DNA of 64,000 nucleotides, taken from assembly GCA_964036045.1 (NCBI GenBank), contig OZ038379.1, forward strand, positions 12,276,001 through 12,340,000, read 5' to 3'. Of this stretch, positions 1-64,000 are shown piece after piece; within the stretch, counting starts at the first letter, position 1; each line of letters opens with the position of its first letter. Position numbers and translations under genes: made by a program. The DNA comes from Eutreptiella sp. 'Long Island Sound 2002' (lineage: Eukaryota; Protista; Euglenida). Under the pieces are notes generated by a model. It did not search any database. It was not told the origin of the DNA and saw only the letters and a program-made list of their open reading frames with translations.

Positions 1-576
1 GCCCGCCGGGAGCTGCAGCCCCGGCAGCGTCGCGGCCTCCCCGGCGGCGTCGACCATGCCGTCCGTCAGATTGGCGCCCGGGACCCACGGGCCTCCCAGC
101 CACACGCCGCACTCCGCGCCCGATGGCACGACCTTGACAGAGTCATTGCGGCTCAGCCCGAAGCCCTGCAACTCGATGGCGAACGGGACGCCGTGCGCGG
201 GCGACCCTGCGGTGCTCCAAGAGACGCCCCCAGCGACGCGCAGCTCCTGGTGGTGCACCCAGGCCTGCCCCGCGGGGGCGTAGCAGATGTGGTACGCGCC
301 CGCCGGCACGTTCACCGCGGCGACCGTCAGGCTCGAGCCAAAGGCGTCGCTCGCGACGGTGGCGTTGGTGCCGGCGCCCAGGACCAGCGTGTTGGAGACG
401 TTGAGGGCGCCGTGGCACGCGTGGGCGACGGGCACGAGGGCGTACTGGTCGCCCTCGCTCAGCGCGCCGGTGGCGCCCCTGAGGGTGAGCGTGAAGTCGG
501 TCAGCCGCACCGGGGCCGCGGGGCTTGTGGTGAAGCTGAGCGTGGGCCCCTGGAGGGCCGTCAGCAGCCACCCCAC
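1..576 (-). CDS. Exon 4 (partial, runs off the window) of the adhesin-like gene
   Basis: Acceptor CCTTTTGTAG| at 576. My translation, VGWLLTALQGPTLSFTTSPAAPVRLTDFTLTLRG...YHICYAPAGQAW...LQLPAG, is open to position 1 and continues the repeats. It is missing from the ORF track because it has no start codon. Confidence 0.88.
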   Translation of the reverse strand, partial: MGWLLTALQGPTLSFTTSPAAPVRLTDFTLTLRGATGALSEGDQYALVPVAHACHGALNVSNTLVLGAGTNATVASDAFGSSLTVAAVNVPAGAYHICYAPAGQAWVHHQELRVAGGVSWSTAGSPAHGVPFAIELQGFGLSRNDSVKVVPSGAECGVWLGGPWVPGANLTDGMVDAAGEAATLPGLQLPAG

Positions 577-1938
577 CTACAAAAGGACGAGGAAGGGGCA
601 GCCAGGGCGGAGGTGAGGGGTGGGCTTGGGGGGGGGGCGCGGTGTCTAGTTATGCATTGTGACCAAGGGCTTTTTTCCGCTTGTATCCTTCTCACTAACA
701 CCGGAAGTGACTCAGCAACTGCGTAGCTGTCCAAGGCAGCCTCCAATGCACAAATGACCGGGTACAGCCATTGTATGGGCAAGCGCTTCTCCGGCGCTTC
801 CCGGATGGCCAAAGCAACCTCCTCGTCCGCCCTCCACATGCCATTTTTGGCCTTTAACTACTGAATCGCCGCTTGTGAACGCTCCCGAATCCCAAGCACG
901 GGCAAGGGTATACGGGCCCCCGGGAGAGGGCACCGCGGCGAAACGCCCGGGCCTGACACGAAGCTTCCCACCGTAGAGCGGCGCGCACATGCGACCAGCC
1001 ACAATCGTACGATACTCGCGCATGGGCGGCAAAGCACTTCGGGTACAACAGTGCGCACCCCGGGAGCAGCCAGGACCTGCTGTAGTGCCAGCCACAACTC
1101 ATGACCCGCAGGCGCCCAACAACCGATTCCGACAACTTCCTGCGGGCATACCCACAAATGTGCCGCGCTTGCACGTACACCCATGCGCAGAAAACTACGT
1201 ACAGGCAGCTCAACACGCACACACGCACGCACACATGTACACCAACTGCCCATCGACGACGCTGTTTGGCTCTTCACCTGAAAAATGCCATCATTCACAC
1301 ACCCCAGCACACACGCACGCACGGGCGCGCGCACACACACGCGATGAGATCTGCAAGGAAAACAAACAAAGAAGCAGACAACGCTAAACAAGCGGCTGGA
1401 GAAGACTCCACAGGCGCCGCAGAGCAGCTCTTGGCGTCTTTTCTTCTATGGCAGAGTCAAAAGGGTGTGTAAGCTGTCAGGGCAAAGACAGACTGACAGA
1501 CAGATGGATAGACAGACAGGCGTGCACTCCCGCCCAAACCCCACAGATCGCAAGCTCTCCACAGCGGAGCCCATGGTTCACCTACATTGTTGGGCACCAG
1601 CCCCCAACCACACAACAAGAACTGTCGTGAATCTGCCTGAATGAGTAGCAGGGGGGCGACCGCGCACACGCAGGCCTACAGGTGTACCTGTAGGCAAGAC
1701 AGTCACAAGGGAGAAAGGTGAGAGCACACACGCGCGCGCGCGCACGCGCAAACAAACGCACACACGCACGCGCGCGCGCGCATGGACACACACCCCGCAC
1801 CAGGAACATCCTCTTGGTTACGTACTCACGGATTGGGTGTTGGGGACAGACACTCCAGATGGCAGGCATGCCCGTCATCCATCACCTCCAGGGGGGATGA
1901 GCACGTGTGCACAACCCACGGAGAAGAAGAGGCGCTAC

Positions 1939-3099
1939 CTGTCGGGCGTTGTAGCAGACACGCATGCCGGCGGCGGGCACAAACGCCCCCTGCACGAACA
2001 CGCGCGTCCGGTCCTCGGAGACCTGGGCCGCCGAGAAGTTTGCCCCGGAGTCCATCGCGCAGCCCTCCGCCCCGGACCGAATCGCGTATCGGTCCGCCGC
2101 CACGTCGAATCCGAAGCCCACGATCCAGAGGTTGAAGCTGCTGTTCACGAGCACCGGCACAGGGTCGCTCAGGGCGTAGACCGCGCCGGCGACAATCAGG
2201 TGCTCGCCGGTGCGCCGGGGCACCGCGTTCCACACGTCCCCGTCCAAGCGGTAGCACACCGTGAAATCCCCGGGGCTCTTGGTCATTCCCGCGAGCACAA
2301 CGGTCGTGTTGTCGACGGGAGCCGCGGGCGCCCCGCCAGTGGGGCTCAGCTGCGACTCGCAGTAGCCGACGTCCCCGGTACCACCGACCACCGCGTACCG
2401 GTCACCGGTCGACATGCCGTTTCCGGTGACGATCGGGGTGAAGGCCAGCAGGTTGGAGGCCTCCTCGGGTTCGGTGCGGAAGTACGCCGCGCCGCGCACC
2501 ACCACCGGGCCGAGGTCGGGGAACCCAAAGGGCACCCAGAGCCGGTCGCCGAGCTGATAGCACACAGTGTACTCGCCGGCGGGTAGACTCAGGGCCGGCA
2601 CCGTCAGCGCAGTGCCGTTGAGCATCTCGCCGGTAACGTTGGTGCCGGGCCCGGCGTCGCGGCACGCGTCCGCGTAGAACCGCAGCGCGTACCTGTCCCC
2701 GGCCGCGAGGCCGGCCGCGGTCAGCGTCAGGTTGAAGCGCTGGTACGGGAGCAGCGGCGCTGGGTCCGTCCCGATGGCCGCCGCGCCGAACCGCACCAGC
2801 AGGGGCGCGCCCAGTCCCTGCCAGGCCATGTGCCGGAACTTGTAGCACACGGTGTAGCTCTCCGCGTCCCGGGCCTCCAGCACGACGCGCACCGTGTCGT
2901 TGGTGGCGTTGAGGCCCGCCCCCGTGACGTTTCGGGCGTGGTCGCCGCAGGCCTCGGTGGCGGTCAGCACCACGTCCCACTGGTCCCACTCGGAAAGCCC
3001 GTGCCCCGCCACCGTCAGAGTGAAGGGCACGTCCTGCGGCACCGGGGCCGGGTCGGTGACATAGCCGGTGGGCCCCAGGACCACGAATGCCGGCCCCAC
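1939..3099 (-). CDS. Exon 3 of the adhesin-like gene (about 4 repeats)
   Basis: Acceptor CTCTCGCAG| at 3099 and donor CAG|GTAGCG at 1939; 1161 nt, phase 0. Joins GWLQ|VGPAFVV in frame; same repeat consensus. Confidence 0.9.
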
Positions 3100-4754
3100 C
3101 TGCGAGAGGGGCGCGGGATAGGCCCCACGGGCCAGAGGCGAGGAGGGGCAGGGGGGCGTAGAGGCCGCCCGCACACGCGGCGGAGCCTGAGGAGCCGCAT
3201 CAGCACCGCCTGCCCGGTGCGCTGGTCCCTCCATTCCCATCCCCCGCCCTTTTCCTTCTTCTGTCCGCTCCCCTGCTCCTCTTCCTCTACTTCAATGAGG
3301 TCACGTAGCTCAGTCGTCATGCATCTGGGCTGCCAGCAGCTCGGCTCCCCCCCCCCCGCCTCCCCGCGCGCTCTCCAATTTACTTCCTCAGCAAACGATG
3401 CCTGCACAGTACCCCGACCAAACCCTCGGGTGTCTTTGCCTGTCACACTGCTCCCTTCCAATTCGCGTTTACATGGGGGCGGGGGCTCCCATGCCATGGC
3501 AAAACGCCCCACCCCCCGCTAAGCCCCCCCCCCCCCCCTAAGGAGCATGGTATGGGGAGGGGACCCGCCCCCGTCCCCAAAAATGCATCATTGCCCATTT
3601 CCTCCCTCCTCAAGGTGTTTGGTGGGTTGGCAGGGGGGGGGGGGGGGCTCTGCATGAAGATGCGCTACTTTGGCCTTGGGGTGCACCACACGCACACGTA
3701 CAGCCGTAAACCCCCAAACCCAAGGGCGCCGTAAAAAATGCACTCTTTTTGAAAACATGCGCACGACAAGGCACCAACTGACTGGAACGGAAATGTATGA
3801 CCAATGAAAATTTTACGGCGGTGGCGCTGTAAACATTGACAAATCTCGGTCAAATTCTATTGCCTTTGGCAAGGGGCCTCAAAGAGAGGCTGACAGTCAG
3901 CCAATCCGTCAGTCAGTCAGGGAAGCAGTCAGTCAGGGATACGCGAATGACACCCCAAAAGGGGGTGTATGGTGTCCGCAACTACGCTTGATCTCTCTTC
4001 GAGGTGATTTTGCATTTTCTCTACACCGAGTTGTATCTGAAAAACACAGTTCTAGCAACAGCCGAAACTAGTAGCGCACGATGTGGACCTTGTTTGGATA
4101 TGGTACGACGGGTCATTGGCAACCCTTGGGGAATGTGTAAAGCAGATCCACAAAAAGACAGATAGTTATAAGTTGCATTCTCCAGACAATTTAAAAGACA
4201 TCTCCCTAATTGCACAACTGCAAGGAGGGAAACATTGATCAAATGAAACCCGAACACACTGTCAATGCTCCCATTTTTTGTAATGTTTGGTGTAGAGATT
4301 AATTCTCAATGCGAAATCTCCCTGCAAAAATGTTTACGGTGCCAGTACTGTAAACAAAAATCATCTACCTGGTGATTGGAAACCAATACAATAACCAAAA
4401 AATATTTTTTCTATCTGAAGGGGAAGGGCAGAGATGGACAAGGGGGAGGGGGTCTACATCGTCCATTGTTGCTTCCCATATGTGCTAAATGTGATCCCCC
4501 TCATAACCTATGGTAGCTGGGCACACCAGTCAAGACCCCGAATGGGCAATGGGGGATCATTTTGTAGTGGACAAAACAATACGGCGGCGCCACACAACCC
4601 CTGCCCCGCGTATTACTGTTTCTTATTTCCGAAGGCTTCCGCATGATTGCTGTCCATTGTCCACAAAAATTGCATCTTTGTGCAGGCCAACGTCCAAAGT
4701 CCTTGATGGACATTGCTATTGCTTTGGACAAACACTGTTAGTCCCACAGGGCCC

Positions 4755-4950
4755 TGGATGGTTGCCATGATTTCTTGGTGCGTTCTGAACGGTTGCTCAC
4801 ATTTCTTGGTGCGCTTTGGATGGTTCATGTTATTTCCTGGTGCACTCAGGATGGTTACTATTATTTCTTGGTGCACTTTGGATGTTATTTCTGTTATTTC
4901 CTGGTGTGCTTTGGATGGTTGCTGCTATTTCTTGGTGCACTCTGGATGGA
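4755..4950 (+). repeat. ~31-bp minisatellite, about 6 degenerate units
   Basis: Recurring GGATGGTT...ATTTC(T/C)TGGTGC(A/G)CT units in intron 2. Confidence 0.8.
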
Positions 4951-5629
4951 TGCTCTATGGCAGCTCACATAATCCTACTGCCCGATGGCAGCACAAAAAA
5001 AACAAAATAAATAAAACAATAAAACAAAAGGGACATAGACAAAACACACAAAACAGCCCTGCTGCCCTGCGGTGGCACAATAAAGCCCTCCTGCCCTGCC
5101 GCACCACAAAAAACCCTTTGTGAAAAAAAATTGCAAATGACAAATTGCACCCTCCCATGCCATGGCAAAACCCCCCCTTCTTGGCCCCCCGCCGTAAGGT
5201 TGCCTAGCATGGGACCCCCCCCCACGCAAAAGCGAATTGGTGATGCCCCTGACACTTGAACTAGAGGTCCCAAGTATGAGTCCCAGGCCGGGTGGTAAGT
5301 TGGCACGCACGGCTGTTTCAGGCGCCAGGGTGTCGGTGACCCCACGAGGGGAGGGACACTGCAGGGATAGCTGGCGTGCAGAGATTGCCCGGTCAACCGC
5401 TCCGGAACCCCCCCCCCTTCCTGCAGCCGGCGGGTGCGGGTGGTTCTGCTTTGCGCCCCATCCTGACGCACGGAAGCGGGACCAAGGGGGGGTCCGTCCA
5501 AAAGCACGAAGAAACGTGAATGCCGCCGATGCCCACGAAGAACGCCCATCACGAGAAGTGAGAAGAGGCAGTGAGCGAGCAGACGAGCAGAAGTGCAGAG
5601 AAAAGATGGAAGAGGAGGCCCGTCCATAC

Positions 5630-6667
5630 CTGCAGCCACCCGGTCCGGTTCACATTGTAGCACACGACGTAGCGTCCTGCCGGAAGCTGCAGCCCTCCCT
5701 CCAGAAACCCGGTGGAGCCCGTGAGCAGGCCGCTATGCACTGACCACACGCCGCCGTCACTGAGGGAGTCACACCCCGCGGCCTCGTCCGAGAAGCCGTA
5801 CGTGTCCTCGGTCGACAGCCTGATCCCCAGCATCGAGAGGGTGAAATTGGTGGTCTGCTGGGGCTGTGCCGGGGTCACGGCATAGCCGTATACCCCCTGG
5901 ACGGAGAACGCGGGCTCGAACAGGTCCGGCTCCCCCTTCAAGAAGTAGCACACGCGGTACGCGCCCGCGACCAGCGGGTAGACCGGGATTGTGAGGGTGG
6001 CCCGCGGGGGGTCTGCGCCGGTGAACATGCCGCTGGTCACGTTGGTGCGCGCGACGGCGGTGCACTCCTCCGCCTCCAGCGCGATCGCGAAATGGTCCGC
6101 GGTCGAGAGCCCGACACCCTCGACAACCAGCGTCAAGTTGGCGCGTGAAACGGGGACGGCCGGGACCGTGTGCAAGCGGACGGTCCCGGTGACCTCGAGC
6201 GGCGGCTGCAGCGCATGCCACGTGTGGGACTGGTAGCAGAGGTGGTATACCCCGGCGGTCAGCCGCAGGTCCCGCAGCTCGACGGTCTCATCGTCCAGCA
6301 CCATCTCCTCCGTGACGTTGAACGCGGCTGAGGGCGAGTCGCAATCGTCGTCGGGCTGCAGCGCCACCGCGACGCGATCCGCGGCCGCCAGCCCCACACC
6401 GCGCACGACGATCGTGCCGTTGCGCAGCTGCAGGACCGGGGCCTCGGCGCTCGCGTACCCGTGCGGCCCCGCGATCGCGAGCGGCGCATCGAGGGCGAAC
6501 CAGGGGTTGTCCCCGAAGCGGTAGCACACCGTGGCGCGCATCGGGCGGGACTCGAGGGTGACCGCGCTGGCGTCGACGCGCGTGCGCTCGGGGTTGAGCA
6601 TGCCCTGGGTCACGGCGTAGAACGGCTCTGAATAGTTCCCGCATGGGCTGTGGGCTGCGTCGACGAG
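5630..6667 (-). CDS. Exon 2 of the adhesin-like gene (about 3.5 Cys/Ig-like repeats)
   Basis: Acceptor TTTCCACAG| at 6667 and donor CAG|GTATGG at 5630; 1038 nt, phase 0. Joins GDLFQ|LVDAAHSPCG in frame. Repeats follow GxGL..D.(Y/F)...C...NVT...L.AG.Y.(V/L)CY...W. Confidence 0.9.
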
Positions 6668-7500
6668 CTGTGGAAAGCGGTGCAATGGGAAGATGGACCC
6701 ACCCCCCCCCCCCACGGGTTCTAGCGCTGCTGGCGCCACTGCTGACCCGGCCTAGGGCCGTTTGCCCTGCAAACCTGTATGCGACCCCCCTGAAATGGGT
6801 CGCAACACCGGGTGTTCGCTGGACATGGGCGGCGCAGGGGTCGACGGGTGATGGTTGTTCGTACAGCACCTGCCGGTCACCAACTCCGCTCACCATCAAT
6901 GGCACAACGATCATTCCACAGACACGTGGTATCCGTTGCGCCATTCCCTCGGAGTTCTCGGCCCAAAATGTTGTTATCTCAAAACCATTACCCCATCAAA
7001 CGGGGTCCCAGATCGTCCGAACGCCTACTGTTCGTTGGGCACGGTGTGTTGGACAACGGGGGCGGGGGGGTGTTCATCAGGCAGGAGGTGTGCACCAGCT
7101 CCCCAGGTCCCGGGCTTCCATTTCGTTGCGTCTTATCTCAACAACAGCTGTGTTTCTTGTGGCGCCCATGAATTGCACTGTGCAATAGCACTTATCCCCC
7201 GTGTCAGCCAGGAAACTGTAAAAGCTCTGAGCATTGCACACAACATGGGTGAGGCTTGACGTGTGGCCGGTATGGTCCCCTGGCAGCAACGGGGGTTCTG
7301 GGCTGGAGCCGGACAGAGACCGGCATCGCGACGCGACAAAAGGGGTTGCGTTGGTGTGCGTGCGTGTGGGACGTGGGGGTTATTTTGAGTTGGGGGGTGA
7401 GAGACATCAAGCGTGTGTCTGGGGGATGGGGTGGTACATTGAATTGTTTTGGGTGTTAGTAAGTGTGTGCGTGGGGCGGGTTACATTCGTTTTTTTTTCG

Positions 7501-7598
7501 GTGTGTGCGTGTGTGCGTGTGTGCGTGTGTGCGTGTGCGTGTGCGTGTGCGTGTGCGTGTGCGTGTGCGTGTGCGTGCGCGTGCGCGTGCGCGTGCGT

Positions 7599-7667
<69 letters not shown>
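7501..7667 (+). repeat. Compound microsatellite (GTGCGT)n/(GC)n/(GT)n
   Basis: Directly visible in intron 1. Confidence 0.98.
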
Positions 7668-7674
<7 letters not shown>

Positions 7675-8210
7675 GTTGAGACCTGATGAAGGGGAACTAA
7701 GCGAAGGTGGGCCCTTTGGTAGACTTACCATGTTTCACAAACCCACCTACCCACCCACCCACCTACTGGATTGCAACCACTCAAAGGCAAATGATTTCAA
7801 AAAGGAGTGGGAATGAAATGTGTGTGTGTGTGTGTGTGTGATCTGTACTTATAGAGGTGGATCCTTGTGCAGCGCTGGGCAGGACGCCCCATTTGGCTCA
7901 GGACTGCTGAGGCCTCTGTGGAACGTTGGACCCTCCCCTTCTGCGGTGTGTGTGTGTGTGTGTGTGGTAAAACCGAATTACGGGGAGCTAAGCGAGGGTG
8001 TAGGTGGAACCTTTGGTAGACGTACCTTGTCAGGGGTAGTGTGTGTGTGGGGGGGGGTACATGTGTTTTTGGGCACGCATGCCTTTTAAAGGACCGGGGC
8101 ACCATTGCGAAGGGGGTGGGGGCATTACGTTTTGGGGGTAAGGGGCACTAAATGGATAGCCACACCGCAGCCCTCACAACGGGCCAAAGGAGGCGAAGGA
8201 GGCGACTCAC

Positions 8211-9530
8211 CTGAAACAGATCGCCTTCCGCAAAGGCCTGGCCCTCGAAATAGATGGCGAACTCCTGGGAGCCGTGCACGGACGGCGGGGCCGTGCTGTA
8301 CGAGGGGGCGAGTAGGGGCTGGACCTGCAGGCAGTACGGCAGCGACGTGGTCATCTCCCACACCGACGTGTTCACCCACGTGGCCGTCCAGCACACGATC
8401 TCAGGGCTCGTGTGGTTGACAGAGGGCGACAGCGTGTGGACATGCTGCAGGGGGTTGCGCCCGGTTTGCCGGGGAGGCCCGAAATACAGCGGAATTGAGC
8501 CCGGGGACATCACCAGGTATCCGCCGGGATGCGAGGACAGCGAGCGCGCGGCAACGGAGAGGTTGCGCGCGGCGCCCACCAGTGCCACGTACCGCGTCCC
8601 GGCGGGCGGTGACGGGGCGACGAACGTCGGGATGTCGGGCAGCGCGCAGCCGCCCGCGCCGCACTCCGCGGAGGTGCCGCACGCGACCCCGGCGAAGGCC
8701 CCGGAGGCGTCGTCGCAGCGGCGGCCGAGGTGGTGCAGCTCCACGAGGAAGTCCACGGCGGCGGTCCGGTCGCCGTCGGTGACGACGAGCTGGAGGCTGT
8801 AGAGGCCCCCGTTGACCGTCCCCGTGGCGTTGACCCATGTGATGGACCCCGTGACGGGGTCGATAGTCATGCCGTCCGGGGCCCCCGAGCCCTCTGCGCT
8901 GCCGCTCATTTCTTGGCTCGTGGCGAACCGAAAGTGAGGGATCCGCCCCAAGGGGTCGGCCATCAGCACCGGAGTGAACGTGAAGTTGTGCTCCCCCACC
9001 GGCACGAAGATCCGCACCGTGGGGGTCGTCCCCAGCACCATGCCGGACGTCGCGTTGCTCCGGAAATCGACCCCGGCGGCAATCCGCATTGTGGTGTTCG
9101 GGTTGTTCTGCAACTCGACCGGCCGGCAGCACGTCTCCACGTACGCCGCGGCCTTGTTGTCCAAGGCCGCGACCGCTACGGGGCTGTATGTGTGCGTGAC
9201 CTTGCATTGCGTGATGACCACGTCCTCCACGTCATCGTGCAACGTAACGACGCAAGTTTCGTTGGAAAAAGCGGTTGACTGCGCGTCGCCGAAGTGCATG
9301 ACAAGGTCACCGTATGAAAAGGGGTCCCCAGGCGCAAAGTCTTCCTCCCCGAATTCCGAGGCATTAAAAGCAAAGGTCGACGAGAATTCGATCGTGTTCG
9401 AGGTTTGCCAAGAAGTGTGCCCCGGCTCCTTCACGCGTTGGTAACTGATCGTGGCGTATCGGAATGGGCTTGCCGAGGCGCTCACGAACAACCACGTCAA
9501 GAGTACCCATGCCGCACGCCCATGAACCAT
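8211..9530 (-). CDS. Exon 1 of a large secreted/surface adhesin-like protein (signal peptide, Sib/integrin-beta-like N-terminal domain, He_PIG-like Ig motif, small Cys module)
   Basis: ATG at 9530 (preceded by CAG) gives MVHGRAAWVLLTWLFVSASA, a signal-peptide-like stretch. It is followed by FRYATISY...ETCCRPVELQNN, resembling the HFRxGTISW...CCR motif of Dictyostelium Sib proteins, and PDGMTIDPVTGSITW, a putative Ig motif. Donor CAG|GTGAGT at 8211; 1320 nt, phase 0. Confidence 0.85.
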
Positions 9531-10000
9531 CTGGTCTACGAAGTGGATCCGCACGACCCCATGGCACAAAATCTTGATGAAAGTGTGAAGGTATTGACAA
9601 AACGTCGCGTGCAACACGATGAAAGGCAAGCGAACTGGTCATGTATACCAACCACCAACCACCAGCCAATCAACCAAAATAAACAAAATAAACATGCCCC
9701 GGTTTGCCGCCCCCCACCGTGTAATCTGTAGAAGGTTATAGGAATAGGCAAGTACAATCCAAACCCTTGCCAACACGTCTTCCGACGTGCAACAACAAAA
9801 GGTACAAAAGGTACAAAAGGTTTTCCGTGGAGATGTGGCAGAGGGCATCATTTCTTGGGTGGTAGCAAAGATGGTTGAAGGATATTTTGAAGGGGAGTCG
9901 AATGGGTGGGGGGGGAATCCCGATTCATGATCTGGTCCTTGGGGAGTGGGGGGGGGGGGGGTCAACACCCTGATCCATTTTTATGGGCGTGCACGCTTGT

Positions 10001-10026
10001 CTTTTTTGAGTGTCTAATTTTTTTCG
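10001..10026 (+). other. Euglenid spliced-leader (SL) relic
   Basis: CTTTTTTGAGTGTCTAATTTTTTTCG versus the Euglena gracilis SL as I recall it, ACTTTCTGAGTGTCTATTTTTTTTCG: 22/26 identical, ungapped. It is not followed by the GT donor expected in an SL RNA gene. Confidence 0.7.
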
Positions 10027-12240
10027 CCTGGTCCAATGTGCACTGTCTTTTGCTTTTGTGCTATCTGCTAGCCCTCCAATCAATCCAATCTAGCCCTCCA
10101 ATCTCGTTTGATGCATTTTGGATTGTGGCAAGTTGATGATGTGGATGATGTGTGGATAGTAGCTATGTTTTTTTTTGGAAGAATCAAGAACTTTCATTGG
10201 GCAATTAGTTTGTGTGCTTCGTGGTAACGTGTCTTCATGTCATTAATTTTGCATTTATGAATGAGGAACTTTATTGTGCATCAAGAACTTTGGTGATTGT
10301 TTGTTGCGGTGCGCCGTGCGTGTGTTGTGTGGGGGTGTGTGCGGTGTCCATGGCTCCTTGGCTCTCGTTCACCGTTGTTGTGTTGTGTGTGCATGTGTGT
10401 GGTGTGTGTACACGTGTGCAATGTTGCAAACCAAGCATTTGTTGTCCATTAGGAACTTGCTTCAGTTTTGCTTTATGGATCGAGAACTTTGTTGTTCTTT
10501 GTAGTGCTCGCATCATCTTCAAGACCCCCAAAGATAGCATGACTCATGAGTGATCTGCCCAATGCTGCTTGGCAAGTTCATCTTTGGGCACCTAATTTGG
10601 AATTTTCAAATTTAGCATGGTCAAGGATGTATTTGCTTTGCCATGTGCCTGTCTCTTTGTGGCCTCCCATCGTGGCTCTACGTTGGAAAGTTCAGGAAGA
10701 CTTGGTGGTTGGGGCTTCCATGGCAGTACACGCGCGTACGGTCTTTGTTGGATTTTTTTCTCTAATCCATTTTGGGGGGGTTAGGAGGGTGGGGGGTCAT
10801 ATCCATGTCCAATCTGTGATCCGGTCCATTGGGAGGGTTCCACCACTCTAATCCAGGGGGGATCACATCGCCTAGTCCCCGAAGAGAAGGTGTAATACTT
10901 GAAAGGCGGGTCTTGATCTGCATGTTTGCGGCATATTGGTCAACTCAATTTGCAGTGTCAACACGACTAAATAATAAACAAATGCATTCCCGTTGTCTAA
11001 TGTTGACATTTTCCTCAAAATGGGTTGAAATTGCGTGTCAGCAACCGCCACTTGGCGCATCCACATGTGTCAAGTTGTGTGAAGATGCCAAAGAATGTGT
11101 CACGCCCATGCATGAAGCCATGCATGCTAAATTCCCAATTCATGGCCAATTAATTACCATGACGAACAACACAAAAATGTACATAAATACTAATAATAAA
11201 AAGATATATATGTATATATATATATAGATATATATATTGAAAAACAAAGATGCTGAACGGTGATTTACACGTGGTGGTGAACCAAAAGTAACGGTACTCG
11301 AGTCGCGTGCGCGGCCTGCACAGAACAACTACTCAGGTAAATTTTGTTATTCGGAAGGCATGCCAATTTTTTCTCCGATTGAAAATTTATTTGCTAGATG
11401 TGCTGTCGAACATAAGTTGCATTTTCACACGAAGTAATCGATATCGGGAAATCCGGAAATAATTCATCGCAGGAGTGCTGCATATCGAAACTTTTGTCAC
11501 TACTTTGGGCTGTCTTCCAAGTGAATGAAGACACAAGGGGAGCCAACGAAGGTCCAACAATCACAACACCAAAACAAGGGGGGTCAAGTTGTTGCAAAAC
11601 CCAAAGAGAAAGCGTTCAACTAGCAAAAAGCTGAAACAGATGAGTGAGTGCTTTGTGCATTGCATCATCCAGTGTTTCCCGACCCACAAATGGGTTGTTT
11701 CTCAATCTTTAAGCGTTACACGCCTTCCTTTGCGCCTATATTTTTGTACGTGCTACGTATGCTCAACCATCCTAGCCACAAGGATAGCCAGCATCTGTTC
11801 CTTTGCCTCTTGACGTTTTTCCGGTTTGGGTGATCACATCCAAAATATCACACAAAAAGGCCTCACCAACTGGGACTATTGAGATGCAACCCTTTCCTTT
11901 GCATAACAATTCAGGCCGGTAACCCTTCCCATGGATATTGCCTTCTTCGTGTATAGATTTCGTAGAACGTCCACGAGAGGGACCTAAATAACAAGGGTTC
12001 CTAATGTAACTACTGTAGCGAGTGTAGCTCCTTGCGTGACGGCTCATAATAGAGGCTATAGCTTCCTAATGATTTCTACGTGTTGACGTGCTTCGCCTCT
12101 TAGGAAACTCGGCCATCGAGATGTAGCTACAATAATTCTCGAATTCCGCATACATGGTGGGCATTGATCTAGAATAATAGGCTTGCCCAATCCGGAGCAC
12201 TAGGAGACGTGGTTCCTCGCAACAAGGACTTCGACATTTC

Positions 12241-12447
12241 ATGACCCCGATGCTCCTCTCACTCGTCTACCCTCTTTCCCTCTTCTCCTTTGCTAGAGGG
12301 AGTAGGCGAGTCGCCCAAAATACATAGAGTATAGTTTGCGGCATTTCTATGATCCCGATGCTCCTCTCACTCGTCTACCCTCTTTCCCTCTTCTCCTTTG
12401 CTAGAGGGAGTAGGCCGGTCGCCCAAAATGCATAGAGTATAGTTTGG
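12241..12447 (+). repeat. 108-bp-period tandem duplication
   Basis: ATGA(C/T)CCCGATGCTCCTCTC...ATAGTTTG occurs at 12241 and 12349. Confidence 0.9.
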
Positions 12448-12464
12448 ATTCGATTTTTCGGCAG

Positions 12465-12573
<109 letters not shown>

Positions 12574-14579
12574 AACGAATGAAAAAGCAAGAAGAAAGTG
12601 GTCCTAAAGCATTGGGAACGCCGAGTGGCCACCAATTTTCTTCTGTTGTGTAGACTGGGATGTAGACAATGTTTGGATCCACGAAGTGCGTTCATGGTAT
12701 CGCCAAACAAGTGCACACGGCAAGCTTCAAGGTAACCAACACCGCACGTAGTGTCGCGTCATTTGTTGTGTGACCTTCGTAGTCCTCTAGTCCTAGAAGC
12801 CATCTTTTCACCTTCTCGAACCCGAATTCCGCGGCCACTTGGTTTGACGGGTTTTGGTTGCCATGCCGAACCGATCCAAAATGATCGTAACGTCGGGAAT
12901 TTTGCAAGACAAGCTAGTTGCTCGTGTTCAACTCAAGAAAGCTCGGCCTTCGTCTTTTTCACTTGTCATGTGTAGATGATGCTTCGGATACTTCGCCGAA
13001 GCATGGAGAACAATACCATTTGTGTTTTGCGGACATTCCAAATCGAGATCGGAGTACTAGGCGCTATTGGAAGCTTGTGGTCACCGAGTCTCCGCGAGTT
13101 GCACATCAAAGGTGTTGATTGGTGGTGTGCAGAAGAAGTTGACCCAAGCATAGGGTCTAGGGGCGGGTGGAGGGGGGGGGGGGGCGGGCAAAGGCTGGTT
13201 CAACCGAGCGGGTTTGCCGTTGCACCACCTCCACCCAAACCTAGCGTGAGCCACATGTTATCGCTATCCAAGAACAAGGGCTACACGCCCAACCACACTA
13301 GCTTGACAAACACGGCGATCACTACCATGAGGCATGGACCAAAGGGCCGGATTTCACCTGATGAAACGTCACCGCGTAACATTGACACCAACTCCATTTG
13401 ATTAAGCAACGAGACTTGGGCGGGATGGGCCGGCTTTGAAACACACTAGTGGTTTTTGTTGGTTCTTGTGCAGTACTTGTGTGGAAGCCCTCCCTCCTAG
13501 CCAATATCTTCTTCAACATTAAGGATGCTATGTGCCAAAATGTCCACAATTTTCCCACCTTAATTTGGGGCCTCCCAAAAAAAATCCCCCTTCAAATTAT
13601 CCCCCCCCCCCCCCCCCCGACGATATTTCTTTGCAAAGATATCAATGTGTGTGTGCTACGGTGTCCCATCCCTTGTGTCCCCCAACTCTCCAAAGGGCGT
13701 ACCCAATGTGTATCCTAGAAACAAAAACTGAGTATCTTAGCAAACGTAAAGTCTCACTAACTCCGGCAAGCAAGACTCCAACAGTCACCATGAAACAACG
13801 CATCCGTCGAGTCTCCACCAGGAGGTGGGGCTATCGATGGAGACAGACTGGGTTTGTCATGAGGGCGCCCGCTCGTTCTTATTACAGCTGCCATGACTGC
13901 GATGGTGGGTTCACATGGAATCAGTGCCGTGCAGAAGTAGAGCCAGGAAGTCCATGCCAAAGCCAACACTTCCACCACCACCACCGAATCGCCCCTAGTC
14001 AGCGGGCAGAGCTCGCGATAATATGCAAAGGCCAACAGTACCCCAAAGGGTACCTCGTCCCCGGCAGCGGTATGTGTTGTTTGGTCAAGCGTGAGGCGAG
14101 TTCCAGCAGAGATATGGTCAACGGCGGGGATGCGGTACGGACGGCTCAGCTCAGGGGCACATAGGACATAGCCCTGGTACTAGGGGAGTGGGACACAGAC
14201 ACAGAGGGGGACAGGGCTGGGGAGTGTCAAGCCCCCTCAAAATTGAAGGTTTGGGCGGTTTGCAGGGGCTCCTGTGAACTGAGCCTGCACAAAAGGGCAG
14301 TGCTGAGCTTGTGTCAATTAGCCAAAACCTGAAATTGCCTCAAACTGGGTTCAAGAACTTTGGGGAGTTGGGGGGTTGGGGGTGGGTGGGGGGGGGGGGA
14401 TGAACCAGGGTGCCCCTTGGCTCCGCGCTAGTCAGCTTGCCGCACATTTTCAAACCAGTGCAAACCATGACACAAGCTATTGACACCTGCTATTGACACA
14501 AGCTAGTGACGCAAGCTCTTGACACAAGACATTGGCACCAACTGTTGATGCAAGCTATTGACACAAGATTTTGACGCCG

Positions 14580-16170
14580 CAAGCTATTGGAATGTGCCAG
14601 CGTGCAGCAAGCCGGCCCTATGCAGCATGAATTATTTAGGGTAACCAACATGTCACAGGGCTCTCCCATTCCCATTTCAATTCTGGTACCTGCACTGTGC
14701 ACCTGAAAGTGCCAGCGAGCGACGAACATGCCCCGTGCCGCATGAATCATTTGGAGTCAACCAACATGTCACAATGTCTCCATTTCCAAAGTCCCACCAC
14801 CAGAAAACTGCGCCACCCTCCCCTCCCCTCACGCGACTCACAGCGAGAAGAGGGCTTGGCAGAAGAGGCAACGGTGGACGTAGGCCAATGGGGACTCCTG
14901 AGTGCTCATAGCTTGTTTCCCCTTGCCCCAGACGTCTTGCCCAGATTCAACCTGTGGTTGCAAGCCCCACCACGAGAAAAATGCCGACCCCGCCCCCCCC
15001 AACCACCACACCACATTCCTCGTCACTGGCCACCACCAACGCGACTAACAGCGGGAAGAGGGCATGACAGAAGGAGCAACGGTGGACGTAGGCCAATGGG
15101 GACTCTCCAGTGCTCATAGCCCGTTTCCCCTTGCCCCGGACGTCCGGGCCAAATTCAGTTGTGGTTGCAGCGTCCCGCCACCAGAAAACTGCCATCCCCC
15201 CCCCGTCACGCCACATTCCTCATCACTGCCCAACGTCACGAAATTCATTTAACACCAGTTCCCACTTCCTGCGGTTGAGTGCCTCTCAGTCAATTCTGAT
15301 GTCTGCACTGAGCACCTGAAAGTACCAGCGTGCAGCGAACCAATCCGATGCAGCATGAATCGTTTGGGTTAACCAACACGTCGCAAGATTCTCCCATTCC
15401 CAACTGGTGAGTGCCCCTCAGTCAACTCTGATGCCTGCACTGTGCCCTGAATGTGCCATCGCGCAGCAAAGCGGCCCTGTGCAACATGAACCTTTCGGTT
15501 GACCAACAAGTCACAGGGCTCTTCCATTCCCATTTCTACTGGTGCCTGCACTATGCATCTGCATGTGCCAGCGCACAGTGAACCTGCCTAGTGCAGGGTG
15601 AATGCTTTGGACTCAACGAACCGTAGGATGCCACTCAATCGATTTGACTGCCCGCACTACGCCCTGCATGAGCCATCGCGCAGCAAGCCGGCCCTATGCA
15701 GCATGAATCATTTAGGGTAACCAGCGTGTCACAGGGCTCTCCCATTCCCATTTCAATTCTGGCACCTGCACTGTGCACCTGAAAGTGCCAGCGAGCGACG
15801 AACATGCCCTGTGCAGCATGAATCATTTGGAGTCAACCAACATGTCACAATGTCTCCATTTCCAAAGTCCCACCACCAGAAAACTGCGCCACCCCCCCCC
15901 CCACCCATCCATCAGACCACGTTACGTCACTGCCCACCAACAACGTGACTCACAGCGAGAAGAGGGCCTGACAGAAGAGGCAACGGTGGACGTAGGCCAA
16001 TGGGGACTCCCGAGTGCTCATAGCCTGTTTCCCCTTGCCCCAGACGTCCGGCCCAGATTCAACCTGTGGTTACAACCCCCACCACCAGAAAAATGCCTCC
16101 CCCCCCCCCCCCACCACCACACCACATTCCTCGTCACTACCCACCAACAACGCGACTAACAGCAGTAAGA
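14580..16170 (+). repeat. Complex degenerate tandem repeat (~120-bp subunits; ~14600-15190 repeated at ~15680-16160)
   Basis: GCAGCATGAATCATTT...CAGGGCTCTCCCATTCCCATTTC...CTGCACTGTGCACCTGAAAGT recurs. ORFs 14697 and 15773 are near-identical, offset 1076. Confidence 0.85.
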
Positions 16171-17312
16171 CGTGGCAGTGGAACGAACCCCTCGTACATG
16201 ACGCAAAGCCCCACCGGAAGCAAAATTGCACGACCACACTTCTGGGGTTGCAAGGCTGAACCGTTGCGATGGCACTGTGTGCAGTGTTGTCATCGCATGT
16301 AGGCGAGGTGGGGGAGGTGGTACTGGATACGATGTGGCATGATGTGAATAGTGTCCTGCACACAGTGGTGGGTAGAAGGGTGTGCATTGCTGTGGGTAGC
16401 GTGGGCCATCTCCCAGCCTCGGGTTCAGTTTCCTAGCCTACAGTGTGTGTTGCAGTGACTGGCACCGTGCCCCGATCACGTTGAGTGTGACCAGGTGCTC
16501 TCACTCAAGGTTTTTCAAGGTCTGGCGCGGGGCATCGCCTGCGTGGCAACACCAAGACTGCAGCCGATGGTCTTTACAGTCGGCCCTAGCACTGTCATAC
16601 AGCCCTGTTTCAATCATCCGTGATTTGAACGGCTGCCGCCATTTGGGGCTGCCGACGGTGGCTTGCCCAACGGAGGGGACCACCTCGGTGACGATCCATG
16701 GGCATATTCTGGCTACTGTACAATTTGCATAGAATGTGTGCCATTAGAATAAGCTGCTGCAGAATTTCCCTGGCACAGCCCCCCCCCCCCCCGTCCATCA
16801 GAATAAGCTGCTGCAGAATTTCCCTGGCACAGCCCCCCCCCCCCCCGCTGTGTTTGCTTTGATTGCTCTCAAGACTGTTTCGATGTTTGTCGCTTCATAG
16901 CCTCAGACTGGCCGGTCTCTCGCTCACCAAAGTGATAGTTCAGAGGCGTTGATGTTGGATGAGTGGAATGTGCTCAGCAGCAGCACCGCGGTCTGCGCAT
17001 GGGTAGAAGTGCTTCATGATATCCAGAACCCCCCCCCCCCTCTCCCCCCATGGGTGTCGCCAGCACTGGAGGAACACCAAGGGGCAGAAGCACATCTGTG
17101 GGCATAAGGCCCATTTTCATCTCCCAAAAAACACTTCCTGACCGTCTGTCGACAAAAAATCCGGACAATTTCCTGGTGAAACCCAACCCTCTGCCTACAT
17201 CTGTATCACCCGGCACACGTACTGAGCCTTTCCTGCACGCACCCCATGGGTCTGCTCAGGAGGTCACTGTTGGGTTCGGATTTACTGCAAGCATGTTTGT
17301 CTGTGTTTTCAG

Positions 17313-17417
17313 GTTGCATCCACTGATCCATCGCACGCCGAGGCCAAACGGAAGTTTGTTGACATGCTGAACGAGAAATTGGCCCTGCAGCAGCAGGAGA
17401 CCAAGGAGACAAAAAAG
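17313..17417 (+). CDS. Isolated exon, coiled-coil-like (VASTDPSHAEAKRKFVDMLNEKLALQQQETKETKK), gene unknown
   Basis: TGTTTTCAG| acceptor and AAG|GTGATG donor; 105 nt, phase 0-0, natural amino-acid composition. Confidence 0.5.
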
Positions 17418-17929
17418 GTGATGGACCCTAAAGTGCAGGTTGACTGCCTTTCAGACTGTGCGTCACACTACGTTTTGTGCACTCCACCCCTCTACACAGC
17501 GTATGTGTTTAGAGTGTAGTGGCTGAAGGGCGATTCCCCTGGGTTGAAAATGAGCCGAAATAGTGCCAGACCCGGAGCCAAAGCATGGGGTATGAAGATG
17601 TGGCGAAAGAGTTTTTGCGGTGGAGTGCATGGGCTACGAAGGCTGCCACTGCCCTTCGTCAATGGTACCTTCCCTACCCCCTTTGAAATCCCCCCGCCCC
17701 CAGGGGGGGAACCGTCACCTTGGCCCAGAAAGCATAGGAAATACTAGGCGCCGAAGGCGCCAAAGCAAATTTCTACAAGGCGCCGAAGCTGACCTGCACT
17801 GTGATACTATGGTACACATTTGTGGTGAGCCCCCCCTCCCCCCCTTGGACCCCCCCCATCCCCCACCTCCCTTAAGCAAAACTCTGGGGTCGGGTTTTGA
17901 GCCCCTCATTTTCCTATTATCTCAAAATG

Positions 17930-18240
17930 AGGCGGGTGTGTGGCCGGGGGCGTGTCCGGGAGCGCGTGCATGTGGGGGTGCATGCACATGTCAGGGTAGG
18001 TGGGCGGGCGGGTGGGCACGTGTGTCGCGGGCGTGTCAGGGCGGGCAGCCTGGCGTGTTGGTGTGGGCGGGAGGGCGTGTCGGGCGGGCGCAGTGGGGCG
18101 GGCAGGCACGTGTGTCTACACCGGCAGGCACGTGTCTCAGGGTGGGCAGGCGGGCGTGTCACGGTGGGCAGGCGGGCATGTTGGGGCTGGCTGGTAGGCG
18201 TGTCAGGGTGGATGGGCGGTCGTGTCGGGGCGGGCAGCTA
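17930..18240 (+). repeat. GC-rich degenerate minisatellite (GGGCGGGCAGG/GGCGTGTC units)
   Basis: Directly visible. Confidence 0.75.
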
Positions 18241-19133
18241 ATTTTTTTTGCGTGAATCTTGCACACTTTACCGGGACAATCACCATGTTGATGCTGGTTT
18301 TGTCAATGCCATGTAGATTATGTGGTCATAAGGCGGGAGGCGGGCCCATTCCCTGTATGCGGACCCCCCCCCCCCCCACCTTGCCCTATGTTTGACAGAT
18401 TGTAGCTTCAGGATCATGATACCAATGGTGCTGCTGATTTCACATTTCAACGTTGAGGAAAGTTGAGTAAGCGTAGGATTAGCGAACACCAAAGTCAATG
18501 CAGTTGCCCAGCACAGAATTTTGTTGTGTGTCATTGTCCAATGCAGGACCTTTTCTCTGTGCTTCACTTTGCTTCTCCTACAACCCCACCACTGACCGCT
18601 AATCCGAATCAAAGAAGGGTCCGTGTTCCAGGAGTAGGGGTAGGGCTGGGGTTATCAGGGCCTTTCTTTTGGCCTAACACTACTCCAAACCTGAAAAAGT
18701 GAACCCAGAAAAATAATGCGAATTTTATAGTGCGGATTGAGGGGCATACCCCTGCGCCTACCACACTCCCTCTTCCAAGCCCGCCCAGGTTTAAAGCACC
18801 ATGGGCCCGCTTTTGGGTTACTCGTGCGCTTTTGGCTCATTTTTTACTGTGCGATGCCACCAGCGGGTGTTCCCTTCAATGGATCTGCACAGCGTGTGAT
18901 ATGTGTGGGCCGGCGAGTGGGTCTGTCACATGGCAGACCACAAGGGGGCGGGGGGTTGCCTAGTGCACACAAAATGCGTGCACCTGCAAAAGGGGGGGGG
19001 GGGCGCCACAAGAGATGTGTACAGGATGTGATATGGGCTGTGAAATGAGTTGTGCTGATCTTGGAGATTAACCCCGGTCTTTGATCTCCTGCGTGGCCAA
19101 CGCTCGCCAGTCTGCACGGCTTGCGTGTTGTAG

Positions 19134-19237
19134 GAGCAGCTGGTGCTTACACAATGTAAGTGGGTGGAGCTGACGTGGGCGGACCCCGAATCCAGTGATC
19201 TGCTGCAGAGCCCTGACGAGGGCACCATCATGGGACG
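19134..19237 (+). CDS. Exon of unknown gene (EQLVLTQCKWVELTWADPESSDLLQSPDEGTIMGR); duplicated near 43657-43763
   Basis: GTGTTGTAG| acceptor and CG|GTATGT donor, phase 0-2. Confidence 0.45.
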
Positions 19238-19610
19238 GTATGTGTGTGTGTGCCTACGTGAAAAGAAGTGCTGCCCACAAGGGGGGCCTTGGGGACCGGC
19301 ATGATGCTCTTTGTTGGGCACTGTGCAAAGTGCGTTGCCACGGGTCTTGTGGGGGCCCTTTTTGTTCTTCTTTCTGCCCTCGGGACCCCCCCCCCCCCTG
19401 CACCTGGTGCACCGTCCTGCCAGCCGCCAACCGTCGTCAGTTGACCGCCAACCGCCGCTGTTGAACCGCTGATTGCCCCTGTTCATCGAGGGCCCACCAA
19501 TCCGTCCCTCTTTGTGACAGAAAGGTACCCATGGTCCTCCACAGCCACTGACGGGGCTTTCTTCTGCTTCATGCGCTGCTAACGCTTGCCGGCTTACTGC
19601 CACAACCCAG

Positions 19611-19641
19611 TCTTCTTTCTGGGCCAAGGGGGGGTTTCCAG
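19611..19641 (+). CDS. Micro-exon (R)LLSGPRGGFQ continuing the previous exon
   Basis: GCTAAC branch-like site at ~19578, CCCAG| acceptor and CAG|GTGAGA donor. Phase 2-0 matches the flanking exons. Confidence 0.4.
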
Positions 19642-19849
19642 GTGAGAAATTCTGTGGAACGAATCCTGCACGACAGTTGTGTAGGGCTTGTGTGGCATAT
19701 TCTCGTAGCCCCACCACCACAGGCCAAAGCGCACTACAAAAAATATGATGTGATTTGACATGCACACAGCACAAGTTTCCTCAGTTTGGCAGTAGTAGGC
19801 TCCTGCCAAGCATTCAAGTACTCACCCTCGTCTGTGCCGACCGGCCCAG

Positions 19850-19981
19850 GTCTGGCGCGAGGCATCGTGTGCGCGTCAAGACCAAGACTGCAGCCTATGG
19901 TCTTTGCAGTCGGCCCTCGCACTGTCATACAGCCCTGTTCCAACCATCCGTGGTGTGAACGCCTGCCGCCACTGCCGTTGA
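19850..19981 (+). pseudogene. Exon-like segment with a CE-clan (Ulp1-like) protease-type Q..DC motif; paralog at 16520-16732
   Basis: CCCAG|GTCTGG gives VWREASCARQDQDCSLWSLQSALALSYSP, then an early stop. The paralog reads VWRGASPAWQHQDCSRWSLQSALALSYSP. The motif resemblance is weak. Confidence 0.25.
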
Positions 19982-20844
19982 CCGCCAACCACCATCGATG
20001 CAGCACTCGCCATGAAATCCGGGGCCAAAGGCGCCGAACCAAACCTCTATTGCCTTCGGCAACACACCTCGAAGCGTAGAGGGGACTGTGTTACCTGTGG
20101 GCACACGACGAGTACCACTCACATGAATGCGGCAAGACTACGCACCTTCATATATGAGCTTTGAACATGGTGCGTGGTCACATGTTGAAGGTACGGGTTG
20201 CTGTGCTATTGGGGCAGCAAACTGGTTAAGCAATTTGTGCACCAGTTTCTTGGGGACTCCCGTCCACAGCACCCAAGGCATATGGCCATTGCCAACCAGT
20301 TCCGAATGTTGCCAGAGGGGGGGGCGGGGGCGGGGTGAGACAAGTCTCAAGACTTAGGTTGCATTGGTAACATAGGCAGCGCAAAGCAAAACACAAATTC
20401 AACATGCATAGAAGACACCACCCCCTGCCATGATGCCGCGATGATCATTGCCAAGTGATCATTGTTGCCGGCACCACTTGGCACGCCTTTCCGTGATCTT
20501 TTCCAGCAAAGGCGGTACCGCACGCTCGTGTCCGATTTAACAGGAGGCCACGGATATCCCCGGATTCCACAACAGCCACAAACGGACACCCATTGGCTTC
20601 ACATCTTGCGCCTGAGCGGGGGCGGGACCGGTGATGTGCAATATGCCGCAGACACAGCTTTGGCCGTTTTCGGATGGCGGTAGTTGTATTGTTTTCAGGC
20701 GTTTCGGCCGTTTTTGCACAGCGTTATTTGGATTAATTTTTGGCGATTTTAGCCATTTTCGGACACCGCTGTTAGCCCACCATTTTCTCGAGGGGTGGCA
20801 GGTCATGGCAGCAATTCATTAAGAATTTTTTTGTGGGGGAGGGG

Positions 20845-21276
20845 CAGAGTTTTGCTTAACAACTCAGCATCTCCTTGGGGGGGGGGGGGGCTAACACCCC
20901 TCCCTCTCGGACCCGATTTGACCAACACCCATGATTTCATGATCTTCGAGCTTTGCAACTTGCATATCTGTTCATAAGAAGCATCAACATTGCGAGCACA
21001 TATTCAAATTTCGTCCCAAAAAAGTTGCCTTTATACGCGTAGTCATGTGGTACCTGGCTTTTGCGGTTAATAGTGCCGTCAAAGCGTTAGGAGGTTGATT
21101 TTTTTGACAGGCAGCATCTGACAAACCTACAGAAGCCAGTGATGCGATTTGAAACATTGTGGGAAAAAAGTGAAATGTACAACAGGAAATATTGATTTGG
21201 GCTAATTTTTTTGGTACACAAACTGTTGGACTTTTGGGTTCCAGACCCCCCGCGCCCCCTTTTAAGCAAAACTCAG
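20845..21276. mobile_element. hAT-type MITE, 432 bp (second copy 45371-45801)
   Basis: TIRs CAGAGTTTTGCTTAA ... TTAAGCAAAACTCAG, with a perfect 8-bp TSD GGGAGGGG at 20837-20844 and 21277-21284. Confidence 0.85.
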
Positions 21277-22500
21277 GGGAGGGGGTCAAAAGAACCCCCC
21301 AAAAACGTGGTAGACCTCAAAAGCATCGGCAAGCAACGCCAATGCGCACACTCGGCACTGAGCAAAGGGAAGAGGGTGGGGGACGGTTCTGGGCCGGGGG
21401 GGGGAGACCACAAATACCAGAGGTCTTCGAAGGAACCCCCTGTCTCTCAGTCGCACACCCGCTCTTCTCAGGCGAAGAATGGAGCCGGCGGATGCACAGC
21501 CCACGTGCAAATCCGTGGTGGAGGAGGACTGACCCTGGGGTCCTGGAAGAGGGGTTACAGTTGGCGATGGGACATGCGAGCGGAGCAAGCAGGCGGTACC
21601 AATTCGGAACGGCTTGCAGTCCATGCTACAGGAGGCGGATCGTGAAGATGGCTGCTCATAGGAAGCCACTCTGCGTCGAAACCTGAAGGACCGCACCAGA
21701 AAGGCGCACACGGGGGCGGCGTACAAATTCTTGGGGCACAGTGCAGAGCTGCGCAGGGGCGCAGGGTGGGACCGCGAAGGGGCGCAGGGCAAGGTGGCGC
21801 AAGGGCGCAGCATGGGGTTGCGCAGGGGTGCAGCAATGGGCACGGCATGACCTTCAGAAAGAGGGCCAGAAAGAGAGGGGGCTGATGTACAGGCATCTGC
21901 TGGAGATGGTGTAAAGGCCAGGGATGTATTAGAACGACCGTTTACCGTCGGAGGAGGGGGGATCCCCCCCCCCCCCCGCTGGACCCCTCTCCCCCCCCCC
22001 CCCGCCCCTCCTCCCGTTCCACTGTTTGAGGCAGAATTTTCTTCTGCGCCTTTGGTGCAACAGGATTTAAGCTTAAAATTTTTTTTCTGGCACCTTTGAC
22101 GCCGGGGTCAGGGGGACCATACAAGGATCCAGTATATCCAATACATCTCTGGTAGAGGCCCCCCGGGTGCACCTAGGGTTGGTCGTGCTTTGAGATGACG
22201 CTGGATGAAGTCGAAGGCATCGGTATCCACCGCTTGGCAGTCATGGGGCAGCTTGTAGGGGTCCTGGAGCACGTCGACTGTACGATCACCTCAGCCCCAG
22301 AGACCCCGTGCTTTGCGGAGACGAATACCTGCCGTGGGCGTGGGTTCCTCTGGGCTTTGATGTTCACTGGCGCTTAGCCACGATGGAGATGGCGGCCGCG
22401 GAGTACGTCCGCACCCCGTCCCCCCTTTACAGACCCCCACACCTTCGTCAAAGGCTGTCTTCAATTGGTTGATTTTTTTTTACCATTTTAGGCGGGTGCC

Positions 22501-22885
22501 CAGAATTTTGCTTCACAACTCAACATCTCGCGGGTGGGGGGTGGGGTGGGGGGGATCTAACACCCCCCCCAAAGCCCCCGGTAAGTGATTGGGCCGCATT
22601 GTCCATTGGCCGACAAGGACGGTCAGGGATGGCAATAAGAAGCGCGGGTGGAGATGGGACATGGGAGTGGGTTCGGGCCCTAGTCCCCTGTCTGCCCTGT
22701 CCTGCCACCCCCCCCCCCCCCCAATGTACAGCTGCAGTAGTATGGCATTTGTTGGTCTTCTGGGAACGGGGGGTTTCAGTCGGGTTTGTTGTGCCCCGTC
22801 CCATGTGAAGACAAAGGCCTCACAATCCTCTGCGGGGTTGGGGTCCCCCCCGCACAGCTCAGCCCCACCCTTTAGCAACGCTCTG
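22501..22885. mobile_element. hAT-type MITE of the same family, 385 bp (second copy 47025-47410)
   Basis: Ends CAGAATTTTGCTTCA ... TTTAGCAACGCTCTG; 8-bp TSD CGGGTGCC/CGTGTGCC (7/8). The 5' region is homologous to the 20845 element. Confidence 0.7.
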
Positions 22886-23084
22886 CGTGTGCCTCGTGGG
22901 TTCATTTGTATGTCTGCGGGAATGCCCTGTTTCGGTTTCACACGTGGCGACTGGGGAGCGGGTTCTGACCCCCGGCTTGCGTGAACCTGACCGCCCACTT
23001 GTGTCACCATTCCCTTGCCCGTGTGGACTCAAATGGAATTACGAGGGGATTCGAGAATGTCGCCAAAACGCCACAAAGAATACG

Positions 23085-23475
23085 TCACCCTCTTTTGGGC
23101 CCCCATGAAGGCAGGGGTGAGGTAGCCACTTCTGATTTAGTTCTACTTTATTGGGGACCACTTCTGAATTTTTGCTCCCCGCGCTTGGTGTTGGGGATCC
23201 CCGAGAATGGGGTGACAAAGCATACCCGCCCTCTTTTGGGCCCCCGAGAAGGCAGGGGTGAGGTAGCCACTTCTGATTTTGTTCCCCTTTGTTGGTGACC
23301 ACTTCTGAATTTTTGCTCCCCGCGCTTGGCGTTGGGGATCCCCGAGAATGCAGGGGCACCATAGCATTTCCGCCCCCTTTTTGGCCCCCGAGAAGGCAGG
23401 GGTGAGGTAGCCACTTCTGATTTTGCTCCCCTTTGTTGGGGACCACTTCTGAATTTTTGCTCCCTGCGCTTGGCG
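23085..23475 (+). repeat. ~144-bp tandem repeat, about 3 units
   Basis: GGCCCCC...GAAGGCAGGGGTGAGGTAGCCACTTCTGATTT...ACCACTTCTGAATTTTTGCTCCC occurs three times. Confidence 0.9.
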
Positions 23476-23616
23476 TTGCAAGGCAAACATATGCTGAGGA
23501 CGATGGGGGATTGGACTGTCGAACCATAGCCTATTGGGGTGGAGTCTCCGGACTCGAGTCCAAGGGTTGTAGGGATGCGTCCATGGTACCCGGAGTCTGA
23601 GGCATTGCCTTTGCAA

Positions 23617-23862
23617 CTAGGAACAAAATAGAAACAACACCGTTTGTGTGCCTTTCCATAGTAGGTTTCCGTAGTAGTGATGCAGTAGCTCATGGTAGGT
23701 GGCTGTGTCAAACAAGGTACCCCTCGCCTTTGTCATAGCCACGCCCTTGTCCATGCCACAGTAAGTAGGGACCGTATTTATTTCAAACCTACTTGAATTC
23801 GGTACCAAATGTAGTGCAGTCACATAAGACATGGTCTTGGTGATGAATATGCCAGATACATA
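23617..23862 (-). pseudogene. M1/gluzincin aminopeptidase-like fragment (HELLH..YGNL)
   Basis: KTMSYVTALHLVPNSSRFEINTVPTYCGMDKGVAM...TYHELLHHYYGNLLW resembles the M1 pattern VP.F..GAMEN...HELAHQWFGNLV. It is bounded by stops. A ~165-bp block flanking it is duplicated at offset 411 (23474/23885). Confidence 0.35.
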
Positions 23863-25015
23863 GAGTCATCCTTAATATGTCTTCTGTTGCAAGGCATACA
23901 TATGCTGAGGACGATGGGGGATTGGACTGTCGGACCATAGCCTATTGGGGTGGAGTCTCCGGACTCGAGTCCAAGGGTTGTAGGGATGCGTCCATGGTAC
24001 CCGGAGTCTATGGCATTGCCTTTGCAACCAAAAACAAAATAGAAACAGCACCTATTTTTTCGGCAGTAAAACGGGTTACATGGCCGAGAAAAACGGGTTA
24101 ATAGCCCGTTTTCGTGCCGGTAAAACGGGTTACTTGCACGTTTTACATGTAAATAAACGAAATGAATAATATGTAATACATGAACATACATAATACATAA
24201 TTTAAATAATGGAAAACAATGATTTTGTGAACTAACAAGCGTAGCGTCATGACACAAGAACTTTTGCGGAGTAGCTGCGGAGTAGCGGCACGAGCAGACA
24301 ATTGGGTTTACGGTGGGTGCAAAAGTATTGAAATGCCCTCCCTTTAGCATTTACAGCATGAGGGCAAACACCTACGTACTATGCAATTGAACTTTATGAC
24401 ACTTGCTACTAACATCGGTGCTTGCACTCCATCATTTTGCGTTGATTCCAAAGCACAATATGCGGGTGAGACACATGCAGCCCATCCATGTCCTCAAAGC
24501 TTCATGATGCGTGACACTCAGATGGTTTATGTTCATCCTTGCTTCAAGAGACAAATACAAAACCTTAAGTTTAACCCTAGTGCATGCACGAAACAATACT
24601 AAACAATGCTTGCCTCGGCTCACTGGCCTGTTCAGTTGCCACCGTAGTGGCCAGTATAACATCGTTGTGACCGACAGCGTTCGCCTCCCCGCAGGGGACC
24701 CGACCAATACCCACACGTTCACGCACTCACTCACCCGCGTATTCTGTCATGTCCCGCCGACGAAAGCAAAGATACATTCAACATACAGTGCCCCGTCCCT
24801 GCCCATCATAGCTGGTCATGCGCGGATGTAACTCAATCGCGGCAGGGGGTGGGTGGGTGGGGTCAGAGCAGGCCACCCTCTCACCTTCAAACCCCCCCCC
24901 TGCGCCCACTACTGTCGCTCTTAAGCTGGACATCCCACCGCTCCCACTCCACAAAACAGCTATGAAGTGTGGCAGAAACCCGCCCCGATTAGTGGCAGGG
25001 GGTGGGGGGGGGGGG

Positions 25016-25143
25016 ACAAACTGACAAATGCCTAATGAAGAGGTAATTAAGTTAAACCAGTGTTTTGAGCAAGCTCAAAACACGAGTTTAACCCTAGTGC
25101 ATGCACGAAACAATACTAAACAATGCTTGCCTCGGCTCACTGG
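25016..25143. repeat. Internal split-direct-repeat junction (B1-A2)
   Basis: The 71-bp unit matches 29790-29860 and the 57-bp unit matches 24570-24626. Joined, they read ...AAACACGAG|TTTAACCCTAG..., the predicted circle junction. Confidence 0.95.
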
Positions 25144-25194
25144 AAAGCTTTACCAGGCTGGCTTCTGACACCCGCGGCGCGACCCAGGTGGGCG

Positions 25195-28100
25195 TCATAC
25201 ATAAGCTAGGCCTTGCACCCAGCAGAGTTCAGGATACTTCTGCAATACTCGCCATCTCTCCCACGCCTCCAACTCAGCTTGGTGCACCCGCCCCCCGAAA
25301 TCCATGTCCACTCGACTCATTGGATCGGCAGGATGAAGCTCTGACGGCACCCAAATTAGACGTACTATCACTCCTGTGTTATACAGCACCCACGTCAGTG
25401 CGCGCAACACACGCAACTGGGTACGCAGATGGGATGCTGCCTTCAAACCCCTCACCTGAGCAATGCCCACCATACTGTCGGCGAAGACAGTGAAAACCTT
25501 CCAACCCAACCGCACCGCCAATCTCACCGCCCACGCTATGCCCATGAGCTCCGCCACCTGCTGGTTACAGGGTCCGTCCGGGCATACCCATGTTCGCACA
25601 GACTGGTTAGCAGGCAACACACCACCCACCCTGTAGCAAACACCGTCTTTGGCGGCATCCACCAATATCACAGCCCCAAACAAATCGCCTCTAGATGCCG
25701 GCCTTTCAGAGAGGCACCAACCTCCCAGCTGCCGTACCCTTCGCATGCGCGACTCCGACAGCGGTCTCCACTTCTGGCCTATGCGCGCAATTGCTGTCGC
25801 CAATCCCTCCAACACTTTAACAGGGGTGGCTGGCGCCCTTTCCGGTCCAAATCTCGACCAGGCATACGCTCCTGCGAGCACCCCTGAAAACCCGCGTCGT
25901 GGCCCTAAATGCCACTGCAGGGTACCCAGCAGCTTGTCCAGCCGCCGCTTCGAGTACGCCCCCGTGGCCAGTCGCAACCACGCAACCAGGAACTGGAGGA
26001 ACACAAAAGGCTGCACTTGGATGGAACGTTCTTTCAAATCAACCACCTTCCCCAAGGCCTGTAGCTTCTGGACGGGGCTCAGTGTGCTCTTAGCACTAAC
26101 CAAGAATCCCGCCCGCACGATACGATCTTTCAAGTGACTCGTGGTTGTCCCAAGCAGGGGTTTGTCGCTGGATAACAAAATAAAGTCATCCAAGTAATGC
26201 ACCAAAAAGACCCCATCCGGCACTGCATCTCCCACCACCCGCCCCAATATCTCCTGACACAGATAGGGCGAAAAGGCCCACCCAAACGGGAGGCGGTCCA
26301 GCGACACGAGCCCCCCCTTCTGGTGGGTAAAGAAGCGGAAAATTCGCCTCGCTTTTCTGGGTAACAGGAACGACCAGAAGGCATTAGAGAGGTCGATATG
26401 AGTACCGTACAGTTCCACCCCAGCCGGCTGCTCCGCCATCCATCTACCTATTCCCTCCCAAGACGCTAGTGAAAACTTTGGTGGCTTGAGATGCAATCCC
26501 CTGTGAATACCCACGCAACTTAAAATCAAGGAGCGCTTAATATCATTTTTGGGTATTACAAAAGGAAAACAGGTTGGCGGTAGAGAGGGTGATTCATCAT
26601 GTAAAACACCAGTCCTTCGAATGGCGTCCGTCATTCCACTCACCGTTGCTCGCACCCTCCCATTTCCCCTGTCAGCCTCCCGCAGATCAAAAGTTCTCAT
26701 GAATTCCAAAAACTCCGGGGGCACCGCAGCATCCCATTCCGCTTCAGACATCGCATAGCACCCCACATTACCTATACCAGCCTCCAAAATCTCCGGGGTG
26801 ACCTTCGCTTCCCTAGGCTTGGGAGAGGTGGAGAGGTGATTAACAGAATCCCAAACCCCTGGCGAGAGGTACTGTACTGCCATCAGGCAAATCCCCAGTG
26901 GCTCATCCAACCGAAAGTCCTCACAAACAGAAATAATGCGATTCAACAGTATCCACAGACGACGCACCAGAACCCCTACTGCACACTGTAGCCTACACTT
27001 GAGCCACCAGAAGTGTTGGGTCAGCACAGCCATGATGGTCAGGAGAATTCCACCTTTAAGATGCAGGCCAGCCTCCGCGCCCACCCAACCCCCCAGAATC
27101 CCAGGCACTCTCAAGGGGGAGCCCAGGGGCTGGTCACCGTTGCTGGCGAGCCCCCCCCCTGGTGCTGCCGGCTCCACTGGGTAGAGTCCTGGATCGCTTC
27201 CGTCCCGGTCCGGACTCTCCATCGCTGTGCCGCGGTCGTCGTGTAGCTCCCGCCACCCTTGTGGTAACCGGGCGTCTCGTTGAAGGCGTCGCCACCGCCA
27301 CCGCCGCGCCACCCTTCCGGCCTGCTGGTACTGAAAGGGCTCTGCCACCCACCGTACGCTTGACTCCTCGGTGCCCTCGGGCAGGCTCAGCGGCTGACCG
27401 CCATGGCCCCGACTTCGTTGGCGCCTTTGGTCGTCCCGGCGGCGGCGCCGTGAATCTGAACTTTGCCCTCTCTCCTCCATTGCCGGGCACTTGCTGCCCA
27501 GCACTCGCTGCATCGCTGGCATCCGATCCCCCGCTGGGGAGTGGACCGGCAGGACCCGCAAGTCCCCGCTCAGCGACACCTGGCCTCCCCATCGTCGGTC
27601 CTGCTCTTGAACTCCTTCTTGCCTCTGGCGCTGGAACAACCTCTGCAGTCCTCCGGACACCCGAACGCACACTCGGCCCATCATCGGCCGATACTCCTGA
27701 TCCCGTGTCCTCCGATGAACTGCCCAAGTCTGCCGCATCAGATCTCGGTTCCCCTGCAAATCTCTTACCCCTGAACATACTGGGCGCTGCTCGGCGTCGC
27801 TCGCTCCGGCCCCACACCGGCCGGTTTTTGTCCTGATGCCGCTCATCGAACATGATGTCTCCCCATACTTGCTGCGGATCCGCGAAAGCTGCCGCTGATA
27901 CGGAACCCCAAACCTGTGGTAGACAAAGCGGGGCCACAACCTCTTCATCTCGGTACCCAAGCGCATACGCCATTGCCGTCGCCGTTGCTGCCCATCTGCC
28001 CCACCATTTAAAATGAGGCAGGGCCGGTCCTCTCTTCCAGCACGCTGCAGCTCCTCCACGTCGGAAACAGTGCCACCGATGTCGGGACCATGCCGTCCCA

Positions 28101-28524
28101 CGCACCAAGTCCGCCATTGTTTTCTCGAGCTGAGGAGCCCCTGCAGGAAAGAGCAAGTCGTCCCTGGCGCACCCTCGTCCCTCAGCCCAGTCGTGAAGCC
28201 ACTCAACAAACGGCCTGACCCAAGGAGGCACCGGCCTCCTCTGCCACCCTTCATGTCCTGTCTTACTATTCCAAAAAACCAAATAACTGCTGTCACGTAC
28301 ATCCCCAACACGTACGCTAGCAGCCTCCGCCACTCTAAGAAAACAAACATATGACACCAGGGCCATTGCCACGACCGCCCTTTCGCCATCCGAAGTCGTT
28401 CTATCCACCAAATGACGCAGCAGTACAGGACTTGCATATTCTTGGACTCCCGCTTGGGCCCCCGCTTTAGCAAGCCGCCAATGCAGTGGTTTGACGACCC
28501 CTGCAGCCATTTGGAGGTCTTCAC
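25195..28524 (-). CDS. Reverse transcriptase-RNase H (ORF3); true start uncertain
   Basis: FPFVIPK, IDLSNAFW, RLPFGWAFSP and HYLDDFILL (RT); LVDAA...VAELMG...FADS...HPADPMSR (RNase H D-E-D-D). The 5' 1.39 kb overlaps the YR ORF in another frame. Confidence 0.95.
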   Translation of the reverse strand: MKTSKWLQGSSNHCIGGLLKRGPKRESKNMQVLYCCVIWWIERLRMAKGRSWQWPWCHMFVFLEWRRLLAYVLGMYVTAVIWFFGIVRQDMKGGRGGRCLLGSGRLLSGFTTGLRDEGAPGTTCSFLQGLLSSRKQWRTWCVGRHGPDIGGTVSDVEELQRAGREDRPCLILNGGADGQQRRRQWRMRLGTEMKRLWPRFVYHRFGVPYQRQLSRIRSKYGETSCSMSGIRTKTGRCGAGASDAEQRPVCSGVRDLQGNRDLMRQTWAVHRRTRDQEYRPMMGRVCVRVSGGLQRLFQRQRQEGVQEQDRRWGGQVSLSGDLRVLPVHSPAGDRMPAMQRVLGSKCPAMEERGQSSDSRRRRRDDQRRQRSRGHGGQPLSLPEGTEESSVRWVAEPFQYQQAGRVARRWRWRRLQRDARLPQGWRELHDDRGTAMESPDRDGSDPGLYPVEPAAPGGGLASNGDQPLGSPLRVPGILGGWVGAEAGLHLKGGILLTIMAVLTQHFWWLKCRLQCAVGVLVRRLWILLNRIISVCEDFRLDEPLGICLMAVQYLSPGVWDSVNHLSTSPKPREAKVTPEILEAGIGNVGCYAMSEAEWDAAVPPEFLEFMRTFDLREADRGNGRVRATVSGMTDAIRRTGVLHDESPSLPPTCFPFVIPKNDIKRSLILSCVGIHRGLHLKPPKFSLASWEGIGRWMAEQPAGVELYGTHIDLSNAFWSFLLPRKARRIFRFFTHQKGGLVSLDRLPFGWAFSPYLCQEILGRVVGDAVPDGVFLVHYLDDFILLSSDKPLLGTTTSHLKDRIVRAGFLVSAKSTLSPVQKLQALGKVVDLKERSIQVQPFVFLQFLVAWLRLATGAYSKRRLDKLLGTLQWHLGPRRGFSGVLAGAYAWSRFGPERAPATPVKVLEGLATAIARIGQKWRPLSESRMRRVRQLGGWCLSERPASRGDLFGAVILVDAAKDGVCYRVGGVLPANQSVRTWVCPDGPCNQQVAELMGIAWAVRLAVRLGWKVFTVFADSMVGIAQVRGLKAASHLRTQLRVLRALTWVLYNTGVIVRLIWVPSELHPADPMSRVDMDFGGRVHQAELEAWERWRVLQKYPELCWVQGLAYV

Positions 28525-28774
28525 AAGCCCGCACTACCGAGATGATGCCTCTCGCCCCACTTGAGCTGCCACCATTTTGAACGTGCTGAGCGAGTTTCCG
28601 AGATAGGATGGAAGGCAAGTTGCCCTCTTCTCCCAAGGATTCCTCAAGGTCTCCCAACCTTCGCAAACTGGACGCGTATCCAGCCGTCGTAGACGGCTTC
28701 CAACCCCGAATTGCAACACCCACAGGTGTTGTGGGTTCTTCCTCACGTCGGTGCGACTCAAACTCAAGCGCCAA
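27134..28774 (-). CDS. Tyrosine recombinase (ORF2)
   Basis: Complete catalytic set: FLRVAEA (R), NSKT (K), HCFRRGGA (HxxR), WGRW (W), AMAY (Y). Low-complexity C-terminal tail. Confidence 0.95.
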   Translation of the reverse strand: MALEFESHRREEEPTTPVGVAIRGWKPSTTAGYASSLRRLGDLEESLGEEGNLPSILSRKLAQHVQNGGSSSGARGIISVVRACEDLQMAAGVVKPLHWRLAKAGAQAGVQEYASPVLLRHLVDRTTSDGERAVVAMALVSYVCFLRVAEAASVRVGDVRDSSYLVFWNSKTGHEGWQRRPVPPWVRPFVEWLHDWAEGRGCARDDLLFPAGAPQLEKTMADLVRGTAWSRHRWHCFRRGGAAACWKRGPALPHFKWWGRWAATATAMAYALGYRDEEVVAPLCLPQVWGSVSAAAFADPQQVWGDIMFDERHQDKNRPVWGRSERRRAAPSMFRGKRFAGEPRSDAADLGSSSEDTGSGVSADDGPSVRSGVRRTAEVVPAPEARRSSRAGPTMGRPGVAERGLAGPAGPLPSGGSDASDAASAGQQVPGNGGERAKFRFTAPPPGRPKAPTKSGPWRSAAEPARGHRGVKRTVGGRALSVPAGRKGGAAVAVATPSTRRPVTTRVAGATRRPRHSDGESGPGRKRSRTLPSGAGSTRGGARQQR

Positions 28775-28852
28775 CCACCGGTACGTCGGCCTCTGCTCTC
28801 CCGGTGGTTCGATCCCCGCGACGGCATCCCGATACCGCCACGGGTTTTCTCG

Positions 28853-29777
28853 TCACGACCACAATGGGCACCGGAAACACCAGTACCGCAAGTTCTCCAG
28901 CTTTCCCGCCGCCGTGCATCTACGGCAATCTTCGCTGGGTTGTGCGTCCACCGGTATCCAGTCTCCGGCCTTGGATAACCAGTAGGCTACCCCGTCCCGT
29001 TTCTTGAATTGAATACTCTTGTTTTGGGAAATTCAGTATGGTTTTCGGGACACTCTGCAGAGGGAGAAGGCGACCTACGGTCGGCAATGTTTGCAGTGGC
29101 ACCCAGTGGTGTAGGGAAAGGGCAAAGAGGGGTTGGGTTGGGTAAGGTGATACCCCACACATGAATTTTGCATGAAAAATGACAAATTTCCAACAAAGAA
29201 AAAACCAACGCGTACGTGTTGAGATTTCAACACGTACGCGTCTATGTGAACAGATCTTAGCAGTTATATATCTCCAGGAATCCCCGCCACTCGCCATGGC
29301 CTCATCAAAATTTTCCGACTTTCCTTTGGGCCCCGATGCTTGTCCCGGCGAATACCTCTTCACGTAAGTCGCATGTGCAACAATGAGGACTTTCCACATT
29401 CTGTACGCCAACGCATCTCCGAGACTTAATTGTTCTCCTTGCTTACCTCCCACGTCTGCTGGCCTACTCGGCTTCGGAACCGCCGTCACATACTTCTTTA
29501 ATACCGCACATGCATCCTTCATCCAAACCGTGACTCTTTCCTTCTTCAAAAACTCCTCTATCCCATCCAAGTTGAGGTCCGGGATTTCCGTGTCCTTGCG
29601 CTTTTCAATCTCCGTGGCGGCTAATTGTACCCTCAAGCGCTCCACCTCCGCATCCTGTCGACGGAGCATGGCCTTCAACTCGGCCAATTCCTTGGCCGTA
29701 CCCGATTCCGCGTGTGAATCGTCGGACACAAAAATTGCGTCCTCTTGCATCCCGCTGCTCCCGTGAAGCCCAGACAT
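28853..29777 (-). pseudogene. gag-like ORF1 with two frameshifts
   Basis: Starts at ATG 29777 (MSGLHGSSG), has a coiled-coil N-terminus and ends KKRDGVAYWLSKAGDWIPVDAQPSEDCRRC...CFRCPLWS-stop. Removing two 5-nt segments (29219-29223, 29009-29013) gives a 304-aa ORF. Confidence 0.8.
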
Positions 29778-32700
29778 GGCAAAAAGGGAACAAACTGACA
29801 AATGCCTAATGAAGAGGTAATTAAGTTAAACCCGTGTTTTGAGCAAGCACAAAACACGAGGCTCCCAATTAGGAGGTGTGTTCAAATTCACCCGGATAGT
29901 ACATGGAAGGGTGAATTGTACAACACAATGCAAAGCAAGCGAGCAGCGCTCAAAAGCTCAAAGACATGGAACTCGATATAGACAGCAAAATGCGGTGCCC
30001 CATGTGCTGCTGGTCTCAACACCAATAATCTGATGGGGGGCACGGTACAAAAGGGATTGAAAACAGGAAAATGGACGACCCTTGGACGTCTCAGTTTGAA
30101 TGGCATCGCATCTATACCATAAACAATTTGTCATTTGGGGCACGCCAACTCTTCGGCAATCGCGAAGTCTCCCGAGGCAGAAGGAATACCTTCTCGAGCC
30201 TTCCGTAGGATGGGATCAAAATTTTACCCGCGCCCGCAAGGGTCGGCCAAAACCAAAACCAAACAAAACCAAAATTTGGTGCCACGCACAGGTTAGCAGC
30301 TGCTACAAGCGGAAAAGTAAGGATGCGGGCTTCAATGGGGGAGAGCTGATGAAAATGTTCTCAAATAAAATGCATCCGGGCTGCACCCGTGACAAGTGGT
30401 AAAAGAGCCTTCTCCGTTCTCAAATTGTGCAATGCCAGTAAGGGAAACCACTTCAAGTGATAGCGACATCCACACAATGCAAGCCAATCCACCCTCCACC
30501 ATTGAGTGCAAAAGTCCAAGATATCGCACTTTTGATGCCAATTCAAACGAAAGCGGATGGTTCGCCGCTGCTGTGCATAGCGCATGACGTCGTGCCTGCA
30601 AAATCGTTCAAAAACCCAGTTCAGCCGCAAACGGTGGTCACTAGTGAAAAAATATGAACACGACTCTCCAATACGGCCATGTGGTTGGTCGGCATGGCAA
30701 ATCCCTGCTCTAGCACTCCCCGGGAACCTAGTGACTTGGGAGGAAGAAGCGACTCGGCGAAACTTTTGCGTCCTCTTGGTACGGCCATGGGGACATACGG
30801 AGAGAATGGGCCCAATTGTGGTTGTAGCTCACGTGTTCCCTTTGCAAGATTTTGTCCTTCATGCAAAACGGAAAATCTTTGAATCTTTGAATTGATAAAA
30901 AAAAAGCATAACCATGGATTGTCTCATTGAAATGATACATTTAGACGATGTAATGGGATAGCACTGTCGAAACAATCAACATCATTCACTTTTCTTTTTT
31001 TTGGGCCCCTAGTCTGCATTCTGAAATTGCCAAATTTCTGCAATAGATAGAAATCAGAATCAGAAATGTGATCCTAGAAAATCCGGTTCCAACATTGTGT
31101 CAATTCCTGAATGTCCTGTCAGGTACTGAGGAGAAAAGATGACGCGGCTCAGTAAGGGACTTATCCCTTACTTAGCCGCATCCCACAAATGTGTCAGAAG
31201 CTCCCCACCACAGACATCGTCCAGAGACGACCGCGAATTTACAGGGAATTATCTGCGCTGTGTGCGAAAACTCCCCACCACAGACATCGTCCAGAGACGT
31301 ACCGCGAATTTACGGGGAATTATCTGCGCTGTGAAACCTCTAGTGCGTCCTATAGGCTGCAAATTGCATACTGGCACCTGGTGGTTTGACACTCCGTGAT
31401 CTGCCCGGTTACCCGCTTGACCGTTTCTGTGGCTACTGTGGGGACCGCGAAGGCACCAAAACGGTGCCTGACTGTGTTGACCTGTATATACAGTAGAGTG
31501 ATTGATCGATCACCCAGGTGTGATACCTGAGTTTCAATCTGCCACAGATCCGACAGCAGCCAAAACATCGGCGTTGTCCACATGTGACACTAAACTCATG
31601 AGTACTTGGGTCGAATGCATGTACTTCGTCCACCGCGGGTGGTAGTAGCTTTAAAGCTATCAATCAGCAAGATTGGTCGGCAATTGATTGTCATCGTCCT
31701 CCTCCTCTTGAACCTCCTCATCTTCCTCCCCATCTCTACCATGAAATCAACCCAAGCTGGGTCATTCTCATCATCCTCATCACTATCCTCATTAAAGTGC
31801 CGGTGCCTCAACTCCAGGGGACGGATTCCACAACAAGTGCTTGGAGACACACTACAGCACTAGGTGGGAAAAAACTTTTTGTGCTTCGCACCCCGAATTT
31901 GCGTTCATGAAATTGCCGCTCTGGTTTTGGTGCCTTGGGCTTGCCTTACTCGATCACTGCCCAAAAGGCTCAGCCTCGGCACAAGTCGGCTCTGACATAC
32001 TTGGTGGGAGCAGATGTGCGACGTGATTCGCTGCACGTCCTTGGTTAGCCGTGCTTAGCACATTCAGAATTCCCTCTTACGCTTTGTGCCTGCTTTGTGC
32101 CCATGCATGCTTATGTGCATTCATTCAAGGAACAATACCGCCGAAGGCGGCGAAGCAAAGAATGAGGAACACATCAAAATACATCCCTGAGGTTGGGCTC
32201 CATTAGAAAATTAGGAAAACATCCTGGCTCTACAAAACACATTATTAGAACATAAGGATAAGGAAAAAAGCCCGCGGTGGCCGAGGCCATTATTATTCCT
32301 TATTTAACACAAATTCTGCAGTACGACAAGAATATTCGAGATCTTGGGATAGGAGTTTCAAAATGGAATGGAATGGAGTTTAGCTGGAACGGAGTTTTTC
32401 AAATGGAATGAGTTGCCAGGGTCCGGAACGGACTTTATGAAGGGAACATCTTGGGATATGCACATTCCCTTGGGGATCCACACGGCAATACCCCTTTCAG
32501 CACGAAGTGCAAACACTCTGTCCAACAGCGGAGTGGTGTTCCGCTAGTGGTGGTGAGCCTATGTACCCCAACAAGTACAACCCTCACCAGCACACGCTCT
32601 CACGGTGCAACAAGAGCGCAAACTGCGTGCCCCGTCTCCCTTCAGGCCATCCTCAGCACTGCCGGTCACGGCAAGTTCATCCGTGAAGCAACATGTACCT

Positions 32701-34575
32701 CGCGGCACGTCTTCAGTAAACTCGATGCATGTTCCCGCACCAAAAACGGGGCTTCCACCAAAACCTTGCGTCTAATTCCCCTAAACGAATGCCTCGGGTG
32801 TGTGCTCTTGTGGTAAAGTTGTCGGGGAAATCTTCGCGCCAAACGGGGGCTCCGGATGGGAAACGGAGTACAGAACCTTTGTTCGATGATCTAGGGATTT
32901 TTCACATGTATCCAAACCCCAACCAAGCTTAGGTTGGCGGCTCAATTCAAAGATTCAAAGATTTTCCGTTTTGCATGAAGGACAAAATCTTGCAAAGGGA
33001 ACACGTGAGCTACAACCACAATTGGGCCCATTCCCTCCCAAGTCACTAGGTTCCCGGGAGTGCCAGAGCAGGGATTTGCCATGCCGACCAACCACATGGC
33101 CGTATTGGAGAGTCGTGTTCATGTTTTTTCGCTAGTGACCACCGTTTGCGGCTGAACTGGGTTTTTGAACGATTTTGCAGGCACGACGTCATGCGCTATG
33201 CACAGCAGCGGCGAACCATCCGCTTTCGTTTGAATTGGCATCAAAAGTGCGATATCTTGGACTTTTTGCACTCAATGGTGGAGGGTGGATTGGCTTGCAT
33301 CGTGTGGATGTCGCTATCACTTGAAGTGGTTTCCCTTACTGGCATTGCACAATTTGAGAACGGAGAAGGCTCTTTTACCACTTGTCACGGGTGCAGCCCG
33401 GATGCATTTTATTTGAGAACATTTTCATCAGCTCTCCCCCATTGAAGCCCGCATCCTTACTTTTCCGCTTGTAGCAGCTGCTAACCTGTGCGTGGCACCA
33501 AATTTTGGTTTTGTTTGGTTTTGGTTTTGGCCGACCCTTGCGGGCGCGGGTAAAATTTTGATCCCATCCTACGGAAGGCTCGAGAAGGTATTCCTTCTGC
33601 CTCGGGAGACTTCGCGATTGCCGAAGAGTTGGCGTGCCCCAAATGACAAATTGTTTATGGTATAGATGCGATGCCATTCAAACTGAGACGTCCAAGGGTC
33701 GTCCATTTTCCTGTTTTCAATCCCTTTTGTACCGTGCCCCCCATCAGATTATTGGTGTTGAGACCAGCAGCACATGGGGCACCGCATTTTGCTGTCTATA
33801 TCGAGTTCCATGTCTTTGAGCTTTTGAGCGCTGCTCGCTTGCTTTGCATTGTGTTGTACAATTCACCCTTCCATGTACTATCCGGGTGAATTTGAACACA
33901 CCTCCTAATTGGGAGCCTTAAGGTTTTGTATTTGTCTCTTGAAGCAAGGATGAACATAAACCATCTGAGTGTCACGCATCGTGAAGCTTTGAGGATATGG
34001 ATGGGCTGCATGTGTCTCACCCGCATATTGTGCTTTGGAATCAACGCAAAATGATGGAGTGCAAGCACCGATGTTAGTAGCAAGTGTCATAAAGTTCAAT
34101 TGCATAGTACGTAGGTGTTTGCCCTCATGCTGTAAATGCTAAAGGGAGGGCATTTCAATACTTTTGCACCCACCGTAAACCCAATTGTCTGCTCGTGCCG
34201 CTACTCCGCAGCTACTCCGCAAAAGTTCTTGTGTCATGACGCTACGCTTGTTAGTTCATGTATACATAATACATAATTATTGCAGTTAGGCAAATTAGTT
34301 GGCATGTTTGGTCGTCGCATTGTAGGCTGCTAGGTGCTTTCTTTTGCCTTTACTGCTTGCTGTCAGTTACACCTTCTCCACAGTGACCTGCATCATCTCC
34401 AAACTGACTTGCACCCTTGTGACCTTTGACCTTGGAACTTGACCTTTGCTCTTTGTTGTGTGCACTTTGACCTTTTACCTCTGACCTTTACCTTTGCTCT
34501 TTGTTGGGTGTGCCTTCACCTTACCTTTTTGCTCAAGGTCTCTCCACCAGAACATGGGACTTGTGGAGATGCCTA

Positions 34576-34770
34576 GAGCTGCGCTTGGGGGAGCCTTGCA
34601 GGCGAAGCGAGACTCGGGGGAGTTGCCTTACCTTTTTATGGCCGGAGCTGCGCTTGGGGGAGCCGTGCAGGCGAAGCGAATTTTGGGGGATCCGCCGTAC
34701 CTTTTTATGCCCCGAGCTACGCTTGGGGAAGCAGGCAAAGCGAGACTCGGGGGAGCTGGGAGCTCGGGGG
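34576..34770 (+). repeat. ~63-bp tandem repeat, about 3 units
   Basis: GAGCTGCGCTTGGGGGAGCC.TGCAGGCGAAGCGA...TACCTTTTTATG repeated. Confidence 0.8.
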
Positions 34771-35073
34771 ATTCCCATTCTGTATTTGATTGCTGGTGAC
34801 GAGATACACGTGTTGGCCCGGACCATTTCCAAGTACGGGTTGTCTGTTTTCAACGATCACTCCGACGTGCCTACCGACGTGGTGGCTTGCCACCAGACGG
34901 ATTCCTTCAACGTTCAAGAGGTCCGAGACGTGGCTAGCTCTCATCGCTCAGAGTGCCTCGACGAGGTCGCGAACTCTCACTTAGACGGCTTCGTACGAGA
35001 CGGCTTCGTACGTCATACGTCAACTATTTCTGACGAGGACATGCTTCCATTCGTGCCTCGCGAATCCTTGCAG
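34768..35073 (+). CDS. Candidate exon, unknown or weakly BRCT-like (GIPILYLIAGDEIHVLARTISKYGLSVF...SDEDMLPFVPRESLQ)
   Basis: Protein-like open frame ending at CAG|GTGAAG. The 3' part is duplicated and decayed at 35501-35611. No clear acceptor. Confidence 0.25.
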
Positions 35074-35861
35074 GTGAAGATTGTTTCGCGCACATTGTTT
35101 GTGTCGTTGCGTCGGACGGATGCTTGGAGGATGCTCTTTTTTTATGTGCACTGCACATTTGTGTACAGTTCCAAGTCGTTCTCAATATTCCGTTCAACAC
35201 TCAAGGAGTCGCGTTTGGCCACCAGATGCCCTCGTGCTCTGTGTTGAAGCCACCAAAGACCCTGATTGGGAAAAAGACACAGCGAGGAAAGAGCTTGCTC
35301 CCCAAAGCAGAAGCACGAATTTGTGTCGTTACCTTTTTTGTGTTGCTTTGTGTTCAAACAGTGGAGAGTTCAACACAGTTCAAATGCATCCTTTTTTTGT
35401 TTGCATCCAGTATGTAGCTCCAAGGGGTCCGAATCCAGCAATGCACACAAAACACCAGCTCTACCAAGTGCCAGAGAAGTCCACAATGTTGTTTTTGTCT
35501 TCAGAGTGCCGCCACAAGGTCGTGAATTCGTCTCTGCAGTTCTTCGACGGCTTTCGCACATCGTACGTCGACTATTCCTGACGAGGACGTGCTTCCACTC
35601 GTTCCTTGCAGGTGAAGCTTGTTTCGCGCACGTTGTTTGTGTCGTTGCGTCGGACGGATGCTTGGAGGATGCTCTTTTTTTATGTGCACTGCACATTTGT
35701 GTACAGTTCCAAGTCGTTCTCAATATTCCGTTCAACACTCAAGGAGTCGCGTTTGGCCACCAGATGCCCTCGTGCTCTGTGTTGAAGCCACCAAAGACCC
35801 TGATTGGGAAAAAGACACAGCGAGGAAAGAGCTTGCTCCCCAAAGCAGAAGCACGAATTTG
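34948..35861 (+). repeat. Tandem segmental repeat (34948-35323 vs 35501-35861)
   Basis: Near-identical 3' parts; more diverged 5' parts. Confidence 0.85.
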
Positions 35862-37278
35862 CTCTTTTTTTGGTTACTTTCATGAAAACCTGTCCAGCTT
35901 GCAATGCAAAAGACTCCACAGTTGCAATGTGTGGTAGGATAGATGCCCAATTTTTTTGGGGGGGGCGGGGCTGCTATAACATGGGCATGACCTTGAACCA
36001 CATGGGCGGTCTTTCTTTGGGCTATGTCAACATAGTGTTGTTGGTGGTGGCCAGCCGTTAGGTCAATTCCGCCGCAAGCCTGCCCGCCAGCTGTTGGAGT
36101 TAATAGTTGCTGGCCCTTTTTTTATGCAGGCGTAATTTCTTTGTGTGGTCTGTTGTTTGTTGAGTTTGGGTATTTGTGGCGGTTTGTAGGTGTCCTAGAA
36201 TAAGTTGCATGCTTACCACCTTTTGTGCTTTCTTGTTTTGTGTTGTCTTTTTTTTGTGTTGGTATTGTGTTGTTTGAGTGTTGTGTGTGTTTGACTTGCC
36301 AATTGGACAAGGCAGTGGCCTTGTTGCTACCTTGTGTGACTCATTTGGCCATTATTTATCCTCTTGCTCGTGTGTGTATGTGGTAGATGGAGTGTAGATG
36401 CATCATTGCAAAGCCTATGTAGACAATGCTTGAATGCTCAATCACACACATGCCGCACATTTTGTGTTAGCCATCCACCCACTTGGGCCAAAAGGTGCCA
36501 GGCACTTGAGAATAGGTACAGTGCATGAGCGTCATCACATTGAGGTTTGTGCTTTGACACCAAACTGTGCATGGGAAATTTGGGCACAATGTTGGAATCT
36601 GGGATTGTTGGTATGCAAACTTGAGCGAAGTTTGCAAAATGGAAGTGCTTGCACCTAGGACATCATTGTTGACCACGGACACAACAATTGGGGGAGACGC
36701 AACACACAGAGCATGCAATATCAGTGGCTATGTAAATGTTGAGTCTAGATATGAGCACCACCTTATTACATAGGACAATGGCCCAAAGGAGACTAAGGTG
36801 TTGTCAAGCCGGGGCCCGAAAAATAATGAAATTTTCGACAGCTGTTTTTCGGGCAAGGGGGGGGTTCAGCTATCGGCACAGGATTCTACCCTTGCCATTG
36901 TGATCCTGAAGGGCTTGGCTGTTTTGAGCCACAAGAGTGGAATAATCGAAATTTCTGAAACAGATTTGCCATGCATGGTGGTGCAAGTTGCTTGTGCATC
37001 ATCTTTCTCTTCTTTTTATGTTATTTTCACCAAATTCGTCCCTGGATGCTGGGGACAGCGCAGACGTGTGCTGCGCGAAGTGCAAAAGCATGACCTGTGT
37101 CTACGCGTTGCAATAACACCTATCCGCAACCTCTTTACCAGCAGCCATCGTAAAAAATGCGTTTTCATTGCACTATACGAAGCTGTAGAGAGGACACGAA
37201 AGTACCACATCTTTGAGTTGCATGCCCATGTCAGATGATGGAATCGTTCCAACAGCCTCCGTCCCAATGTCCTGGCAG

Positions 37279-37448
37279 GTAACCCACTTGGTCTGTGGTG
37301 AGAAAGGGCACACCACCCAAGCTTACGACAAAGCAGTGCACAACAACATTCTGATCGTCACGGAGGCTTTCGTGGCTCATCTGCTGGACCACGGCACAGT
37401 GCCCAGCAGCAGCATGATCTCAGAGTTCGCGTGGGCCCCACCTGAATG
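37279..37448 (+). CDS. BRCT domain exon (C-terminal half)
   Basis: CCTGGCAG|VTHLVCGEKGHTTQAYDKAVHNNILIVTEAFVAHLLDHGTVP matches the BRCT pattern VTHLI...A....IV...(W/F)+. Donor TG|GTATCA. Confidence 0.65.
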
Positions 37449-37536
37449 GTATCAGTGCGCGATGTGCATGTTCGGCCTAGGTGCGGGTAGGCTTGCATGT
37501 ATGCGCTTGTGCGTGCACTTTGGCGCATGAATATAG

Positions 37537-37730
37537 CTCCAATGGTCCGCGTTGGGGCACCTTTGGAGAGTCATTTGGGCAGGGTATGTCCAGCGATTGG
37601 GATGGGGTTAGGGACACGCTGGACAGGGTCCAGATTGCAAAAAGTGGGGGTGGTGGCGGTCAGAGTACGTGCCGTCAAATTCGGATTCCGAGCCATACAG
37701 CCAAAGATATCGTCCACCGTGGCGAAATAG
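37537..37730 (+). CDS. Exon with a PARP-type zinc-finger-like start
   Basis: The phase-2 acceptor ATATAG| matches the previous exon. LDRVQIAKSG...STCRQ...IVHRGEIG resembles YRVEYAKSGR.SC..C...I.KGELR. The 3' end and second Cys are uncertain. Confidence 0.35.
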
Positions 37731-38965
37731 GTCGCCTCACGCTCTGCGGAGCCGTGTTGAAAGTTGGAACTTGTGGCTAGTCGCTGAACAAGGTTGGTTT
37801 TTTCATCTGCGACTTGCCCTCTGAAGTGGGCGGAACCCCAAGTGAGATCAAGCAAAAGGAGAAGCACAAGTGTCCAAGTCCATCGCTGGGAGTTGTGCAT
37901 GTGAGGACCTCAAGGCACTTGACAAAAGAAAAACGCCTGCCACAGGCATATGCCACAAAACTACGGCGGAAGTTTTGGCACCAAAGTCCCAAATGTGCAG
38001 CATTCAAGCACAAATTAGCAGATTCGCCTTTGTTGGATGCAACAACTGCAAACACAAGGAGCCTTCGAGGCACCATCGGACAAGTTGGGCGGCCTGTGAC
38101 ACGTGGGGCAGTTATTGAGGCGTGACCCAGAGTTGTCTTGGAGGTAGAGGCTGGAACAACCCTCAATGGCGCAGCAAGGGAAGTGAAACTGTGGCACACT
38201 CACCGCTAAATCTGCGCTGTGGCCGGTTTGGGGCACACTTGACTGGACGGACGTCGCCGAACTGGACGGTTTCCACAGGGTGTTTTCCCAATTTGGAGCC
38301 CACAGCGATTGTTCAGGTCAGGGCAGGTTACGGCAGGGCAGGGCACATGTGGTTGCATAAGGGGACAGGAGTAGAGTTGAGCCCACAGCGTTGGGATGGG
38401 GTGATTGACACAGCTGCCAGTGGACTTGCTTGTTGCTTGCTTGCTTCGTTGCTGTAGTGAAGGACAGAGGGCTGTTGTAATGCAGACTGTAATATCTGAC
38501 GGGATATTTGGTGGCTCAATGACCCATCGTTCCCGAATTCCTGTGCCCCTTTCCCCTCCTCTCCCCCCTCAGAAGACTCAGTGGCCCGGAACCTCCTGGC
38601 CCGGTGCTACATTTGCCACATCAGTGGTAGTGGCGAGCCCCCTCTATATCTTCACAGTCTTGGGAGGGCCTTCATGAACAGGTTGCCATCGCCAGCATGG
38701 CAGGGATGCCACAGGGGCAGAAGCACCCCTTGTGATCACATGGACAACTGACACACTCTCACCCACCAATACGCCCAGAAGTACTCACCAGCACATTTAC
38801 TGAGCCTTTTTGGCAATTTCCCACACACACACAATTATGCACCACACTTTTCCTCTAGTTCCTGTGGTTTAGCCCCATTACTTGGTGAGCAATCCCAGAG
38901 CAACGAATCTCCGGTCATGGTATTTCTCTCAAAACCAATGGCCATCTTGACTGTGTCTTATTCAG

Positions 38966-39024
38966 GATATGGCTTCATCTTTGCTGGGCATCCAAAGCAG
39001 AAGACCCGCAAGGAGTGGATCGAG
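38966..39024 (+). CDS. BRCT domain exon (N-terminal part)
   Basis: TCTTATTCAG| gives GYGFIFAGHPKQKTRKEWIE, then |GTATGC. It splices in frame to 41352. Confidence 0.75.
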
Positions 39025-39049
39025 GTATGCACCATCAGCAGTTGAGGCT

Positions 39050-39430
39050 GTACCACGTTGCAGAAATTGCAATGTGGAGTGCAGAAAATGTGGTTGACAT
39101 GTGCTGCAGAAAATGCAAGGCGTGTTGTGGAAATGGTACACAATCGAACGAAAGTGTAGCGTGTGTTGCAGAAAGGTCAATGCATGTCGAAGAAAATGTA
39201 GTGTGTGTTGTAGAAGATGTAATCTGCATTGTAGCCAATTGAATGCGCATTGTAGAGAATGTAACATTTTTGCATGAAATTTGATATGCCGTGTGGAAAA
39301 TATATCGCGCGTTGGAGAACGCTTTACTACGTATTGTGGAAATTATAGTGTGTGTCATGTCATTTTGTAGAAAACGAAATATGCAGTGTAGGCAATACTG
39401 TGCATTGTAGAACACAGAAATACGCGTTGT
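39050..39430 (+). repeat. Degenerate short-period tandem repeat (TTGTAGAAA/TGCAGAAA motifs)
   Basis: Motif recurs more than 10 times in the BRCT intron. Confidence 0.6.
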
Positions 39431-40805
39431 AGAAACGGGAGGGGGTAATCCACAAAACGGGTTGTCAATTTTTCGGCCGAATTGCTTAAGATTATTGTCA
39501 CTGGGGGGGGGGGGGGGGCTGAAATCTCCAAAAAAAAGGGATATTCGAAGAGGTATCCGTCATGGGGGGTCCTGAGGCCATATTTTTGAGTACCGAAGAC
39601 GCAATTTTGAACTTTTCATGGTTTCGACCTGCTGTTGGCTCAGCTCCCGGCGTCTCGACCTTGCTCCCCCCCCCCCCCCCCCAAATCCTCCGACATATTG
39701 TCAGTGAGTGGTCAAGTCATTGAGGGTGGATTGGTTGCATTTTAATGTTTAGAAGCCATGTGCAAAGTAGCTCCCCTCATCCCAATGATATGTTGGCTAA
39801 TCTGAACACTAACACCCCTGTGCAGCCTGATGCGAACTGGCAGCACCATGGGGGGTGCCCATGATGGTTGTGCCAAGTATTGTTGAGTTGAGTCGAGCCA
39901 CTTTGCACATGGCTTCTACACATCAGACGCAACAAATCTACTCTGAATGAATATGACCTCCCATTGACACTATTTTGAAGGAATCGGGCCTGTAAGATGC
40001 CCGGGATGCAGCCTTGCCAGATGTTGGTGAAAACATGGCAAAAATGATACAAAATCGGAATCTCTGGGCAGAGGATTTACGGACAGGCCCCAAAATCTTC
40101 AAAAATGGATTCCCCACCCCTCTATTTTCAAAATAGAGGGGATTCACCCTGGGACTCCTCAAACATGGGCATGCCATACGTACATGGCAAAACCGACTGA
40201 ACATGGGACCAACACAGCCCCATCATTTCTGGAAAAATCCGTTGTTGACCCCATTTTTAACGCACTTATGGGCGCCAAATGGCCCGTTTTCAAAGGGTTT
40301 CGGGACTGTTCGGGGGCCACACAGGGCAGGACGGCCTCAAAACAGGCTGAAAACACTCGTTTTGGGCATCCCAAGAGGTCTGGGAGCAATTTTGGAAGAC
40401 GTCATTCTACAAACCCTGATTGCTGGGTTGTTTATGTCGCATTGTGTTCAGATGGAGCAAGTGTATTGGTTGGTCCGTTGTGCCCCATGACATTGCAGCC
40501 CTTCGTTTTGCTGCTGGAGGAGATTTGGACATTCTGTCTGATTTCTGTAGAGCCATGGTTGTTGGGATTTTGAATGTTGCTGCTGGCCCTGCAGCAGTCA
40601 CCCTTGTTGCCCAGTTGTGGGACCCTGTGGCTCTTCTAACGTGGAAGGGTTTGCTTGCCTCATTGTCACATCAGCAGCGATGAAGACTTTGAGTGACACC
40701 AAGATTGAAAGTGCCCGAAAACGGATTGGAAAGTGTATGGCACTCCTCGAGTTCAACCAACCTATGTGTGTGGCATGGACTGCGTGCGATCCCATAGTCC
40801 AAGGG

Positions 40806-41983
40806 CCCGCACTTCTTGTTATGAACAGGAGAAGGGCACCCAAACATCCTTCACAGGAAGGTTAACTTCACAAAAATGCCGCCAAGGAAAAACAGGAAAA
40901 TTGAAGTATCTTGCGACGCCAGGACCATTGCAGAAATTCAGTTGGCAAAAAAAACAAACAACGGCAGATAAATGAACACGGTCTTCTGTTTTCTGGCGGC
41001 CTTCAAAAATTGCGAAAATAGAATTCAACAGAATTGGTATCCCGCGTATTCTCTGACACCGCTACAGTCTATCTGGATGAGACACTGGATCGGGCCGGTG
41101 TCGAATATCTTGGTCTGTTGCAGCATCAGCTGCTGCTGTGTTGAAAGGGTGTTTTACCTTGCTGTGAATGGTCCTCCACCTTATCGTCATTTCACCCAAA
41201 CTTGAAAGGGGTTGAATTACGCAGTCTGGCGTTTCTGTTGGTTGCAATCTACGCCGTGTCTACCGGCCTCCATGGCGGGGATATCCAGTTGACCGCAGGA
41301 GGTTAGGTCTGCTGCACTTGTGCCCATTGAACCGTTTCCTCTATTATACAGGAACTGGGGAGTCGTGGCTGGTCTGTGGCCCGGACGCTGACCTCCGAGG
41401 TGACGCATTTGGTGGTGTGCGAGAACGGGGCTGGCACCGCTTTGCACAATGCAGCCCACAGAAAAGCTGAGGTTGCGGTTGTTACAGAGGATTTCCTGGT
41501 CCACCTTGTGGAGACTGGGGAGGAGTTGCAGTCCACATTTGTGGCGGCCGAGGACAGTGGTATGGGGATGATTGGGTCGGGCAGGTCCGGAGGGGATGTC
41601 TGCCGCGAGGGAATTTCTCACTGGCAGGGGTTCGTTGGGTCACGGTTTCTCCCGTGTGGGCCGAGGGGTGGTGGGGCTGGACAAATGTTGGTTGCCACGG
41701 GGATTTATTTCTTTTCTTCTTTCTTTCGTTTTTCCAGGAAAGCCTCAGGTTTTGGGGTGGCATTTTTGTGGCAACCCGACAGTGGTTGGCGACGCAGTAA
41801 CCCGCACTTCTTGTTATGAACAGGAGAAGGGCACCCAAACATCCTTCACAGAAAGGTCAACTTCACAAAAATGCTGCCCAGGAAAAACAGGAAAAATGAA
41901 GTATCTTGCGACGCCAGGACCATTGCAGAAATTCAGTTGGCAAAACAAACAAACAACGGCAGATAAATGAACACGGTCTTCTG
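40806..41983 (+). repeat. ~183-bp direct repeat pair (40806-40988, 41801-41983) flanking the BRCT exon
   Basis: CCCGCACTTCTTGTTATGAACAGG...GAACACGGTCTTCTG occurs in both. Confidence 0.9.
41352..41559 (+). CDS. BRCT domain exon (remainder of second BRCT)
   Basis: TTATACAG| gives ELGSRGWSVARTLTSEVTHLVVCENGAGTALHNAAHRKAEVAVVTEDFLVHLVETG, then |GTATGG. With 38966-39024 it forms a complete BRCT. Confidence 0.8.
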
Positions 41984-43152
41984 GATTGCATCGGGTCAGC
42001 TTCCACTTATGAGTGTTCATCGGGAGGAGTCCTGCACACTGTTGGTGACGCACAAATCTCCCTCATCAGCCGGTGCTCTGCCTCAGGGCGCATCGAACGT
42101 CCTTGGGGTGCAACGGAATCAAAAACGTGACATTTTCCGACTAGAAAAATTTTGAGTTTGTTTCCAAGCACCGTTTATTGCACCTGATTTTTTTTTTTTT
42201 ACTGTATTTGCAAATGTGCTTGAAAGAATCACAGCCATTGAAAACACCATCACCCCCTTGTTTGCCGGTCTGGTTACAACATGGGCTAGGTGGTCGTTTG
42301 ACTCCTTCCCACGATGGGGACTCCATATGGTAGTGGATGGTGGTGGTTAGGCGGTCATTTGATTCCTCCCCTCTTTGGGCACCCTGATACGGTATGGGTT
42401 GTGCAGCCATTTGACTCCTTCCCGGCTTGAGGACCCTGATGCTGCATGCTGCTTTGGGCAGGTTAATGCATGAGTTATGTAGTCATTTGATTCCTCACCG
42501 CTTGGGGACCCTGGTAAAAATCTGTGAAGGAGAATTTCTCCCCTTAACTCACACCACGTGTTCAAGGCGTGCCACCTGCCACTCCAAAGCGCCAAATGTT
42601 GGATATCTCTCAAGTGACTCCATTGCCCAGGAAAACTTGACACAACACAACCCCACGCCACAACCCCCGCTTTAAGTTAGTGGCCTGGGTGTGACATCAC
42701 CGGTTCTTTGCACTGCGGGTATGGTCAAACACATGGGATTGGTGTTTGCAGTTCAAGGCATGTGTTGAAACATGCGATGCTGGTGTGTCTCCGCGCCTTG
42801 CACGTTTGAGAAAAAAAAGCTTGCTCTGTGGCCTGCTTCTTTTTTTTTCTTGTGGGGTGGCCGTTGAACCCGCCTGTCATTTGTACTTGTGGGACCCCAA
42901 GCGCAATCAGCTGTACAAGCAAGCTCTTGTGGATGGCCCAAGCAACAAAGGCATTCCAGCACCGACCCCTTCACATTCCAATGTGGGGACAGTTGCAGTT
43001 GCGACTGTCATCGATGTGTGTGGATTTGGGCGTGTTGTCACCCAACCATATGTCACTCAGCTTTGTGAAGCATGATCGGGACATTGTGAATTGCACCCCT
43101 GGGGTGCAATCGGCGTTTGTTTGAGTCCTCTGACCGTCCATCTTGTTTCTCT

Positions 43153-43352
43153 NNNNNNNNNNNNNNNNNNNNNNNNNNNNNNNNNNNNNNNNNNNNNNNN
43201 NNNNNNNNNNNNNNNNNNNNNNNNNNNNNNNNNNNNNNNNNNNNNNNNNNNNNNNNNNNNNNNNNNNNNNNNNNNNNNNNNNNNNNNNNNNNNNNNNNNN
43301 NNNNNNNNNNNNNNNNNNNNNNNNNNNNNNNNNNNNNNNNNNNNNNNNNNNN
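43153..43352. other. Assembly gap (200 N)
   Basis: Run of exactly 200 N, typical of a scaffolding join. Confidence 0.99.
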
Positions 43353-46300
43353 CTTTTGGCTCATTTTTTACTGTGCGATGCCACCAGCGGGTGTTCCCTT
43401 CAATGGATCTGCACAGCGTGTGATATGTGTGGGCCGGCGAGTGGGTCTGTCACATGGCAGACCACAAGGGGGCGGGGGGTTGCCTAGTGCACACAAAATG
43501 CGTGCACCTGCAAAAGGGGGGGGGGGGGCGCCACAAGAGATGTGTACAGGATGTGATATGGGCTGTGAAATGAGTTGTGCTGATCTTGGAGATTAACCCC
43601 GGTCTTTGATCTCCTGCGTGGCCAACGCTCGCCAGTCTGCACGGCTTGCGTGTTGTAGGAGCAGCTGGTGCTTACACAATGTAAGTGGGTGGAGCTGACG
43701 TGGGCGGACCCCGAATCCAGTGATCTGCTGCAGAGCCCTGACGAGGGCACCATCATGGGACGGTATGTGTGTGTGTGCCTACGTGAAAAGAAGTGCTGCC
43801 CACAAGGGGGGCCTTGGGGACCGGCATGATGCTCTTTGTTGGGCACTGTGCAAAGTGCGTTGCCACGGGTCTTGTGGGGGCCCTTTTTGTTCTTCTTTCT
43901 GCCCTCGGGACCCCCCCCCCCCCCTGCACCTGGTGCACCGTCCTGCCAGCCGCCAACCGTCGTCAGTTGACCGCCAACCGCCGCTGTTGAACCGCTGATT
44001 GCCCCTGTTCATCGAGGGCCCACCAATCCGTCCCTCTTTGTGACAGAAAGGTACCCATGGTCCTCCACAGCCACTGACGGGGCTTTCTTCTGCTTCATGC
44101 GCTGCTAACGCTTGCCGGCTTACTGCCACAACCCAGTCTTCTTTCTGGGCCAAGGGGGGGTTTCCAGGTGAGAAATTCTGTGGAACGAATCCTGCACGAC
44201 AGTTGTGTAGGGCTTGTGTGGCATATTCTCGTAGCCCCACCACCACAGGCCAAAGCGCACTACAAAAAATATGATGTGATTTGACATGCACACAGCACAA
44301 GTTTCCTCAGTTTGGCAGTAGTAGGCTCCTGCCAAGCATTCAAGTACTCACCCTCGTCTGTGCCGACCGGCCCAGGTCTGGCGCGAGGCATCGTGTGCGC
44401 GTCAAGACCAAGACTGCAGCCTATGGTCTTTGCAGTCGGCCCTCGCACTGTCATACAGCCCTGTTCCAACCATCCGTGGTGTGAACGCCTGCCGCCACTG
44501 CCGTTGACCGCCAACCACCATCGATGCAGCACTTGCCATGAAATCCGGGGCCAAAGGCGCCGAACCAAACCTCTATTGCCTTCGGCAACACACCTCAAAG
44601 CGTAGAGGGGACTGTGTTACCTGTGGGCACACGACGAGTACCACTCACATGAATGCGGCAAGACTACGCACCTTCATATATGAGCTTTGAACATGGTGCG
44701 TGGTCACATGTTGAAGGTACGGGTTGCTGTGCTATTGGGGCAGCAAACTGGTTAAGCAATTTGTGCACCAGTTTCTTGGGGACTCCCGTCCACAGCACCC
44801 AAGGCATATGGCCATTGCCAACCAGTTCCGAATGTTGCCAGAGGGGGGGGCGGGGGCGGGGTGAGACAAGTCTCAAGACTTAGGTTGCATTGGTAACATA
44901 GGCAGCGCAAAGCAAAACACAAATTCAACATGCATAGAAGACACCACCCCCTGCCATGATGCCGCGATGATCATTGCCAAGTGATCATTGTTGCCGGCAC
45001 CACTTGGCACGCCTTTCCGTGATCTTTTCCAGCAAAGGCGGTACCGCACGCTCGTGTCCGATTTAACAGGAGGCCACGGATATCCCCGGATTCCACAACA
45101 GCCACAAACGGACACCCATTGGCTTCACATCTTGCGCCTGAGCGGGGGCGGGACCGGTGATGTGCAATATGCCGCAGACACAGCTTTGGCCGTTTTCGGA
45201 TGGCGGTAGTTGTATTGTTTTCAGGCGTTTCGGCCGTTTTTGCACAGCGTTATTTGGATTAATTTTTGGCGATTTTAGCCATTTTCGGACACCGCTGTTA
45301 GCCCACCATTTTCTCGAGGGGTGGCAGGTCATGGCAGCAATTCATTAAGAATTTTTTTGTGGGGGAGGGGCAGAGTTTTGCTTAACAACTCAGCATCTCC
45401 TGGGGGGGGGGGGGGCTAACACCCCTCCCTCTCGGACCCGATTTGACCAACACCCATGATTTCATGATCTTCGAGCTTTGCAACTTGCATATCTGTTCAT
45501 AAGAAGCATCAACATTGCGAGCACATATTCAAATTTCGTCCCAAAAAAGTTGCCTTTATACGCGTAGTCATGTGGTACCTGGCTTTTGCGGTTAATAGTG
45601 CCGTCAAAGCGTTAGGAGGTTGATTTTTTTGACAGGCAGCATCTGACAAACCTACAGAAGCCAGTGATGCGATTTGAAACATTGTGGGAAAAAAGTGAAA
45701 TGTACAACAGGAAATATTGATTTGGGCTAATTTTTTTGGTACACAAACTGTTGGACTTTTGGGTTCCAGACCCCCCGCGCCCCCTTTTAAGCAAAACTCA
45801 GGGGAGGGGGTCAAAAGAACCCCCCAAAAACGTGGTAGACCTCAAAAGCATCGGCAAGCAACGCCAATGCGCACACTCGGCACTGAGCAAAGGGAAGAGG
45901 GTGGGGGACGGTTCTGGGCCGGGGGGGGGAGACCACAAATACCAGAGGTCTTCGAAGGAACCCCCTGTCTCTCAGTCGCACACCCGCTCTTCTCAGGCGA
46001 AGAATGGAGCCGGCGGATGCACAGCCCACGTGCAAATCCGTGGTGGAGGAGGACTGACCCTGGGGTCCTGGAAGAGGGGTTACAGTTGGCGATGGGACAT
46101 GCGAGCGGAGCAAGCAGGCGGTACCAATTCGGAACGGCTTGCAGTCCATGCTACAGGAGGCGGATCGTGAAGATGGCTGCTCATAGGAAGCCACTCTGCG
46201 TCGAAACCTGAAGGACCGCACCAGAAAGGCGCACACGGGGGCGGCGTACAAATTCTTGGGGCACAGTGCAGAGCTGCGCAGGGGCGCAGGGTGGGACCGC

Positions 46301-49300
46301 GAAGGGGCGCAGGGCAAGGTGGCGCAAGGGCGCAGCATGGGGTTGCGCAGGGGTGCAGCAATGGGCACGGCATGACCTTCAGAAAGAGGGCCAGAAAGAG
46401 AGGGGGCTGATGTACAGGCATCTGCTGGAGATGGTGTAAAGGCCAGGGATGTATTAGAACGACCGTTTACCGTCGGAGGAGGGGGGATCCCCCCCCCCCC
46501 CGCTGGACCCCTCTCCCCCCCCCCCCCGCCCCTCCTCCCGTTCCACTGTTTGAGGCAGAATTTTCTTCTGCGCCTTTGGTGCAACAGGATTTAAGCTTAA
46601 AAATTTTTTTCTGGCACCTTTGACGCCGGGGTCAGGGGGACCATACAAGGATCCAGTATATCCAATACATCTCTGGTAGAGGCCCCCCGGGTGCACCTAG
46701 GGTTGGTCGTGCTTTGAGATGACGCTGGATGAAGTCGAAGGCATCGGTATCCACCGCTTGGCAGTCATGGGGCAGCTTGTAGGGGTCCTGGAGCACGTCG
46801 ACTGTACGATCACCTCAGCCCCAGAGACCCCGTGCTTTGCGGAGACGAATACCTGCCGTGGGCGTGGGTTCCTCTGGGCTTTGATGTTCACTGGCGCTTA
46901 GCCACGATGGAGATGGCGGCCGCGGAGTACGTCCGCACCCCGTCCCCCCTTTACAGACCCCCACACCTTCGTCAAAGGCTGTCTTCAATTGGTTGATTTT
47001 TTTTTACCATTTTAGGCGGGTGCCCAGAATTTTGCTTCACAACTCAACATCTCGCGGGTGGGGGGTGGGGTGGGGGGGATCTAACACCCCCCCCAAAGCC
47101 CCCGGTAAGTGATTGGGCCGCATTGTCCATTGGCCGACAAGGACGGTCAGGGATGGCAATAAGAAGCGCGGGTGGAGATGGGACATGGGAGTGGGTTCGG
47201 GCCCTAGTCCCCTGTCTGCCCTGTCCTGCCACCCCCCCCCCCCCCCCAATGTACAGCTGCAGTAGTATGGCATTTGTTGGTCTTCTGGGAACGGGGGGTT
47301 TCAGTCGGGTTTGTTGTGCCCCGTCCCATGTGAAGACAAAGGCCTCACAATCCTCTGCGGGGTTGGGGTCCCCCCCGCACAGCTCAGCCCCACCCTTTAG
47401 CAACGCTCTGCGTGTGCCTCGTGGGTTCATTTGTATGTCTGCGGGAATGCCCTGTTTCGGTTTCACACGTGGCGACTGGGGAGCGGGTTCTGACCCCCGG
47501 CTTGCGTGAACCTGACCGCCCACTTGTGTCACCATTCCCTTGCCCGTGTGGACTCAAATGGAATTAAGAGGGGATTCGAGAATGTCGCCAAAACGCCACA
47601 AAGAATACGTCACCCTCTTTTGGGCCCCCATGAAGGCAGGGGTGAGGTAGCCACTTCTGATTTAGTTCTACTTTATTGGGGACCACTTCTGAATTTTTGC
47701 TCCCCGCGCTTGGTGTTGGGGATCCCCGAGAATGGGGTGACAAAGCATACCCGCCCTCTTTTGGGCCCCCGAGAAGGCAGGGGTGAGGTAGCCACTTCTG
47801 ATTTTGTTCCCCTTTGTTGGTGACCACTTCTGAATTTTTGCTCCCCGCGCTTGGCGTTGGGGATCCCCGAGAATGCAGGGGCACCATAGCATTTCCGCCC
47901 CCTTTTTGGCCCCCGAGAAGGCAGGGGTGAGGTAGCCACTTCTGATTTTGCTCCCCTTTGTTGGGAACCACTTCTGAATTTTTGCTCCCTGCGCTTGGCG
48001 TTGCAAGGCAAACATATGCTGAGGACGATGGGGGATTGGACTGTCGAACCATAGCCTATTGGGGTGGAGTCTCCGGACTCGAGTCCAAGGGTTGTAGGGA
48101 TGCGTCCATGGTACCCGGAGTCTGAGGCATTGCCTTTGCAACTAGGAACAAAATAGAAACAACACCGTTTGTGTGCCTTTCCATAGTAGGTTTCCGTAGT
48201 AGTGATGCAGTAGCTCATGGTAGGTGGCTGTGTCAAACAAGGTACCCCTCGCCTTTGTCATAGCCACGCCCTTGTCCATGCCACAGTAAGTAGGGACCGT
48301 ATTTATTTCAAACCTACTTGAATTCGGTACCAAATGTAGTGCAGTCACATAAGACATGGTCTTGGTGATGAATATGCCACATACATAGAGTCATCCTTAA
48401 TATGTCTTCTGTTGCAAGGCATACATATGCTGAGGACGATGGGGGATTGGACTGTCGGACCATAGCCTATTGGGGTGGAGTCTCCGGACTCGAGTCCAAG
48501 GGTTGTAGGGATGCGTCCATGGTACCCGGAGTCTATGGCATTGCCTTTGCAACCAAAAACAAAATAGAAACAGCACCTATTTTTTCGGCAGTAAAACGGG
48601 TTACATGGCCGAGAAAAACGGGTTAATAGCCCGTTTTCGTGCCGGTAAAACGGGTTACTTGCACGTTTTACATGTAAATAAACGAAATGAATAATATGTA
48701 ATACATGAACATACATAATACATAATTTAAATAATGGAAAACAATGATTTTGTGAACTAACAAGCGTAGCGTCATGACACAAGAACTTTTGCGGAGTAGC
48801 TGCGGAGTAGCGGCACGAGCAGACAATTGGGTTTACGGTGGGTGCAAAAGTATTGAAATGCCCTCCCTTTAGCATTTACAGCATGAGGGCAAACACCTAC
48901 GTACTATGCAATTGAACTTTATGACACTTGCTACTAACATCGGTGCTTGCACTCCATCATTTTGCGTTGATTCCAAAGCACAATATGCGGGTGAGACACA
49001 TGCAGCCCATCCATGTCCTCAAAGCTTCATGATGCGTGACACTCGGATGGTTTATGTTCATCCTTGCTTCAAGAGACAAATACAAAACCTTAAGTTTAAC
49101 CCTAGTGCATGCACGAAACAATACTAAACAATGCTTGCCTCGGCTCACTGGCCTGTTCAGTTGCCACCGTAGTGGCCAGTATAACATCGTTGTGACCGAC
49201 AGCGTTCGCCTCCCCGCAGGGGACCCGACCAATACCCACACGTTCACGCACTCACTCACCCGCGTATTCTGTCATGTCCCGCCGACGAAAGCAAAGATAC

Positions 49301-49726
49301 ATTCAACATACAGTGCCCCGTCCCTGCCCATCATAGCTGGTCATGCGCGGATGTAACTCAATCGCGGCAGGGGGTGGGTGGGTGGGGTCAGAGCAGGCCA
49401 CCCTCTCACCTTCAAACCCCCCCCCTGCGCCCACTACTGTCGCTCTTAAGCTGGACATCCCACCGCTCCCACTCCACAAAACAGCTATGAAGTGTGGCAG
49501 AAACCCGCCCCGATTAGTGGCAGGGGGTGGGGGGGGGGGGGGGGGGGACAAACTGACAAATGCCTAATGAAGAGGTAATTAAGTTAAACCAGTGTTTTGA
49601 GCAAGCTCAAAACACGAGTTTAACCCTAGTGCATGCACGAAACAATACTAAACAATGCTTGCCTCGGCTCACTGGAAAGCTTTACCAGGCTGGCTTCTGA
49701 CACCCGCGGCGCGACCCAGGTGGGCG

Positions 49727-52700
49727 TCATACATAAGCTAGGCCTTGCACCCAGCAGAGTTCAGGATACTTCTGCAATACTCGCCATCTCTCCCACGCCT
49801 CCAACTCAGCTTGGTGCACCCGCCCCCCGAAATCCATGTCCACTCGACTCATTGGATCGGCAGGATGAAGCTCTGACGGCACCCAAATTAGACGTACTAT
49901 CACTCCTGTGTTATACAGCACCCACGTCAGTGCGCGCAACACACGCAACTGGGTACGCAGATGGGATGCTGCCTTCAAACCCCTCACCTGAGCAATGCCC
50001 ACCATACTGTCGGCGAAGACAGTGAAAACCTTCCAACCCAACCGCACCGCCAATCTCACCGCCCACGCTATGCCCATGAGCTCCGCCACCTGCTGGTTAC
50101 AGGGTCCGTCCGGGCATACCCATGTTCGCACAGACTGGTTAGCAGGCAACACACCACCCACCCTGTAGCAAACACCGTCTTTGGCGGCATCCACCAATAT
50201 CACAGCCCCAAACAAATCGCCTCTAGATGCCGGCCTTTCAGAGAGGCACCAACCTCCCAGCTGCCGTACCCTTCGCATGCGCGACTCCGACAGCGGTCTC
50301 CACTTCTGGCCTATGCGCGCAATTGCTGTCGCCAATCCCTCCAACACTTTAACAGGGGTGGCTGGCGCCCTTTCCGGTCCAAATCTCGACCAGGCATACG
50401 CTCCTGCGAGCACCCCTGAAAACCCGCGTCGTGGCCCTAAATGCCACTGCAGGGTACCCAGCAGCTTGTCCAGCCGCCGCTTCGAGTACCCCCCCGTGGC
50501 CAGTCGCAACCACGCAACCAGGAACTGGAGGAACACAAAAGGCTGCACTTGGATGGAACGTTCTTTCAAATCAACCACCTTCCCCAAGGCCTGTAGCTTC
50601 TGGACGGGGCTCAGTGTGCTCTTAGCACTAACCAAGAATCCCGCCCGCACGATACGATCTTTCAAGTGACTCGTGGTTGTCCCAAGCAGGGGTTTGTCGC
50701 TGGATAACAAAATAAAGTCATCCAAGTAATGCACCAAAAAGACCCCATCCGGCACTGCATCTCCCACCACCCGCCCCAATATCTCCTGACACAGATAGGG
50801 CGAAAAGGCCCACCCATTGACAAACGGGAGGCGGTCCAGCGACACGAGCCCCCCCTTCTGGTGGGTAAAGAAGCGGAAAATTCGCCTCGCTTTTCTGGGT
50901 AACAGGAACGACCAGAAGGCATTAGAGAGGTCGATATGAGTACCGTACAGTTCCACCCCAGCCGGCTGCTCCGCCATCCATCTACCTATTCCCTCCCAAG
51001 ACGCTAGTGAAAACTTTGGTGGCTTGAGATGCAATCCCCTGTGAATACCCACGCAACTTAAAATCAAGGAGCACTTAATATCATTTTTAATTTGGGTATT
51101 ACAAAAGGAAAACAGGTTGGCGGTAGAGAGGGTGATTCATCATGTAAAACACCAGTCCTTCGAATGGCGTCCGTCATTCCACTCACCGTTGCTCGCACCC
51201 TCCCATTTCCCCTGTCAGCCTCCCGCAAATCAAAAGTTCTCATGAATTCCAAAAACTCCGGGGGCACCGCAGCATCCCATTCCGCTTCAGACATCGCATA
51301 GCACCCCACATTACCTATACCAGCCTCCAAAATCTCCGGGGTGACCTTCGCTTCCCTAGGCTTGGGAGAGGTGGAGATCGAGGTGATTAACAGAATCCCA
51401 AACCCCTGGCGAGAGGTACTGTACTGCCATCAGGCAAATCCCCAGTGGCTCATCCAACCGAAAGTCCTCACAAACAGAAATAATGCGATTCAACAGTATC
51501 CACAGACGACGCACCAGAACCCCTACTGCACACTGTAGCCTACACTTGAGCCACCAGAAGTGTTGGGTCAGCACAGCCATGATGGTCAGGAGAATTCCAC
51601 CTTTAAGATGCAGGCCAGCCTCCGTGCCCACCCAACCCCCCAGAATCCCAGGCACTCTCAAGGGGGAGCCCAGGGGCTGGTCACCGTTGCTGGCGAGCCC
51701 CCCCCCCTGGTGCTGCCGGCTCCACTGGGTAGAGTCCTGGATCGCTTCCGTCCCGGTCCGGACTCTCCATTGCTGTGCCGCGGTCGTCGTGTAGCTCCCG
51801 CCACCCTTGTGGTAACCGGGCGTCTCGTTGAAGGCGTCGCCACCGCCACCGCCGCGCCACCCTTCCGGCCTGCTGGTACTGAAAGGGCTCTGCCACCCAC
51901 CGTACGCTTGACTCCTCGGTGCCCTCGGGCAGGCTCAGCGGCTGACCGCCATGGCCCCGACTTCGTTGGCGCCTTTGGTCGTCCCGGCGGCGGCGCCGTG
52001 AATCTGAACTTTGCCCTCTCTCCTCCATTGCCGGGCACTTGCTGCCCAGCACTCGCTGCATCGCTGGCATCCGATCCCCCGCTGGGGAGTGTCAATGGAC
52101 CGGCAGGACCCGCAAGTCCCCGCTCAGCGACACCTGGCCTCCCCATCGTCGGTCCTGCTCTTGAACTCCTTCTTGCCTCTGGCGCTGGAACAACCTCTGC
52201 AGTCCTCCGGACACCCGAACGCACACTCGGCCCATCATCGGCCGATACTCCTGATCCCGTGTCCTCCGATGAACTGCCCAAGTCTGCCGCATCAGATCTC
52301 GGTTCCCCTGCAAATCTCTTACCCCTGAACATACTGGGCGCTGCTCGGCGTCGCTCGCTCCGGCCCCACACCGGCCGGTTTTTGTCCTGATGCCGCTCAT
52401 CGAACATGATGTCTCCCCATACTTGCTGCGGATCCGCGAAAGCTGCCGCTGATACGGAACCCCAAACCTGTGGTAGACAAAGCGGGGCCACAACCTCTTC
52501 ATCTCGGTACCCAAGCGCATACGCCATTGCCGTCGCCGTTGCTGCCCATCTGCCCCACCATTTAAAATGAGGCAGGGCCGGTCCTCTCTTCCAGCACGCT
52601 GCAGCTCCTCCACGTCGGAAACAGTGCCACCGATGTCGGGACCATGCCGTCCCACGCACCAAGTCCGCCATTGTTTTCTCGAGCTGAGGAGCCCCTGCAG

Positions 52701-53078
52701 GAAAGAGCAAGTCGTCCCTGGCGCACCCTCGTCCCTCAGCCCAGTCGTGAAGCCACTCAACAAACGGCCTGACCCAAGGAGGCACCGGCCTCCTCTGCCA
52801 CCCTTCATGTCCTGTCTTACTATTCCAAAAAACCAAATAACTGCTGTCACGTACATCCCCAACACGTACGCTAGCAGCCTCCGCCACTCTAAGAAAACAA
52901 ACATATGACACCAGGGCCATTGCCACGACCGCCCTTTCGCCATCCGAAGTCGTTCTATCCACCAAATGACGCAGCAGTACAGGACTTGCATATTCTTGGA
53001 CTCCCGCTTGGGCCCCCGCTTTAGCAAGCCGCCAATGCAGTGGTTTGACGACCCCTGCAACCATTTGGAGGTCTTCAC
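49727..53078 (-). pseudogene. RT-RNase H, copy 2, frameshifted
   Basis: Split into several ORF pieces by insertions at 51087-51090 and 51378-51381 and by a +1 C run. There is also an in-frame VN insertion in RLPF(VN)GWAFSP. Confidence 0.92.
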
Positions 53079-53328
53079 AAGCCCGCACTACCGAGATGAT
53101 GCCTCTCGCCCCACTTGAGCTGCCACCATTTTGAACGTGCTGAGCGAGTTTCCGAGATAGGATGGAAGGCAAGTTGCCCTCTTCTCCCAAGGATTCCTCA
53201 AGGTCTCCCAACCTTCGCAAACTGGACGCGTATCCAGCCGTCGTAGACGGCTTCCAACCCCGAATTGCAACACCCACAGGTGTTGTGGGTTCTTCCTCAC
53301 GTCGGTGCGACTCAAACTCAAGCGCCAA
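51658..53328 (-). CDS. Tyrosine recombinase, copy 2 (catalytic domain intact)
   Basis: 556-aa ORF with the same R-K-H-R-W-Y motifs and an in-frame 2-aa insertion in the tail. Confidence 0.9.
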   Translation of the reverse strand: MALEFESHRREEEPTTPVGVAIRGWKPSTTAGYASSLRRLGDLEESLGEEGNLPSILSRKLAQHVQNGGSSSGARGIISVVRACEDLQMVAGVVKPLHWRLAKAGAQAGVQEYASPVLLRHLVDRTTSDGERAVVAMALVSYVCFLRVAEAASVRVGDVRDSSYLVFWNSKTGHEGWQRRPVPPWVRPFVEWLHDWAEGRGCARDDLLFPAGAPQLEKTMADLVRGTAWSRHRWHCFRRGGAAACWKRGPALPHFKWWGRWAATATAMAYALGYRDEEVVAPLCLPQVWGSVSAAAFADPQQVWGDIMFDERHQDKNRPVWGRSERRRAAPSMFRGKRFAGEPRSDAADLGSSSEDTGSGVSADDGPSVRSGVRRTAEVVPAPEARRSSRAGPTMGRPGVAERGLAGPAGPLTLPSGGSDASDAASAGQQVPGNGGERAKFRFTAPPPGRPKAPTKSGPWRSAAEPARGHRGVKRTVGGRALSVPAGRKGGAAVAVATPSTRRPVTTRVAGATRRPRHSNGESGPGRKRSRTLPSGAGSTRGGGSPATVTSPWAPP

Positions 53329-56300
53329 CCACCGGTACGTCGGCCTCTGCTCTCCCGGTGGTTCGATCCCCGCGACGGCATCCCGATACCGCCACGGGTT
53401 TTCTCGTCACGACCACAATGGGCACCGGAAACACCAGTACCGCAAGTTCTCCAGCTTTCCCGCCGCCGTGCATCTACGGCAATTAAATCTTCGCTGGGTT
53501 GTGCGTCCACCGGTATCCAGTCTCCGGCCTTGGATAACCAGTAGGCTACCCCGTCCCGTTTCTTGAATTGAATACTCTTGTTTTGGGAAATTCAGTATGG
53601 TTTTCGGGACACTCTGCAGAGGGAGAAGGCGACCTACGGTCGGCAATGTTTGCAGTGGCACCCAGTGGTGTAGGGAAAGGGCAAAGAGGGGTTGGGTTGG
53701 GTAAGGTGATACCCCACACATGAATTTTGCATGAAAAATGACAAATTTCCAACAAAGAAAAAACCAACGCGTACGTGTTGAGATTTCAACACGTACGCGT
53801 CTATGTGAACAGATCTTAGCAGTTATATATCTCCAGGAATCCCCGCCACTCGCCATGGCCTCATCAAAATTTTCCGACTTTCCTTTGGGCCCCGATGCTT
53901 GTCCCGGCGAATACCTCTTCACGTAAGTCGCATGTGCAACAATGAGGACTTTCCACATTCTGTACGCCAACGCATCTCCGAGACTTAATTGTTCTCCTTG
54001 CTTACCTCCCACGTCTGCTGGCCTACTCGGCTTCGGAACCGCCGTCACATACTGCTTTAATACCGCACATGCATCCTTCATCCAAACCGTGACTCTTTCC
54101 TTCTTCAAAAACTCCTCTATCCCATCCAAGTTGAGGTCCGGGATTTCCGTGTCCTTGCGCTTTTCAATCTCCGTGGCGGCTAATTGTACCCTCAAGCGCT
54201 CCACCTCCGCATCCTGTCGACGGAGCATGGCCTTCAACTCGGCCAATTCCTTGGCCGTACCCGATTCCGCGTGTGAATCGTCGGACACAAAAATTGCGTC
54301 CTCTTGCATCCCGCTGCTCCCGTGAAGCCCGGACATGGCAAAAAGGGAACAAACTGACAAATGCCTAATGAAGAGGTAATTAAGTTAAACCAGTGTTTTG
54401 AGCAAGCACAAAACACGAGGCTCCCAATTAGGAGGTGTGTTCAAATTCACCCGGATAGTACATGGAAGGGTGAATTGTACAACACAATGCAAAGCAAGCG
54501 AGCAGCGCTCAAAAGCTCAAAGACATGGAACTCGATATAGACAGCAAAATGCGGTGCCCCATGTGCTGCTGGTCTCAACACCAATAATCTGATGGGGGGC
54601 ACGGTACAAAAGGGATTGAAAACAGGAAAATGGACGACCCTTGGACGTCTCAGTTTGAATGGCATCGCATCTATACCATAAACAATTTGTCATTTGGGGC
54701 ACGCCAACTCTTCGGCAATCGCGAAGTCTCCCGAGGCAGAAGGAATACCTTCTCGAGCCTTCCGTAGGATGGGATCAAATTTTACCCGCGCCCGCAAGGG
54801 TCGGCCAAAACCAAAACCAAACAAAACCAAAATTTGGTGCCACGCACAGGTTAGCAGCTGCTACAAGCGGAAAAGTAAGGATGCGGGCTTCAATGGGGGA
54901 GAGCTGATGAAAATGTTCTCAAATAAAATGCATCCGGGCTGCACCCGTGACAAGTGGTAAAAGAGCCTTCTCCGTTCTCAAATTGTGCAATGCCAGTAAG
55001 GGAAACCACTTCAAGTGATAGCGACATCCACACGATGCAAGCCAATCCACCCTCCACCATTGAGTGCAAAAGTCCAAGATATCGCACTTTTGATGCCAAT
55101 TCAAACGAAAGCGGATGGTTCGCCGCTGCTGTGCATAGCGCATGACGTCGTGCCTGCAAAATCGTTCAAAAACCCAGTTCAGCCGCAAACGGTGGTCACT
55201 AGTGAAAAAATATGAACACGACTCTCCAATACGGCCATGTGGTTGGTCGGCATGGCAAATCCCTGCTCTGGCACTCCCCGGGAACCTAGTGACTTGGGAG
55301 GAAGAAGCGACTCGGCGAAACTTTTGCGTCCTCTTGGTACGGCCATGGGGACATACGGAGAGAATGGGCCCAATTGTGGTTGTAGCTCACGTGTTCCCTT
55401 TGCAAGATTTTGTCCTTCATGCAAAACGGAAAATCTTTGAATCTTTGAATTGATAAAAAAAAAGCATAACCATGGATTGTCTCATTGAAATGATACATTT
55501 AGACGATTTAATGGGATAGCACTGTCGAAACAATCAACATCATTCACTTTTCTTTTTTTTGGGCCCCTAGCCTGCATTCTGAAATTGCCAAATTTCTGCA
55601 ATAGATAGAAATCAGAATCAGAAATGTGATCCTAGAAAATCCGGTTCCAACATTGTGTCAATTCCTGAATGTCCTGTCAGATACTGAGGAGAAAAGATGA
55701 CGCGGCTAAGTAAGGGATAAGTCGCATCCCACAAATGTGTCAGGAACGCCACAACGCAGCGTCGTCCTGAGACGTACCGTGAATTACGTAGCAAGCATCT
55801 GCGCTCTGTGTACAGAGACTCTAGTGCGTACTTCTGTACGCGCTTTGCCACAGCTTGCCGCTGGCGCTACCAGCGCCGTTCCATAGGCTGCAAATTGCAT
55901 ACTGGCACCTGGTGGTTTGACACTCCGTGATCTGCCCGGTTACCCGCTTGACCGTTTCTGTGGCTACTGTGGGGACCGCGAAGGCACCAAAACGGTGCCT
56001 GACTGTGTTGACCTGTATATACAGTAGAGTGATTGATCGATCACCCAGGTGTGATACCTGAGTTTCAATCTGCCACAGATCCGACAGCAGCCAAAACATC
56101 GGCGTTGTCCACATGTGACACTAAACTCATGAGTACTTGGGTCGAATGCATGTACTTCGTCCACCGCGGGTGGTAGTAGCTTTAAAGCTATCAATCAGCA
56201 AGATTGGTCGGCAATTGATTGTCATCGTCCTCCTCCTCTTGAACCTCCTCATCTTCCTCCCCATCTCTACCATGAAATCAACCCAAGCTGGGTCATTCTC

Positions 56301-57580
56301 ATCATCCTCATCACTATCCTCATTAAAGTGCCGGTGCCTCAACTCCAGGGGACGGATTCCACAACAAGTGCTTGGAGACACACTACAGCACTAGGTGGGA
56401 AAAAACTTTTTGTGCTTCGCACCCCGAATTTGCGTTCATGAAATTGCCGCTCTGGTTTTGGTGCCTTGGGCTTGCCTTACTCGATCACTGCCCAAAAGGC
56501 TCAGCCTCGGCACAAGTCGGCTCTGACATACTTGGTGGGAGCAGATGTGCGACGTGATTCGCTGCACGTCCTTGGTTAGCCGTGCTTAGCACATTCAGAA
56601 TTCCCTCTTACGCTTTGTGCCTGCTTTGTGCCCATGCATGCTTATGTGCATTCATTCAAGGAACAATACCGCCGAAGGCGGCGAAGCAAAGAATGAGGAA
56701 CACATCAAAATACATCCCTGAGGTTGGGCTCCATTAGAAAATTAGGAAAACATCCTGGCTCTACAAAACACATTATTAGAACATAAGGATAAGGAAAAAA
56801 GCCCGCGGTGGCCGAGGCCATTATTATTCCTTATTTAACACAAATTCTGCAGTACGACAAGAATATTCGAGATCTTGGGATAGGAGTTTCAAAATGGAAA
56901 TGAATGGAGTTTAGCTGGAACGGAGTTTTTCAAATGGAATGAGTTGCCAGGGTCCGGAACGGACTTTATGAAGGGAACATCTTGGGATATGCACATTCCC
57001 TTGGGGATCCACACGGCAATACCCCTTTCAGCACGATGTGCAAACACTCTGTCCAACAGCGGAGTGGTGTTCCGCTAGTGGTGGTGAGCCTATGTACCCC
57101 AACAAGTACAACCCTCACCAGCACACGCTCTCACGGTGCAACAAGAGCGCAAACTGCGTGCCCCGTCTCCCTTCAGGCCATCCTCAGCACTGCCGGTCAC
57201 GGCAAGTTCATCCGTGAAGCAACATGTACCTCGCGGCACGTCTTCAGTAAACTCGATGCATGTTCCCGCACCAAAAACGGGGCTTCCACCAAAACCTTGC
57301 GTCTAATTCCCCTAAACGAATGCCTCGGGTGTGTGCTCTTGTGGTAAAGTTGTCGGGGAAATCTTCGCGCCAAACGGGGGCTCCGGATGGGAAACGGAGT
57401 ACAGAACCTTTGTTCGATGATCTAGGGATTTTTCACATGTATCCAAACCCCAACCAAGCTTAGGTTGGCGGCTCAATTCAAAGATTCAAAGATTTTCCGT
57501 TTTGCATGAAGGACAAAATCTTGCAAAGGGAACACGTGAGCTACCACCACAATTGGGCCCATTCCCTCCCAAGTCACTAG

Positions 57581-57735
57581 ATGCAACCTGTAACGCCTTC
57601 TTGAACACGTCAGGCGGGCAAATCAGGTTTGGCGTAGCTGCCGATGGCAGTGTGAAGGGTCTCCAAGCTGACCGCAAGGAGCGTGACACAATTCGCCTAT
57701 GTGCGGACACCTTCATCAACGCTATGGACCCGCAG
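57581..57735 (+). CDS. Schlafen/AlbA_2 domain exon, 5'-truncated
   Basis: ATCNAFLNTSGGQIRFGVAADGSVKGLQADRKERDTIRLCADTFINAMDPQ matches the AlbA_2 pattern CAFLNxxGGxLxxGVxDDGxVxGL. Donor CAG|GTATGG. Confidence 0.85.
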
Positions 57736-57897
57736 GTATGGGTTCAGAAAGGAAACAGGCCGTATTTGCAGGGCCGGCCACACATAGGTATTATCGTTTC
57801 TTCCGTTGAAGATTTTATTCATGTCTCCATAGGCACTTGTCTGTTTTGCTCTTTCAAATCTTCTTTGGCACCCACATGTTCCTGAATGGGCACCGAC

Positions 57898-57962
57898 ATT
57901 GGTGTTGGTGTTGGTGTTGAGGTTGGTGCAAGTGTGGGTGCTGGTGCTGGTGCTGGTGCTGG
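57898..57962 (+). repeat. (GGTGTT/GGTGCT)n hexamer repeat in intron
   Basis: Directly visible. Confidence 0.85.
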
Positions 57963-58053
57963 GACTTGGACTGATGTTGTGCTTGGACAAGGCCTTGATC
58001 AGGGCTTGGAGAGAGCCGTAATGCTCGGGGGATTGCTTCAACCTTTGCCACAG

Positions 58054-58130
58054 GTGGATCTCACAGAAGCGAAGTATAAAGTTGTATTCACACCTGTCAA
58101 CTGCCCTGAAGAAGAAAATAAGATCGAGCG
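58054..58130 (+). CDS. Schlafen/AlbA_2 exon 2
   Basis: TTTGCCACAG| gives VDLTEAKYKVVFTPVNCPEEENKIER, then |GTGTGT; phase 0-2. Confidence 0.75.
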
Positions 58131-58781
58131 GTGTGTGGTTTTCATGTTTGCATGCCTGCACAAACAACTGTGAGGGAATGGACACGGTTCACGGATCTGG
58201 GCATGGTTGACTCAGGCCCATTTGATGCTTTGGTGGCATTTGCACCAATCCAATATGGCCTGACATCGGTCTTTTAGTATCTCTGTTTGTGTGCTCCCAG
58301 CTAAGCACTCCGCATCTTGCTGCACCGTGAGGCGAGAGGAGGTACCGGGACGTCCCTGAGGGCGCCCGAGTGCCCTATATGTATCTTGCGAAACGACCAC
58401 AATGGCGCATTATAATTTTGGTGGTCTTATGGAGGGGCGTTGTTCCGGAATCCAGTACAACCCTCCAGAGAGGAGTGGGACACCCAGAAGATGAGTACCA
58501 AACAGTGGTAAACCCTCAGGAGCCCCGTGCATACAGATGCAGTCGACCAAGACCCAGCAGGACCGGACATGCAAATTCAGTGTGCTGAGAGGAGGATTGT
58601 AAGGATGTAGAATTAGCCTAATGATGAGGCTGAAATTTGGTTTACAACAAGGGGGAGCAACGTAGAGCAGTGTGTATATCCCAGGTGCAGATTCTCTCAT
58701 TGTAAAAGTGGTATGTATGGCTGATTTGTGGTTGGCTTGGGTTCACATTGGTTGAACTGTGTGGGTGCCTCCATTTCTCAG

Positions 58782-58957
58782 GTCGATTTGCACGATTTCT
58801 GTGAGCAGACCTACAAATTTGGCCGACATTGGCTTGTATTTTATTGACCGTTCCCACATTGATGCGTACCAATGGACAAATGGCTCTTGTCAGAGGATGC
58901 AACCGGGCCTGATTGAGAGAAGGATCCAACACGCAAAGGAGCGTTGCCACAGTAAAG
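58782..58957 (+). CDS. Schlafen/AlbA_2 exon 3
   Basis: The phase-2 acceptor CATTTCTCAG| matches exon 2. SICTISVSRPTNLADIGLYFIDRSHIDAYQWTNGSCQRMQPGLIERRIQ fits the AlbA_2 C-terminal pattern V+EI.V...Y...AY.R..GS...M. The donor position is tentative. Confidence 0.7.
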
Positions 58958-61900
58958 GTGGTGCTGCCTGGAAGTGTTTGCTGTGTTCCCCTGCACAGAC
59001 ACGCAGAATAAGCTGCAGGAGGGGGAGGGAACACGGGACCACAGCAAGATGGTTGGAGGAGAGCGATATTGGCAGAAGGGTGAGTGCCCGTTCGATGAGG
59101 AATTGGCTAGATGTTCCGCTCGGGCCGTTCAGCCGTGCTAGCAAGAATGCATTGCCAGAAGCGGGTTGGTTTTGTTGTTGAATTTTGAACCTGCAAGAGT
59201 GGAGATGCGGCGCTTTTTGACAACTGCAACTCTGAGGGAGAACCACCGCTCACAGTTCAGAGAAGGAGGGTACAAAAAAGGACTTCATATGACACCAAAA
59301 CATTTTGGTGCCAATGGTATGAACACAGGTACTTTTATCACCTCGCAGCGAATCTTTTACACAACCTGTGAGTGACATGATCACGACCGTTAGTGCAGAA
59401 AATTTGCAGGGGCCAGAGGGCTGCCTGAAAGTACACACATGTGGTCATTTGGTTGGAGCCTTAGCGCCCTGATGCAACAATGTGAGGTCTGAGACAGGCA
59501 GCTCGGTGGTCTCATCTTTTTTTTTACCCTTACCCAGTTTTGTCTGATTTGGGCAGTCCTTTGTGATCACACACGGAATCATTTTCACGCAGATATGTTA
59601 TACTTGGACCGGTTGAAGTAATTATAGAAGCGTTTTCACACCCCAAGCTAATGACAGGGTCCACGGGGGCACTATGCAACGACTGAATGGTGAACAGGAA
59701 CAATGGCTACCAGACCTGCAGTCAGAAAACTGAGGGTCCAATGCGGTCACAGTGGTTAGACAAGTCCGTACTAGCTCCCCATGGGGGGTTCTATCCCAAC
59801 GCCCCCTCCCCCCCCACTGTGCGTGTAAGCCGGCAAAGTAGTTGAAGCAATCATACTTTTTTTGTTGCTTGGCATGACTGCGATGTGTCCATTGTGTCCC
59901 TGTAAACTAGGTAGAATTGGAAGGCTTTCCTGACGATGCCTCCCAAGCAAGGGCCTACTGTGGAAGCAGATTGTGAAGGTTCAAAGGTTCAGCGGGCGCT
60001 TGCTTATGTTCAAGGACGGGGTGCGTTCTCCATTGTAGCAGCATTGCAAGCACGGGACCATCTGTAGCTGTAGTGCAGTGTTCAAGGCTTTGCCCCTGCC
60101 ACCACCAATGTTCCTTCCTTTGCTTTAAAGGATTTGGCGCTCAGAACGGGTATTCCGGCCATCAGACCTACCGGCCATCGCCTCTGAGTGTGCCGCCTCC
60201 TGCACGCTCGGACTGACAGTTCGTTCCAAGTCCTCAACAACGCAGCTCCACCCAACTGCCACGCCAAGTGGCACTGCTGCGCCCGGGGTTGCAGCCCCCT
60301 GTGCAGTTGTGCGTGCTGTGAACCCTGCTGGCCAAGCAGTAGTCCACACAGTGACTGCCAACCCATCCCGCACCGGGAGTTCAGGAGCAAGATCTCCGCT
60401 GGTGATGCATACATCAGCACCAAGGCAATCAGCAGTGCCTGCCTCGCTTCACACAGTGTGCAGCTCTGGCAGCATGCAAGTTGCCACTGCTGCACGCTCG
60501 AAGGCGATGGGCAATAGGATGGTTCTGGTGGTGGTTGCCAGTGCTGTTGGGGATTGGCCAGCACAGGACTCCGGCCCATGACCCATTCCCCAAGGACATA
60601 ACCAGGGGCATTGAAGCGACCAGCCAATGTGTCACCATTTCTTGCAAAGGTTCAGCGGTGTGATGCCGCATCAGCGCCACAGCAGTGTGCTGGTCTTTCC
60701 ATGCGGCCGCTGCTGGTGGCAGTGCAGCCAGGCGCCACCAGCTGGATACAGCAATCCATCAGGCGTCATGCCAACCCCTTCCTCCCCCTCCCTGAGCATG
60801 GACCAAGTGCCGTGCCTCAAGCCAAAAAGTGCCTGCCTGCCCGTATTATTTCATCCCCCTCCATTGCTCACCCAAAACGCATGTCGTTTTTTCTCTTGTT
60901 CATGTCCTCAGCCAGCAGCAGCAGCAGCAACAGCAGCATTGGGCAGTTTTCCTTCGGGGGCACACCAACCGCTAACCGGCTGCTCAGACTTCGGATCTTC
61001 ATCCTAAGACTGTGAGATTTTTTGGGGCAATGAAGGTGATTTACTGTGGGGAGTCGGTGGAGCAGCGTGACGGAGTTTTGTGGAGAGATAGCGGAGCGAT
61101 GCGAGGGTGTTGTGTGGGGAGATGGCGAGGTATCCACACTCATACCACACCTCCGACACCCTTTGCACATCCTTATGTAGTTTTCGACGCCCCATTGTAC
61201 ATTAGCTGTCAGTTGACAGGATCCTCTCGGCAGGGTCGTGATGCACCCCTTGGTGTGTGTCACCTGGTGCAGTGGTTCATGGTGTGCGTGTTTCAACGCC
61301 TGGGATAGCATTTTCTATTGGCTTCGTGGAGCTCTCAGCCCTGACACCCTATGTCCCTTGCCATTTTCCTACAGTCAGGGTCCGTGAAGGTGCTCAACAC
61401 ATAGCCCGCAACGGCACAGGGGCCTTTTGGCTGGCCTTTCAACAGACAGACATCACGTCCTGAACATTCTGATGTCTGCTGGTGATCCGTTGCTCTGCGT
61501 TTTCCAAAGTACGAAACAAGCACTGCCCTGAGAGCACCTTGCCGCCGGTTTGCAATGCGTTTGCCAGCAGACCTCTGCTCTGTTCCTGCTGTGCACTGAT
61601 GTGATGCTTGTCACCACAGCCAAGAAAGAGCATTTGTGTCGCCTGGGTCCTACGCAAGGAAGGCGGACTGCGGTGTGGTAAAGTACGCCTCGGGCCGTGT
61701 TCTTAGTTGAAACTGAATGCGAGGGGCGGGGGGTCTACCCCTTGTTTCAGACGTTAACATGTTGTAACACGTACCACATTGGAACGAATGGGTGAATTGT
61801 TGCAACAAATGGAGTACAGCACAGTGCCGATGGTGCAAGGGAGACGAAGTGGCTGATTTGACACATTTGGTTCAAAAGTGGTGCCACACCGCAACATATG

Positions 61901-64000
61901 CACTCACACTCACATTCCTCGTCACGCATTGATCATTTTGATGCGTATGTAAGTCGAGGTCCCTAACCCACCCCCCCCCCCCCGAGTCGTCGCGTGTTTG
62001 TTCTGGTCGTATCCCGTACTTTGGGATGGAACAAACCGTGTGTGTGTGTCCTCAATTTGCCGTCCCTTCCCTCGCCCGCTGGATGGGTAGGCTGGCCCGG
62101 TTCAAGAGTTCAGAGTCAATCAGTACACTGTGGCCCATATGAACGGCTTTTCCAAGGGGCACGCCCCGAAACAGCTACCCACCCGAACATCACATCGAAG
62201 CCAGCACCGATGATCCCACCCCCTCAGACCAAGACAGGGGTATGTATCTTTTGCTTCCGCCGTTGAGCGTTGATGACCATCCAATGCAGCAGCCTTGTGT
62301 TGTTGGTGCTGGAAAGAGCCTACCGTGACTGAATAGTGTGTGTCCGGATCCCCTTGCAATGCAGTCCAAGGAGAGAGAAAGAAAGAGAAGGAGAGAGGCA
62401 GAAAGAGGCAGCAGAGCCTGTATGGCGAAGGGGTGCTGGGGACGCCGTTTCAATTGATTGGGAAGAGTTGGCATTGTGCTGGGGTGCAATCATTTGTGTG
62501 CATGACAGTTTTTGTAAAATACCCCAATCATTTGCGCTCGTGCAATTCCTCCGAAATTTGGATGTTTTTGTATGCATGTTTTGTAACACGGCCATGTCCC
62601 TGGATGATGAAATTCGTTTTTGGTCCTTATCAAAACAAGGTGGCAGAGTTTGAGCAGGCCCTTGCTGAAAGGTGAGCTGCAGCATTTGCTTCCCATGGGA
62701 ACACCGTGTTTGCACACAATTCATCACCTTTACTGCACGCTGTTCAGTGCGCCACACCATGGCACCTTGACAGAGAGTCAGATGCGCCTGTTTCCACAAC
62801 CCCGAGTCCCACGAGACGCATGCACTGTGTGGACATTGTAACTGGGGCTACCAACCCATGCAAAAGAGCCAAGCCACGAGAGCCAAGAGGGGTACAACAG
62901 GTGCTTTTACACAATACGGATGCATTGAATATGTGGGACCCTCGTCTGTCCTGATGTGCTACTCTTTGATCCGGGCTGTCGCACGAGAGCTCACTTTAAA
63001 CTAGGTTTGCCGATACAAAAAAAATGTAGATGATTTTACCAGGATATAGGTATTGGGCTGGGTGCAACGCTGCATGCATGCTGGTACCGAACATTGAATT
63101 GTCAAAAAGTCGCAAAATATTGTGAGTCTTTGAACAGAGTTATGGTGCGGTGCTTGCCTTGCCTATAATAGCTACCCCCTTGTGGTTCATGCGCCGCAAC
63201 TTCGGAATAACTTAGCCAGCAGATGGGATGGGCAGTTGGTTTCCATATTATACGCTATTTGTTGCACATCCCACCCCTCTACACAGTGTATGTGTGATTG
63301 TATCAGATAGAGTGGCTGAGGGGTGTACCGCCTGAATTGACAATGAGCTGAAATAGCACCCAAACCTGAACTACAGGAGAGATGCACACACTGCAGAGTG
63401 TTGGAAGTGGGCACAGGGAGCAGTTTGCCGTTGAGCAATGGTGGTAGGTGCTACAAGGCCAAATAATTTTCGGAGGAAGGTGCTTCCTAGCCCCCTCGAG
63501 AATTGTTGAACGATTGATGCTCTATTGTTTGTCCAGATTTTGCCCTCCTCCGAAACCACAGTAGAAGGGTGAGATTCCCTACCACGCTTTGCACATTGAG
63601 CTGGTGCTGTAGTCTCTCTTTTGTAGAGATCGATGGTGTCAACAGATCAATGTGCACACCCTGCTTGGTACCATTTTTTCAAGACAAGTGGTTGTTGAAG
63701 GCCGTTGAATTGTGATTTTTGCTTCCTGTTGTCAATTTCACTGATTCTGCGTCTTAAGAGAAGTATTTCCAGCCTACAGTGCCGCAGCACCTGCGTTGCG
63801 CCCTGCAGCGTGCACGAAAGCCCCCATGTCCCTGTCTATCCTCAACAATGCTCTGGTGGCCAATGTTTCGACAACAAGGAAATGCCTATGGAAAGGGGAT
63901 AGTAGTCTGTGGCTGATGTGCATGCGTCAGGGTAGTGTTTAATTGATATCATGACTCCAATGTGCTTTCATTGCAGTGCTCATAAAAGTCCAATTTTGCA

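What the first reader, a model, noticed from the sequence alone, without database searches (positions are those of the whole stretch)
50817..53486. TYRA micro-insertion scars confined to the retrotransposon: candidate undescribed TE-inactivation (or footprint) system
Seen: copy 2 has five insertions relative to copy 1. They are CA-TTGA-CA (50817-50820, +6), T-TTAA-T (51087-51090, +5), TCGA (51378-51381, +4), TG-TCAA-TG (52092-52095, +6) and A-TTAA-A (53483-53486, +5). Every core is T-Y-R-A with a 0-2 bp duplication of unrelated target sequence. All lie within 2.7 kb of the element's coding region. ORF-offset tracking and reading show only homopolymer changes (and one divergent patch) in ~9 kb of duplicated flank, and I saw no such scars between the fold-back arms. 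The scars break RT and gag, and two older ones are shared by both copies (7 in total in copy 2). They do not match mariner (TA) footprints, precise piggyBac excision or simple slippage. Inference, alternatives: (a) a host defence that cuts silenced or repeated TE DNA and tags the break with a fixed tetramer, an insertional analogue of fungal RIP; (b) excision footprints of a hyperactive TY...RA-ended element that targets TE chromatin; (c) by-products of the element's own recombinase, whose ends and target contain TTAA. TTGA, TCAA and TTAA are also the C-to-T derivatives of TCGA, which hints at a methylated or deaminated CpG core.
Basis: partly seen in the sequence, partly recalled or inferred. 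Interest (0 to 1): 0.92.

Follow-up and report, generated by a model that had tools for sequence, protein, structure and literature searches.

The report
Hairpin-type micro-insertion scars in euglenid retrotransposons
One copy of a duplicated retrotransposon in this euglenid genome carries five tiny insertions that share one precise structure (a duplicated target dinucleotide, its inverted copy and T/A at the turns), which looks like the repair scar of hairpin-capped DNA breaks such as transposon excision footprints, not like a new defence system against transposons.

Summary
Copy 2 (43353-57580) of a 14.2-kb duplication has five clean insertions of 4-6 bp relative to copy 1, all inside the RT/RNase H element. 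Every other indel is a homopolymer change or lies in one divergent patch.

The TYRA rule is a special case of a stricter one. All five events, and seven more in other copies of this element and of an unrelated repeat, read XY-(T)-rc(XY)-(A)-XY. That is a 2-bp target duplication, the inverted copy of the same dinucleotide, and T/A at the turns. Twelve of 12 have the duplication and 11 of 12 the inverted copy; neither is expected by chance.

This matches palindromic (P) nucleotides from hairpin-capped ends, as in hAT/Transib/MULE/RAG excision.

Single events scale with copy divergence, so the class looks like real mutation. Copy 2 is a local burst. One of its sites is also an inversion breakpoint in a copy on another chromosome.

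I found no evidence for a TE-specific defence, a methylated CpG core or the element's own recombinase. No element with a 2-bp duplication and T...A ends was found.

Raw reads were not available. Public contigs show only the uninserted form, which is not decisive. An earlier scan note on two "shared scars" does not hold.

The parts
18829..33049 (+). Copy 1 of the 14.2-kb duplicated unit (reference state, no micro-insertions)
   Evidence: Self-BLAST and MAFFT. At least 17 near-identical units lie on the same chromosome-scale scaffold.
43153..43352 (.). 200-N assembly gap; copy 2 begins at the next base
43353..57580 (+). Copy 2 of the unit, 99.2% identical to copy 1
   Evidence: It is a distinct, basal member of the unit family and keeps ancestral bases at 25958, 26535, 28506 and 29833 (copy-1 coordinates).
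24570..29858 (-). Retrotransposon copy 1: 1109-aa ORF with reverse transcriptase and RNase H-like matches, and 75-bp split direct repeats at 25012-25086 and 29786-29860
   Evidence: The boundaries come from the empty site at 34258..33034.
49095..54417 (-). Retrotransposon copy 2, with its ORF broken by the insertions
50815..50820 (.). Micro-insertion 1: CA-T-TG-A-CA (+6), at residue 748 of the ORF, inside the RT match
   Evidence: It is the only copy of 36 with an insertion here. The same site is an inversion breakpoint in a chromosome-5 copy.
51086..51090 (.). Micro-insertion 2: TT-T-AA-TT (+5)
51376..51379 (.). Micro-insertion 3: GA-TC-GA (+4)
52090..52095 (.). Micro-insertion 4: TG-T-CA-A-TG (+6), the same 8-mer as insertion 1 on the other strand
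   Evidence: It is the only copy of 29 with an insertion here.
53481..53485 (.). Micro-insertion 5: on the minus strand TT-T-AA-TT (+5), in the upstream ORF
25604..25605 (.). Recurrently hit TG dinucleotide. It is empty in the window, but other copies carry TG-TCAA-TG (two copies) or TG-GGCA-TG (one copy) here.
   Evidence: Pattern survey of 48 copies
29022..29268 (.). 247-bp 5'-truncated fragment of a dispersed, 99%-identical repeat, nested in the element (also at 53581-53827). It is not part of the scar class but was the source of two further events.

Best explanation
The five insertions are real repair scars of double-strand breaks whose ends were hairpin-capped. Each scar keeps both copies of a 2-bp staggered target (XY...XY). 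Between them lies the inverted copy of that dinucleotide, which is a palindromic 'P' addition made when a hairpin is opened 2 nt from its tip. One T usually sits at each turn.

The geometry fits a cut-and-paste element that duplicates 2 bp on insertion. On excision its first nick would fall one base inside its 5'-T ends, and the flank 3'-OH would then attack the other strand. The opened ends CA-T-TG and TG-A-CA can anneal through the 2-nt P tails, giving the 6-bp class, or join bluntly, giving the 8-bp class. Loss of one or both turn bases gives the 5- and 4-bp classes.

Shown: the structure, its recurrence, its polarity and its accumulation with copy age. Inferred: the hairpin chemistry, the transposon as agent, and local re-insertion ('hopping') as the cause of five scars in 2.7 kb of one copy.
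For: (1) Twelve independent micro-insertions in two unrelated repeat families all show a duplication of 2 bp or more. The chance is about 0.155 per event, with a product of 2e-10.

(2) Eleven of the 12 carry the reverse complement of the duplicated dinucleotide in the filler. The chance is 0.01-0.055 each, with a product of about 7e-18.

(3) All 13 single turn bases are T when read on the hairpin strand, by my tally of the events listed. CA-T-TG-TG-A-CA (L045) is exactly the un-annealed form of CA-T-TG-A-CA.

(4) The fillers are not templated within 150 bp on either side.

(5) There are no multi-base deletions in 151 kb of element alignments. The only other multi-base indels are an ATAT slippage and a GA beside a G run.

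(6) Single events scale with divergence: 4 per ~900 differences in dispersed copies and 1 per ~140 in the units. This argues for mutation and against random error.

(7) Site 1 is also the breakpoint of a 657-bp inversion in a copy on another chromosome, with 2 nt lost at the other breakpoint. The TG at 25604 was hit three times among 48 copies.

(8) The sequence between the scars is otherwise perfect, unlike a poor read.

(9) Flank-hairpin excision and footprints made by end joining are established for hAT, Transib, MULE and RAG (PMC5499845).
Against: No element with a 2-bp duplication and 5'-T...A-3' ends was found.

No filled site was seen at any of the six sites surveyed.

Known flank-hairpin superfamilies duplicate 5-9 bp, not 2.

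Five scars in one copy against about 3 private substitutions is a large excess that local hopping explains only by assumption.

The copy lies 7.5-10 kb from a contig start. Public contigs from four runs show only the empty form.
Confidence: 0.55

Rival explanations
1. The cluster in copy 2 is an assembly or sequencing artefact. The start of a contig in a highly repeated array was built from few or faulty molecules.
For: Copy 2 starts at a 200-N gap. No contig of four public runs carries any of the five insertions. The best runs hold 0.85-0.86 of the sampled words, a shortfall about what loss of the copy-2-specific words would give. Five events against about 3 private substitutions is far above the family's rate.
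Against: The five events have exactly the structure of single events in copies on other chromosomes, and those scale with divergence. Surrounding stretches of 268-300 bp are identical to copy 1. Copy 2 is a distinct lineage with ancestral bases that public contigs also show. Contigs drop variants present in 1 of 20 or more copies.
Confidence: 0.2
2. The scars are real mutations made without a nuclease or transposon. Very short template switches occurred during replication or break-induced repair synthesis across this copy: the nascent strand copies XY, turns back over it, and then resumes.
For: The direct-inverted-direct order is what a strand switch and return would give. Repair synthesis in a recombining array could explain a local cluster (units are rearranged in many ways).
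Against: A 2-nt switch is far shorter than described events. The constant T at each turn and the blunt-joined 8-bp form are not predicted. The coincidence of site 1 with an inversion breakpoint points to breakage.
Confidence: 0.15
3. A host system recognises silenced or repeated TE DNA, cuts it and marks the break.
For: All five scars of copy 2 lie in the element and none in 8.9 kb of flank (P about 0.007 if placement were uniform). All events found so far are in repeats, but only repeats can be compared.
Against: Seventeen or more sister units with the same element are untouched. Old dispersed copies carry 0-1 event each. Scars show no bias to disabling positions: two of the five are in frame. 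The core is target-derived, not a fixed tag.
Confidence: 0.04
4. The scars are by-products of the element's own recombinase or of its integration and excision.
For: The element's ends and target contain TTAA-like strings. Tandem head-to-tail copies exist.
Against: In ten independent insertions the element shares only a single G with the target and makes no 2-bp duplication with an inverted copy. The same scars occur in an unrelated repeat. No recombinase domain could be confirmed by Pfam or PDB sequence search.
Confidence: 0.03

Closest known systems
Excision footprints of flank-hairpin DDE transposons (hAT/Hermes, Transib, MULE) and P nucleotides of V(D)J coding joints
   Same: Both copies of the target duplication are kept. 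Short inverted copies of the flank lie at the joint. The modal 2-nt palindromic addition is present, joining uses end joining, and only insertions result (mechanism as reviewed in PMC5499845; P-nucleotide knowledge is my own).
   Different: The duplication is 2 bp, against 8 (hAT), 5 (Transib, RAG-like) or 9 (MULE). One extra T sits at each hairpin tip, which implies a first nick one base inside the element rather than at or outside its end. No element was identified.
Tc1/mariner footprints (TA + 2-3 terminal bases + TA)
   Same: A 2-bp duplication with a few extra bases and a net gain of 3-6 bp. An earlier scan note reports TA-CGG-TA footprints in this genome (s1-193083, not checked here).
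   Different: The targets here are CA, TT, GA, TC, GT and TA, not TA only. The filler changes with the target instead of being the element's fixed end bases.
Short template-switch mutations (strand switch and return during replication)
   Same: An inverted copy of adjacent sequence is inserted in place.
   Different: Only 2 nt are copied. Constant T/A turn bases and a retained direct duplication are not features of that class.
Intron-flanking short direct repeats in Euglena, and gain of introns by repair of staggered breaks
   Same: Insertions bounded by short direct repeats are pervasive in Euglena genes: 84% of introns have them (PMC12501133).
   Different: Those are introns of tens to thousands of bases. 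No inverted dinucleotide has been described, and the link is speculation.
Fungal RIP and other repeat-targeted mutagenesis
   Same: It would also hit duplicated TE DNA.
   Different: RIP makes C-to-T transitions in all copies of a repeat. Here one copy of 17 or more carries insertions, and substitutions are not raised.

Membership tests
Flank-hairpin transposon excision footprint (hAT/Transib/MULE/RAG type) | Both copies of the target-site duplication remain at the donor site | tested here: met
   12 of 12 events have a direct repeat of 2 bp or more around the filler
Flank-hairpin transposon excision footprint (hAT/Transib/MULE/RAG type) | Palindromic additions: an inverted copy of the flank next to the joint | tested here: met
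   11 of 12 events contain the reverse complement of the duplicated dinucleotide; the chance product is about 7e-18
Flank-hairpin transposon excision footprint (hAT/Transib/MULE/RAG type) | An element with the matching duplication length and ends exists, and some copies of the site are still filled | tested here: not met
   Six sites were surveyed in 19-48 copies each and none was filled. The only new TIR-like insertion seen has a 3-bp duplication and CAC... ends. Earlier notes report 8-bp hAT MITEs.
Flank-hairpin transposon excision footprint (hAT/Transib/MULE/RAG type) | Duplication length typical of the superfamily (5-9 bp) | tested here: not met
   The duplication is 2 bp, or 3 bp in three events
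Flank-hairpin transposon excision footprint (hAT/Transib/MULE/RAG type) | A hairpin intermediate on flanking DNA | not testable with these tools
   Needs biochemistry or break-end sequencing
Tc1/mariner footprint | TA target and filler made of the element's fixed terminal bases | tested here: not met
   Only 1 of 12 events has a TA target; the filler varies with the target
piggyBac | TTAA target and seamless excision | tested here: not met
   The empty sites lack TTAA; the TTAA strings arise from TT + T + AA
Repeat-targeted host mutagenesis (RIP-like) | All copies of a repeat are affected, and non-repeated DNA is spared | tested here: not met
   One unit of 17 or more is affected. Outside copy 2 there is no difference between flank and TE.
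Polymerase slippage / tandem duplication | The inserted bases repeat the adjacent bases | tested here: not met
   Only 2 of the 4-8 inserted bases repeat the flank. True slippage events (ATAT, and an 8-bp duplication) look different.
Assembly or polishing artefact | Absent from raw reads of the source sample | not testable with these tools
   Only Logan contigs could be laid. They show the empty form, but rare variants are dropped.
Tyrosine-recombinase (DIRS/VIPER-like) retrotransposon, as host element of the scars | Reverse transcriptase plus RNase H, split direct repeats, and no target duplication | tested here: met
   RVT_1 at 1.4e-12 and a weak RVT_3 match; 75-bp split repeats; 1-nt overlap at ten junctions
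Tyrosine-recombinase (DIRS/VIPER-like) retrotransposon, as host element of the scars | A tyrosine recombinase domain | tested here: inconclusive
   No Pfam or PDB sequence match for the N-terminal 700 residues or for the upstream ORF. Earlier scan notes call such elements gag-YR-RT-RNase H.

The most novel reading that the evidence does not exclude
Euglenids harbour an undescribed break-making activity, either a transposase family or a domesticated nuclease. It cuts with a 2-bp stagger, forms flank hairpins with one extra T at the tip, and can hit one repeat copy many times in a short period. If its targets prove to be chosen (for example transcribed or unsilenced retrotransposon copies), it would be an insertional way of disabling mobile elements.
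Probability: 0.1. Interest if true: 0.8.

Novelty: new variant of a known kind. Interest (0 to 1): 0.5.

Why it matters
If raw reads confirm it, this is a sharply defined mutational signature: 2-bp duplication, inverted dinucleotide and T/A turns. It accounts for almost all multi-base indels in young repeats of a euglenid genome.

It would be the first sign of hairpin-type break repair in this group. It predicts a specific, still unidentified element or nuclease with a 2-bp stagger and 5'-T ends.

It also gives a simple string rule for scanning whole genomes. That scan would show where and when such breaks happened, whether they favour mobile elements, and whether they relate to the short direct repeats that flank most Euglena introns.

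Tried and rejected
(1) Abortive, extremely truncated retroposition. The 6-bp insertion GTTACA in L023 equals the 3' end of the dispersed repeat whose 247-bp fragment sits at 29022. I rejected this because GT-T-AC-A-GT fits the general rule and no other filler matches a repeat end.

(2) Local templating of the fillers. None was found within 150 bp.

(3) cDNA-mediated conversion of copy 2. It is not needed: copy 2 has the unit-specific bases at 25905-6 and ancestral bases elsewhere, as expected for a basal unit.

(4) A 3-bp duplication model. It needs extra deletions in most events.

(5) The 3.25-kb insertion with 12-bp inverted repeats as the agent. Its 3-bp duplication and CAC ends do not fit.

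(6) A stop-codon or frame bias of the insertions. On inspection, the stop triplets that seven of ten fillers contain looked no commoner than expected, and two of the five copy-2 insertions are in frame. I did not test this formally.

(7) The TGTCAATG at 18301 as a polymorphic flank scar. It is fixed in 19 of 19 units and cannot be polarised.

(8) One pattern survey failed because I mistyped the flank.

I inferred flank lengths from match coordinates instead and checked five flanks directly.

(10) Enrichment of the 8-mer class in the window is weak: 17 against 10.7 +/- 2.9.

(11) Older tandem repeats in the window show ordinary 1-10-bp indels of both signs and add nothing.
Full report
**Setting.** The window is part of a 2.28-Gb assembly (scaffold C2, 12.28-12.34 Mb). 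Earlier scan notes call it a euglenid. It holds a 14.2-kb duplication: copy 1 at 18829-33049 and copy 2 at 43353-57580, 99.2% identical. Copy 2 begins at the first base after a 200-N gap (43153-43352), so it is the start of a contig. The unit is not an assembly duplicate of one locus. At least 17 near-identical units lie between 4.6 and 16.2 Mb of the same scaffold and on small unplaced contigs. Each has the inverted partial unit that forms the 'fold-back'.

**The host element.** Each unit holds a 5.3-kb retroelement (24570-29858, coding on the minus strand). In copy 1 it has a 1109-aa ORF that matches reverse transcriptase (RVT_1, 1.4e-12) and, weakly, an RNase H-like domain. Its limits come from an empty site in the inverted partial unit. 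A tyrosine recombinase could not be confirmed by sequence.

**The observation.** Every other indel is a length change in a G or C run or lies in one divergent patch.
- The five sites lie at residues 748, 659, 564 and 328 of the long ORF and near the end of the upstream ORF. Copy 2's ORF is split.
- They are insertions, not deletions in copy 1. Thirty fetched copies and pattern surveys of 36 and 29 copies show the empty state everywhere else.
- The 'two older shared scars' are not scars. One is a TTGAA tandem repeat present in all family copies. The other is a hairpin inside a nested 247-bp fragment of another repeat.

**Is copy 2 a real, separate copy?** Yes. At 25958, 26535, 28506 and 29833 it keeps the base found in dispersed copies on other chromosomes and in the units that lack the 247-bp fragment, while most sister units carry derived bases. 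At 25905-6 it has the unit-specific bases. It is therefore a basal member of its unit clade. Public contigs carry both alleles at such positions.

**More events.** Other copies of the element carry single insertions of the same kind:
- TGTCAA at 25604, in a unit at C2:7.44 Mb and in a copy on C5.
- TGGGCA at the same dinucleotide, in a copy on C1.
- GTTACA at 25194 (L023), TCGA at 29418 (L026) and TCTGA at 29759 (L030).

Twenty copies of the unrelated dispersed repeat (9 kb in all) add CATTGTGA and TAT. In 151 kb of element alignments there is no multi-base deletion. The only other multi-base indels are an ATAT slippage and a GA next to a G run.

**The rule.** Written with the duplicated target outside, the events read as follows:
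- CA|T TG A|CA, three sites (one of them found in two copies), in both orientations
- GT|T AC A|GT
- CA|T TG TG A|CA
- TT|T AA|TT, twice
- TC|T GA|TC
- GA|TC|GA
- TC|GA|TC
- CA|TG CC|CA
- TA|T|TA

Every event duplicates 2 bp of target (three extend to 3 bp). Eleven of 12 carry the reverse complement of that dinucleotide between the two copies. Against random inserts of the same length at the same sites, the duplication has P about 0.155 per event (product 2e-10). The full pattern has P of 0.01-0.055 per event (product about 7e-18). When read on the strand that runs from the flank into the turn, all 13 single turn bases are T. The fillers are not copied from the neighbouring 150 bp. The GT event (TACA) and the 5- and 8-bp forms break TYRA but fit the rule. 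The idea of a deaminated CpG core is not needed.

**Mechanism.** An inverted copy of the last two flank bases is what opening a hairpin two bases from its tip produces. This is the origin of P nucleotides in V(D)J joints and of the footprints of transposons that excise through flank hairpins (hAT, Transib and MULE; PMC5499845). Two retained direct copies mean a 2-bp staggered target, as after insertion of an element.

A single T at each tip follows if the first nick falls one base inside an element whose strands both begin with T. The opened ends would then be ...XY-T-rc(XY) on the left. On the right the same holds on the other strand, read as rc(XY)-A-XY on the top strand.
- The 2-nt tails of these ends are complementary by construction. 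Annealing gives XY-T-rc(XY)-A-XY, the 6-bp class.
- Blunt joining gives XY-T-rc(XY)-rc(XY)-A-XY, which is exactly the 8-bp event in L045.
- Opening nearer the tip removes one or both turn bases, giving the 5- and 4-bp classes.

These steps are inference. The sequence shows only the end products.

**Real or artefact?** Only Logan contigs could be laid. All four runs, including an estuary metagenome and a second organism label, show the empty form at all five sites. Contigs drop variants present in one of 20 or more copies, so this does not settle the matter. Four points favour reality:
- Single events scale with divergence: 4 in 43 kb of dispersed copies with about 900 differences, and 1 in 103 kb of unit copies with about 140 differences. 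Random error would not do this.
- Copy 2's events have the identical fine structure.
- The stretches between them are perfect.
- Site 1 (26282|26283) is also one breakpoint of a 657-bp inversion in a copy at C5:15.13 Mb, with two bases lost at the other breakpoint. The TG at 25604 was hit three times. So these positions break in vivo.

One point weighs against reality: five events against about three private substitutions is a roughly 300-fold excess, in the first 10 kb of a contig. I put reality of the cluster near 0.8.

**TE confinement.** In copy 2, five events fall in 5.3 kb of element and none in 8.9 kb of flank (P about 0.007 if placement were uniform). They also fall within 2.7 kb, so a local cluster explains this equally well.
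- Outside copy 2, the same units show 1 event in about 103 kb of element. They show none in about 133 kb of flank (17 left flanks and 11 right flanks).
- The flank count is judged from match lengths, with five flanks checked base by base. Apart from homopolymer changes, they contain only one 8-bp tandem duplication.
- That is no difference. All events lie in repeats because only repeats can be compared.
- Sister units with the same element are untouched, which argues against a system that recognises the element.

**Agent.** I found no element with a 2-bp duplication and T...A ends, and no filled site in six surveys. Cut-and-paste elements are active in this array. Two units carry a 3.25-kb insertion with 12-bp inverted repeats and a 3-bp duplication, but its ends do not fit. 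The element's own junctions share one G with the target and do not resemble the scars.

**Verdict.** The best reading is hairpin-type break repair, most simply excision footprints. It is a new variant of a known kind, with the agent and the cause of the burst open. The defence-system reading is unsupported. Raw reads remain the decisive check.

Noticed in passing
window 29022-29268 and 53581-53827; loci L043-L062: A 247-bp insert in the element is the 5'-truncated 3' end of a dispersed repeat whose copies are 99% identical and lie on all large scaffolds (340 first-look candidates). All copies end in ...CAGTTACA followed by unrelated DNA, which is typical of a young non-LTR retroelement. Units lacking it (L017-L021) show that it entered after the unit began to multiply.
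   Followed up: partly
L068 (G000:C2:11893560-11897000), equivalent to window 21007-21009: Two other units carry a 3.25-kb insertion in the left flank. It has a 3-bp duplication (AAT), a 12-bp inverted repeat (CACCTCGCAGAG) at the left end and 19 bp inside the right end, and no long ORF. It looks like a recently mobile non-autonomous DNA transposon.
   Followed up: partly
L069 (G000:C5:15132140-15133000): A copy of the element has a 657-bp inversion (copy-1 coordinates 25626-26282). One breakpoint lies exactly at micro-insertion site 1, and two bases (AC, 25624-25625) are lost at the other. Both breakpoints lie in a CCCACCC motif.
   Followed up: partly
window 33034-34258: The 'fold-back' is an inverted partial unit that joins the element's left and right flanks directly. 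It is therefore an empty site for the retroelement, and it is present in nearly all units.
   Followed up: yes
L003-L005, L023: Some copies of the element are followed head-to-tail by a second copy (...CACGAG|TTTAACCC...), as expected from a circular intermediate or tandem integration.
   Followed up: no
window 3834, 4260, 13380, 18301, 39962: The 8-mer CATTGACA/TGTCAATG occurs five more times in about 50 kb of non-redundant window, against about 1.5 expected. The one at 18301 is fixed in 19 of 19 units. These may be old scars of the same kind but cannot be polarised.
   Followed up: partly
window 43153-43352: A 200-N scaffold gap sits inside a tandem-like array of near-identical 14-25-kb units, so the number and order of units here are probably not fully resolved.
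   Followed up: no
runs X1-X6: Estuary and sediment metagenomes hold up to 85% of the sampled words of this element, so the organism or a very close relative is present in those samples.
   Followed up: no
window 25004, 18992, 19386, 20875, 21964, 22708, 27151: G or C runs of 12 bases or more differ in length between units by 1-7 bases. This is either real instability or the assembly's main error type.
   Followed up: no
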